In this document: piece after piece, positions 1 through 64,000 of the stretch
Numbering within the stretch: the first letter of the stretch is position 1
Layout of the letters: each line of letters begins with the position of its first letter
Source: Tubiluchus corallicola
Taxonomy: Eukaryota > Animalia > Priapulida
Direction: 5' to 3'
DNA: 64,000 bases
Assembly (NCBI GenBank): GCA_030141605.1
Contig: JAQGDQ010000296.1
Coordinates: 1 to 64,000 of the forward strand
The notes under the pieces: generated by a model
Seen by the model: the letters and a program-made list of their open reading frames with translations, nothing else
The model's database searches: none
What the model was told of the DNA's origin: nothing
Made by a program: the position numbers and the translations under genes

Positions 1-926
1 CTAGATCGATGTGGAAAATCTGCTTTTTGCAATGTAAGAAGTAGATTTGAAGCACCCGTGTTCCTACTTTTTCTCGATTGTGTTTGGCAGGTAATGTTTG
101 TTTGTATCTTTTGATTTTATTGGAATCTAAACAAACTTTGATGGTACAAGCTCATGATTAATTGAATATTGAAATCAAACTTGTGAAAAAGTTGAAGCTC
201 ACCCTGGATTTGAATCGGGGAGTTCTGCTTACAAGGCCATAACCTCTAGACTACCTGTTCCATACCAATCAAGGCGGCCCAAAGTTCATCCCTTATAGCT
301 AGCCAATTCAGCTATAAGGTTCTTGACATTTGTCTTGCAGGAAAATGGTCATTATTTCAAATTTAGTCTGTGTCCAAACTTTTTTTGCATTTCCTCTTTT
401 TCAAGTTTGATTTCAAAATTTAATTAATTGTGGGTTCGTAGTGTATCATCATTATTCATTAATAGCAATATTGATATTATGACAATAAATAATTAAGCTT
501 TATTTGCAATTGCTATTTCTAAAACCAAGTTTTGTGTGAAACTAATTGAATCTTACTTTTACCATTTATTTTTCCTAGATATTCTCACAGTTTCCCTGCT
601 CATTTGAGTTTAACACACAGTTTCTCATTTTACTGTTTGAGCATGCATACGCTTCTCAATATGGTAAGTTACATTTTTCAAATCCCATAACATTTATATT
701 TTAAGCATTCCCTACTTGGATTATATAAATACATGGATTGTTATTTTTTATTGAATCTTAGTTGTTAAAAATTGTTGTGGTAATAATTTGCGTTCTCTGT
801 TTTCCTGGGTAGTATGTAATGGTACACAATATTCAGTATTGTGGAAAACATTTCAGGTACATTCCTGTGCAACGATGAAAATTCAAAAAAGAAGATTCAC
901 GTGAAAAGCAAAACAGTTTCTCTCTG
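1..926 (+). CDS. MTMR9: MTMR9-like coding exons 9 (partial, 1-90), 10 (579-663) and 11 (857-926), on the strand opposite exons 1-8
   Basis: LDRCGKSAFCNVRSRFEAPVFLLFLDCVWQ | IFSQFPCSFEFNTQFLILLFEHAYASQYG | TFLCNDENSKKKIHVKSKTVSLW. Donors gtaatg, gtaagt, gtattt and acceptors cctag, ttcag are canonical and the phases agree. This is the C-terminal (SET-interacting) part of the myotubularin domain. Confidence 0.92.
140..450 (-). mobile_element. Intronic repeat with ~50-bp inverted termini, a tRNA-like (A/B-box) segment and a hairpin
   Basis: 140-190 is an imperfect reverse complement of ~396-447 (ctttttc(ac)aagtttgatttcaa..tt.aattaat). Hairpin ccttatagct-agccaattc-agctataagg at 291-320. Minus strand shows TAGTCTAGAGG...GATTCAAATCC, resembling Pol III A and B boxes. 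Confidence 0.5.
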
Positions 927-1187
927 GTATTTATTACTATGCTGTTTTCATTGCATCTAAGAGTCAAAGTACAATTACAATTGCACATAAAATTCATTCT
1001 GCTGTTTATAGGACCGTTTTGTTCCACGCCATTCTTTGAACACCAGAAAGAACTTGTAGTTATGAGGCAGTCACGTTGTCATATAAGAACAAAGGAAACC
1101 TATGAATGTAACTTTTTTTTCTAAAAATGATATATATCAAATATTTTAAGCTAAAACTTTATATATATAGTTTAATAAAATCATTAC

Positions 1188-1287
1188 CAGACTCTGAGGT
1201 GCTACTGACGGCCAAATAACAGAATTGTTTGGCTCATACATAGGGTTAAGATAACCTTGCAATACCTCTGGTCTGTTAACCCAAGAC
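1188..1287 (-). CDS. MTMR9: MTMR9-like coding exon 12 on the minus strand
   Basis: Minus strand reads tacag|G TCT TGG GTT AAC...AGT CTG|gtaatg = SWVNRPEVLQGYLNPMYEPNNSVIWPSVAPQSL. Its first base completes the TG(G) Trp codon left by plus-strand exon 11. Confidence 0.92.
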
Positions 1288-1922
1288 CTGTAATTAAACA
1301 AAGTACGAGGCTTGAAGATCACTGAAGATACAATGTCATCCATACTATGCGTACTTAGTCTGGCTTTCACTATCAAAAATATAAGCGAAAATCTACTGTC
1401 ACTATACTATCATGGGTAAGAAAAAAACTGACACTACTTTTGGCACAAGGGCCAGAAAATATTTGCCTCATAGTTCCGTAGGGCACTTCTGGCAGAAGAA
1501 CACAAATTTTACTTAAAATACTTTTTCTCAAATTTAAATGGAAATTTAGATGTTTTCCTCTTTTAATTGGCTAATATGATAAACCTGTTTCACATTCTAA
1601 TATTCAACAAAACTGAAGTTTCAACGCAATTACTGAGGTAATAGTTATTCCGTACACATTATGCACACTGCAGTTTGTTTTTATATACCGTACTCCACAC
1701 TTCTACCAATATTAGCCAGTAAAGTACTACCTGCAGCCTGGAAGTGGTGGATTGTCTGTCCAGGTGTATGAATGCATTATTGAGGCCAATCTCACTCTTA
1801 TTACGAGTACGAGGCCTGGTATTATGAATATAAGATTGACTGATTTTTGCAGCAGCATTGTTAGGCGCTTCATGTAGTCACAACCTGTAGTACTAAAATT
1901 TCACTACACACAAATATCAATA

Positions 1923-2680
1923 CAGTACAAGACCGTTATAGCGAACATGGTTTATTGCGTACACACTGCTAATATGAACTCGCAAATCATTCATTTAACT
2001 AGTGCAATAACTTTGAATACAACACAGTCGCTTATTGGGTACTGTGAACTTTTGTCAGGCCCCAATGCCTGTATTACTATGCTTGAAGTATTACTCCTAC
2101 TACTGTTTTATAAGCTTTTATTGCGTACTTTACCGTTACTCGTGGTTTGCACAAATTTACAGTTCAAATTAATTAATTTCGACAACCTGTCTCCGATGAT
2201 AAAATTGTTATGCAAAGTTGTGAATAAGGGTCAAGTGTGAAAGGTCATTTTGTCTACTGCATAAAAGCAATCAGTTTTATGTTACGAGCCATTCGCTGGC
2301 TAGCAAACAGCTAGTTTTATAATTTGCAATGTGAGGTCAGCAACATATACATACATCAGCAGAGCAATCATATCATTGAACAAAGAAAAGAGAACGGGGC
2401 TTTCTCTTTCTGATAAATATGAAGTTTTACATGAAAAAAATCATGGTAAAAAGCCCCAAGTAGTCTATAAAGATAGAAATTTGAAGTACTGTTAGTACAA
2501 TGACACGTGATCGACAAAAAATAATTGATACTTTTGAAAGTCAATGCAATGCTTCATCAGCAAAAAAATGAATAAGATTATCTAAAACTCGATCAAGCAT
2601 TGCTAAGTGGTTCATACAAGCAAGGCATGACGAGTTGCCATTTATGGTGAGATTTTGATTGCGAAAGTGAATATTAAATC
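1923..2680 (+). mobile_element. Decayed Tigger/pogo-type DNA transposon, 5' end
   Basis: TA|CAGTACAAGACCGTTATAGCGAAC terminal-repeat-like start. Disrupted CENP-B-type HTH peptides at ~2385-2670: KRTGLSLSDKYEVL, STVSTMTRDRQKI, KK*IRLSK, LDQALLKWFIQARHDELP, GEILIAKV. Confidence 0.75.
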
Positions 2681-2980
2681 AGTTTTTATTTTATTTTTCA
2701 ACTTCTGCTGCAAAGTAGTTGATAACATCTTATCAAAATACTTTACTAGTTTACATCCTCTATGAAGCTACACCCGTACCTTAATTTATATGACAATTAT
2801 TAATACATGCTTGTCCATTCATAGTTGTATGCTTTAGCTGTGTATATTTAAAGAGTACCTCAGTTATAGAGTGTTATTTTTGAATCCCTAACTGGTTTGC
2901 TATAATGATTTTACATTGTAGTTAACTTTAAAGTGTTATCTTGCTGACAAGTTGCTATCTTCCTATAACAGTACTACCTT

Positions 2981-3101
2981 TAGAAGTTAAGCAACATTGG
3001 GTGTAAGAAGTGCTTAGATGGATGAGATGTTTTGCAGAATCTAGAAGTTAAGCAACATTAGGTGTAAGAAGTGCTTAGATGGATGAGATGTTTTGCAGAA
3101 T
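2981..3101 (+). repeat. 61-bp-period tandem duplication (2 copies, one internal mismatch)
   Basis: tagaagttaagcaacatt(g/a)ggtgtaagaagtgcttagatggatgagatgttttgcagaat starts at 2981 and again at 3042. Confidence 0.95.
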
Positions 3102-3542
3102 GATTACTTTTAAGTTCTGTCCCAGCAAAGTGATATATAAAATGAGCCAAACAACCAAAGTGAGCATAGAAGTGCCAAAGAACAGTATCAGATTCTAGCA
3201 TAAAGTAACAAAATTTTATCATGTTAAGCATCACAGTTTTAAATCACATAACTCCATATATACTATTGTACTATGGGTGAGTTGGGTGATTGTGTAACAA
3301 AACTGAAACAATGTAGCACTCAATATCAATGAAAATACTAATACACTTGACATTTTAGAAGTCCAAATTATTGTAAGGCTCTGTTCGTAAAAAGCCGGCC
3401 TTTTACTGCAGTAGCGGCAACAACCCTCCTACACTCCGTACAACTATCTCTTTTAGATGCTGTCATCCCTGGGACACAAAACTTTGGGCAAAGCTCCAAT
3501 AATAACAGATTAACCGATTATCAGGCAGTTTAAGATGCTCAC

Positions 3543-6500
3543 CCATGAACTGTTCTACAATCAGGATCTAGAATAACTTGTGACAGTGACGTAACTTGAA
3601 GTGTAATATCTCTGCCTTCATTTCCATGGACCAAAACTGAGGCACCTAAGATAGACAACATGATGTCATAAACTTAATCCTGAAAAAGACTTAATTCTAG
3701 GCTAAATAGACCTAGAATGTCTACATTATTGAGATTAAAAATGTCTGTGTCTATCATTCCAAGATACATTACATCAATGCATGTAAGTAGCTTCACATAA
3801 AAAAGTTATATTCTTATGCGCAGAATTTTCAAAATCATATTTTATGGCATGCTTAATTTAGAACCAGAATTCTGTTACATCCTTGCAAATTTCTTGTCGA
3901 TGCAAAATTCAATACAAATGTAAATAAACTATGCAGGTATGAAAAACTCAGAAAATAAAGCCATTTTTCACAAAACAGATTTAATGCAATGGCAAGAGAA
4001 ATGGTAATTTGTGTTACCGTAGCAATGATTACGGCTACTGCTCAGTTATTCTCGTGGCTAGCCAGTACACATTAAATAATAATCACACATAAAGGGAAAC
4101 CAACCAAAAACACAGACTAAATGGCTCTGGTGGAAATAGGCTCTTAATCTGGAAGTTTAAAGAAACTGTTACCATGAACGGGAATTGTATCTAGATTGGC
4201 TACAAAAATTATTAAAACAATCAAGTCTCTGCTAATATTACTGTAAAGTTAATATGGTGACTCATACTTCTATACCAGTAAAACTGTACCCATTGGTTAA
4301 AAGGTTCAGTCGGCTAATTGGGTCAAAAAACTTCGGTCCCAAAGTGAGTCTGTTAAGCGGTGCCTACTATTCTGTAATCCCGAAAATTTGTTAAAAAAAC
4401 ACATCCTCTGAGGAAACTTGCTTTGCTGATATCAAACATTACAATAGGAAGCACCTTCTTTATCAACGCATTGTGCTGTAAGACAGGCAGCTGTCAATAC
4501 ATCTTTAACATAACCCAACCAGTTGCAGGATTCCAGTCTTGATAACCATTTGTCTGAACTTGATCTTGTGTCACTACATGCTGAAATTAGGTGAAATTAA
4601 ATGCAATTAAAAAATTAAATCAGTAATTCACACAAAAATAAAATAAGGTATTTTTTAAAAAATGACTAATTTTAAAGTATACTTATCCAATGTCAAATAA
4701 AAATACGAGCATGTTCTTACAACTGATATATTGTGACATCAAACACAGAAAATCTGCTTGTTTGTCATTTAAAGTTAATAATGACAACTGCTAAACATAT
4801 AAGCAAGTTTACAAACCTTCAACAAGTTTGCATAAAGATTCTTGAAAAAATGTATGCCTCTCCACCGATCGATGTACTCTCTTCCATTGTGAATAGTTTG
4901 CTTCAGGTTCATATCCACCACCTGGCAAGTTATTGATTAACATTATTGGTTAGATATCATAACAACAATTGAAAGTTTAACCTGGTTTGTCCACTATCTT
5001 TTAGTGTTTCTCGAGCAATTATCTTTTTTATATCTTTAGCACACTGCAAGTGAGAAACCAACATCCAATCGCAAGGTCTACACGACAGTTTATATCATCA
5101 TAAGACACTGTTCCAAGCCGGATTAATTAACAAGGATACCTCTCTAAGACGAGCCAAATGGGATGCTAATGGAAAAAAATGTGCTGGTGCAAGATGAAAT
5201 TAGGCTCCCCAGGTATGTAATTGGGTATGTACCCCCTTACTGAACCAGCATACTTACGTAGCTTGAATAACTTATGTAAGTAAGATAAGTCACTACATTA
5301 CCTACAAAAATTATATTTTATGTTAATTTTACTTTTTCTCAAGCAAAGTTTTGAATGAATCATCAAAGTTAATTACTGTTCAGTTTCAGTTTGCTAAAAA
5401 TTAGCTCAATTTGCCTCAGCTTAATCACGAGCCCCAACTGCACCCCTGGCGGTGATGCATGGTTCTACCCTCTCAATCGGCCTGAGTCACTGAACCAACA
5501 CAGGTGTCTCAGCCACAAACGTCTGTAACAAATGATCGAGTCATTCGCTATAAGCAATATGAAAATTATTTCAGTGACCATAATGCTATACAAACAGCAG
5601 AAAACATTCATTCAACAAAAACCTAAGTATTCTTGTGATACTAATGTAGTATAATACTTACTGTTATTACTGCCACCCCACTAAAGCTGTATTACAACTT
5701 CTGCAAACTAATGAAAGTAGAAATACATGTTTGCAGTCTAACAATTTGTAATGTTACACAGAACACAGAAAAACGTATATAATCCACAATTTTACCTTTG
5801 TTTTTTGACATTTGTGCAACATTCACAGTTCGAGTGTCAATAATATAGCCACGTTTTCCTGGTCTCAATGCTGCATTCAGCAATTTCTCATCTTCCCGGC
5901 ATCGTCTTCCAGATGGTCCAACTAATGGCTGACTACTACGCATAATTGCTGCCTAAAATATACAGTTAAAAACATAGAAGTATTATAACAGTTTAGCCAG
6001 CTATAATTAAAATAGCAAAACGTGTAAGTACAAAGTGCAACAAAAAATTGTGAATTCAGTTACTCTTTTATTGATATTTAGTATACCCCATCAGATGCAT
6101 GATAATAACAAAGAACAGGAAATCGTCCTTTTTCTCGAAAACCTGCTGATGCCACAAGTACTTCATCCGAGATTGACTTTGGAACGATAACAGACTCCGG
6201 GTAAGACTGACAAACCTAGAATATACCAAAAAATAGGTCATAAATAAAAATCCTTCAGAATAACTTGTACTTAAATTGCATCAAGAAAGAAGATGAAAGA
6301 CAGAATTACAGAGCATACTTAAAAAAGTATGTACTTCACCCTTCACTTCATTAATAAAACAACCTGTTCTGTTGTATCAAAGGAATTTTCTCAACTTTAT
6401 GAATCTTGTGGTACATGAAAAATGTATGTTTCTGATGAATGGAATTGATTATGATATTACAAATTTACTCTCAAATTACATTACAGGCTACTTTGAAAAA

Positions 6501-9413
6501 AAATCATGAAAATTCATGCTTACTTGCAGATAATCAAATGTAATTGACCATAAGACATCATGCTAATGGTCGAGAAATGCACGTATGGCATATTTTGAGG
6601 CACAAAGTTTATTCTTATTTACTCTGGTTGCGTGGATCTGCCCCAGCAAACAGGTTTATTAATAAACATGCAATTTTTTTCTGAATAAGCACGTACATAG
6701 CATTACTTGGTGTTCTGCCTAATTGCCCATTGCCTATTTTAGATCTAATAGGCTTCTTCTGAAGTTTAGTATAAATACGTTCCCCAACTTGAATTAGGTT
6801 GAGTTTGTGTAGTAGTCTACCCAGTACTATGTTTTCTCCCGGAAGCTCTTTATTGAGGATATCCTGTGGCCCGCATAACTAGATCTATTGTTATGTTAAG
6901 TAATCTTCTAAACATTGAATTTATTTAATTTAAACATGTAATTCTAGTCGATGTATTTGTCATGTCACATGTACTAATTTGATCTTATTAAAACACAACT
7001 AGGCCGTTTATTATCAGTATTTAGTAAGCCAAAACTATTGTTATGGTAATGTAACTATCTACCTAATCAGCTCATTGGCAGTATCATTATGTCCTTCTGC
7101 TTAATAATTATGCATATATTTTATTTTTTAATCACCTGTTCTTGGTTTTTCTTCAGCCAAACAGTACAACTATGTAGAAAGATGCAATATTAACTATTTT
7201 ACATTTATATGAGTTTGGAACAAAGATTGTATTTTCGAACTCGGAGCAAAATTTAGTGCCAGTCTTTTCGAAATAAATTTCAAAAATATTATTCAATAAT
7301 ATTGCATAATAATAATAATAATATTTCAAAAATTTCCCGACACTAACTATTATTCTTGTAAATTTATGATGTGGACTGTTTAATATTTACTGATTTACTG
7401 TTTTAATGCAGCATTATACCCAACTGTTGGGATACATTTCTGTTATGTCATATGTGTCATATAATGTCATTAAACTTACAAGAACAAAATGGCAACCACA
7501 AGAACAGCTGTATTTTACATCTACCTCAAAATTTTTGTTAACATGACTTATTCTCCAGCTGTCTGCATGGCTAAGCAATCTGGTAAATTCGGTTTCTGCC
7601 TGAAAGGCTTGCCACCCATCTTCCATAATATCAAACATGCGTGGTCGAAAATAAAATGGATACCACAGATTGACATCCTCTGCAAAAATTAGCTACATAA
7701 AGGCTTAGCATTTAATTTTATTGACTGGTCATTAGCTTAAGTTTCACTTTTGTACTGATAACTATTTCAAATAAAAAATCGTAAATAAAATTCTGGTACA
7801 TTTAGCATTTGATGTGATACTTAATGCATTAAAAATTTCAAATTTTCAATGGTGTACCACGATGAACAAACTGCAGATGTTCAGTGGTGTACCAATGCCC
7901 AAAGAGAATGAATGAAAAAATATTGAAGAACATCTTTTCATCTACACAATGACCAACAAATACACAAGAAAGTTTTTAAACAGAAATGTTCTGCTTCAAA
8001 TCAAATTTGCAATAAGCAAAGCAAGTTTCAGTAGTGGATGCCACACATGAAGAGGAATAAGAAATCATCTAATAGTATATAAAATGTACAATGCCGTCAG
8101 TCTTATTGCCCAGTCCTCCATGTCATAGGTAACAACAATAAAATTATAGTTATGTAGTGCAGTTGTATTTGAGCAGAACTGACACCAATAAAAAGTCATT
8201 CTTGCACAGGTGATTCTCAATAGCTCAGTTCAATTCAAAAAGCAAACAATTATTACGGGAAGTAAAATACTGTGCACTCTAAGTGTAAAAAGGAAATAAT
8301 TCACCAAACCATCAGCAATCAAACAAATGTAACAAGTGCAATTAAAATACAAATAAATTTGCAACAGCATTTTGTTAATTTCGTTGTTGAGTAAAACGCA
8401 TAAACACAAGTTTTAGAAAAATGTGACAGTGGCAACATTGCTTTAATTCGCTGGTCTAACCTTGACAAAACTTTACAAAATAGGCAACTGTACATTGTTA
8501 CTCTTATTCTTACCTATGCTCGACAAAGCTTCAATAGATTCAGCTAAATTCAGTGCTTCCTCTTGACTGGGAATATCAAGCCTAATGATTTGAAGATTCT
8601 TGCACTTAACAATGATGGTTCCACGATCACCTTCCAAACGCTTCTCCAAACCATCTACATTTCTGTGTAGCAACTGGATAAAAAAATACGTTAGTTATTA
8701 CACCAAATGTGCTAAAATAAAGCAGTTTGCAGAGTCATATCTCTCATTTAATCATATGAAACTTTTTTGCAATAAAAGCTTGTTATGATAATATAAACCT
8801 TTTGCACAAATTTGATTCCAGTTCTGTGTAATGTAGGAATATTGGTTTTTAAAGCCCATTTCTATAAATTTTCGGTCACAACTCTTAAGGTAATTAGTGT
8901 GTTTTAGTTTCAGAATCAAATAATACTTGTATTTATTCACACCTGTTATATAACAATAATTTTTATATTAAATGAAGACTGGTAAAAAGTTTGGTCAAAT
9001 AATAGGCATTTAATGCCATTATGCCAATTTTACATTTAAGGAATACTACTTTTCATATTATAAGCACAAAAGACAAAATCAAAGTTCAATTCAGAAAGTG
9101 AATTAGCATTTGTAACAGAAAACTGATTCTATTATAAACAGATAGTTTAAAAAGTTTCTATAAGCATATTTTTTAAGTAAAAATACTAACCTGTTCTGTA
9201 CCATAAGCAAGCTACAAAAATAGTTTATATCAAATTTAAACTTAATTTAAATAATAAAATAATTACCCATAATTCTTCACTATTATCCTTTCTAGAAGAG
9301 AGAATCATGTGATGACCAGTAATACAAAGTGTTCCTTCAACAGGTGCTTGAAATGGTCTGTGTAAGGTGACTTCGTTTATTACAGGTGTTTTTATCAACT
9401 CAGCAAACTCCAT
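3543..9413 (-). CDS. MTMR9: Myotubularin-related protein 9-like pseudophosphatase, coding exons 1-8 (9413-9267, 8673-8514, 7679-7525, 6215-6087, 5952-5796, 4921-4817, 4580-4455, 3645-3543)
   Basis: Hand-spliced GT-AG exons with matching phases give MEFAELIKTP...GTLCITGHHMILSSR...YPFYFRP...WRISHVN...CQSYP...GRFPVLCYYH...MRSSQPLVG...GGGYEPEANYSQW...VHGNEGRDITLQVTSLSQVILDPDCRTVHG, which follows vertebrate MTMR9 as recalled. Confidence 0.93.
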
Positions 9414-11096
9414 GATTTCTAGTTAGCTGATACTGCAAAATATTAAAGATATTCAAAATGTCTACTCACAGTTGTATAAAGCATAAAGCATAAAGCAGAT
9501 ATTTTCTCATAACAAAACTATTTGGAATAAGGCTACCTGGTTTAAGTGTTAGGGTCTAGTTTAGAACTTTTTCTTTTTTTGATAAAAAGGCGCAATGATG
9601 GCACACAAACCAAACACAAAAGTTAGTTTACAACAGAGATGCCACAGTAATCTGCAAAAACTTCTATTGAAGCTAGTGCAACCCTACAATTAAATTATGG
9701 TTAAAAATGGGAAAAATAATCTAAGGTGCTGCTTGCATAGTGCAATAACAGTTCAACTGTTATTTAACCAAATTAATAGTTTTGGTTAAATACTAGAAGC
9801 TAAATACTTAATAATAATAATGCATAATGTTACTGGCTGATCATTAATAGGTCATCTTTCGAAAATGACAAACTGAATACTGTACATAGAGCAAACAACA
9901 GTCTCAATAAACAGACTCATACCTATAAACATATAGACACACATGCACGCACGCACGCACACAGACATGCCTATATACATATAAAACATTTGTACACATT
10001 ATATAAACAAACTATGCCAATAAACAACCCTATACAATGCCTGCCACAATTCGATTAATTATAATCGCATGACAAGTAGCACTTAACATACTGTCACTAC
10101 CAGACTCAGACTGCACAACTAATATTATTTATGACAGGCAAATTTACATAATCAAACAAGTCGGTAATCCCGATATTGTTTAATGTAGAAAGGTCTACAC
10201 AAGAGACGTTATACAATGCAAGCGTATATAAATTATCAAAACATTATGAAGTTGCTTGAGCTGTAATATTTACAATCACAAATATGCTTTTAAATTTATA
10301 GACAAGCTGTATTAAATATTGCAAATATTCTTTTGTGAATTTCTTAACAGAATTAGGCATTGTGCAAGCCAGGATTCATAATAAAAGGCAGGGCCCACTT
10401 ACTGTTACAGTAAATGGTATTGTTGGGATTGAAATGGCAGATGAAACAGCCTAGTAGGAATGTCCCAGAATCACTCCTCATCAATTTACTGACTAAGCTC
10501 AACATTGCTTAATTTCACTGTTGGTTAATAACAGTTTTCTGAGACATAAAAACATGATCAAGATAATTCTGAATATAATCTCTTGCAAAATTTATGAGAA
10601 ATTTGCACTATATGAAATTTCTCAAAATTTATGAGAGACACACTAAGTACATAGTGTGTCAGTGTCATAATAACACAGTATGTACTTAAAAAGGAATAAT
10701 AATAATATTAAAAATACTTACTCTTATTAAAAATAATATAGTATTATTATGTAGTAATATAATATAGTTTCATAAAATACTGCAATCACAATGTATGAGA
10801 GAGTATATCAGTATGCAAGAGTATGGTCCAAATACTTGTCCTTGATACTGTGCACAAACATTTGTTTTGCATAAATGGCCCAAAACTTTAAAGTCACTAT
10901 ATGATAATCGCATACTATAGTGCAAGATCAATCGTGATTTGGTATCAGGTGCCTTAAGTGACAAAGTAACGTGCCAGTGATTAGTTTCCACTTTTATTCA
11001 TAATGAATAATGATATAATTTTCCTATAATACTGACTGCATTGCTAGTATATTAAGCTTTAAAGTACGAAAAGTAAAAAAAGAATATCATAGTAGT

Positions 11097-14000
11097 ATGA
11101 AAAATAAAACTGAAAATACCAAATATGAACCACCTGATGGTGGGTGGGGATGGGTTGTCGCCGTGGCAGCTAGCATCAATCTTGGACTCACATGGGGACT
11201 ACAGAAAAGTTACGGAATTTTCATGATCGACATAATGGATTTAGTAGGAACCAATGCAAAACTAACAGGTGGAGCAGGTGGTTTGTGCTCTGCTATGGGT
11301 GCAGTTTTAGGTAAGGAGTTTGCTAATTAATTAAGATTTTGCCATAGCAAAATCTTATTGTTTCTCATACAGTTTTATTGAGTTATTTATTTATTTATTT
11401 ATTATTCTTATTTACTCTCTGCCACTTTAATGCTTAATAACTAGTAGGTCTTGCAAGCCAGGGTCACCAAACTCACAGGGTTGGTAGCTCTGAGCTTGGA
11501 CGTACCACAACATAGCATATGCTGACCACTGGTCAAGGGGAAGGGCAGTGGGCAATGGTCAGTTTTTCCATTATGATTCAACTCCTCCTAGGGCTTTTGT
11601 TTTTTCTAAATTTTTTACTTCACAAGTATTTGTGTACTGTGGGGCAGGTGTGCACCTGGGGTTTTAAAAAGCTGATAAGCTTTAAATGCCTGCGTGAGGG
11701 GCCAAAATGCAATATTTGGGGTCCCCAATTGGTGACCTTTTACATGTTGAGGGCTAGGGACACAAAACTCACAGGATACACTCTCTGGTCAAAGTTATCT
11801 ATGTATACATGTGACTGGTGTTGCCGGGTCAAAGGTCATGGAGCAGGCAGGTCTTCATTTTTTTATGATCCATCTGCTTCCATAGTTTTTGAGCTCTAGG
11901 GCCACAATATTTGATGTGTTGCTAGGTGGGGTCGTGGCCTTGCACATCACAAAATATGGGACATGCACGTATGGGAAAATTTTCCGCTAGGGGGCAAAAA
12001 CCGAAAAATGGGGGTCGGGAACAGAAATGCATCGAGTGTCTATGCATAGTACCATGTAGCATATCAAATGAAAGGTGTCGACGAGGTGAGTCGAATGGCA
12101 TAGGTTACAATGAGAATAGTTAACCCGCCAGCCTGCTAGGGGGCAAAAACCGAAAAATGGGGGTCGGGAACAGAAATGCATCGAGTGTCTATAAATAGTA
12201 CCATGTAGCATATCAAATGAAAGGTCTCGATGAGGCGAGTCTAATGGCATAGGTCACAATGAGACTAGTTTATCCGCGAGCCTGCTAGGCGGCAAAAACC
12301 GAAAAATGGGGGTTGAGAACAGAAATGCATCGAGTGTTTATGAATAGGACACATAGCATATCAAATGAAAAGTCCCGATGAGGTGAATGGAATGGTATAG
12401 GTTACAGTGTAAATCATTAACCCGTGACCCAGTTGTAGGCAAAATAGGGGTCGAGGAGACAAATGCCTTCCAGGGTTTACCAAAAGCAGGTTGTTGTGTA
12501 TCAAATAAAAGGCCCCAATGAGACAAACTGAATGATATAAGTTATGCCAAGATTGTTGACCTTTGACCTGTAGCTGATGGGCCGAACAGTTAAATGCTGA
12601 GGTTTCATTGTGAAATGCACTTTCCATGTATTCAAGCAATTCAATAAAAGAAAATAAGCACTTTCAAAAAAGGAGGTTGTCTCTTCATTTCCAAGGCTGA
12701 ATTTTACAACTATTGTTTGCAAAATCTTCAGTTTCTAACCATGTCAGAAACATTGTCAACTAGTTATTATTATTTATTCTCTGCCACTTTAACGCATAAT
12801 TACTCGCAAGCCTTGCAAGCTAGGATCACCAAATTCATAGGGTTGGTAGCCCTGGGCGGGGCACGTACAATTGTATAGCAACCGCTGACCACTGGTCAAG
12901 GGGGAAGAGTTGTAGGCATTGGTCAGTCTTTCCTTTAGCTGGCAACTCCTCCTAGGGCTTTCGTTTTTTTTTCACAAGTATTTGGGTACTGTGGGGCAGG
13001 TGTGCACCTAGGGTTTTAAAAAGCTGACAAGCTTTAAACGCCTGAGTGAGGGGCCAAAATGCAAAATTTGGGGTCCCCCAAGTGACCTTCTACACGCCGA
13101 GTGGTCGGGTCTTCATTTATTTTTCTTTAGGATCCATCTGCTCCCATAGTTTTTGAGCCAGGGCAACAATATTTGGTATATGGTTAGGTGGGGCAAGTTG
13201 TTGGATATTGCAAAATATGGGTGACTTGGAGAGGGGAAAATATCCACTAGGAGGCAAAAACCAAAAAATGGGGGTTGGGAACACAAACGCATCAAGTGTC
13301 TTAGAATAGTACCACTTTCAAAAAAGGCTGTTGTCTCTTCATTTTTAAGGCTGAATTTTACAACTATTGTCTAATGCCAATTTTATGTTTCATTTGTAAA
13401 TTCATCATTTTCCATTAATTTAATAGTAAAGAAGAAACATTGATCTGAATAACTGGTCATGCTCGTATGTCAGAACTTTAGATAATGTTTTGCTCAAAAG
13501 ATCTTAAGCAACAAAATTAATGCCTATAATATGAATGAAATAATGCTTATTATGACATAACAGTCCAGCATATGGAAAACATGAAATAAATTGATTTTGT
13601 AAAAAATTGCAGGTTTGGATTTTTCTAAACGCAGGCAGCAAATATGAATACAAATCCACATAAAGCTGAATTGAGAAATCAAACTGTTTTTGTGATTTTT
13701 TTGCAAAAAAAAACAAAGATGGAAATGAAAATGTTTTAAAAATGTTTCAGGGATCTTTTGCAGCAATGCGTAATCAAAAAGATTATTTTCATTCTTAGGA
13801 CCTGTTGTTGCAGTGTTGATGAGGAAATTTGGAATAAGATGGGTGTGCATGGCAGGAGGCTTGCTGGGTGGAACAGGATTTGCTTGCGGATATTTTGCAT
13901 TTACATTGCCAATGATATACTTAAGTTACAGTATTATGTACGGTATGTAGAAGCGACACCTGAAATTTGTTATTTTCCAATGTTTACCAAAATTGAATTA

Positions 14001-15521
14001 AAAGACTCTACTCATATCTCAGTTTCTCTTCATAAATAACAGTATTATTATCAAATTCTCAAACAAGTTATGAGTAATTGTCTTTTTTCACAGGTGCTGC
14101 ATCATCACTCATTTCTATGTGTTCTTTTGGTGTGATAAATGTCTACTTTCGAAAGCGGCACGGATTGGCACAAGGGATAACCATGGCAGGCGTAGGAATT
14201 TCAGCAGTTGTCAGTTCTCAGGTTATCAATGTTCTTGTAGATGTATATACATATCGTGGTGCATTTCTCATAACAGGCGCTATAGTCTTACATTCAATAC
14301 CTTGTGCTTTGACGTTCATGCCCTTGATGAAAGTCAGTTCAAAGAAAACGAAAACAATACGTAGAACTGAATCATTTGACAAAAAAGGTAAGCAATCTAA
14401 AGATACCAGTCTGGCTGTTATGGGAAGCTCCAACGTGGACCAGTGGAAAGAAATACAAAAAGGGGTATTAGATGTGGAACACTCATCGTCACACAGTCAT
14501 GAGAAAAGCCACTTTCACTGGAAAATATTCAAAGATGTCCGGTTTTGGTTCTTTGCTCTCAGTATGTGTCTCATGGACATTAGCTATCTGAATGCAACCG
14601 TTTACCTGCCATTTAAGTCAGTAGAACTAAAACCTGACGGAGTGAATGAAGCCACAATGGTCTCAATTTTTAGCATAATGGATGCAGTTGGTCAAATAAC
14701 ATTTGGTCTACTATGGGATTGTGGAAGATTTCGGCACATATATGAACGAATGATAGGATACATACTGATTTCAATAACAGCAGGTTGTGCTACTATAACC
14801 TTTTCTGCAATACACAACTACAATGTGTTGTATTTGTGGGTTGGTATTGCAGGATTATTGTTTGGTGCAACACTATCTCCATGTTTCATTATGATAAAGA
14901 ACATGGTTGGAGAAGAAAAGTACACTGACTTCCTATCAGCAGATCTCCTAATGCAGACACCGGGTCTCTTTCTTGGACCAGTTTTCATAGGTATGTCGCT
15001 ATAATAACTGCACAGATCACATAAAATATAAATATACGGAATTGCTAATTTACCGAAGACGGAAATTTTAATAGGGAAATTTGTAAAATACATTGAAAAA
15101 TTTTATTAATTAACAACTAATAGAATCAATGTTTATTATTTTGCATTTTTTTCTCCAATCTTCATTTGCCTGACATGAATTTTATTTGCTGTTATCATAA
15201 TGTAAAACTGAAACATTATTACAGCGATGACAAATTGCAACAGCTATTATCATACTGTTATGAATTAAGATTTGTTAATTTCTATTTGCAGGTTTTATCT
15301 ACGACAATTTGGAAAATACGGGGCCAGTATTTACCACGCTGGGACTTTTTCTGATTGTATCAGGAATCATTGCTATTGCTTTGCCTGTTATTACCAAAAT
15401 TTGGTATGACATAGACAACATAGGCATACCAAAAAAAGAGGAAGTTAAAGCACTTGAACATTCTGATAGTGGTATCCATGATGAAGATCATCTTTATGAT
15501 AATAAAATTACAAAGTTTTAG
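11097..15521 (+). CDS. SLC16/monocarboxylate-transporter-family MFS protein, ~494 aa, 4 exons (11097-11310, 13799-13942, 14094-14990, 15292-15521)
   Basis: N-terminal PPDGGWGWVV family signature, YFRKRHGLAQGI loop motif, many hydrophobic helices, polar central loop, GPVFIGFIYD; all three introns are GT-AG and phase 1. Confidence 0.92.
11328..13372 (+). mobile_element. Two tandem copies of a Helentron-associated (HINE/DINE-like) non-autonomous element in SLC16 intron 1
   Basis: 5' hairpin aagattttgc-cata-gcaaaatctt, then a (TTAT)n microsatellite, a core and internal tandem repeats. The 3' end repeats gcaaaatctt, then hairpin gtttct...agaaac and ctagtt (~12719-12765). A second, internally deleted copy of the same core follows at ~12765-13372. 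Confidence 0.7.
11986..12430 (+). repeat. 149-bp tandem repeat, 3 copies, followed by a degenerate fourth
   Basis: gctagg(g/c)ggcaaaaaccgaaaaatggggg... starts at 11986, 12135 and 12284. Confidence 0.95.
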
Positions 15522-16892
15522 AATTTTAGAAATTTTACAATGGATTGTTGATCAGATGACTAAAAATGACTAGAATGACTAGTATGAATAAAACTAAGGT
15601 TAAATTGTTATCAGAGCAGAACGTGGCGTTGCAGCATGTGTGTGCCTGCCTAGTCACCCAGGTGGTCACATTTTTTTAGATTTTCTGAAACATGCAAAAA
15701 GGATGTGAAAAAAACATTAAAAAAGCAATTGCATGCTCAATTGAGAAGTATTTGTAGCTTGGAATGCTTTCTAATTTTGTTTATTCAGTTTCAAATAGTT
15801 TCAAGCAAAATTTCCTCAACAGCTTCATAAATTTAGACATTCTGAATTATTGGCAATATTCAGCAAATGCAATTTGAAAGAAATGCTTATAAAGTTATAC
15901 TATGATGATTTCTGATAATCATTATATTGTTCAATTATGATTACACAACGATGATAACAACAAATTATGTAGTCACAAGTTATGTGCATAATTTCAGATA
16001 GCTGAGTGTATGTATACATGAACTATTATGATATTCCTATGTTTAGGCAAAAATTCAGTATATCAATTAGATTTCGAAAGCATGTTAAACATGCCCTTAC
16101 AGGATATACGTAATGTACAAAAATTTAGGCATTTATTGAAATAAGAAGCTGTAACCAAAAGGCTAAAGGCAGAAAAGCTGCTATGTCTTCCCTCTCCAAA
16201 GGTAGCACATTTATCAATGTAACAGTAAGTGACTAGTACACATACATGATTTCTGTATAAAAAATCACAAGGTCTAAAATGTAAATAACCACAATATATG
16301 CACAAAAATTACATAAACTGAAGAGAAATCCATAACAATAAGAATAACTGGGCCAGCTCTCCTTTTCACGACATTGGAAACATGGTCTGTATGCCCCACA
16401 GCTATCATGAAACTCATTTCAGAATTCTAAACATTTACTCAAAAGCTACAAGCACTGCCGGCATGTCTGTCACAGTTGACCAATTACTGTTTATGGCAAC
16501 TGCCAAATAAAACAAGCATTACAATATATGTGTCACCACACCTTGAAATAATTTTCAAACAGTGTGGTGAATGTTGAAAATACTGTGATTAAAGCTTAGT
16601 GCAGGTTTGTGCAGCGATTTGTATATAACAGGCAAAAGTAAACAAAACTGGCAGAGAGTAGCAAATCTCTTGTGCTCAACTAGCATAAACAGTGAATTAC
16701 ATCTAATCATTATGTGTACGTGTGCTAAGGGACTAAAGCAGTAACAAGTACAATTGCTTAAATCCACTGATAACAGACAAAAAATGAAAATAACGACTTT
16801 GAATAACGAAAATGTTATAAAATGTAGCTGTACATAATTATATTACACTGGACTATTAAATAATGGTCGTAATGCTGTTAAACTGAACTATA

Positions 16893-18046
16893 ATGTGTTA
16901 TCTAAACTACGCTCTCGTTATAACATACATTGTGTGCTTTGTGACATACACAGAAAGTTGTGGCTGGTGCTCAACTTGCCCGGGAGCAAGACGAACTCAC
17001 AGAGGATTCAATCAGAGGACTAATCAATTCACAGGGGGGTTTGGAGCTCCAAGAATAGATGTCATCCCTGTTGACCCCTCAGTTATTGGAGGAACACCAG
17101 AAACTGACACTTGCCGTTATGATCCACTAGGATTTTTTGGTAGTCAGTCAAGGCGTGTCCAAGAACAACTCAAGATATTCTTATCATTTGATTTAAATCG
17201 CAATGGAGCTGTTACTATAAATGAACTGAGTCAAGCCTTTAAGTTTATGCTGGGACCTGAAATATATAGTGTTACATTGGATAAATGTGGTTTAGTAGAA
17301 GTTATGAGAGAAACTGACCAAAATGGTATGTTTCTTTTTACTATTTTCTTAGAAGCACTAAATTTATTTATGCTAAAAGAAAACTTGGCCTTTAACCTCT
17401 TAAAGACAAACACACCACTGATATTACATTACGTTTTTTTACTTCACTGAACAATCTTAGTGACAAAGATTTGAGTTTAGTTCCTGTAAAATATGAAATA
17501 TTACCTTAACAAACTACACGCAAAAATGCAAGAAAATATTAAAAAACAATTTATATATTAGGAGATGGCACCATCACATGTGATGAGTTCAAATCAGCAA
17601 GATTTTGGGCACCAAGTCAGAAGCGTTTGTGCTTTCCTGGAGAGCGAACAGATGATGTACGTCGCAGCCAGCTGCCATTCCGTGGCAACGCTGGCAACAT
17701 AAATACAAATACCCGAAGACGACAACGACGACGACGAAGAGAACAGTTATTACGAAATGCCACTAAAAGACCTCCACTGACAAACAACAGGAGAAGCAAC
17801 GTTCGAGAAATTCAACTGGAAATGGAAAAATTTTATCAAAACACCCAAAATGTTAAAGATGCTATAATACCTCAATACGGACGGAATAGAGTAAATACAT
17901 ATCAGAGAGAAACTCAACAACCACTGAGAAACCTTAACCCTCAAAGTAACTATGGACCAAATTCTGTTCCACTGGACTTGAGAAGAGTAATTCAAACTTC
18001 TCCAGGACAAGGTCAAAACTTTTTTTACAGATTACTGCAAAATTGA
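16893..18046 (+). CDS. Predicted secreted protein with two EF-hands and an Arg/Asn/Gln-rich tail, ~305 aa, 2 exons (16893-17325, 17562-18046)
   Basis: Signal-peptide-like MCYLNYALVITYIVCFVTYTES. EF loops DLNRNGAVTINEL and DQNG|DGTITCDEF; the second is completed across a phase-1 GT-AG intron. TATAAAA at ~16817 and AATAAA at ~18064. Confidence 0.82.
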
Positions 18047-19154
18047 TCTAATAACAAACATTCAATAAAGTTAGTGACTATCATTTTTTCTCCAAAATTG
18101 CACTCCACAAGCTAACACAAATTGTAAATAAAATACTAACAACAAAGTGAACCCTGTAAAACAGTAAGACAAATTTAACACTTTCACAGACTTTTGTATT
18201 CAAAAGAGCTATGCCTCATTTGCTGTTCGATATTAATCACTAAACATTCATTAATATGACAGAACTTGTATATTTATAAGGTATGCCATATAAGGTAGGA
18301 AATAAACAATTTGTTTCAGATTCCCCATTTTTGAATAGCTTACTACTTTTATCAGTTTACAATTCGAATAGGGGCAAACAGAAAAAAAATCAGGCAGCAC
18401 TTGGTATAATAGTTCCGAAACCTTGCTTACTGAATTGTGTAATAGGCACCCCAGTAAAAATTTCTCTCACCCCTTCACCCACACACTGGAAAATTTCACA
18501 TTTTTGCTATTGCTACTAAAGATGTTGGTTAAATTGTCTGATGCCGACACCATGGTTGTCAGATTCTTTCACATTTTTCAATTCAGATATTCATTACTTT
18601 TCTAAAGTTTAGTACAGAAATATATTTTTAGCAACACCTACTTAATGGAAATTATATTAATACTTTTAACTGAAAATTAAATTTATTCGTGAATTGCAAA
18701 TGAGAACTCTATATTTACTTAAATGTATAAAAACTCACAAATAATAAAATTAATTGCTGGCATTGCTGCAACAATCTGCGTGTTGCAATTTTGTTGCTAC
18801 TAGTGTATAATATGCATTTTTATTAATCTGAGTTTTGTTTAGAATTTGCACCTGTTGCTGTAATAAGGAAAGTAATGATGATGATGATGACTGATAATGA
18901 CAATGTTGTTCAGCAATGCATGAAACCAGTTAAAAAGTGAGTTAGTTTAATCTTTCTCTTTTTTAACACAGTAAGTCACTGTCAGAAATAAAACTTAAGG
19001 TGTTGTCTTTAAAATTAAAATTTGAGGCAATCTAAACTGTACACTGCAAAATTTTGAGTATCAGTAGATATTTTGGGAAATTACGTGAAATAAAGCTGAA
19101 ATTAAAAAACTACATTGTAGAAGTTATCTGTGTTTTTCTCAAGTTTAGCTTCAA

Positions 19155-19562
19155 CAGGGTTCCTACAGAATTTTAAAATAAATTTCCCTGACAATTTCCA
19201 TGAGTTTCCCCTGACCAAATATTGATTTCCCATATATATATATATTCAAACATTTTTGTGTATGGATATTCATACATATACTGAAATATAATGTGTCCCC
19301 AATCATTATTTTTGGAACACAAATCAAAACTGGGAGCCCGCCATAGCAAAATTTTATTTGAACAAGAATCGTTGAAAAATATGTTTGGAAAAATATCGGT
19401 TCACCTTGATTATTTTTGCAGCCCTTTCTAATTTCCCTGACTTTCTGCCCTATTTTCATAATTTTTCCTGACTTTTTACCAAATCATCTTTTTCCCTGAC
19501 TTTTCATGACTTTCCAGGATAGCCTGTATTTTCCAGAATCTCCACAGACCATGTGAACCCTG
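19155..19562. mobile_element. hAT-like MITE with CAGGGTTC terminal inverted repeats and a 5-bp target-site duplication
   Basis: ttcaa|cagggttc ... gaaccctg|ttcaa, with repeated subterminal tttccctgac motifs at both ends. Confidence 0.85.
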
Positions 19563-20098
19563 TTCAACGTGCAGCATTTATTTCACAACTTTGTTTCTAT
19601 TTGCAGCTATGGTGGCTTAACAAGGTCCCTTTTACAGCTACCAGTGCAGCAATCTTCAACACTTGAATATAGTATGTTTAGGAAGTCAAAAATAACTTAA
19701 TTTTTTGTTGTTTTTTCAATTAATAAAAACATTGTACAATTTCATCATCTTTTTCTTAACTACTTACAAAAATTATTATTTATTATATTAAATACTTATA
19801 CTAAAACTGCACTGCTGTGTAGTTTTATACAAATGAAAGATTAACAATAATAATCATAATAATAACAACAAATGACAAGTGAGTTTGAACGAAATCAAAA
19901 TGGCAACCAAATTTTAGGTATCAGACCAGCCAACCATGTGATACAAAAATGAGTGTGAAACGTAGAAGGCCCAAGGATCATGTCGCCTTGAGTAAGTGTC
20001 TAGGACACAAATTATGCTCTAGGAATTTCGGCTTTTTTTGGACATCAAAATCAAATTATCCAAAAATTAAGTAACAAAAATTAAGGTAATTTTTGGTA

Positions 20099-21952
20099 CA
20101 GTAAGTCCTTGCTTAACGACTGTTCCATTTAGTGATATTTTGTTTTAGAGACCCTGAACATTTAATACCACTTTTTCACTTAACTATGCATGTTTGATTT
20201 CAATGACAATTTTTTTACTTTGCTCCAGGACATTTTTTAGTTTATTATCAACTTTTTACCTAATTTGAAGCATTAAATTGCATTATTCTGTCCTAAAAAG
20301 CACTAGTATTGTAAAACAATACAATTATATTTATTATGATTTTTCTTCCCGAATGACCAATAAATGCTAGTCACTTATAAGTGAGATCTATTTGCAATTT
20401 ATATGCCTCCAGATACCTGAGTTCAAACATTGTATGAAGGAATTTTGCCTGCAAGCTACTGCTATAGAGACAAGACTGAATGCATAGATTCCAGAACATT
20501 AATCAACTAGCGGGGGGGGGGGGTGTCTACCTCACAATGGCCAATCAGTTGTGCAACAGGTTTTCCATTGCTTGGACTTACTATCAAGCTCAGCCGCATT
20601 TGCACATGAAACACATAACAATACACAGGTAAAGTGCGTGCACATGATTATTTTTACTTATTAAATTCATTAAACAGCATAGAAAGAGTGCATAGAATGG
20701 TGAAGCATTGTGCTTGGGGTACATGTAATGTGTATGTTCGGTACCCAGAAAGGTTAGAAGTATGACTTATTAGTTTTGCCAATCCAAAAAAAAACACTTA
20801 GACAGTAGACATGTATCACTGATGGATCGAAGCATGCAGGAGCCACATGAACAGCTTAGCCCATTTAAAATTAATAAAAATCCTGCTGTCTGCTCAAGGT
20901 TTCCTATACATGTAGAACTGCGGGGGTGCTATATCGATACCTAATATACCGGAATAAGATATTTCAGATGCTGTGCAGCATAACATAAGATTTCGTTTGT
21001 TGAACATGACTGTATGAATGAACACTAGTCTGTACGTTTTGTCATTATTAATAGTCACAAAGTTTAGCCTGGCTAACTTGAATTTTATTTAATTTATTCA
21101 GTTTTCGTGTTTACATTGCAGGAAATTAAACCACTACATGCAATTACCGAAAATAACTGTTATTAGACGGTAATAAATAATCTACTCAAACAATATACCC
21201 TATTCAAACAAATTTCAAGTGTTATAGATATCCCACAAAAATAATTATCAAAATAACTTGGGAAATGAAAGATATATTATTTATAAGATGTTTACTAGTT
21301 GACATTTTAAACAATGAATTCTTTTTTCTACTGATAATAAACTAAACTGCTATACGCCAGTACTAAAAAATACCAGTAGGCCCACCACATAATATATTAA
21401 TTATTAACTTATTAATAACAGCAATATTAGTAATAATATAATAATAAATAATGCTACCTAAACAATCTAGCCAATTGAAACAAATTTCAAATGCTACTAA
21501 TATTTCAAAAAATAAGTTACTGAAGCAAAGAAATAATGAATATAATAAAAGATGCATTATTTACAGCCTGTTGTCTTTCTGCTATTTTTAAAACTTTGGT
21601 CTTTTCTACTGATTTTTAAAGTAGAGACTTGAGCAGATGACAACACGGGAGCTATGCATGTTTGCGGGCCGCTTGCGATCTATGTATATTTAGATGAAGC
21701 TATCCCAAGCTAATACTGGTAAAAAAACATAGGTGATTTCAAGCAAACAGAAAGAAATTAATCAGTAGAAATATGAATAAAACTCCTAAGACGTTTACTT
21801 TATATGATTTAAGCAGCATAGATTTTTGCCTCTGGAACTATTTCAATTCCTTTAAGTTACTTTCTATGGAAGTCTTGGCTTCAGTTCATGGTTTTTCGTT
21901 TAATGTCCTATTTTGCTGGAATGCATCATGGTCATTAAGTGAGGACTTACTG
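20099..21952. mobile_element. Tc1/mariner-pogo-type non-autonomous element (TA target duplication) with nested insertions
   Basis: ta|cagtaagtccttgcttaacgac ... gtcattaagtgaggacttactg|ta are matching inverted termini. Confidence 0.75.
20697..20900 (+). pseudogene. Frameshifted THAP-domain remnant, probably transposon-derived
   Basis: MVKHCAWGTCNVYVRYPERLE...ISFANPKK...WIEAC...PHEQLSPFKINKNPAVCS resembles the THAP C-x4-C...F-P...W...VCS pattern; indels and stops are present. Confidence 0.65.
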
Positions 21953-22004
21953 TACTACAGAGCATTCTTATGCTGCTGTTATAGTTCACTGTGCTTTATA
22001 TATC

Positions 22005-22102
22005 AACATGTCCCTTTGTACACATGATAAGTTAAATAGCACAAAAGTGCTTAAACAAGTCCCTTTCTACACACGATAAGTTCAATAGCACAAAAGTGCT
22101 TA
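22005..22102 (+). repeat. 49-bp tandem duplication
   Basis: aaca(t/a)gtcccttt(g/c)tacaca(t/c)gataagtt(a/c)aatagcacaaaagtgctta occurs twice. Confidence 0.9.
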
Positions 22103-23564
22103 ATTTTCAATAACTGTGGCAACTGCAATATCATTTAGTGCAATATATTATATACATCACGAGACTCGTGAATAGTACTGTATTCTTGAGAGCCGCTATA
22201 CTAATTTTGGTGTGTGGTTGGTACTGATGGCAAAGGAAGTCAGGTTATTTGCAAACTTGCATGTGAAATTGCAGAATACTTGAGCACTGAAATTTGATGC
22301 ATGTGCACATGTGAAACTGAAAGAATTAAAATGTGTGTGACACATGCCTAATGGGTGTTAGTTAACAAATCTGCATATTATGAGCAATATCTTGACTTAA
22401 TTGCATTAACTCTTTGCACATTCAAAAAAGCAGAAAAGTTTCCGATGTGTCCAAAATGAAGGGAGTTCAAAAAGTTAAAAAAAAGACTTAAAAAAGTGCT
22501 GCTCAAAAAGCATTTCTACTGCCAGATTTGTTATTAAAATATGCATATAACATGTTGCAATGCAAAAAAGCATCAAAGGCCAGGTCTCAGCCTTGGATAT
22601 CTTTGGGGGCTCTCAGACCTATAGCACAGGTGAATTTTTGTGTAATATTCGCAATCTGCCAGTTTGGAACTATTTGTGTCGTTTCTACCCCAACATTATC
22701 TGTGCCAATTCTACAGTTGTTTTCCGCCAACGTCTTACAAACACAAAATCTTCAGCGCTTTTTGAATGACATAAGTCTACTGCAGTAATACTGCTTTCTT
22801 CTTCCCTGAGGATCAGAGTACTGGTTGCCAACAAAGCTTTAGTTTTGATGTGAACAAAGATCCTGAAGACAACATAAGTAACTTAGTAAGTAAGTAGGTT
22901 GAGAGTACTATAAATAGTATAAGTACCGAGAGTAAGATAATACTTAATATGAATTTTAATTCCAATTTACCTTGACACTAATTAACGGAATAGCACTGGT
23001 TATTGAAGTATTTGATTTCTGAAAATGTTTCCAAATTGTTCTATCTATAAATCTATTATGTATAAGTCTTTTTCAGTTTTTCACAAAATTAAAGAGGACT
23101 TTTTACTCAGCATGTTTCCCAAAATTACAATCTTCGTAGAATCATCAATAATATGTGCGCCATCTATTGGGCGCTTATCAAGTAAATTAAGCATTTTTTG
23201 TTTCATTCCCACGCCAACATCCGAAACCTGGGTGACGCCGTTGCAGTTAAGTAAAATAAAAACGGGTACAGCAAAATTTGCATAGGATAGGTCTAGGCAA
23301 AAGCCGAAAAAGCCAATTAAAGTCACAAGGGCGAAATAACTTACGCTTGCAAATCACAAGGGGTGAAGTTATAAAGGTCATTAGTTCAAAAGAAAAATCA
23401 AAATAAAAATTTGCCCCTGGTGAATCAAGGGCCTGCACCTCTTTTGAGTGCCCTCATTCTAGATATTAGGTCTGTTAGTACTACATGTATTGTTATAATG
23501 CTAGCCATTTAAAGACCAACAAAACGTTAGTGGTGTGCATCGAATGGGACTTCATTAATGTCGT

Positions 23565-23880
23565 CGGCATCATTGTCATTGTTACCCCTTATTATCATTA
23601 TTACGTCATCACCATCCCTAATATCACATTTATCGACACTTATTATCATTATTGTCATTATCATCTACAACAGTAATGATGATAGCGATGATGAATGTAA
23701 CGTCAACAATAACAGGAGCAGCAGCATCTAACAGCAACAAGAGCAGTGGAACTGACACTACCACTGCCACAACAACAACAGCAGCACCAACAACAGTAAT
23801 TACCAGTGGCCACCACTCAGACACTAAAATAGTCATGATCACCCACAACAATACCAACATAACTAAGTTAATAGCATCAT
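23565..23880. repeat. Degenerate trinucleotide low-complexity tract (CAT/TAT, then CAA/CAG)
   Basis: Runs such as catcattgtcatt, tatcatcattat and acaacaacaacagcagcaccaacaacag; these explain the overlapping spurious ORFs here. Confidence 0.8.
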
Positions 23881-25476
23881 GCTTCCACGACCCAGTAGCT
23901 ATTTGCATGTAATTACAACAGTGAAAAATAGTATGCATGAAATTATCACAGTGTCTATAGCAGAGCTCTGCTCTAACGAATTTTTACGGTGACATTTTAG
24001 GAGTAAAAAATTATATAATTTTGACAATGCAAAACCCTATAATTTTACTGCTACGACATTGTTGCGAGTAAACATGTTCAAACTGTTTTTATAATGATGA
24101 CAGCATTGCGTTTGTTACCGGGAACCATTAGTGTACGTAGAAGAAATTAAACTTTCTGATTAACTATTTTTACGTTATCCCTGACAAACTCAAAACAATT
24201 TGGTGTTACATAAACGCAAAATTTAGTATGAAGCAGCCCTGCTTGCCTCAAAAAGGACTTGCACAAAAATAAACATAAAAGTAAAAGTATAAATTTTAAT
24301 AGCATAAGCATTTAGGTTTCAAATTAAATCAAGTATTCAGGTATAACAATTGATTAGTCACTGACACGATCCAACATAGTTGAATCCCTAAAAAAATAAT
24401 GCAGCACTAAACTACATTTGGATATTTGCATACTCTAAATACTGCACTTAGAGATACTATTAACAATAACAGGTAGAGTGACCTTTTTGGCTTTGTCGAT
24501 GAACAGTTCACAAATTCACTATAGTCCACAGAATAAAATGCATGAGACCACGCAATGCGTTGTGATGTCACATCCGATCAACATGATAACATTACTAAGC
24601 TTTTTGCATCATCTGCGACTGAGGGAGCAGGCCGGACAGGAAAAGTAACCAAAAGCGGTAAGACAATAATACACATATAAATATGTAGAATGATTATAAA
24701 TAATCATACGAATTACACACGTGCACCGATGAGGAGGTGGTCTCCGCAATATTAGAGCTTTTCGATTTTTAATTAGCAATTAATTTTTTAAAAATTTAAT
24801 TTATCTTTATTATTAACTTTAATTATTAATGTCGGGCACTAATTTTGCTAAATTCATTTTTAATTGAAATATTGCATTTTAATCACATACGTTTGACTAT
24901 TCTTGTTTTTATTTTGACAAATAGTAATAGCTTTTGCTTGCTTTACGGCCTGGTATGCTCCATGCGCAGTCGCTCTGACCAGTGGGCATTTGGGGGCAAA
25001 AATGTTTTAAACCGTATTCTATTCTATCTATCACCTATACACCCAAATCATCTATTTCAATTCTTGCATATACTTACACTCCTATATATGCATCCTACGC
25101 GAACAAGACAAATTCTCATTTTCCTGGTGGTCACCAATTCATGTAATAACAAGGTACAGCGTTTTTTACTTCGTGCTAACTATGTACCGTAGCCACCCAC
25201 TCAGTTGTTCCCCTGTTACAAGGTAAACCATAACCTTGTGAAAACATTTAATAAGAAAAAATAGAAAGTACCCTTACGAAATTGATATGCCGAGTTTTGG
25301 ATGTTTTGGTAATTCCAGTTTCCGTTATCAAGCTTTCCCGGTGTTCTAGAAGTGAAACAATTGGGTAACGATGGTTCGTAGTTCACATATACTGTAAGGA
25401 CGTAACTTTTTGTGGTATATTTGTGAACGACAACTAAAAGAGATTAGCGTTTTTCATCCAAGAACAGTGTGTAAGA

Positions 25477-26408
25477 ATGGCCGATAACCAATTAAGTGAC
25501 GTCGTCCTACATAGGTAAGGTTAAACTAAATGCAAATTTAATTATATTAAATTTCTGTTATAGCAAAAACAGTTGCACGTTTAATTAACCCTGATAGATT
25601 AAAGCGATTAGAACTTATACGAGAGGAAAGCAGAAGAATAATTTGCAAAAAATTAAAGCTTACGACGTTCTTTATTTTTTTCTGTTTGTGCAATAATAGC
25701 TAACACGAAATTACTGATACACTTAAATTACTTTTTGAGGTTCTCCATAAAGACGAGTCAGGAGTATCATAGCTCACATGACAGCAAACAAAGCTCTGTT
25801 GGTGTCACAAGCCGTACAGGAGTTGAAACGGGATTTTCGGGGTAACAACTATCGAAAACATATTTTATACTTGTAATATACATTAGCAGCCTTCATGTTA
25901 AAATAACGAAAATAAACGTAAATGGTGGAATTATTGCTGAGTACATTCATGTGTGTTTGGAAGTTCCCTGGTAACTAAGGAAGCTTGGCAATTATAATTT
26001 ACGCGAGTGATTTAGAAAAGTCTATTGAAAGTGAACATCGCAAAAAGGACTTTTATGGAGCTACAGATAGCTTAAAACCCGCCATTAAGTGCTGCATCTG
26101 GCTTGCAGAATATGTATGAAAAATTAGGAAAATAATGTTTGCACGTATAACTTTTTAATTGCAGAGTTACTGAAGCAAGAAAAAGAATAGTGGCCTGCAG
26201 GAAAAATTATAAGCAAAAGCTTGCAACTGATATAAAAGAGTTAATATGTCGCCAACCAACAGTGACCAAAGCGTTCCGCTTGGAATGTCTCCTCATTCCA
26301 TATTTGCGAAAGGTGGAGTTCGTTTCTCATCTTACCCCACAGGAAAGGAAAAGGGCCGAAAAGCTCGTGCATAGTGATCAATCAAGAAGGACGTCGACAA
26401 GTCTCTAA
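25477..26408 (+). CDS. LKAAEAR1-like paralogue A (short). Exons 25477-25514, 25598-~25657 (uncertain), 25740-25841, 26165-26408
   Basis: Last exon GVTEARKRIVACRKNYKQKLATDIKELICRQPTVTKAFRLECLLIP...LTPQERKRAEKLV resembles the LKAAEAR family C-terminus. The phase-2 intron before the last exon is shared with paralogue B. Confidence 0.6.
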
Positions 26409-28852
26409 CTAGCATAATAATTGTAGTAATATGGGAGATAGATATTCATTTAATTAAACCAGAGTTTCCTGGAAATGGTCTTTCTTTTTTGGCCGATTGG
26501 CCTAAATTGGACTAAATTGACCCGTCGTACTAAACTCTGCAAACCATACGAAACGGCGTAGCAAAACTCGTGCGTAGACAGTGAACGCATGATTAAAGTT
26601 TTTTTGTAACCGAAGTTTCTTACAATGTTAGTGAAATTTTAATTCTAGGCCTACACAAAATTTCCAACGCTATTCAGCTGCATGCTTTATAGTGATAAAA
26701 CGGTGTCTATCAAATTAATTCGATGCGAATAAATTAATAAACATTGATCTACCGGTTCCAATACTGTATCAAGTATGCAATGTACTGTGAAAGCATGATT
26801 ATGATGTAAATCAATTCCTTAAGTTTGTGACGCGCTAAAATGGTCATATAGTAGGGTTTGTATTCACTGAGCTGACACATTAAGCTCTGCCTGTTAAGTC
26901 TGTAAAACAGTCCTTAAAACTTGCGTTTTATTTCAACAGCTTGTGACGCTTAATAGGTATGTGCGACAAATACTGATAAATTTAAATCAAAGGATGGGTA
27001 AATCGAAAAATTATGTATTATTAACCTGAATGAAGTACGCTATAAGGCGCATTATTCAATGTGAAGCATTTGTAAAGCACTTAAATTATAATCATTGCCG
27101 TAAACCATGGAAAAAGCAAGTTGCCAAGCTTTGTTTTCAAGCAGAAGCTTGTAACGCAGAACACATCTCTCGTCTACAAAGCAAAATACATGTATACTTG
27201 ACCAAGAACACTAAATAGCGAACAGTGAATCGGCATAGTTGCTATGGAAAAAACGGAAACGCAAGATAATATAGACGCAGGGATGTACGAATCCAAAAAT
27301 TACTATTTTCAACGGTTTTTGTGAATCATAACTTACCACATTTTTGCACCTAATCCCGCGAAATAGGCCTAGTGCCTAGGGGATTTTTGGCATCTAGTGG
27401 CATTTGTGCCTCAAAAAAAGAAAAAAAACCTGGAGAATGAGGTGCAATAAAAAATGTCATTTTGTCGACTAACGTTGGTACTAATAATGGAGGTACTGCC
27501 ACGTGAAAATGCCAACTAATAGGCCCTATGGTGCCCGATGAACTTATTCGGGATGGTGGTTAAAGGCGCATTTTGGCTGCAATCCCTATGCTGTATAGTT
27601 TACTGTAGTGCGACGTGGAGGCGTTTCCTCTCTGGAATTTCTTTGTCTTTTTCAACCTTCTTGTCAGTTCAAAGAGAATTTGTAGAGATGAGCGACAAAC
27701 ACAGTTTCCATGTGACATCACAGTACCTTCGCCATTGCTTCTGATTTTCGTCTTGGGTCATACTGGTATCACGTCCTAAGTAATTAAAGCTGAAACTACT
27801 GAGATATTAATTGTATGCACTATTGTTCAAAGGTTTTCCAACAGAATTACGCCTCTTAATAAAAAATAAGAAAAGTATTTATTTATATAAATGAAAATAA
27901 AAAAGTTGATAACGATAATATTAGTGTAGAAAGGAAAAGATAACGTTGGTAAAAAGTCAGCAACGAAATCGGGTTAAGGCTTAAGCAGTTAGCTTACCTC
28001 AAATCTACAAATTGCTAACACGTTTTTCGTCAAATTACCAGAGATTATCCCATTACCAGAATGGCCCATCACCAGAAAACTCCAATTAAACACTTTGCAA
28101 CAGAAATATTGTTTGCAAAACCACAATAACGATATAATAGAAATCCCTTTGTACTACGGCAAATAACCGCATGATTCGCTGGTAAACGCGGCAACGTGGT
28201 GAGAATATATAATAGAGATTTAGGAAAGTAATTTACTTCAATAAGAACATGTGTAAACGTAACCACTGCATGGGAGTGTGCGTGCGTGGATAACGGTGGT
28301 TTCCAAGTGATGTAATAATTGTTTTCACCACTGGCTTCCATAGACAGCAGTTCACCTGATAATTTTTATAGTAAAAGTGACGATGCATGTAGGCCTAGAT
28401 GACCTACGCAACTTGAAGCAATAGTTACCGAAAGAATTTGAAACTGTTACCGCTGAAATTGTATTAAATTTGATAAAAAACTTAAGGAATTATCTACATC
28501 TAGTTGACTTTGCGATGCTTTGGATATCGACAAGTTTAATAAAATCATGTACACGTTTGCAGACTTTCATGCACAAGTCCTACGCAGAACAAACGCAAAT
28601 CCGGATGGACTTTTGCGGACGTTAGGACAGCAACGTATTATTTGGTAATCGAGCTCTCGCTTGCAGTCTTAATCAACAAGGCAGGAGTTGATATATCATT
28701 TAATTTAACTTTTTGTACAGGTATATTCGAAGATGCGAGTAGAATTATGTTAATGTTCCGGCAGGAAACAATTTCTAATTATAGTTACATTTTACAGAAA
28801 TTACAGTGACGAAAAACGATTATATCTCACATTTAGACCAATCATACAAACA

Positions 28853-30592
28853 ATGCCTCATAATATACGCTTTGTTGCTAAAAACTGGAAGCACCGCACG
28901 GAAAAAGAACTGCGGCATATGAACCAAATACAAAAAAGCAAGTACTTTGCATATGAAGAAGTACCGGAACACATAAAAGAAAACGTGCAGAAATGCAAAA
29001 ACAGGTAAAGAATTGTTTAACTTATTTCAAACATTGTACGTAGAATCAAGTTACAAGCATAACTTTCAAAAATTTTCTGACATTCTCTGGTTAGGTAAGC
29101 ATATAATCAGTAAATTAGTTATTGCAATATAATTATCGGCCTTCTATAAAAAGCCTGTTTTCATTGCGCATGTATTTTACCTCGAAATGCCTCTATATAT
29201 ATACCAGTGAAATCAGATGCATAAAGGAGGTGAAATCACACATGACAACTTTCAAAATTTAATAAATGCATTCATTTTTATTAGAAAATCGATATTACTT
29301 GTTATTATTATCGTGGTTGAATGGTCTGCGCCTCCAGTGCTGATTATGTCCGAAATCCGAATCAGCTCCATTTGTAGCACATGAACCTCAAATGGCAATC
29401 TTGGCCATTTTAAATTTGACTGGTAAGTTTACCAAAGAATACCAATCAGACTTTACCTACTTTGTTAGACTTAAAACGAAGTTGAAACAAGGAAACAATG
29501 GCAGCAGTTCAAGTAGTACCCTAGATCATAGACAACATACCACAAAATCTGCTAAATCAGTAACACAGGAGACAAACTATGGGTAAGTAGTGAGTATGTC
29601 AGAATTATGATTGCTAAACGTGTAGCTGATAACACAGTTTTCAAATGGACAAGTGGACCTCTGCAATATCAAAACCAACGTCTAGAAACCTGACGTCGTA
29701 CAGATGAATCTGAAACATTCATATAATGGTTATACAATAACAAATACCTTCATTTCATGGCTATGAATCTCATAAATTTTAAATAAAGGCCAAGGGATAA
29801 ATGGCAACGTGGTCACAATAAGTATTTTGTAAGCTGCAGTGAGCAACGTTAAGCAAATGCAGAGTCTGAATAGTGAACAAACTGATAACTACAGGGACAA
29901 TAGTTGCACAATGACAACTGTCCTGACTACATTACCGAAGTACATGCACCTGAACGTGGCTAAGAATCTCAGAGGAATACCAAACTTATTTACATCAACG
30001 CAGTTGGCCGCTGAGTGCTAGATCCTAGTTTGCCAAATGCAAAACTGTGTAAAAAATATCTGACTACATTTATACTATGATCTAAAAGCAATACATTTTT
30101 GTTCAAGTATCTGTAAGCATTTAAAAAAGCTAAACCGGTTAGTAACATTTTCACTTGCACGGCTTTAGAAAAAATCAATAAAATACAATAGTCTAGCCCA
30201 ATAAGTGCTGAGTTTTATGTGAAGGATTTCAATTTCGTTAAAGTCAAATTAGCCAAGTAATATCAAGTAAGCTCCTGACACTAAAGTAAACATCGGCAGA
30301 ATTATGATCTTACAGGAGAAAGAAAGCAAAGAAGCGGATGTCTACTCTAAGAAGAGATTATGAACAAACACAAGCAAAACGTGTATCAGTGCTGATAAGA
30401 TTGCAGCCAACAGTAACAAAAGCATTTCGAATGGAATGTCTTCTTTCTCCTCATGAGCCACTTTCATCGTCGTTTGTTCCATCTCTTACTGACAAAGAAA
30501 AAGACAGAGTACAATATCTTATCCACGAAAAAACCACATTAGATGATGCAACAATGAATGTCCCGATTAACAATCAAATGAGACGACCATAA
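28853..30592 (+). CDS. LKAAEAR1-like paralogue B, ~180 aa, exons 28853-29004, 29469-29582, 30316-30592
   Basis: MPHNIRFVAKNWKHRTEKELRHMNQIQKSKYFAYEE...KKRMSTLRRDYEQTQAKRVSVLIRLQPTVTKAFRMECLLSP...LTDKEKDRVQYLI; both introns are GT-AG and phase 2. Family call is from recalled motifs. Confidence 0.72.
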
Positions 30593-32361
30593 AACTTGAC
30601 TTTTATTTTGGATTTATTTGCAGTTTATATAAAATTTACTTTTCACACAGCAGTGATAGTGATTTAATTATTAATTATATACTAACATGACAATATAATA
30701 AATAGTATCTGTACAATTATTGAAGAATACAAGCTGCACTTCATCCACAAAATAAACAATTACTGTGCCCACATGATGAAAAACAGGAGCCTCACAATCT
30801 CAAATTGTGCAAGGAATTTCTCATGTACAAATTAAGGATAATGTTTTTGTGACAAGTGCACATGTTTGAGGAGGCATGTTTAAAGGAAGACTGGACGATT
30901 GTTTAGACTTAATCTCATTTTAATCTACTGTCCAAAATATACATTTTCTTGCCTGTAAAAGTAAACAATTGTTTCTTATATTTGAATAATCGGCTTAGAA
31001 AGCTAATTAACTATAGCTATAGAAAGCTAGTTCATGATCATGCTTATCACGGTACCGCCTTCTATTTGTCGGCCAATTTGTGTGACAAAAAGGTGCCGAA
31101 GCCAATTTTAGTAGATTCACTGAGCCCCACGTAGCTTTGAAAGTTAACGAAATTTGAGTATCCGAGGTAATTATTACTTAATCTAAGCTTTGATTTAAAA
31201 AAAGCTATCGCAGTTTTCAATAATTTAGAGCATTCTTTATTCTGAACTAATGTTTACATAGTCATCCGGTTTTCCTTTAAACAACAGTTGAAATTATAAA
31301 ACTTAGCAGACGTTTTCTTTAAAAAACTCACGCTGCACTTGAACAGCCCATGGGCTATTTCTAGATTATATAATGGCAGGTGAGCTTGATAAATGGCAAG
31401 CACACCATAGTTACGGTACAGATTTACTTTCTAAAATCACAAGTCAGCACCTCAAGACCCTAGGCAATTCCATAAAATATGAAGGGAGCTTAAAAACTGG
31501 ATCATCAGTGATTCACTGTGTAGCAGGTCAACAGTCTTTTGCTAATGGCTAGTCCATAGCATATATGTTAGTTTAGCTGGAGCAGTGCAGCCACAAAGTA
31601 AAACTGGCAATAATAGGACACAAGATAATTAGCTTCACTAAATTTTAAAAGTACGTAGTGGTACTTAATAACAAAATGATAGTGATAGCATATTTGTAAC
31701 GTCCATCACTTCCTGTAGTCGAAATGTATTACAGCAAAGAACAAAGAGCTGATAATTATAACTATATAGTAAGTATACTGCATTGTAGTGACCAGTGATG
31801 TGATGCAAAAGTGTGAATGAAATGCTTTATTGTATGCAGTCAGAGGAGACCAAAAATGCTCCTGATTTGTGCATGTGAAATGTTTTCCATAAATTGTTAC
31901 TCACACAGATAACTTTTTTCATTAATAATGTTATATTGTAATTATTTTCAATAGAAAATTATGGTATCATAAATATTATTGATTACTATTTTCGAGGTAG
32001 CTCAACGTTACAACGACAAAAATCTGCCATTTTTCTAGCTTTAAAAGTAGACAACTAAATCACTTGAATATGGGCATAATTCGCTATAACTTACAAATGT
32101 AATTGCAAAATACTCACACAATCCACCACCAAACAATAACTGACGTGCTTTTTGAATCCTGGTTAAACTCAAGGCAGCTTACTGCTAATCACGTTTCTTA
32201 CGCATGATTCATTAGCTGAGTTGAAACTAAAAACATATAGCACCTGTTTGTTTTTCGAGCAAAATTTGTGTTGTGTTTGAAAAGTGAAATCTAATTACAA
32301 CAATTTTAGGCATTTACTCAAACGCTTACACAAAACAAAGGCAAGAAGAGACTATTCCACT

Positions 32362-35300
32362 TCAGTCTTCTGGATCTTTGCATTGTGTACAATTCTGCAT
32401 ATCCCTGCTGTAATCTTCAACTTGTACAGTGCTCTCAAACACATTGTAATTTGCTTTTAATTGCCTTTGAGCATCTTTTAATACTTCCCTGGGATCAGCT
32501 AACGGATCTGCAGAAATATTTTAAATATATTTTAACATCGGCTTACAAATACATAATCATCGACTAATGTAAAAAAGTTTTATTATGAATATTATAAATA
32601 ATGCTGTAATCATAATTTCTAACAAAGTTAACCTACATAATATAATCTGCATTCTCCAATGAAGTGAAAATTAGTATCAGACTTAATGTATACATACCAA
32701 TAGCCAAATGTGCTGCCAAGGCAACTTTATCCATGGTTAAAGCCCATATTCGTAAGTTGTGAACTTCTATGACACCAGGAACACCAAAAAGTGTCTTCTT
32801 GACATCATTAAAATTTATTCCTTTTGGGGCACCTGCATTAAACAAAGCTTCTATCAGTGGGTGGCATAGACAGAGCTTGAGCCCAGGGCGCCACTTGAGT
32901 TTGACACAACTCCCCTCCCAATGAAAATCCTTATGTAAGAAGATTTTATATTTGAAAAATTTAACGGCGTTGCCTCGTATATGCAATAAGAGCGGAGATG
33001 ATAAACTGAATAAACAAGAGCTACAGTAGGACCTCGAATATTTCCACAGTCTGTTTCTGAGTAGTAAAAAATCTCAGAATAATCGAGAAAGTCCAGATAA
33101 TCAGACTTACCTAGTTTTGCTTTTCGAGGGCTTACCATATCGCGAATTAACTTTGAATCTCAAACTATTTTATTCAACTTTAGGGGCTTCAAGAAGTTCT
33201 ATATTGTTTTTAATCTGAGGTTTTGCTATTATTGTGTGAGCTAATTGCAGCTTCGCACCACTATTCTACGTGCTACATTAAAAGACGATTTTTGCATTGT
33301 CTAACAGGGCAGATGGGCAATTTTATTTCAGGCAAAGGCAGGGATCTGCTATATCACTGAAATCACATTTTCTGCAAAGTTTACATTGAAGAAACAATAA
33401 CTGAATTGATGGTTAATTGGCAGATCTTTGCCTGGCCATATTCATCCTAATGTGGTTAACTGATGCAGATTTTTTTCAAGATTTAAGATACAAGATTGTT
33501 TATTTCGTATCAACACAGATACAACTGGTACATTAAAAAATACAAAAATTCCAATCATTCAAAAGTTAACAAGAAGCAAAATACTCAATAAGAAGCAAAT
33601 TTTGAAATGCACTTAATTAAATACTTAGTTAGGTGATTTGAGGTGTTACAGGGCATTAAGGAAGCCAAACTTGTAAAAATGCCCTTACTGTGAAGTTTCA
33701 AGTAATATGTAAATTTCAAAAAATGAAAGGAGAGAATGTTAATATTACCATGCATTCCCTCTATTTGATCAGGAAGATCGTTAAAGTTGCAAATAAGATT
33801 AACATACAGATGACATAACATGTAGCACTTGACTATAATACTACAGACATTCACACATACAGCTTGAATAGCTAGCCTCTTACCTTCCATGAGGACATTA
33901 ATAGTATCACGCAGTATAGCTAGAGTAGTTATTAGCACCAATACAGAGAAGAGGAATGTACAGATTGGATCAGCTAGTTTGTATTCTGGCTGCAAATAAG
34001 AAAAAGAGAAAGCTAAGTACATACACCTACTACATGGCGAGCTAGGTATAGTTAGAAAAAAAAACAGAACATCGATGGTGCTGCAGGTCCTTTCACTTTT
34101 ATGTTTGACACCTTGATGATCTGACATTTAATATAAGATTATTCTTTTTCATCAAATTAGGTTTCACAAATTCTCATAAACACTAAAGAGCACTAATTTC
34201 CTTGTGGTGCCTCCTGGTCAAAACTGGTCGAACAGTTTTCATGATGAATTTCACATAGCAAGCATTTTTGGCGATATTCGGCAATTTTTACCTTCGTCTC
34301 ACATGATTGAATGCCATCACCCAAAAGTTCTCACCTATCACTTAGCACCTATACTTGACATTTTGCAGGACAGAACCTACTTTTATAAAACCATAGTTGC
34401 AATTGTTTCCTCCCTCCTTAGGGATCGAGGAGTGGATAAAATATTTTTATCACAGCAGGGCAGTCAGTAGGTGACAGGTCACTGCATTCCTTGCACTGAG
34501 CTGATTCAGATTCTCCCACTGTACCTGCAATCCAGGGATCACCCCCTAGAGGGGGCCTAGAGGGGGGTGATCATTGCAAGCTATCACCTAAAAGGTGTCA
34601 GCTATTGCTTAACATCTACACTTGACATTTCGCAGGACACTTGCCTTTATACCACTAAGGTTCCAAATATTTGAACCCGGGGAGCCTCCCTGGAGAATGT
34701 ATTGTAAATAGCTGACCGGCCACTCTAATTCCTCAGATTGTGATGGCTGAAACTTGCCTGTTATATTCATCGTCCTGGATACACTGCAAGACTTGCCATC
34801 ACGTAACATCTAATCACTTGACATTTTGTTTCTGCCTTTATCATGTATAATTTGCTTTTTAATTGCAATTGTTTAAATCCTGGATCCGACCTCCCTCCCT
34901 AACCTGGGGAGGGGTAAAATATTTTTGTCAATGTTGTATTCTTCCACTATATTCAACCTAGATTCTCTCCACTCTGGCAATGCAGGCTGTCGTGCAAAAT
35001 TGTCAGCTACCATCTAAGTTCTAGTTCCTTGCTTTGAGCTGACCTTGGATCTTCTCACTATACCCACTATTCCTGTGCAGCTATTGAGGCTCCCTACTTG
35101 TTTACCCAAATTTTGAATGTGTCCTCAAAATGACTTTTTTGACTTTGACAATCACTTTGTCCCAGAGGTAACGCATACCACAAATCTCAAGACTGCACTA
35201 AATGGTTCAGGTGTGACTGACTGAGTCAAACTGTGAATGGACTAGGGAAAGTCAGGGTACCTAAAAACTGGGCAAGGTGCGACTCTTGCTTTCTATGATA

Positions 35301-38300
35301 CTGCATGCCTTGCACAGGGTATGATTTTCAACAGGCACTGGGAAACAAGAGGATGATTATGGTGTGTCCTGGTGACTAAAGAAAAATAATGTCGATCTTG
35401 GTCAGTAAATAGATGGGTCACTAGTGGGAAAACTCCCTCTCATCCTCCAGTTTCATCAGCCATACTGCATGTGCTCTTAACTTTGTGGAGAGAATGCAGC
35501 TGAGATAGGCTAACCTCTGCCATTCATTGTATCATTTTGGAGATAATTTTTGATCTTAGATTATTGGGACTAAGACAGCTTCCTGTCTTGCCACAATCAC
35601 CTACACTAAGTAGGCATGGGCCACGAGTGTTGGATACTGGCTTGCAGAGTTCACAGTTATATAATAAAAAAAAACGTCATAGGTTTTATGAAAAATAACA
35701 AAAATGGCTTCCACAAAAATCTCACAAAGAAAACTAGCTAACAAGGCATAAAAAATTTCATGTAAAATGACATGATTTTTCACAAACTGTCTTTGCATAT
35801 CATAAAAATTTCCTTATTTGTTTCATCTTTTGCTCTTAATACCATGATTCCTAAAGCGTGCCCCAGAAAGAACACAACTGTTCAGTAATCGATAATAAAC
35901 GATAGTGACAAATAGTAAGATAAGAAACATATTAAAATTGTTTCACTATACTCAGCATATGATGTACTAATTGCAACTGAATTCAAAATACCCAAGGCAC
36001 ACTTAACTTATTTATTTTAACTTATTCCCACTTTTGATGTACGTGTAACTTTCATTAAAACAGTTTGTCATAGCGCATTAATAACTATTTAAAACTAATA
36101 TGTATAGCAATTGCAAATTTCGTTTCACTATAAAGAATAGAAAAAGGCTTAACTGGCAAACATATTGCACATAAAATTACACACAAAAACAGTGGATAAA
36201 TAAAATGCAAAATAACTTCATAAGAATTCTATAATTATTAAGCGTAATAATATCAATTTTAACAATTAGCAGTTTAACAATTAACAATAACAATTTACTC
36301 AATAAATACCTTAAAATAAATAACGAGAGCAGCCACAAGCACTCCTAAACTTTGCACAAAGTCTCCGACTACATGGATGAAAGCAGCCCGTACATTGATG
36401 TTAGGATCTCGTCTTGTTTCTTCTATTCTGCTGCTTTTCTGCATGCTAAATGAAACAGCCACTGTTTCCCCACCACCACCTCCGTGACTATGTCCATGAC
36501 TATGAGTATGCAAAACACTACCCATGCTGAAACAGAGCAATTTGTGCAATGGAAATATTTTATGGAAGGGATGTTACCGATAAAAATGTGTACGGTAACA
36601 CTGTGTTATCATTATTGTATCAATATTATTCTACGAATACTGTGTTATCATATCGATTTTGTTGCTGCCTATCGCTACCCGTCATAAAAATGACTTTCAA
36701 GACATTTGTTTTCTATTTATGCAGAATAATTTTTTAACTTGTACTCCTAATGGCTTACAGGTAAAGCATTAAGTTACATTAAGGCACTTTGCACATCAAG
36801 ATCAGAGTTGTGACTGACTGTCTAGGTTAGTAATGATCACACAAAATATAACACCTTGCCACATTAAAAACTTCTGCAAGGACATACAGCAGTCAACCAA
36901 AAATGAACCAAAAGATTCTGTTAAATAAAATTTCATTAATGATCGGTTTATGATAACTGCACTGCGATGTTCATACGTCATATTACTACTGCATATGTGC
37001 AATGCTCTCTGTTGGCTGCAAAGCTGTTAAGATGTAATTTACTACTATGAATAGAGTTCTAATTTCATACTGTTACACTTGTATCACCGGGAAAACCAAC
37101 TGACTACAATTGGCAGTTTCCAAAGATCCAAAAGATGTAGTTTTGAATACATGCAGCAGATGTGGCCAAGCAAAGCTGAGAAATTGTGTGTAGCAGAAAC
37201 CATTGCACAGGTTACTCATTTGTGCAAAACCAACAAGGTGAGCAATCACTCAACCAATCATAATCGGACAAAACTTCACCGCATTGAGGTGAGTACAGTA
37301 AGCCCTACAAATCAAGGTAAACCAAGAGTACGACCTCATAATTACAGACTAAACCAGGGCTATGATCCGATTATCAACCAATCAGTGGAAGAGCTGCACG
37401 AATGTGTGTGCATGCACTGCTTGCAAGAAGCATATCAACCCGATTCCTAGTGAACCAATAAAAAAACCAAGTGAACATTGTCACAAAATAAATGAAAAGC
37501 AAAAATTGCAATCTCAGATATAAACAAACTTGTGAAAGCTGATCTAACACAAATCTCAACACCAAGTGAGAAGTTTTTATTAAAACTTTATAGAAAAATT
37601 ATACGACATTATGCAGTATGTGTTGTGTACTATGCGTTATTATCGGTAAGTGTCGCTATATAGTTAAAGTAATACTGAAAATTTTTAATATTTTGTAAGT
37701 GAAAGAGTATTTCAGTATTTTTGGAACCGTTGGAATTCCTTACATAATTTCGTGGTTGATGCTAACTAGTCAGAATGTTAGTTCAATACTTCCATGATCT
37801 AATTTTAAAATTTCATTTTCTTAAAACTAAATCTTATTTGAGGAGGAATGTAATGTTCACATGTCAAATCTATACTGCACATGTGCAATAGTCTTTTTCA
37901 TGTTGGCTGTCAAGCTGTTAAGATATAATTTATTACTCTGAACAAAGTTCTATTTTTATACAATTACAACTGTGCCAAATGGAATATTATACTAATTACT
38001 TACACAATATTCACTCCAACTCCAACACCGGCTGTAATTAGCATAACTTTAGCATCAATTTCGTAGTCATTAGAAATTATTCGTTCTACAGCTAAGTAAA
38101 CTAGAACACCAGTTATAACCCAAATCATTAATACTGATACTAATGCTCCAACCACCTCTGAAAAGTAAAACATATTTTAGTCAGTCTCATAACAACTACA
38201 AATCACATGTACATTAATAACAAATTAACATACTCCAAACCAAAATCAAAATTCATACATAAAACTTTCCAAATCTGTTATTATGCATACGCAAGTATAA

Positions 38301-41105
38301 AAATTACCTGCTCGATACCACCCAAAGTGCATTTGCTTGGTAGCTGGTCGTGATGCTACCCATAAAGCAAACAAACTAATCATGAAACTGGCAAAATCAG
38401 TTAGCAAATGAGCAGCATCAGTCATAATGGCTAAACTACCTGCAATTGAACCACCTGGAAAAAATCAAAGATTATAGCAAGTTTTGAATGCATGATTGAA
38501 TGTCCCTACTGAAAAGCCTAATAATAAGACCAATATGCTGACTCAGCCTACCCCCAAAAACTGCAAGTGAAGGATTTGCGGCATTTTTCTGTAGCAAGAA
38601 GTCAACAATACAACATATCCAAACCTCAAAAGCTGGCCAAAGTTGGAGTTTGAGAATGGGCCGAATTATGATGTCAAAAACTTGCCACCATTGCACCATT
38701 TGATCAAAACAGTAATATCCATTGAATTGTTTGGGGTGAGACCACTCAGGACATTTCATACAAGGTGTGAAGAGTGAGCTCGATGAACTTTTCAGAATGT
38801 TCAGTTTATTTTAAGCTTCCTGTAATGAACTACCAAAATGAGAATTTATTCTGTTAATGCAAATACCATGCTTTTGCAGATTTCAATGTAAACTGTACAC
38901 AGTTTAATTGAACTACTCTTACAAGTAGAGTTGGAAATGTGCAGATGATTAACTTACCAACAATTTCTCCAACCATGAAAGACAAACATAACAAACTTGC
39001 AACAATTAGCTTTTTCCTAGCTTTCTTATCGACGGTCTTTCTGCGTGAGTCACCATGACAGTGAGAACTTTCGCTGTCTTGATCACTCTCATCATCGCTC
39101 ACACAATCAGCACAAGCACTGTCATCGTTTCCATGTATGCATATCGTTATCGATGCTGTGCGTGGTGGTGGAGCCTCATCATAGCAAGTTTTATATTTCT
39201 CTGAGGTGTCTTTTACAACTTCTTTGACACATTTCAGAAAATCACTGGAAATTACAAAAAACTAGGTACAATTCTGTATTTTCTTGCAGTTACTGACAGT
39301 AATAAATTAACTGTGAAATCAGCAACTTTCAAAGTACTAAACATTGACGATACAAATTAATGAAGGCAATAAATAATGAGGTAAATTGTTACAAAACTAT
39401 TTATATTCATCAATTTTTCTGAAAAACTTTTACATCTGCCAGCAAAAACCTTCAAATATACCTTAGAACTGAATTACAAAAACACATCATTGTAAACAAC
39501 TATTAACAGATTAGCCGTACAACAGTTTACGTTATTATATATGCACACAAAAATCTAAAACAACATTGGAACAATGACCATATGTTATCCACGCACCAAA
39601 ATTTTAAATGGCACAATTGATGTGAATAAGAACATCTGCAAAACATTCACAACTCTGAACTGTTGGTTATAAAGTTCATGTGTGTGAATGTATTTATAAA
39701 AGAACTGTGCACACATCAAGTAATAGTCTTCTAAAAGGCTGTTGACTCTTTATACATTAAACTTTAATACACTGTTTGGCTGCTTAGCAAGTACTGAATT
39801 AAATTAATAAAAAAGTTGCATAAATTAATGATCCTGGTTTCCTGAATATTAGGCCTACACATTTTTTATACAATTTGGCACTCTACAATGCAAGTTAGTA
39901 GTCACCTCACAATGAGAAGGTCTACTTAATGCAGACAGTTGAGACAGCACTAGAGGCTAACTCATCATCAAGGGGCCATCCACATATAAATGATATCAAG
40001 TTTAAGGTCGGTGGATGACAGGAGACATGATAACACCATTATAATGCACAGTAGACAGATTATTTGGTCATGATATCATTATTTGATCTCAAGCTTTCTT
40101 CAACTTTGCAGAAGCGATGCCGAACAAGGAATGGCTGGTTGTACTTGGCCGTGAGGCGGAGAAATCTACAGAATGCATTGATGAGAATGTGTTCAGTGAA
40201 CTGGGACAGACATCGCCTCCACCACTGATGCCCGTGGAGTCCACGGTTTCCCGTAATTAACACAAGTGATGTTGTTGCCTATCTTTGGGAAGAAGAATAA
40301 AATATACAAAAAGCTACATTGGTGTGGTAGGTAGGTGGTGGGACATATCATAATGCCATTATAATGCAAGGTAAATAGGGGAAATTGGCCAAAAAGTTGA
40401 TATCGTTATATGTGGATGGCCCTCAAGGGTAACCATATAAGATGAAACACTGAACCAGAAGAGGCATCTTAGCCACCTTTCAATGAACGTGCATCCTCAT
40501 TCAAAGCGGTAAATAGACAAAAGTAGTTATGGCAGATGAAATCAACCAGAATAATTTTTCACAGTAGCAACTTATCCATTCACTGACCAGACTTGATGCG
40601 GCTAACTTTGGTGCCAGAGTGCCATTCACGTATTTTTGCTTAAAATTTGAAGGAAAACAGGACGATTTTTAGACCACAGCTCATTTTTTTACCTGTGGTC
40701 TGAAATATAACATTATTGAGCTTACTACCAAGAAAACAGCCAAAATATTTCTCAATGTTAAGCTCAGAAACTTAACTAAAACTCTAATTGATAGCATCTT
40801 TAGTGACGACCGCTTCGATGGTTACGTATAATTTTCCACTGGAAGATTTTCACAAACTTTTAGCAGTACGGCGCTAAAAGTGTCATACCGACAGAGAAAC
40901 ACGAAAACTTTTGTGAATATATGAAATTAAAAATTCGAGTATTACATAACGACAAGGCAAAACTTACTTACTTACTAGTAACGCAGAGGCTGCGCATGAG
41001 GCGAAAAATATATAAGCAAACTTACCCGGTACCCAGCCTGCTGTTGGCTGGTTCACTTTCACTTTTAAGAAGTGGTGTTTTTTCCGATGGATCAAAGGAA
41101 TCCAT
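32362..41105 (-). CDS. SLC30A2: ZnT2-like (SLC30A2/3/8 clade) cation-diffusion-facilitator zinc exporter, ~423 aa, 8 exons (41105-41026, 39244-38958, 38454-38308, 38157-38004, 36526-36310, 33989-33884, 32832-32698, 32507-32362)
   Basis: HCH motif, [26 protein letters not shown], His-rich loop [49 protein letters not shown] and C-terminal TVQVEDY...CTQCKDPED. All phases agree. N-terminal EKTPLL fits a dileucine sorting signal. Confidence 0.93.
34200..35640. mobile_element. Unclassified, GC-richer decayed insertion in ZnT intron 5
   Basis: Base composition differs from the flanks. Related segments occur at ~34395-34450 and ~34863-34930, and an inverted repeat gatcacccc...ggggtgatc at ~34537-34572. 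No intact ORF was recognised. Confidence 0.4.
36925..37978 (+). repeat. Diverged ~150-bp direct repeat pair in ZnT intron 4 (~36925-37085 and ~37825-37978)
   Basis: Both copies share atgtgcaat...tgttggctg..aagctgttaagat.taattta.tact.tgaa.a.agttcta. Confidence 0.75.
39972..40423. mobile_element. PIF/Harbinger-like MITE carrying a GC-rich internal fragment
   Basis: caa|ggggccatccacatataaatgatatcaa ... ttgatatcgttatatgtggatggccct|caa: ~27-bp inverted termini and a 3-bp flanking duplication. Confidence 0.8.
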
Positions 41106-41330
41106 AAGAGCACACACTACTGTATTCTTATTGTTCACATAACAGGTTAAAACCACAAGCGGTATCTCTCTTTGTCAAAAAATTATTAGACTGTATGTTT
41201 TACGATGTCTTTACCGAAAAAGCTACTGTGCTGTACAGTTATAATAAATAAAATAGCTCTATTCAAAACTAACTTGCGACTACACCATCGAACATGCTTA
41301 CATTTTCACGTGCGACAAGAGACAAGGCAA

Positions 41331-41611
41331 TTTGCACACGGTCCGCAAGTTACGAGTATATAGTTAGCATTTAGCAATGCCACTTAGGAGACACAAACAA
41401 ATCTTAGTTATCATACGCATTATGTAAATACTAACTAGACATACGGTGACTAAACAGCCTAAATACAGGGATGTCACAGTGGTGGGTTTTGCACACTAAA
41501 ATCGAAAACATCATATATACTGTACTCACAAACTTCTGCCGCCAAACGCGTGGAAACACCACGTCTCGATTTTTGTTTATCAATAACACGCACAGGACGA
41601 ACTGTGCACAC
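41331..41611. promoter_or_regulatory. Cluster of three metal-response elements (TGCRCNC) upstream of the ZnT gene
   Basis: TGCACAC at 41333, 41490 and 41605; the first lies in the extended context TTTGCACACGG. Two more occur in intron 1 (39542, 39708). Confidence 0.7.
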
Positions 41612-43091
41612 TGTATTGAAACAGTAGAGTGTTGAAGCTCTATTGCTGTATTAGTTACCAAAGACCGAAACCATGACCATATATTGTGCGACAAAAACGA
41701 AATTGATTCAAAGTTAGCCAGATTACCTGCGAATTTATTTAAATAAGTGCAGTATCATTAATTAGGAGGTATTGCAGAACCACGTTGTTCACACCTAGTA
41801 AGTAAGTTTATTAAAACAATACATTACAGTTAAAAAGTGAATTACTGTGCATAAATGGTAAAAAATAATTGAAAATTTAAAAGGCAACAATAACTTACTA
41901 AACCTGGGGTCTTTAGACCATTAATTTTAGACAGTTTACATAAAATTATAACTCGCAAATCGGCCAGGACTGGGATTCATCAAAATGTTCGTAAGAATTT
42001 TCATACGCAAATAGTTAAGAAGTTCGTACGAACTTTCACAAGTTGGATTGAAAAAACTTCAAAGGAAGTTCTCTATTTTGTTCGGAATATTTTAAACAGC
42101 TAAAATCTTCTTGGGCATGGGGCGCATTTGATGACTTTCGGCAGCGCGTGATTGTACTATACAGTACGACTTGGCTCTTGCAAAAACTAAAAAAAAATTG
42201 TCGCAGAAGTTAAGTTCACCTGAAGATGCATCCAATGTTTTCTCTTCGCTGTTAGACAAAATATTGCAAGACTAACCACAGGCTTTTACTGGCGCACTAC
42301 TAAAGAAACAGCACTGTGCAAAGTACTTTGGTACTGTTTATTTCATTGTTTACAATACGAACGGTACTTACACACGACTCTGAAAATTTGTTTTATTGTA
42401 TATGATTTTTCTATTAATAAAACTCAGGGGAGAAACCTATGGTACACTAACCTGGTAATATATTTGTAACAGGACTGAAACTGTCAGAAATATTTTTACC
42501 ACTGATTGCCGTTAAGATAGGGTTATGTGATTATCCATTTTTAAAGTAAACCTGGATATGTATTTCTTTAATTGCTTGTGTCTCACTACTTTGAACGTTT
42601 AATCATTTTTATTTGGTCATTCGTACTTCTTATTTCAAGAGTTCACAAACCAACAAGAACAACAGCGCCTATATGGGGAATGATAGATAGAGTTACCTTC
42701 CCTTGTTTAACATAAGTTTGATGACGCCCATCTCAGACACTCGCATCTGTATAACGTTCAATATACTGATCGTAATACAACAACAATTAATACTAAACAT
42801 TATATGCAGCTCTTATAGTAAAAATTAGCATGCTCTTCAATATCAAGTATACGTTTTGAAGGCAAATAAATTATTATTATTATTATTATTATTATTAACA
42901 GTCTAGCATAATATGCCTTAATTAAACTGGGTAACTTTACATGCTGGTAACATGTTTGTATACACAGAAACAGTTATAGCTTCTATCATTCTATGACTAT
43001 GATAGTCATTAAATCCTGTGGCTACACAGGTTAATGTGTTAGATCGGTACGTCTCGAATTTCTTTTGGCAACAGAGCAAACATTTAACTCA

Positions 43092-43412
43092 GGGGATATG
43101 CAGTTTTTAAATAGTTACAGCTCTGCATTGTGCACGGTAAAAATGGAACAGGAAAAATGGCACAGAAAAGATGGCACAAATGGAAAAGTAGGTAAAATGG
43201 CACAGGAAAAAATGGGGTGCACGGTAAAAATGGCACAAGTAACAATTCAGAACAGCATGTGCCATATTTACCCACTTTCCCATTAATTTTTTTTAGCATT
43301 TTTTCCTGTACTTGCCATTTTTTTGTTGCTGCATTTTTCCCGTGCCATTTTTTCCTGCGCCATTTTTACCGCGCATAGTTAATAATTAGTGTGCATAACT
43401 GCATATATCCCC
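43092..43412. mobile_element. Foldback-type MITE with ~15-bp subrepeats (43131-43375) inside an outer inverted-repeat pair
   Basis: Arrays of ggtaaaaatggcaca-like units are mirrored by tgtgccatttttacc-like units; the outer pair is ggggatatgcagtt ... aactgcatatatcccc. Confidence 0.8.
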
Positions 43413-44118
43413 ATATAGAAACTCAATTGATGCACTACACTATGAATACCTTATTCGCGAATACCTCATCAAAACTGACTGAATAATTCTTCTTCTTCTA
43501 TAGACAAAATGTTCTCACGTGCATAATTTTTACACATTGTGTTAATAATTTCGTCTGATAAGAACATGATCGCAGAATTAAGCACGACGTGTTAAAATCA
43601 ACATTGAAGAACCAAGCCGGGCATTGATTGGGCGAGAACGCAAAAAGTTGCCCAATGAATGCGTTCGCAACATTAGAAGGCAAAACATGGTAGCATGCAT
43701 GTCCTGCGTTTAGCACATGTTTGAGACTGTTTGTCTGATTTTGATTTGTTCCGGACGCATTGCATTATAACTTTACTTCGCGAACTCAGTTTGGGGTATC
43801 TTTATTACAATATTTCTTTTGTGATTGTCATAAGTAATTGCATGTACCGCATTTTAATGAATAAACAGTTATGAAAATCGAAAAACGCCTTAAAACTTCA
43901 AAGGAAAACGTCTTTTGACGCTTTTATCTTTTCCGGCTATTGGGATAGTTTCCTATTTTATTCTCATAAATCAATTGCGTTCATAACGGTTAATAACTTG
44001 GTGCATGAAAAATTGCAGGTGAGTCATTCCGGACTCGAATTGGGTCAGCAATGGAATATACAGCAGGCCAACGACTTGTAAAATTTTAATATTAAATTTT
44101 TGGAGTCTGAAATCTTGC

Positions 44119-44330
44119 TCTCTCTCCCCCCTCTCTCTCTTTCCTTTGTCACACACTTCTGCATTTTCCCTTCCTTTCCCCCTCTCTCTCCTTTCTGAGA
44201 CACTCCTTCATTTTACCTCCCTCTCTCCTCCCCTTCCCCCTAACTCTCGCTCTCTCTCTCTCTCTCTCTTGCTTTCCTTTCTCACACGCTTTGTTTTCCC
44301 TCTCTCACACATTCCTCTGTCTCTCTTTCT
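44119..44330. repeat. Degenerate (CT)n polypyrimidine tract
   Basis: ctctctctc runs over ~210 bp just upstream of the putative RPUSD3 start. Confidence 0.9.
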
Positions 44331-44394
44331 TCTAATTTATTATTCAGTTTTGCCCTGTGAAATTTATCGCTAAGAGCACCTGTATTTAATTAAA

Positions 44395-47300
44395 ATGCAT
44401 TCGAAAGCATTGTTGAGGTCATTCGCTCACAGAATTCTCCGTATTGACACAATACTTAAGCACTGAAAAATAAATTATATATCTCAGGCGAAAGTTGTTG
44501 GTGACCTAAACTGATTGTCTTAGTATGTCTGTCTCAGTGCCTATGTATCATTCGTACAAAATTTATTATAATTCATGCAGTCACATGGCTGTCCATAAAG
44601 ATGGTACAGATAATCAGGTAAACTTGGCTCACTTACTAGAATAGATTTTATTGATTTAAAGTATGCTCAACTAGCTTACATCTGTTTTTTTTACCATAAT
44701 CGTTTTCAGCAACTGTTTAATTATAACCTTAATTATAGTTAAATTGCCTTAAAAGCCGTATATACTATACAGACAAGCATACTGTTTTGTAAAATAGCAC
44801 TAATTAAGACTTACCACATTGTTAGCCTGTGGGATAAATAAAATTGCTAATATAGAGTAATCACCTTATAAGCCCCCAATAATTTGTCTTCCAATTTTGG
44901 TACTTATTAAATAAAAGAACTTAAACGTGAAAAATGTTGATGATGTTGATAGTTTAATGAAGAAAAAACTAGCAGCTTTGATTAAGTTTCACGACAACAA
45001 TTGCTATAATTTTATTGATTTATTGCAGTCGTGCAAATGTGAAAAACTACGTCAAAAAAGGTCACAACCTACACGACTTGCCTGTGTGTGACAGCATCGC
45101 TAATTTTATATGATTCGTGTGTATGTAAAAGCAAACAACTGTCTGTGTGTAAGAACGTCAGTAAACCAAGTAATATAACATACAACTCGCCTTTATGTAA
45201 TAGTGCAGTAAACGAGATAGTAATATGATAGTGGATTTGTGACTGATTAATGCTAGACACATGTGATTAAATGAACTACAATACATGATTTTATGTGACA
45301 GCAAAGTTCTACATTTCTGTAGTATATTATATTAAACTTGAAGAACATACAAACCAGACGACAGTAAGTGACCAGTGTTTAGTTTTTAATGACTAATACT
45401 GTTAATTCTTGCATAACATTTAAATAAGAAGTACAATTAATTTTTATGTTCTGAAAGTTGAAATAGGCCTATAAGTATAACCTAGCTTTTATTACCTTTG
45501 TCCAGTGGCTGGATTCACTAACGTGTTCGCAAGAATTTTCATAAGAATCTTCAATTTCTTTGTTTTCGTAAAGTTATGATCACATTTAGTACCTTCTTAG
45601 GTTTCGAAACTTTTGTGAATTCCGTCGTAAGCCTAATAATGTTCTGATGAACGATCTTACGAATAAAATAGTTTGTAAAAAGCTTTGTGAATCCACTCCA
45701 TGTGAATACGTTTTTAGCTAACTGCATGTTACATCTAATTTCAGAAAGAAAACAAAATGGCAAGTACATTTAACTCATTTGTTAGTTGTTCCATTGCGGA
45801 CAGGATAGCTGCTAGGAGACAACTTCTTTATCCATGGCAAACTAAAGAGCAGCTGGTGAATTTTCTTCAGCAAAACATTATTTATAATAAAAGTAAGATT
45901 ATACATTTTTTAACTTTATTAAAACATGTGTTTTAATTAAGCTGTCAAATAGGCTTACCTAGGAATATTTTTTGTCTTTCAGTGGCTTTGTTTTACTTGT
46001 TTTTGTTTCTTACAAGTTTTACACAAATCAGCATTATGCCTGACATACAGGGCCAGCTCAACCACAAGGCAAACTCTGGAAGCTAAATATTTAATCACTT
46101 GCCCAGCACTTTGCTTTTTAAGTTCCCGCTGTTTTTCACAGAGGAAACAAGGTCGTCTCCGAATGCAGCTCAAGCACTATGTGACTATGTGAATATTGCA
46201 GCATACAGCAACAGATTTTCAATGTTTTTATCATTATGAGAATTTTATAAACCAACTTCTTCACAAAGAAATAAAGCAACCAACCTTGCATGCATTTTTG
46301 TAATTTTTAGTGGTAAAAATCAGATTTGTGCAATTTTTTTATTTTCCTTTTTTATGAATTCACTTATACAAATTAATTTTCTTAAATAATTACACAGAAA
46401 TTTTGATATTAGCTCATTTCTAAAATTAATTTAAAGCCTTGCAGTGCATACTAGGTTATGAGTGATGACTCATACTTCTATAGTAGTAATAGGCTACACT
46501 AGTTGGCTAATTGAATTAGTCAAAACTCTTCCTTCCCAAAAGCCGTTCACACTTGCGAGTATACTCTCAGAGAGAATATATGGCTTATACATGTACAGTA
46601 GGTGCCACTTAATAGACTCACTTTGGGGTGGAAGTGTTTTACAAGTGTGAACAGATTTGCTTTGAAGAGGGACCACTAAAATGCTTTTGCTAGGGTGTCA
46701 TATTACCTAGAGACTGCCGACATGTAACGATTTTATATGTTTTCTAATTATTAGTTAAATAATGCTCAACGTATATTAGAAAAATTCTTGAATCCAACAG
46801 ATCTATAGTAGTTTATTGACCAGTGACAAACGTAGCTGGGTAAGAAATTGTTTGGGTTGGCCCAATACATAATACAAGCAATGTCCAATTCAAAAGCAGA
46901 AGTAAAAATAAATAAATAAATAAATATGAAAAAAGAGAAAACTCTACTTTAATGCAAACTTATATCAGTTCATGCTATTCGTGCCCGCATTAATCTGTAC
47001 CTTATGACTGGACTTTGAATTGTTGCAGATGGCATTGTAGCAGTTAACAAACCTCATGGATTAGCCGTTGATGGTACGTAAAGAAAAAATGTTTCTTTTT
47101 TGTCATTTTCTTGTGTTTGATATAAGTTTTTTACAATAGGTGCTGTAGTGACTAGTGATATTTTCAAAATAGTTGACATATGTTCAAAAGTGAAATTGAA
47201 TGAAAGTCCAAGAGCAGAAAAATGCTTCATGCTCAAGATTTTATATTTATCAAGCAATTTAGTATGAATAAAGAAAATCATTTACGAGGGAATTCAAATT

Positions 47301-50300
47301 AGAGTCTCATTATTGTTCGGTGATATAGCCGACGCAAAAAGCGGCGACATAATCCAGAAATCCAAGGAAATTCAAAACAAAAATGGCGGTGGTGTGTACT
47401 TGACCGATGATCTGACCAAACAGGACTACGAGAAAAAGGCAGGACTTAGGCCAGTGATGGAAAAAGCATACTAAGACGGCAAAAGAGTTAAGTTTGCTAG
47501 TGCAATGGGCAAGTTATACATTGATGGTAAAGAGTACATGGACTAAGGGTAATTTCTATCTTCCACGGTAAAGTCGTTTATTGTGAACTAAACTTGTTAA
47601 ATGCAGTACGAGCACTTGATTATTAGAAAGAATTATTGCAAGTATTAGAAAGAATAGTTTATAAGCATTTGTATAACTATTTATTTATCGATAATAAATT
47701 GATAACAAGCAGAAACTCAGGATTTAAACCAAATGATGGTGCAGTCTGTCAGATAATATTTATTACTCAAAGACTGTGTGAGGCACTGGATAATGGCTTT
47801 GATGTAAGAACAGTATTTCGTGATATATCCTAAGCCTTTGACACGGTCTGGCACAGCGGTCTACTATTTAAATTGCGGCAAAATGGCATCAAATGTGACC
47901 TTCTCATGTGGCTCGAATCCTGCTTAACACAAAGACAAAAAAAGAGAAATAATCAAGGGGGAAATCATCGAATTTTAACTACACTAATGCAGGAGTGCCA
48001 CAAGGCTCTATTCTAGGACCTATTCCTTTCTTGGTCTTCATTGACGACTTGATAAATAATATCAAATGTGTTATCAGATTGTTTGCTGACGATACCTCAT
48101 TAATTGACGTTGTTCATGATCCACTCTTATCAGCCACTCATTTAAACAATGACCTTGCAAAAATTTACACTTGGTCTAAACAATGGAATGCTTCATTTAA
48201 TCCAGATAAGACTGAAGTCATGTCTTTTTACTCGTAACTCGTACTCTATATCCACTATTACAGCCCCCTCTATACTTGTAGCTTTAAAAACGGTACCCTT
48301 TCACAAATACTTAGGTATCTACTTTCAGTCAAACCTAAAATGGGAACATCACGCACTATATAATTGAAAAGGCTCAGCCATGCATCGATCTTATTAAAAA
48401 AATATCACGTGTTATACCACGAGTTGTTCTTGAACGTCTTTAGAAATCAATGATCGGGCCCTTTCTAGAATATGCTAACCCAGTATGGTGTAATATTCCT
48501 TCCTTTTTGTCAAATATGTTAGAGATAACTCAGAAACGTGCAGCTTATGTGTGTAGCAAAGCAGTGAAGGGTTCACAAACATCTAAATTGTTATATGACT
48601 GTGGATTTGAATACCTTTATAAAAGACGGTTATTTAATAAGTTGGTATTGTTTTATAAAATTGTAAATAGTATGTCGCCCCCTTATTTGCATTATTTATT
48701 GCCTCTGGTTAACAGGGACTTATCCACATATAATTTTCCAAATCATAACAACTTTGCATTGTTTCATGTACATAGTGAACATTTTTATAAATCTTTTTTC
48801 CTTGCCACTGTGGTTGATTGGAATACCCTTCCTGTTTTCATACAACAAGCTCCCACCATTGGTTGTTTTGTTAGTTCTTTGATAAAGCACTTGGATTTTA
48901 TTAATAGACCCAAATATTACTCATACGGTTCACCCCCTAACTCTATTCACCATCCACCACTAAGGGTGGGTTTCTTTCAGTTAAATGAGCATTTAAACAG
49001 CCACGGTTGTAGAGTTTCGAAGGGTAACATTATTCTTAAAAATTATATCTGTGGTTTTCAAATTGAAAGTATTGCACATTTTTGCTCGATTGCCTTTTGT
49101 ACATTGCTAGTAGAGATGAACTCGAAGAACGACTAACAAACTATACCAATCAAACACATTACCTTTTAACACAAATAACCTTGACCCACAATTAAAAATT
49201 TCAGTTTTTCTTTCTGATAGGTTTCTACTAAGTTATGATAAGAACATCATCGTATTTGACCTGCTGCAACAGTTCATCTATATTGGTTCATCTAACCGTT
49301 TTAATTATCGTAATTAACAATTGGGATAGTTATGTATATTTTGTGATACAGTTGTTTTTCCTGTTAAACTGCTCTCTTGTAAATTTTGCAGCCTGGGGCA
49401 ATGTGATCAGCATGTATTTTCTGTTTGCCAAAGGCAATTATATCAATTAAATGTTTTTAAAAAAATGAGGGAAATCACCAACTGAAATCAAATTTTTTAA
49501 ACTTCTTTGATATTGCTGATCGAAAATCATTAATATTGTTAGTGTGCTTGTTAACTGGTACTAATAGCTATATATTTCACATTGATAAAAATATATAAAC
49601 AGAAATTGAATGCGATTATAAAAGTAGATAGTTTTTTGGTAATGTTTTTTGTGTTGCAGAAAGAAAGATGCTGAACAAAACGAGACAGCCTGTTAAGACA
49701 TTGCCACTAACAGAAAGATTCAGCTTACAAAGTTGCCTTTCTGACCTTTCTAGTGTGCTAGGAATAAAACAACTTCATCTTGTTAAGTCAACAGAAAAGT
49801 AAATATTCTTTTGTAGTGTAGCTAAAGTTTCTTCTCATATCTCAGCTAACTATTGTTTTCAAAATCGGACAGTTTTTGCATTTACCTGTGTACACATGGG
49901 CCTAGCTAGGAATTACTACATCAGCTGATTCACACTTTAAATCAGCTAGCTCGGCTTATAGAAAAATATCAGCTGAGTCAGTTAAAGGTGCAAATTTTTT
50001 TGAGCTAAATAAATGAAAAATTGTTGGCTAACTGCTAAATTATCGAGACAATTATTTTAAATAAATTGTGTTGCTTATACGCAGAAAAAAGCTGACGTAG
50101 AAATTCAAATAATGCATTAGAGATGAATTTTTTATTATTATAAAAAAGCCATGGATTTATTGCAAATATAATTTAAATCCAACTCTTGGCAGAACTTATC
50201 TTGAACACCAAAATGATCCCATACGTGTGACTTACTTTGCGTATTTGTGTATTTAGTTTCGAATTAATCAGCTTTTGCATTCAAAAATTTCTGAAGTTTA

Positions 50301-53300
50301 GTATCTCTGCCAGCACACGCACAGTATGACCAGGAATCCGCAGTGCGTTTTCTGTGCCACTTGATTATGGCAAGAGCGAGAATCTTTGCAGCCGGCATCA
50401 CTGAGTGACTGGCGCGATTAAAGCTGGGTTTCGTATCGGATAGGTCGGCTGTAGAAGTAAACCAGCTGGAGCTCAGCTTAAATGCCATGGCTGTGGGCTC
50501 TATGAATGCTGTTAGCACTGTATTTCTTTATTAATTTCAGGTACACAAGTGGTGTAGCATTGCTTGCAGAAACTGAGCAAGTTGCAAATTCTATTAAAAG
50601 AGCACTTCAAAAACAAAAGGCAAGAGGAGAATTTACCAGGGCTTTTAGGTAGTTAAATTTTTTTATGTATTTCAGTGATTTTGCTCTGTAGACTGGGAAT
50701 TATGGTGGTTGGAACTTTGCTGAAGATAACTGCAGTTGGTCACGTTTTACTTGACTGTTATATTAAAACATTGCTGGGCTTGGTTAAATGCTGGTAAATA
50801 AATAAGATGATTAGAGAAACTATTTCGGGGCTGTGGTACTGTTTTCACCTATATCTATCAAATGAGGGAGGATGTATACGTATGCAAACATGATTTTTGT
50901 CTGTGATCTGAAATCTCCTACATCAAAAATGGTTTGATCAGCCATCTCACTGTTGGCCTAGCAGTTAATAGTCTTCTGTTAGGTATCTACTGTAGAAGTA
51001 TACAAGGAAAGGTGGCATTTAAAGTTTAAATTCTTAAACAATGATATTACGATAAGGTCTGCATTTTCATTGTTAGAACTGAGCATTATTAGGCTCGGGT
51101 AATTACTCGGCTACCTTGGTACCCGATGGAAACACGAATAATAATTATTATTTTTAACAAATATTTAAACTTCACATCAAAGAGTTATGTTTACTTAGTA
51201 TATTAAAGTATGCAGGCTCAGTGCATAGCCAATGCGCGTTATGTTGGTTAAAGTCGACCAAGCTGCTTTCAAAATGTATCGCATATTTGACAGAAAAAAT
51301 TTCAACGAGTTTATGTTTTCAAACGTTCCATCTCAGCTGACATTGCCATGAAACCAGTTACAGACCCAATTGCTGGTTACTCGTTAAAAGGTCGTAGTTT
51401 TCTACAAAATCTAATAGATAAATGGACTGTTTGCAACTTATCCCTAGTTAAATCTGAGCACCTAACTCAGGGGTAAGTTGACTATCCTCCTTATTAATAG
51501 GTGCAGCAGTTATGTAACTTATGCTTTGTCTAGTTGATGAGTTGTTTCAGTTGTGTTTGTCTATGTGTTTAGCTAAAAGTTATGGCTTGCATTCTTTTTC
51601 GGACTTTTTGCCTCCCCCCCCCTCCCCCCAGACATCTGAGTGTTGAGAACTGCACCACTATGGCATACCTTGAGGTACAGTGTCAGTTTGTATGATTAAC
51701 CTGGTTGGTTGGATCCATTCTACAAACAGGTTAATGCTTGAGTAGGCAACTGTATCTTGTATGTACGACTAGCCTGTAGGCCATATTGTCTGCCATTCTT
51801 CCTAATTATCCTTTAATAGGTCATTTAGCTATTCATACCAATATCATGTCCATATATTTGTATTAAATTTAGTTAACATAGTGGTTTGCCCAGCACTATG
51901 TTATTCCCGGAGACTCCTTGTCAAGGATGTAATATCATAAACATTTATTATATCATATATAAGGTCTAGCTCTATACTCGTTTCTTTGTGTCATGTATTA
52001 TTTTTGTTACTAAAATGGTAGCCAGGCTATTTATCATTATAATGTAGTGAGCTGACATATCTATACTTTATTATTGTTATTTACCAATATAAATAATCTC
52101 ATGTAACCACTTATTTCCATTTTTTAATCTCTTGTGCTTTTTTTAGATACACTTTCTAACAATATAGGAAGCACCATAATAGCAATTTCACATTTATCTG
52201 AGTCCAAAAACAAAGATTAGGTTTTTGAATTTGGGGCAGAATTTAAGAACCAGTCTAGCTCTCACCTTTACAATCAAACATTTCTATAAAACAACCCTAT
52301 TTTTCTTTGTTTTGGACAAACGTGCTTATTGTTTAGACAACATTTTTTCGACCATGGATTCTTGGCACCTATAATTAAAGCTGACTGAATTTCACTGTAA
52401 TTTTTTTCTGCATTTACCGATAATTATATATAATGGTTCCAACCACCTTAATTACGAATCCCCAGAAATCTTGACTGGAACTCAGTTATGTCTTGCACCC
52501 CAGTCCTAAAAAATTGACTCGTCCCAAATCCCAGTCTTATCTTGAACGCCAAAACCCCTATTTATAACTATGCCCCATTAAAAATATAATGCAAATTTAG
52601 ATTTTTTTGTGGGTATTGTCCAGTTTAATCTGTAATTTTACTATATTTTTCGTAGGGCCATTACTGTTCGTATGCCACGATTTGATGTGCTTGAACATAC
52701 ATTTGCTGTTAAAATGTGTGCTGTTGGTAACATATATTTGGTATGTAAATTTAATTATCACCGTTTTAGATTTTACCTCTATTTCCCCTCTTTTTTTTAT
52801 TGCTTAATGCTAAGCAATGTTGCTTCTGAGTAATTTTTGGTTAGAATTTGGGAATATTATTAAAATTGAATAGGTTAAATGCATACATACCTTAATCGTT
52901 TACAACACCAAGTACACTAAAATACAGAAAGGGTATTGAATGCTTAGCGTAGCTTAGTAGGTGCCAATTTGGACTTTTGCTGTGCTTTCTTCAGAACATT
53001 TGTTTAAACTCCTATTAAGAACATTTATTTAAACTGCTATATGTAGTGTGTGCCCTAAAATAAGATAAAAGTGAGCTTCTTTACTAGAGTATAGTGAGAT
53101 GATCCCAGAATCCTGCAATGTGTTTGTAGTATAAAATAATATAAGTCTAGTGGTTTGGTTTGTTACTATAGGTGGTTTGACTGAGTATATTGAAGCGAGC
53201 TCAGAATTTTATGGTGTGTTTGTAGCACAATATAAACTGAGTCTTGTAGCATGGTAAATTCAGATTCGTATTCTGTCGTATGTACTTGTGATTATTGTTT

Positions 53301-56300
53301 GACCTAATCTGTTTCTCTGCAACACGTTAGTGGTGGACGTTAAGCAATTGCTTTGGTTGCCTGTTTCATCAAGTATCACTTATTGTGCTTAGTAATTGAT
53401 TACTCATTGAATTGTAGCTAGTTGTGAATTTTAATGCTTTCAGTGCTAATTAAAGTGTATAAAATTATGAGCCAGTATGATGCATTCATAGTTGTTTAAT
53501 TTACATATTGTATCATTACCAGACAAATAATTGATTACTGGGATAATTTTAAGTGAGATTTCAGTTATAAAGATTCTAAAAGCTTTCTGTGTCACCTGTT
53601 TCTACATTATGCCTTATATAAATTTTTATGGTGTGTTAGTAAATCATTGTTAGCTTCTTGTTAGTTGTTGTGCAAAGCAACTAATTTTTGGATGCGCTCT
53701 CACCTCTAGGCTTACATAGTAAATGCTGATGTAAACCTGTGTGATGTGATCAGAAATTTATTATTAATTGTCTGAATTTCAAACTATTGATTCTGTTTAC
53801 TTTGCAGCCTATTAAAGAAGTGAAAGTTACAAAAAGTGCATTAAAAGCTGGACTTGTAAAACAAAGTGTTATTAGAAGCCAGGTTTTATCAACAAATGAG
53901 CATTATAATTGTGCTTTAGTGGAACTCTGGCCTTCTTCAGGTAAATATTGCTTGGCTTACTTAGCAACAAACATTGTTCTTAAGTGAATAAATCAACTTA
54001 GAATGAACATGGTGTGTGTTTACCATCTGAAATGATTCATCATTATGACTGATTAATAACTGGATGGGTAAATTCTGGGTATTTTCCTGAGTCATACAAG
54101 CTGCATCAGCATATTTTGTTGAGGGAGGATGCATATGTATCCAAAAATAACTAAAATGCTGCTACTGTTTTATATTTCATCTTAAATTATCGTGCCTGAT
54201 CATGAACAAAGTTTTGGATTTGCCATCAGCGTGATAAGTTGCACGTGAAAACTAATTATCTTCTTGGACAGTATGTGCAGTTAAGTATGTAAACAATTTT
54301 GAAACTTTTCCCTAAATTCTTTTGGTTATATTTCAAGAATTTTTTCATATTGGACTGATGTCAGCAGCATATTGCAGTTGAAAGAAGTTGCAGATTTACT
54401 AATTGTAAAATTGCAGTTCCCTGTATTATGTGTTGTACAGCATTTGTTACCAAAATGAAATCTTTGTAAATATTCATGTAAATTTGGAACCAATAGTGGT
54501 GTAATGTTTATGTTTAGAATGTTTTTTCTGGCATCATCAGTGCAGTGCAAGATAACATATAAGAATGAAGTGAAAACTAAGTGTAGTTTTAAAAAACTAT
54601 TGAAAATAAGAAAAAAACAAGGAAGGGGAGATGGGTGGAAAAGCAGAGTCTGAGTGAAAGATAAACGACTGAAATGCATGATGAGCAATTAAGTTTTCCA
54701 TTTGCAACGAAATATATCAAAATAATTTTTTTTCAGTGTGTAGAGCAGTAAATGCATGGCACATTCATAAACTTTTCCACTTCAGATTCACTATGAATTT
54801 AAATTAAATAATTGTTTTTTAAAATACTTGTTTAAATCTATGAAAATGTGCTAAGTGATAATATCAGACAGTGTGTTTTATAATTTAGGTCCCGAAAGGG
54901 TAGTGGAGTTTACTGCTGTAGTAGTTCTGCATAAATTGACATTAAATTTACTGAATCTGGCATTGTAATGTTTCACACAAAATTTTAATAGATTAATAAA
55001 AAAATTTTGAAAGCATTAAAATGACAATAAACTGTCATTAGATCAGGGAAGGTACCTGTAGAAAGAGAAAGATTAATAATTTGGTTAAGTGGAGTACAAA
55101 TTGTCTCGATGAGTTAAAAAGAACGAAATGCAATATGCTAAAAATATCTGAACTTCTTAGGGTAAATTAAGTTAGAAATTTGGTAACTTCATTGGGTGTA
55201 ATAGGATGAAGAAAGAATTGCGAAAATTATTTTTGAGCAAATAGTTAAAATTGATATTAGTTTGTGAGGGCCAGATTTGAGGCCTAAATTACATAGTTTA
55301 AGTACGATGAATTATAATTATTTAAACAGCCAAGTTGGAGTTTCAATTAAACTCATTTATTTCGAAAATGAATTACTATCTGTACTGTCATCTCTTTCAG
55401 AATGAGAAACTAACATTTCTTGATGCATTCTACAACCATTTAGAATTTTGTTGATTCTTCTCTTTGTCAGTGGACCACAATTGTCATTTTCTTCATTATG
55501 AAATGTATCACAAGCATTTTAACCAAGAATTGCTCTAAATTTACGTGAAACACGAAAAATTTTATTGATAAGTTGACAAATTGGCCATTTCCAAACTTTA
55601 CACGGTGTGCTTAAAGTAAAACTAGGCTATTACTGAATAAATGGCTCGTACGTCTGTACCACACAGATTAACATGCTAACTCGCCGATTCCATCAAAGAG
55701 TGAAGTAGCAAGATGATAATGATATAAACTGCATTTTGCAAAACACTAGTTAGGCTGTGGTGTCTGATAGATTTGCAAGGTGCTAAAACTTATGTTAAGG
55801 CATAATTTGTTTTGTTGTAGTTAAATGGCACATGTTGCGTGTTTTTCTGGTCAGTAGGCTAGCTCCGATATTTGGAGATCATACCTATTCTGCCAGAGTG
55901 AAGTCAGTGATGAATTCTCCAGTTGAATTTGACCCAAGAATCTGTCAGCCACAAACACAGGTACATTATTAATTTTGTCTGGCAGCAAAAATCTGAGTGA
56001 TATTATTGATAAAGGAGATATTGTTCTGCACTTTTAACACATTTTTAGTTGTAATGTAGCTAAATACAGTCGAATCCCGGTAATACGATTTTAAAGGGAC
56101 CAAAATCTTTTTCCGTGTTAAGTGTGTTTCATACTATATAGTATGCACATTTTTGCCAACTCATAAATACCAATTAACTGATTAACTGATCAGTGTTTTC
56201 TATTGATCAGTGAACATAAGCTCGTTAAGCTATGGTTTTCCACAAGTACAACTACAAAATTATATCAATATAAAGTCAGTCTAAAAGCAAACCTGCAAGC

Positions 56301-57343
56301 AAAATGTTTAGCCCAGTGTCAGAGAGTTTGTGATGTGTCTACTGCTTTGGCATTATAATTGGATATCTGTAAATAGGCTGTTTACAGATAGGAAGACAGG
56401 CTATAACAAATATAGATGATTTAAACTATAATGGCAAATAACTTTTTGGAAAATAACAGTTTGACTGTTCACATGCGGAATTTGAATCTAGGCAGCTATT
56501 GGATTAATTAATTCAAACAGTAGGCGTAGGTACGATGATGTACGTACATGTGTTATGTTATGAGGCATATTGCGTTGTAAAAGGAATCATCTAAGCTATA
56601 GTCACCATGGCAACAGGCAAAAAGTGTGTAGAATGGGCGGACCACAGCAGATATTGTATTACAAGTGTTTCTTTGAAAACAGGTAGGATTTTGAGAAAAC
56701 ATCGTACAAAATGGGTTTTGTAATAGTGAGTTTCGTAGTAATCACATGTGACCACATTGGTTTTATTATAATCTTGGCAGTAAAGTCATTGTGCAACTGA
56801 GAGTTTCGTTATAAGCCGAATTGTATTACCGGCATTCGACTATAACTAGCTGGACCCATAAATGCATGTATCTGTTTTAGTCTTTTTTTCTTTCTAACTT
56901 TCTCATATCAGTGTTATTGAATTTCACATATATTTTTTCTGTGTTCTGCAGCTTGTATTTTAAAGGTAATGACATTAAGTAAACCTATCAAATTTAGCCC
57001 TATCATTAGCAAAATTTTTTGTTATTGAAATGAAAACATTTATGCAGCAAAGCTAGCCATACATAGTGTTCACATCTTTTCAGATTTGCTAATGATAATT
57101 AATTTATTTACTGCTAATTTTTATATAAATTTTTATCTCAAGGTGCTGCCCACTAAAATTAAACAGTGTTTGGGTCTTGAAACTGAAGAAGAAATTGAAG
57201 AAGTACCTCTTCATTTGCATTGTTATTCATCAGTCCTACATCTACCCTACAAAAAGGTAACTCAAGGTATAACTATAGTTGCCCCATTTCCAGCATATTT
57301 TCTTGATACTTTACGGAAATTAAAATTAGATGTTAGTGCATGA
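44395..57343 (+). CDS. RPUSD3: RPUSD3-like mitochondrial RluA-family pseudouridine synthase homologue. Well-supported exons: 45786-45892, 47029-47073, 49660-49798, 50541-50648, 52656-52740, 53808-53940, 55821-55960, 57143-57343. Tentative N-terminal exons: 44395-44440, 44524-44617
   Basis: IVAVNKPHGL, LHLVKSTEKYTSGVALLA, AITV, ALVELWP, APIFGDHTYSARV, PLHLHC and APFPAYFLDTLRKLKL; phases agree. MHSKALLRSFAHRIL looks like a mitochondrial presequence. AATAAA at ~57426. Confidence 0.85.
45507..45698. mobile_element. Small PIF/Harbinger-like MITE
   Basis: Imperfect inverted termini ggctggattcac ... gtgaatccactc; a related end sequence lies at ~41968-42000. Confidence 0.55.
47250..49466 (+). mobile_element. 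Decayed CR1/L2-clade LINE (ORF1 C-terminal fragment plus the 3' half of the ORF2 reverse transcriptase) in an RPUSD3 intron
   Basis: RT motifs NSGFKP, VFRDIS*AFDTVWH, GVPQGSILGP, LFADDT, FNPDKT and KYLGI, with stops and frameshifts. ORF1-like VYLTDDLTK...GKLYIDGK lies upstream and an A-rich tail at ~49459. Confidence 0.92.
56067..56842. mobile_element. Tigger/pogo-type MITE with TA target duplication
   Basis: ta|cagtcgaatcccggtaatacga ... ttgtattaccggcattcgacta|ta. Confidence 0.8.
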
Positions 57344-58029
57344 CATTGAAATTTCGAGTACTGATACGAATAACTAGGTTATATGGATCAGCTAACATTA
57401 TCTGTAATTTGTAATAATGATGCAAAATAAATCTAATTTTAAATTAGCTAATCAGGGACTCTATTCTCAATGATGTTGCAAATTGCTTTTTTGCTAAAAC
57501 CAGAAGGTTCGTTTTGAAGTATCTGGAAATAGAAAATGAATTTTTAGCGACATGTACTTTATGAATTTGAATGATATTTTATGTTATTTTAGTATAAAAA
57601 TTTTATAAGTTTTAAAAAATCATAAGTGGTAGCCACCACAAATGCTGTAGTAATTATACCAGTATTTTTTCAGAAGTATGTGATTATTTGTAAACATTAG
57701 AAAACTAGAAGCCATGCTCAGCATGTATATTACTGACTTTCTCAGTATTAAGAAGCTTTATTATTTTATTACGAAAACACCAAACAACAATACAGTATTG
57801 CAAAATACATTATGATAACATGGTATGTATAGTTACATTAATTTCATCATAAAATTGACATGGTATGATATCTATATAAATTGTTGCTTGCATTATAGTC
57901 AGAAGCATTATTTGTGTGGCTATAATGCAATTAATGGTGCTGGTGTTAGGGTGCAAAAAAGGAAAGTAAAAAATGATGGAATGATAGTGGAGAGTGCAGG
58001 AGATGGGAATTAGTAGGGTTAGGTTAGTG

Positions 58030-58810
58030 AAATGATGTGAATGAGAATGAATATGAGATTGCTATTAGGACATCAGAAAAATATATCAACATTTATCAAT
58101 ATATATCTGAACGTGCGTTACATACTATGCAAGCTTCATCTTTAATATGAATTTAGGAATGAAGTTTTCAAACTTTTTTTAAATCTTGGTAACTACGCGG
58201 TTTCACAACATTAGTCCTACACCAAACAACTTGATACTCATTAAATCTAGTATTGTAATGTTTTTGATTAAGATTAACAGGATTAACGAAAAAAGATGGC
58301 AGAGATTTATAGTGAGTTTTATACATGAATATGCTTATATTATATTTAATTAAGTCGTCAATGGTCACTTGTTTGAAATCTTTGAGGTGCCAATTCAAAA
58401 TAGGCGCAAATTTAGGTAAGCCATGAAAAACGCGAATAAACTTGCGTTGAAGAGCACGGAGAGAATCTAGGTTCGATGGATAGGTCGGACTCCATAAAAT
58501 GAGGGCATAGTTAAAATAGGGTATGACTAAAGAATGATATAAAGTTCTTAAATGTGTTTGAGAAAGACTATTTTTGATATAAGAAATGATTCCAACATTC
58601 TTGGCTAATCATATTAATGTGAGGATTCAAGTATAGATTTTCATGATAATGATGCATAAAAATTTTATTTGTTTAATTTGTTCAATAGGGGTACCATTGA
58701 TCATTAGAAGGTTGGAATTTGGGGGAAGTGGTTTGTTTATAGAGCGAAACATGACACTTAGTTTTATCTGCATTAGGAGAAAGTTTATTAGCTTTGAACA
58801 AATAATCTTT
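58030..58810 (-). mobile_element. 5'-truncated, decayed CR1/L2-type LINE (post-RT region)
   Basis: Minus-strand peptides INGTPIEQIKQIKFL, LYHSLVIPYFNYALILWSPTYPSNL and SIFMYKTHYKSLPSFF...HYNTR are typical of LINE ORF2 3' ends. Confidence 0.8.
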
Positions 58811-60289
58811 AGCCCCTTACTGTCACAAACCCCTAGTAGTAGCAATCTACATTTGTGTTACTCAACTTCCTGTTCGTGTAATCAGGAGTAGCTAATTGCA
58901 AAGCGGAATAGCACTAATAGAGGGCGTACGGTGCGTTGTGTCTCTTGATGGAAATAATCGTCTACATTCGCTCTGTTCTGCTTTATATAGAGATATTGAC
59001 ACAGACAAACATTTGTTCATTCACTTATTATATTATATTATTATTGTATATAAGTATAGTAAGTACAATTATTGTAATTACTGAATATGTAAGGTGGTTT
59101 ATTATGAAACTCTCGTTATATAGACAGCCATAGTGGGTGCATACTTTTATTGTTTTACACGGTTCATATCTGTGGAAAACCTGCTGTAGTTACACATTTT
59201 TTCATAGCCAATACATACATACATACACATATATATATGTGTGTGTCACACATTCTAATAATATTTTACCCTGTAATCAAATTTGATCACACTATTGTCT
59301 GCCTGGAGGTATTTATTTAATTATGATAACGAAATGATGATATGCCGGTGGTATTTAAGGCACAGACAACATTAGGTACCATTTAGTTAGTATCAGGCAC
59401 AGGAACAGTTGCAGACACTGCTTCTGCCTCTGTCAGCAGAGGGCAGCACCGGTACGTATTTCCTTCATAAGTTCTGTGTTACTATACTGTACTATAAGTG
59501 CCAAACATTTATTTCGGTAATATTGCTACATAGAGATATGTTTTGTCAGTTTCTATCCTAGATAAGACATTATTTGTTCTGTTTGGCTTATACAATATTT
59601 GTGTGGGTAGCGTTCCTGCCACAAGTCTCAGTGAATACTCTAAAGAAGCCTGTGTTCCGAGCCAGTGTTACATGTAATCTCTCACTTGTTTTTACCGCAT
59701 TTATTGCCGATTGTGCTATGTCCTATTGCTATGTGCTTAGGAAAATATTTTTATAGCTTCAACACGCAACACGGACGTGATAAAACCAAAACGCCAAACA
59801 AATGAATTAAAATAAATAAGCTCCATGTTTTACAGGTTTAATCAGAAATTTTATGTGTACAAGACAGTATTTCATGATAATATAGAAAGTCTTTCACCAA
59901 AAACATTTTACAGAAACATGGGCCAAATTAAAACAGTGTTACATTGACAGTTACATTTGTGCAGTGGATATGAATACATGCGTTGGAATACAATTAATAA
60001 AAGCTGATGTTAATCACAAGTGCTAAAAATTATAAAGGTACATCAACATTCGAAGTCAGGCTTCCCATCTGATTCTTCTCTGGATTGCTCGTCTGTCTGT
60101 TTTTCGTCAAGACATTTTATGGACAAGTGTTGTTATCTGCCAAACTGTGATGAAGCCAGGGAAGATGCGTGCTGGGTCACCTGCCATAATCTTACAGAAT
60201 CATTGATTACAAATAGAATCACTTATCGAATCCATTCTGCTCTCACTCTTCATTCAAATTCGATTGAACTCTAGAAAAATTCACTAATA

Positions 60290-60490
60290 CATTTGTATTG
60301 CTGTCTGCTGTCTGGAAGAAAGTTTTCTTGCACCGCACGATATGTATATATATAAACGGCCACACCTCCAGCTCATCACAATGCTCACGTGACCACACTC
60401 AGCAACCCAAGCTCAGAAAAGTATGGGTCGGTTGGTCCCATGAACCGGACCACCCCCCAGGTTCGTTACAGCTCTCCCTCTTGTTAACCA
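60290..60490 (-). mobile_element. Possible LTR fragment preceded by a polypurine tract
   Basis: Minus strand reads aagagggagagc|TGTAACGAACC..., with a TATATATA element ~120 bp further on. The other LTR end was not identified. Confidence 0.4.
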
Positions 60491-60628
60491 ACCTGTTTGT
60501 CAAGCGGATCCAGGAGGGAGCATCCCTCACATTTTTACCAAACTTGGGTTCTCACTCGCACTGGTAAGTGATTCTCAGAATATGACAGTTCATTAAAAAA
60601 ATTTTCCCAAAATTTTGCGATTAAAGAG

Positions 60629-61436
60629 GTGACAGTTCAGATCAGTAATGACATTTCTCAAAGTTTTGTACGTTTTCTCTATCAGAGACTTTTAAAGCTG
60701 TTCTCCTGCATTCAAGTGGATGCCATTTCGAATCTGACCATGTTTCGCAACTTCGAAAGGAACATTAGAGGCGGGAGTGTTTTCGTGAATGTCCACGAAG
60801 TATCGGCTAACTGTCCTGAAATGGGTCACTCCTTCGATCTTGAAAAACCTCTCTGTCACCTATTTCCAATTGACATGAATAATCTGTATGGTCAAGCCCT
60901 TTCCCAACCACTTCCCTGTGGCGATTTCAGGCAGCTGGCCGACCCGGATAGCTTCGATCCGAGCTCCGTGGATGAGGGTGGCGACGTCGGATATTTTGTG
61001 ATCTGCGATCTGAAATATCCGGTGGTAATCCACGATTTTTTGGCGGATTTACCGTTGACACCCGAGCGCATGACACGTCAGACCTCGCTGTTTTCGGAGT
61101 TGATGAAACGTCAATGGCAGCGGATTTGCGAATTGCGAAATTCGCCCACGCCCATCTTTAGAAGTAGCGAGAAACTGTTGCTCACCCAATTTTCAAAAAA
61201 AGAACTACGGGGTGCACATTTCTCTACTGAAGTTCTATCTAGAGATGGGCAAGGAAATCACTAAAATCCATTCGGTAGTCTCATTTCGACAAGCACCTAT
61301 TTTTAGCTATTTTATTTCCGCCAACAGCTTTAAGAGACAGCAGGCGAAAAACGCCTTCGAAAAAGATCCTTCAAGCTGTTTAATAATAGCCTATACTGAA
61401 AAACCCTGGAGAACGTTGGCGAGCGTTGTTATTTAA
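60629..61436 (+). mobile_element. Protein-primed family-B DNA polymerase remnant (Maverick/Polinton or adintovirus-like), frameshifted
   Basis: FERNIRGGSV...AN...IDMNNLYGQALSQPLPCGDF...GYFVICDLKYP..IHD...DLPLTPE...EKLLLT, then a frameshift to HISLLKFYLEMG.EITKIHSVVSFRQ...KRQQAKNAFEKD and a further shift to KLFNNSLY. Confidence 0.88.
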
Positions 61437-63295
61437 AATTGGGTTGTCTCAAGGACGAACCGCAGGGCTCGCTAATGAGCATGACAAAGCTATAAGATCT
61501 GGATTGATGACAATTAACACGTTTATTTCACAATATCATATTACATAAGAGTACACATGTCATAGCTATGCCAAGCCCCCTTGATCTATCCAGCCTCCCC
61601 TCCTGCGGTCCTGACCTGATCTGATCTTAGCTGATGTCCCTGACTTGCTGGCTTCCTCCGAGGTGCAAGTCTGACAGCGCATGAGCGGGGAAAATGGGCA
61701 CTCTACTGGCGCCAGCTTGGCGGCCTAGAGGAGCCCATTTTCGTATTAGGAATCTTAGTGGCGAGGGCATCACGTGATTGCCGCACCTTAATCTCGTGCT
61801 TAGCAGTCTGGCTTCCTTTCTAGATATATAACATATTCACTTATCAAACCATTAATCATATAACATCCTTTAATTACCGACGATGCAGCGAGACGCGGTA
61901 CCGTTATCAACATTGGAGATGATGATGATGATGATGCGAGTGTTGTTGATGTTAACGTTCTCGCCGATGTTGTTGTTGTTGATGATAATGATGATATTGA
62001 CGACAGTAACATATCGTCTGACGACAGTCGCGATGATGGCAGGCATCCCGCTCTCGTCAAATTCCGGCAAGCGCATCAAGCTCGCAAAAATCTATGCTGC
62101 TGCCGCCATTGATGTGTATATTCTTTACATTAATTTATTCATCACATGTAAATATGAAAATGTGTGTGTATATAATGTAAATACGCATATAATGTAAATA
62201 TGCACATATTGTAAATACGCATATAATGTAAATAGTGTAAATATGATTTCCTTGGCGGGCGCTACTGTTGTAAATAATGTAAATATGTGAACACGTATAA
62301 ATAACCTCGATGATGTTGTAAATATTTTTGTGCAATTTATGTGTGTATTATCGAATTTGAGATTATTGCACGCATGTTCGAATGTATGCACATGTACTGA
62401 TGTCTTTGATCGTGATGTATCGCATATGTATATTTGTACAGAATAAATATATAATCTTTTGAAGAAAAAAGATTCGTTTCAAGTTTGAAGTAATGTTTGT
62501 TATTTTATTTTATTTTAAATGAAGTTTGGCAATGATGATGATGAGTATTTAAAAGAAATAAATAAGCATTTTTTAAAAGCAAGTAACATTACGAGCATGA
62601 ACACATGTGCAAAAGCTGGTGGATAAAATAGATTACAACATGCGTTACTAATCAAATAAATAAATAATCACAAAAGCCGTTGATTAAAATACATTACACC
62701 TTACGTTAGTAAGCAAATAAATATTCATTATTTACACGAGATGATCGTCGGAAAATTTTAATGGGTACACTCGCGCATGCGCTTCTACGGGCATAGCTAG
62801 ATAAAAAGTTCAGACAAAGGTGCGCATAAACGCCAACAAAAACATCACATCAACATGTTGAAATCATTTGTTGAATGAGACGAGCACATGGTTTTGTTTG
62901 TAAAGTGTGAGGAATTTAGTATAACATCACTTTGCATGTTTGTTTGAAGTTGGTAGTAGTGATGTGGATGTGGATGGGCATGAGGAAAATGAGTGTGCAA
63001 TGAAACTACCTGAATATGCATTCCCACCTTCTGCCTCATTCTCCCAGTCTCTCAATGATGTAGTATGGCTCGCGACATGAACAGTCCTTGCAGAATTTTC
63101 CGAGATGTTCACCGACCTCCCAAGGCGTACTGGATTAGTTCAACATCGCATTACTGTAACCACTTGGTTATCCCATCTGCAATATATTTGGTTGGTGCTA
63201 GCCCTGCTATGACGTGCTGGTCTTACACTTAAAATAAAGAAGTACAACTTCGCCCAAAATGAGACGAAATTTTTCGGATATGTTGTTTTAAAGAA

Positions 63296-63893
63296 TTGCC
63301 TAAGTCCGGAGTTCGAGAAGATTCAAAAGATTCAGTGAACCCTCGTCCCCAGACCAAAAGACAAGTATGGACTTTCCTTGGTCTAATTACAGACGGTTTA
63401 TTCCGATGTTTACTTCTATTGTGTGCATTGCTTGAGAATAATGCACCTGTACGTGTTGACTGGAATGAAACGCGTGAATGCAGCTTTGTAGAACTGTGTA
63501 CAGCACTAAACTCAGACACGGTACTTGACTCCCTGATTTTTCGTAAAATTTCGTTTTTAACACCTGATGCTTCGCTTAGTGGTGTTGGTGGAGTGCTGAC
63601 ACAGGTTCAGAGTGAGTTAATTGAGGTGTCTGTTACACATGTGAACAGAAAGTTGACTACATTGTGAACGAAACTATAGTGTTGCGGAAGTTGTTGGCAA
63701 TAGTGTAAGTTGCGCTACTACTTAGAAGGCCATGAGTTTATAGTACGAACTAATCAACATAGTTTGCATTACGCATGAAAAGAAATAATCGTCGTCTTTT
63801 ACGTGGGTGTTTATTTTACAAGAATCCCACTTTGCTGTAAACATTATGGCTGGAAAAGATTATGTTGTAGCAGATTCTCTCGCGCCTATGAGT
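63296..63893 (+). mobile_element. Decayed Ty3/Gypsy pol fragment (RT connection and RNase H)
   Basis: PRPQTKRQVWTFLGL, DASLSGVGGVLTQ, NRKL, YLEGHEFIVRTNQHSL and GKDYVVADSLSRL*, with several frameshifts. Confidence 0.88.
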
Positions 63894-64000
63894 GAGTAAT
63901 TTCGACCATTAAATCCCACTAATGATCAATTCTCTACCTAGTTAGAAATGTTTAATTTTTTGTTACATGAAACCAATTCAGTAAGTTGAATTACCAATAA

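What the first reader, a model, noticed from the sequence alone, without database searches (positions are those of the whole stretch)
1..9413. MTMR9 exons are intact but split across both strands and out of order
Seen in the sequence: E1-E8 lie on minus (9413 to 3543) and the next exons E9-E11 on plus (<1-90, 579-663, 857-926). E12 is on minus again (1287-1188), physically between the two blocks. No exon appears twice, none has a stop or frameshift, and every visible GT/AG is canonical. The E11(+)/E12(-) junction rebuilds a split Trp codon (TG|G) in the conserved SLWSWVN motif. There are no N gaps. Inference: one inversion cannot give this order. It needs an E9-E12 inversion with E12 re-inverted, or excision and inverted reinsertion of E9-E11. 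If fixed and functional, a full-length mRNA would need intragenic trans-splicing between opposite-strand transcripts (precedent: Drosophila mod(mdg4)) or somatic DNA rearrangement. Mis-assembly or a heterozygous broken allele are simpler and at least as likely.
Basis: partly seen in the sequence, partly recalled or inferred. Interest (0 to 1): 0.85.

Follow-up and report, generated by a model that had tools for sequence, protein, structure and literature searches.

The report
Scrambled MTMR9 gene: likely assembly chimera
The MTMR9 exons of this worm do lie out of order on both strands in the assembled sequence, but public DNA data of the species place exons 8 and 9 in normal order and leave the assembly at both odd joints, so this is likely an amplification or assembly chimera of an ordinary gene and not trans-splicing.

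Summary
Twelve intact MTMR9 exons lie on minus (E1-E8, E12) and plus (E9-E11), with canonical splice sites and no stops. The trans-splicing reading is not supported. In run X1, one 1,761-nt contig (depth 169) reads E8, then 459 nt absent from the window, then window 1-426 in sense, so E8 and E9 are collinear. X1 and X2 (one sample) leave the window at all four edges (979, 983, 3471, 3480). X4 and X3, a second sample and study, leave it at 979 with the same flanking letters as X1. No listed contig crosses either joint, and X1 depth leaves no room for a hidden one. The joints carry a 10-nt exact overlap and a 5-nt overlap inside a 21/26 imperfect inverted repeat, the signature of template switching. 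A close relative has an intact 566-aa ORF on a 3,083-nt contig; the nearest named relative is Priapulus caudatus. Best reading: a chimeric molecule built into the assembly (0.82). A real rare broken allele is 0.15 and fixed trans-splicing 0.02. The E11-E12 link is inferred, not bridged.

The parts
9267..9413 (-). MTMR9 coding exon 1 (ATG at 9413)
8514..8673 (-). MTMR9 exon 2
7525..7679 (-). MTMR9 exon 3
6087..6215 (-). MTMR9 exon 4
5796..5952 (-). MTMR9 exon 5
   Evidence: Pfam PF06602
4817..4921 (-). MTMR9 exon 6
4455..4580 (-). MTMR9 exon 7
3543..3645 (-). MTMR9 exon 8; holds the degenerate phosphatase loop (Gly where active myotubularins have Cys); ends in phase 2
3471..3480 (.). Joint 1: 10-nt exact overlap. 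In the contigs the E8-side DNA leaves here towards E9 and the E12-side DNA is entered from other sequence. The window joins the two directly and skips the E9-E11 block (at least about 1.6 kb).
   Evidence: X1 and X2 contigs end their match at 3471 and 3480; chance of at least 10 nt about 2e-5
979..3480 (-). Block C: distal intron 11, exon 12 and the start of intron 12; in X1 it continues beyond 979 into 5,655 nt that do not match the laid stretch
   Evidence: records 3 and 4
1188..1287 (-). MTMR9 exon 12
979..983 (.). Joint 2 (strand switch): 5-nt exact overlap; with the bases that follow, 21 of 26 columns match the sequence that follows 983 in X1, i.e. an imperfect inverted repeat in the collinear allele
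1..983 (+). Block B: E9 (part), E10, E11 and the first 57 nt of intron 11; in X1 preceded by 459 nt that connect it, in sense, to E8
   Evidence: records 1 and 2
857..926 (+). MTMR9 exon 11 (ends TG, phase 2)
579..663 (+). MTMR9 exon 10
1..90 (+). MTMR9 exon 9, 3' part (start lies outside the window)

Best explanation
The species has an MTMR9 gene with E8 and E9 in normal order, and the scrambled order in the window is likely a chimeric DNA molecule, made by two template switches, that was built into the assembly. Shown: the native order runs E1-E8, then 459 nt, then E9-E10 (one X1 contig). E11 and E12 each run on into sequence that is not in the window, and E12 continues into different downstream DNA. 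Inferred: these loose ends join, giving E11, an intron of at least about 2.4 kb, E12 and the terminal exon(s), spliced in cis. Inferred mechanism, read along the window's plus strand: a polymerase copying the sense strand past E11 switched at an imperfect inverted repeat (979-983) onto the opposite strand and copied E12 and intron 11 backwards. It then jumped at a 10-nt direct match (3471-3480) over the E9-E11 block to E8. Whole-genome amplification of a small animal is the likeliest setting, but the library method is not known to me.
For: table 8: X1 record 1 (1,761 nt, depth 169.4) = window 4346 to 3471 (876 nt, 0 differences), 459 nt not on the laid stretch, then window 1 to 426 (0 differences). 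X1 records leave the window at 983 (50 nt loose), 3480 (164 nt loose) and 979 (5,655 nt loose). X2 has the same four edges. X3 (other sample and study) and X4 break at 979 with the same 30 flanking letters as X1. At 97% likeness the joints table is empty for 4 of 4 runs. X1 laid 11 records (8 listed), and the depth in the two joint bins (184.1, 195.4) equals the sum of the flanking contigs alone (184.09, 195.47), so no unlisted X1 contig bridges a joint. The MTMR9 contigs have depth 169-184, like unrelated contigs of the run (about 150-200), which argues that most copies in that sample are collinear. Overlaps of 10 and 5 nt have chance about 2e-5 and 8e-3, and 21 of 26 columns match at the strand switch. 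MDA chimeras are 85% inverted, mostly under 10 kb apart, and primed at 2-21 nt of complementarity (PMC1855051, passages). They cause false inversions of mean 1,493 bp in HiFi data (10.64898/2026.06.11.730069, passages). An intact 566-aa ORF exists in a close relative (P0001).
Against: All four runs are assembled contigs, which drop rare variants, so a minority junction in the sample is not excluded. No contig bridges E11 to E12. The E8-E9 bridge rests on one contig of one run. The independent sample X3 tests only the 979 edge. X1, X2 and X4 are one sample and may be the source of the window. Direct switches under 10 kb are rare in MDA (11 of 475, PMC1855051), and one of the two joints is of that kind. 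Replication-based rearrangement in living cells leaves the same microhomology (recalled). The assembly and library method were not seen.
Confidence: 0.82

Rival explanations
1. The window is a real but private or low-frequency allele: a complex deletion-inversion, or a fold-back duplication, made in vivo by replication template switching (FoSTeS/MMBIR type). It would be a null allele, or would give an in-frame E8-to-E12 skip lacking 98 residues of the phosphatase-like domain, carried beside a normal allele.
For: Microhomology at both joints implies a physical molecule rather than a software mis-join (inference: assemblers need longer overlaps). There are no gaps in the window. The window may come from an individual not among X1-X4: it differs from both X1 and X2 at 3402. 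Contigs cannot show absence.
Against: Sample S1 carries the window's allele at 2209 and 2864 (X2) and 5585-5613 (X4) beside the alternative allele, as expected if it is the source or shares the haplotype. Yet its contigs run unbroken through all four edges at depth 169-184. A junction at half depth would be expected to break them (recalled behaviour of graph assemblers, not tested).
Confidence: 0.15
2. The scrambled order is fixed in the species, and a full-length mRNA is made by two trans-splicing steps between opposite-strand transcripts (mod(mdg4) or eri-6/7 type) or by somatic unscrambling.
For: All exons are intact with canonical splice sites and compatible phases. A relative has a full-length ORF. 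Precedents exist for broken genes mended by trans-splicing (PMC4667647, passages). A germline-scrambled, soma-collinear arrangement would also give collinear contigs.
Against: E8 and E9 are collinear in an X1 contig, and no listed contig of 4 runs (2 samples) has the window's joints. Intact exons are expected of a fresh chimera or a recent allele and need no selection. It would need two trans steps and an internal antisense promoter, for which nothing was seen. A search for MTMR9 with trans-splicing found 0 papers.
Confidence: 0.02

Closest known systems
MDA/whole-genome-amplification chimeras (Lasken and Stockwell 2007, PMC1855051; bioRxiv 10.64898/2026.06.11.730069; Pacasus, PMC6218980; passages read)
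   Same: Strand switch between segments under 10 kb apart, primed at short complementarity (5 nt exact, 21/26 imperfect); not seen in the contigs of other libraries; size like the reported false inversions (mean 1,493 bp).
   Different: Here there are two switches, and the second is a short-range direct jump with a 10-nt overlap, the rare class in MDA (11 of 475). Amplification of the source library is inferred, not known.
MTMR9 (myotubularin-related protein 9); nearest named relative Priapulus caudatus MTMR9-like (P0121, 75% identical to P0001)
   Same: PH-GRAM (PF21098) plus myotubularin domain (PF06602). Gly in place of the catalytic Cys, as in the Priapulus, Saccoglossus and Bufo records. 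All 12 exons align to P0121 in protein order.
   Different: Only the assembled exon order differs; nothing unusual in the protein.
Drosophila mod(mdg4) and C. elegans eri-6/eri-7 trans-splicing (PMC4667647, passages read)
   Same: Parts of one coding sequence annotated on opposite strands at one locus.
   Different: In those cases the split is in the organism's DNA and the joined RNA was shown. Here the DNA contigs show the normal order at E8-E9, and the layout would need two trans steps.

Membership tests
MTMR9 | PH-GRAM plus myotubularin phosphatase domain | tested here: met
   P0001 (94-96% identical to the window's exon blocks): PF21098 E=5.5e-10, PF06602 E=1.4e-132; window exons 5 and 9 hit PF06602
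MTMR9 | Best named relatives are MTMR9, not other myotubularins | tested here: met
   In the 120 listed of 980 hits for P0001, named records are MTMR9 or MTMR9-like apart from two unnamed or hypothetical ones. No tree was built.
MTMR9 | Degenerate catalytic loop (no Cys-X5-Arg; motif recalled) | tested here: met
   E8 has Gly at the Cys position and Ile at the Arg position; Gly also in P0121, P0123, P0035
Intragenic trans-spliced gene (mod(mdg4), eri-6/7) | Exons are non-collinear in the organism's genomic DNA | tested here: not met
   X1 contig joins E8 to E9/E10 in sense; no listed contig has the window's joints. The E11-E12 link was not bridged either way.
Intragenic trans-spliced gene (mod(mdg4), eri-6/7) | Separate pre-mRNAs from both strands and joined mRNA from the same genotype | not testable with these tools
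   No RNA holder was listed
Amplification (MDA-type) chimera | Inverted joint between segments under 10 kb apart with 2-21 nt complementarity | tested here: met
   Joint 979-983: 5 nt exact, 21/26 imperfect; partners about 2.7 kb apart in the inferred native order
Amplification (MDA-type) chimera | Joint absent or rare in other libraries of the species | tested here: met
   0 of 4 runs list a contig across either joint; contigs only, so rare reads are not seen
Amplification (MDA-type) chimera | Source library was whole-genome amplified and the joint rests on few reads | not testable with these tools
   Library records are not shown and no raw reads were offered

The most novel reading that the evidence does not exclude
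The germline MTMR9 locus of this priapulid is scrambled across both strands and is restored either by two opposite-strand trans-splicing steps or by somatic DNA unscrambling, with the collinear contigs coming from somatic DNA.
Probability: 0.02. Interest if true: 0.9.

Novelty: not a real feature. Interest (0 to 1): 0.06.

Why it matters
As biology it likely does not matter: an ordinary MTMR9 gene. As quality control it does. This assembly holds a gap-free, microhomology-joined rearrangement that public DNA contigs do not support, so other strand switches, inversions or lost exons reported from this genome should be checked against reads. If the 2% case were true, it would be gene unscrambling or double trans-splicing in a priapulid, which would be very surprising.

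Tried and rejected
No whole genome is held for this window, so the DNA left of position 1 and any second MTMR9 copy could not be read. No RNA holder was listed. Three of the four 30-letter loose ends (979, 983, 3480) were sought in the window with up to 3 mismatches: 0 matches each, so the missing link and the downstream DNA are not elsewhere in the 64 kb. Extended similarity was looked for at all four flanks: clear only after 983, not convincing at the other three. A single inversion between the inverted-repeat copies was rejected: it would continue from 3480 into the link and the downstream DNA, not into E8. A software mis-join at a long repeat was rejected: no repeat of that kind lies at either joint. 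The first lay at 85% likeness was crowded by repeats, so it was repeated at 97%. Scan look-ups: nothing near this place, 8 of 17 genome notes shown and none on scrambled exons, two word searches empty. A paper search for multi-level MDA chimeras returned one irrelevant record. The script stopped with an error after printing its main results. For MTMR9 function I saw only a search listing. Supplements of the papers were not read.

Full report
Observation. I read window 1-10,500 and translated it in six frames. A search with exon 5 found P0001, a 566-aa protein on a 3,083-nt Logan contig. All 12 donors are GT and all 10 visible acceptors AG. Phases agree, there is no stop, and identity to P0001 is 346 of 359 and 108 of 115. 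Residues 362-377 and 493-566 have no credible match in the window.

Identity of the gene. P0001 has PH-GRAM and myotubularin domains. Its nearest named relative is Priapulus caudatus MTMR9-like at 75%, ahead of hemichordate, amphioxus and vertebrate MTMR9 at 59-66% (120 listed of 980 hits). This agrees with an earlier, unreviewed scan note that the genome is likely a priapulid. The phosphatase loop in E8 has Gly and Ile at the positions of the catalytic Cys and Arg (motif recalled), as expected for the inactive MTMR9. P0001 is a relative, not this genome, so it shows only that a close relative makes a full-length ORF.

Test against sequencing runs. Six runs were listed; four hold the stretch or part of it, from 2 samples and 2 studies, and none is on record as RNA. 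I laid those four (X1-X4), all as contigs. In X1, record 1 (1,761 nt, depth 169.4) matches window 4346 down to 3471 with no difference, continues for 459 nt not on the laid stretch, and then matches window 1 to 426 on the plus strand with no difference. Read in the direction of transcription, that is E8, intron, E9, in normal order. If E9 is one exon, intron 8 is about 72 + 459 - 49 = 482 nt (arithmetic). The X1 contig with E10 and E11 leaves the window after 983. The contig covering 3072-3480 leaves it after 3480. The 7,717-nt contig with E12 leaves it at 979 and runs on for 5,655 nt. X2 shows the same four edges. X4 (same sample) and X3 (other sample and study) cover only the 979 edge and show the same 30 flanking letters as X1.

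Nothing supports the window's joints. At 97% likeness the joints table is empty for all four runs. X1 laid 11 records, of which 8 are listed. The mean depth in the two bins holding the joints (184.1 and 195.4) is reproduced by the flanking contigs alone (184.09 and 195.47), so no unlisted X1 contig crosses them. The MTMR9 contigs have the same depth (169-184) as unrelated contigs of the run (about 150-200). Sample S1 shows the window's allele at three polymorphic places (2209 and 2864 in X2, 5585-5613 in X4) and the other allele in X1. It may therefore be the source of the window and is not independent, but it still does not show the joints. Limits: contigs drop rare variants; the E8-E9 bridge is one contig; the link from E11 to E12 is not bridged, and its two loose ends are not found in the window, so that part of the native order is inferred from exon order.

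Anatomy of the joints. The segments overlap by 10 exact bases at 3471-3480 and by 5 at 979-983; by base composition the chance of overlaps this long is about 2e-5 and 8e-3. At the strand switch the similarity extends: the X1 sequence after 983 and the window sequence after 983 match at 21 of 26 columns including the 5-nt core. In the native allele this is an imperfect inverted repeat, one copy 57 nt after E11 and one about 210 nt after E12. The other three flanks show no convincing extension. Read on the plus strand, the window is: sense E9-E11, a switch to the opposite strand at the inverted repeat, antisense E12 and intron 11, a direct jump at the 10-nt match over the link, E11-E9 and the 459 nt (at least about 1.6 kb), then antisense E8-E1.

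Mechanism. Overlaps this short are unlikely to be joined by assembly software (inference), so a physical molecule probably carried them. Polymerase template switching explains both joints. In MDA, 85% of 475 chimeras were inverted, most joined segments under 10 kb apart, and priming used 2-21 nt of complementarity (PMC1855051, passages). MDA HiFi libraries gave thousands of false inversions of mean 1,493 bp and misassemblies (10.64898/2026.06.11.730069, passages). 12-50% of amplified long reads held palindromes in the data sets of PMC6218980 (passages). Against a pure MDA reading, direct switches under 10 kb were only 11 of 475, and I do not know the library method. Replication-based rearrangement in vivo leaves the same marks (recalled). 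I put an artefactual chimera at 0.82 and a real private or rare allele at 0.15. On such an allele E8 could splice in frame to E12 and lose 98 residues of the phosphatase-like domain.

Trans-splicing. mod(mdg4) and eri-6/7 are real precedents (PMC4667647, passages; listing), but they require the DNA itself to be non-collinear, and that test fails at E8-E9. Intact exons and splice sites need no selection if the rearrangement is a fresh chimera. One paper search for MTMR9 with trans-splicing found 0 papers. Only a germline-scrambled, soma-restored locus or a fixed split at intron 11 escapes the data; I give this 0.02.

Verdict. The pattern is real in the assembly, the gene is an ordinary MTMR9, and the scrambling is most likely an artefact. 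Interest 0.06. Four look-ups in the scan's notes showed no earlier report of this pattern (8 of 17 genome notes were shown).

Noticed in passing
window 4250-4370: Very high-copy short repeat in intron 7 (summed contig depth up to about 630,000 against about 175 single-copy in X1); one more copy at 46597-46640.
   Followed up: partly
window 145-440: Imperfect 47-nt inverted repeat (145-191 / 394-440) around a tRNA-like stretch on minus (by eye; ARAGORN finds no tRNA); 380-440 is high copy. Possibly a MITE or SINE in intron 9.
   Followed up: partly
window 2981-3101: 61-nt tandem duplication, 98% identical, in intron 11; also present in X1 and X2 contigs.
   Followed up: yes
window 4447-4454 and 3638-3645 (minus): The start of intron 7 (GTGCTTCC) resembles the start of exon 8 (GTGCCTCA), both reading Gly-Ala-Ser; could reflect intron origin by short duplication.
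   Followed up: no
window 11019-15004 (+): MFS transporter gene, head to head with MTMR9; the 308-codon frame at 14078 hits MFS_1. A first exon is likely near 11080-11310.
   Followed up: partly
window 32633-39261 (-): Zinc transporter (cation efflux) gene with its exons in normal order on one strand, so the scrambling is local.
   Followed up: partly
window 16887-18046 (+): EF-hand protein gene fragments (weak Pfam hits).
   Followed up: no
window 47953-49136, 58168-58608, 63229-63667: Broken retroelement pieces: reverse transcriptase at 47953 and RNase H-like at 63263; 48444 and 58168 look LINE-like by eye with no Pfam hit.
   Followed up: partly
window 60572-61436 (+): Two overlapping frames that look by eye like a broken family-B DNA polymerase of a Polinton-type element (recalled resemblance; no Pfam hit).
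   Followed up: no
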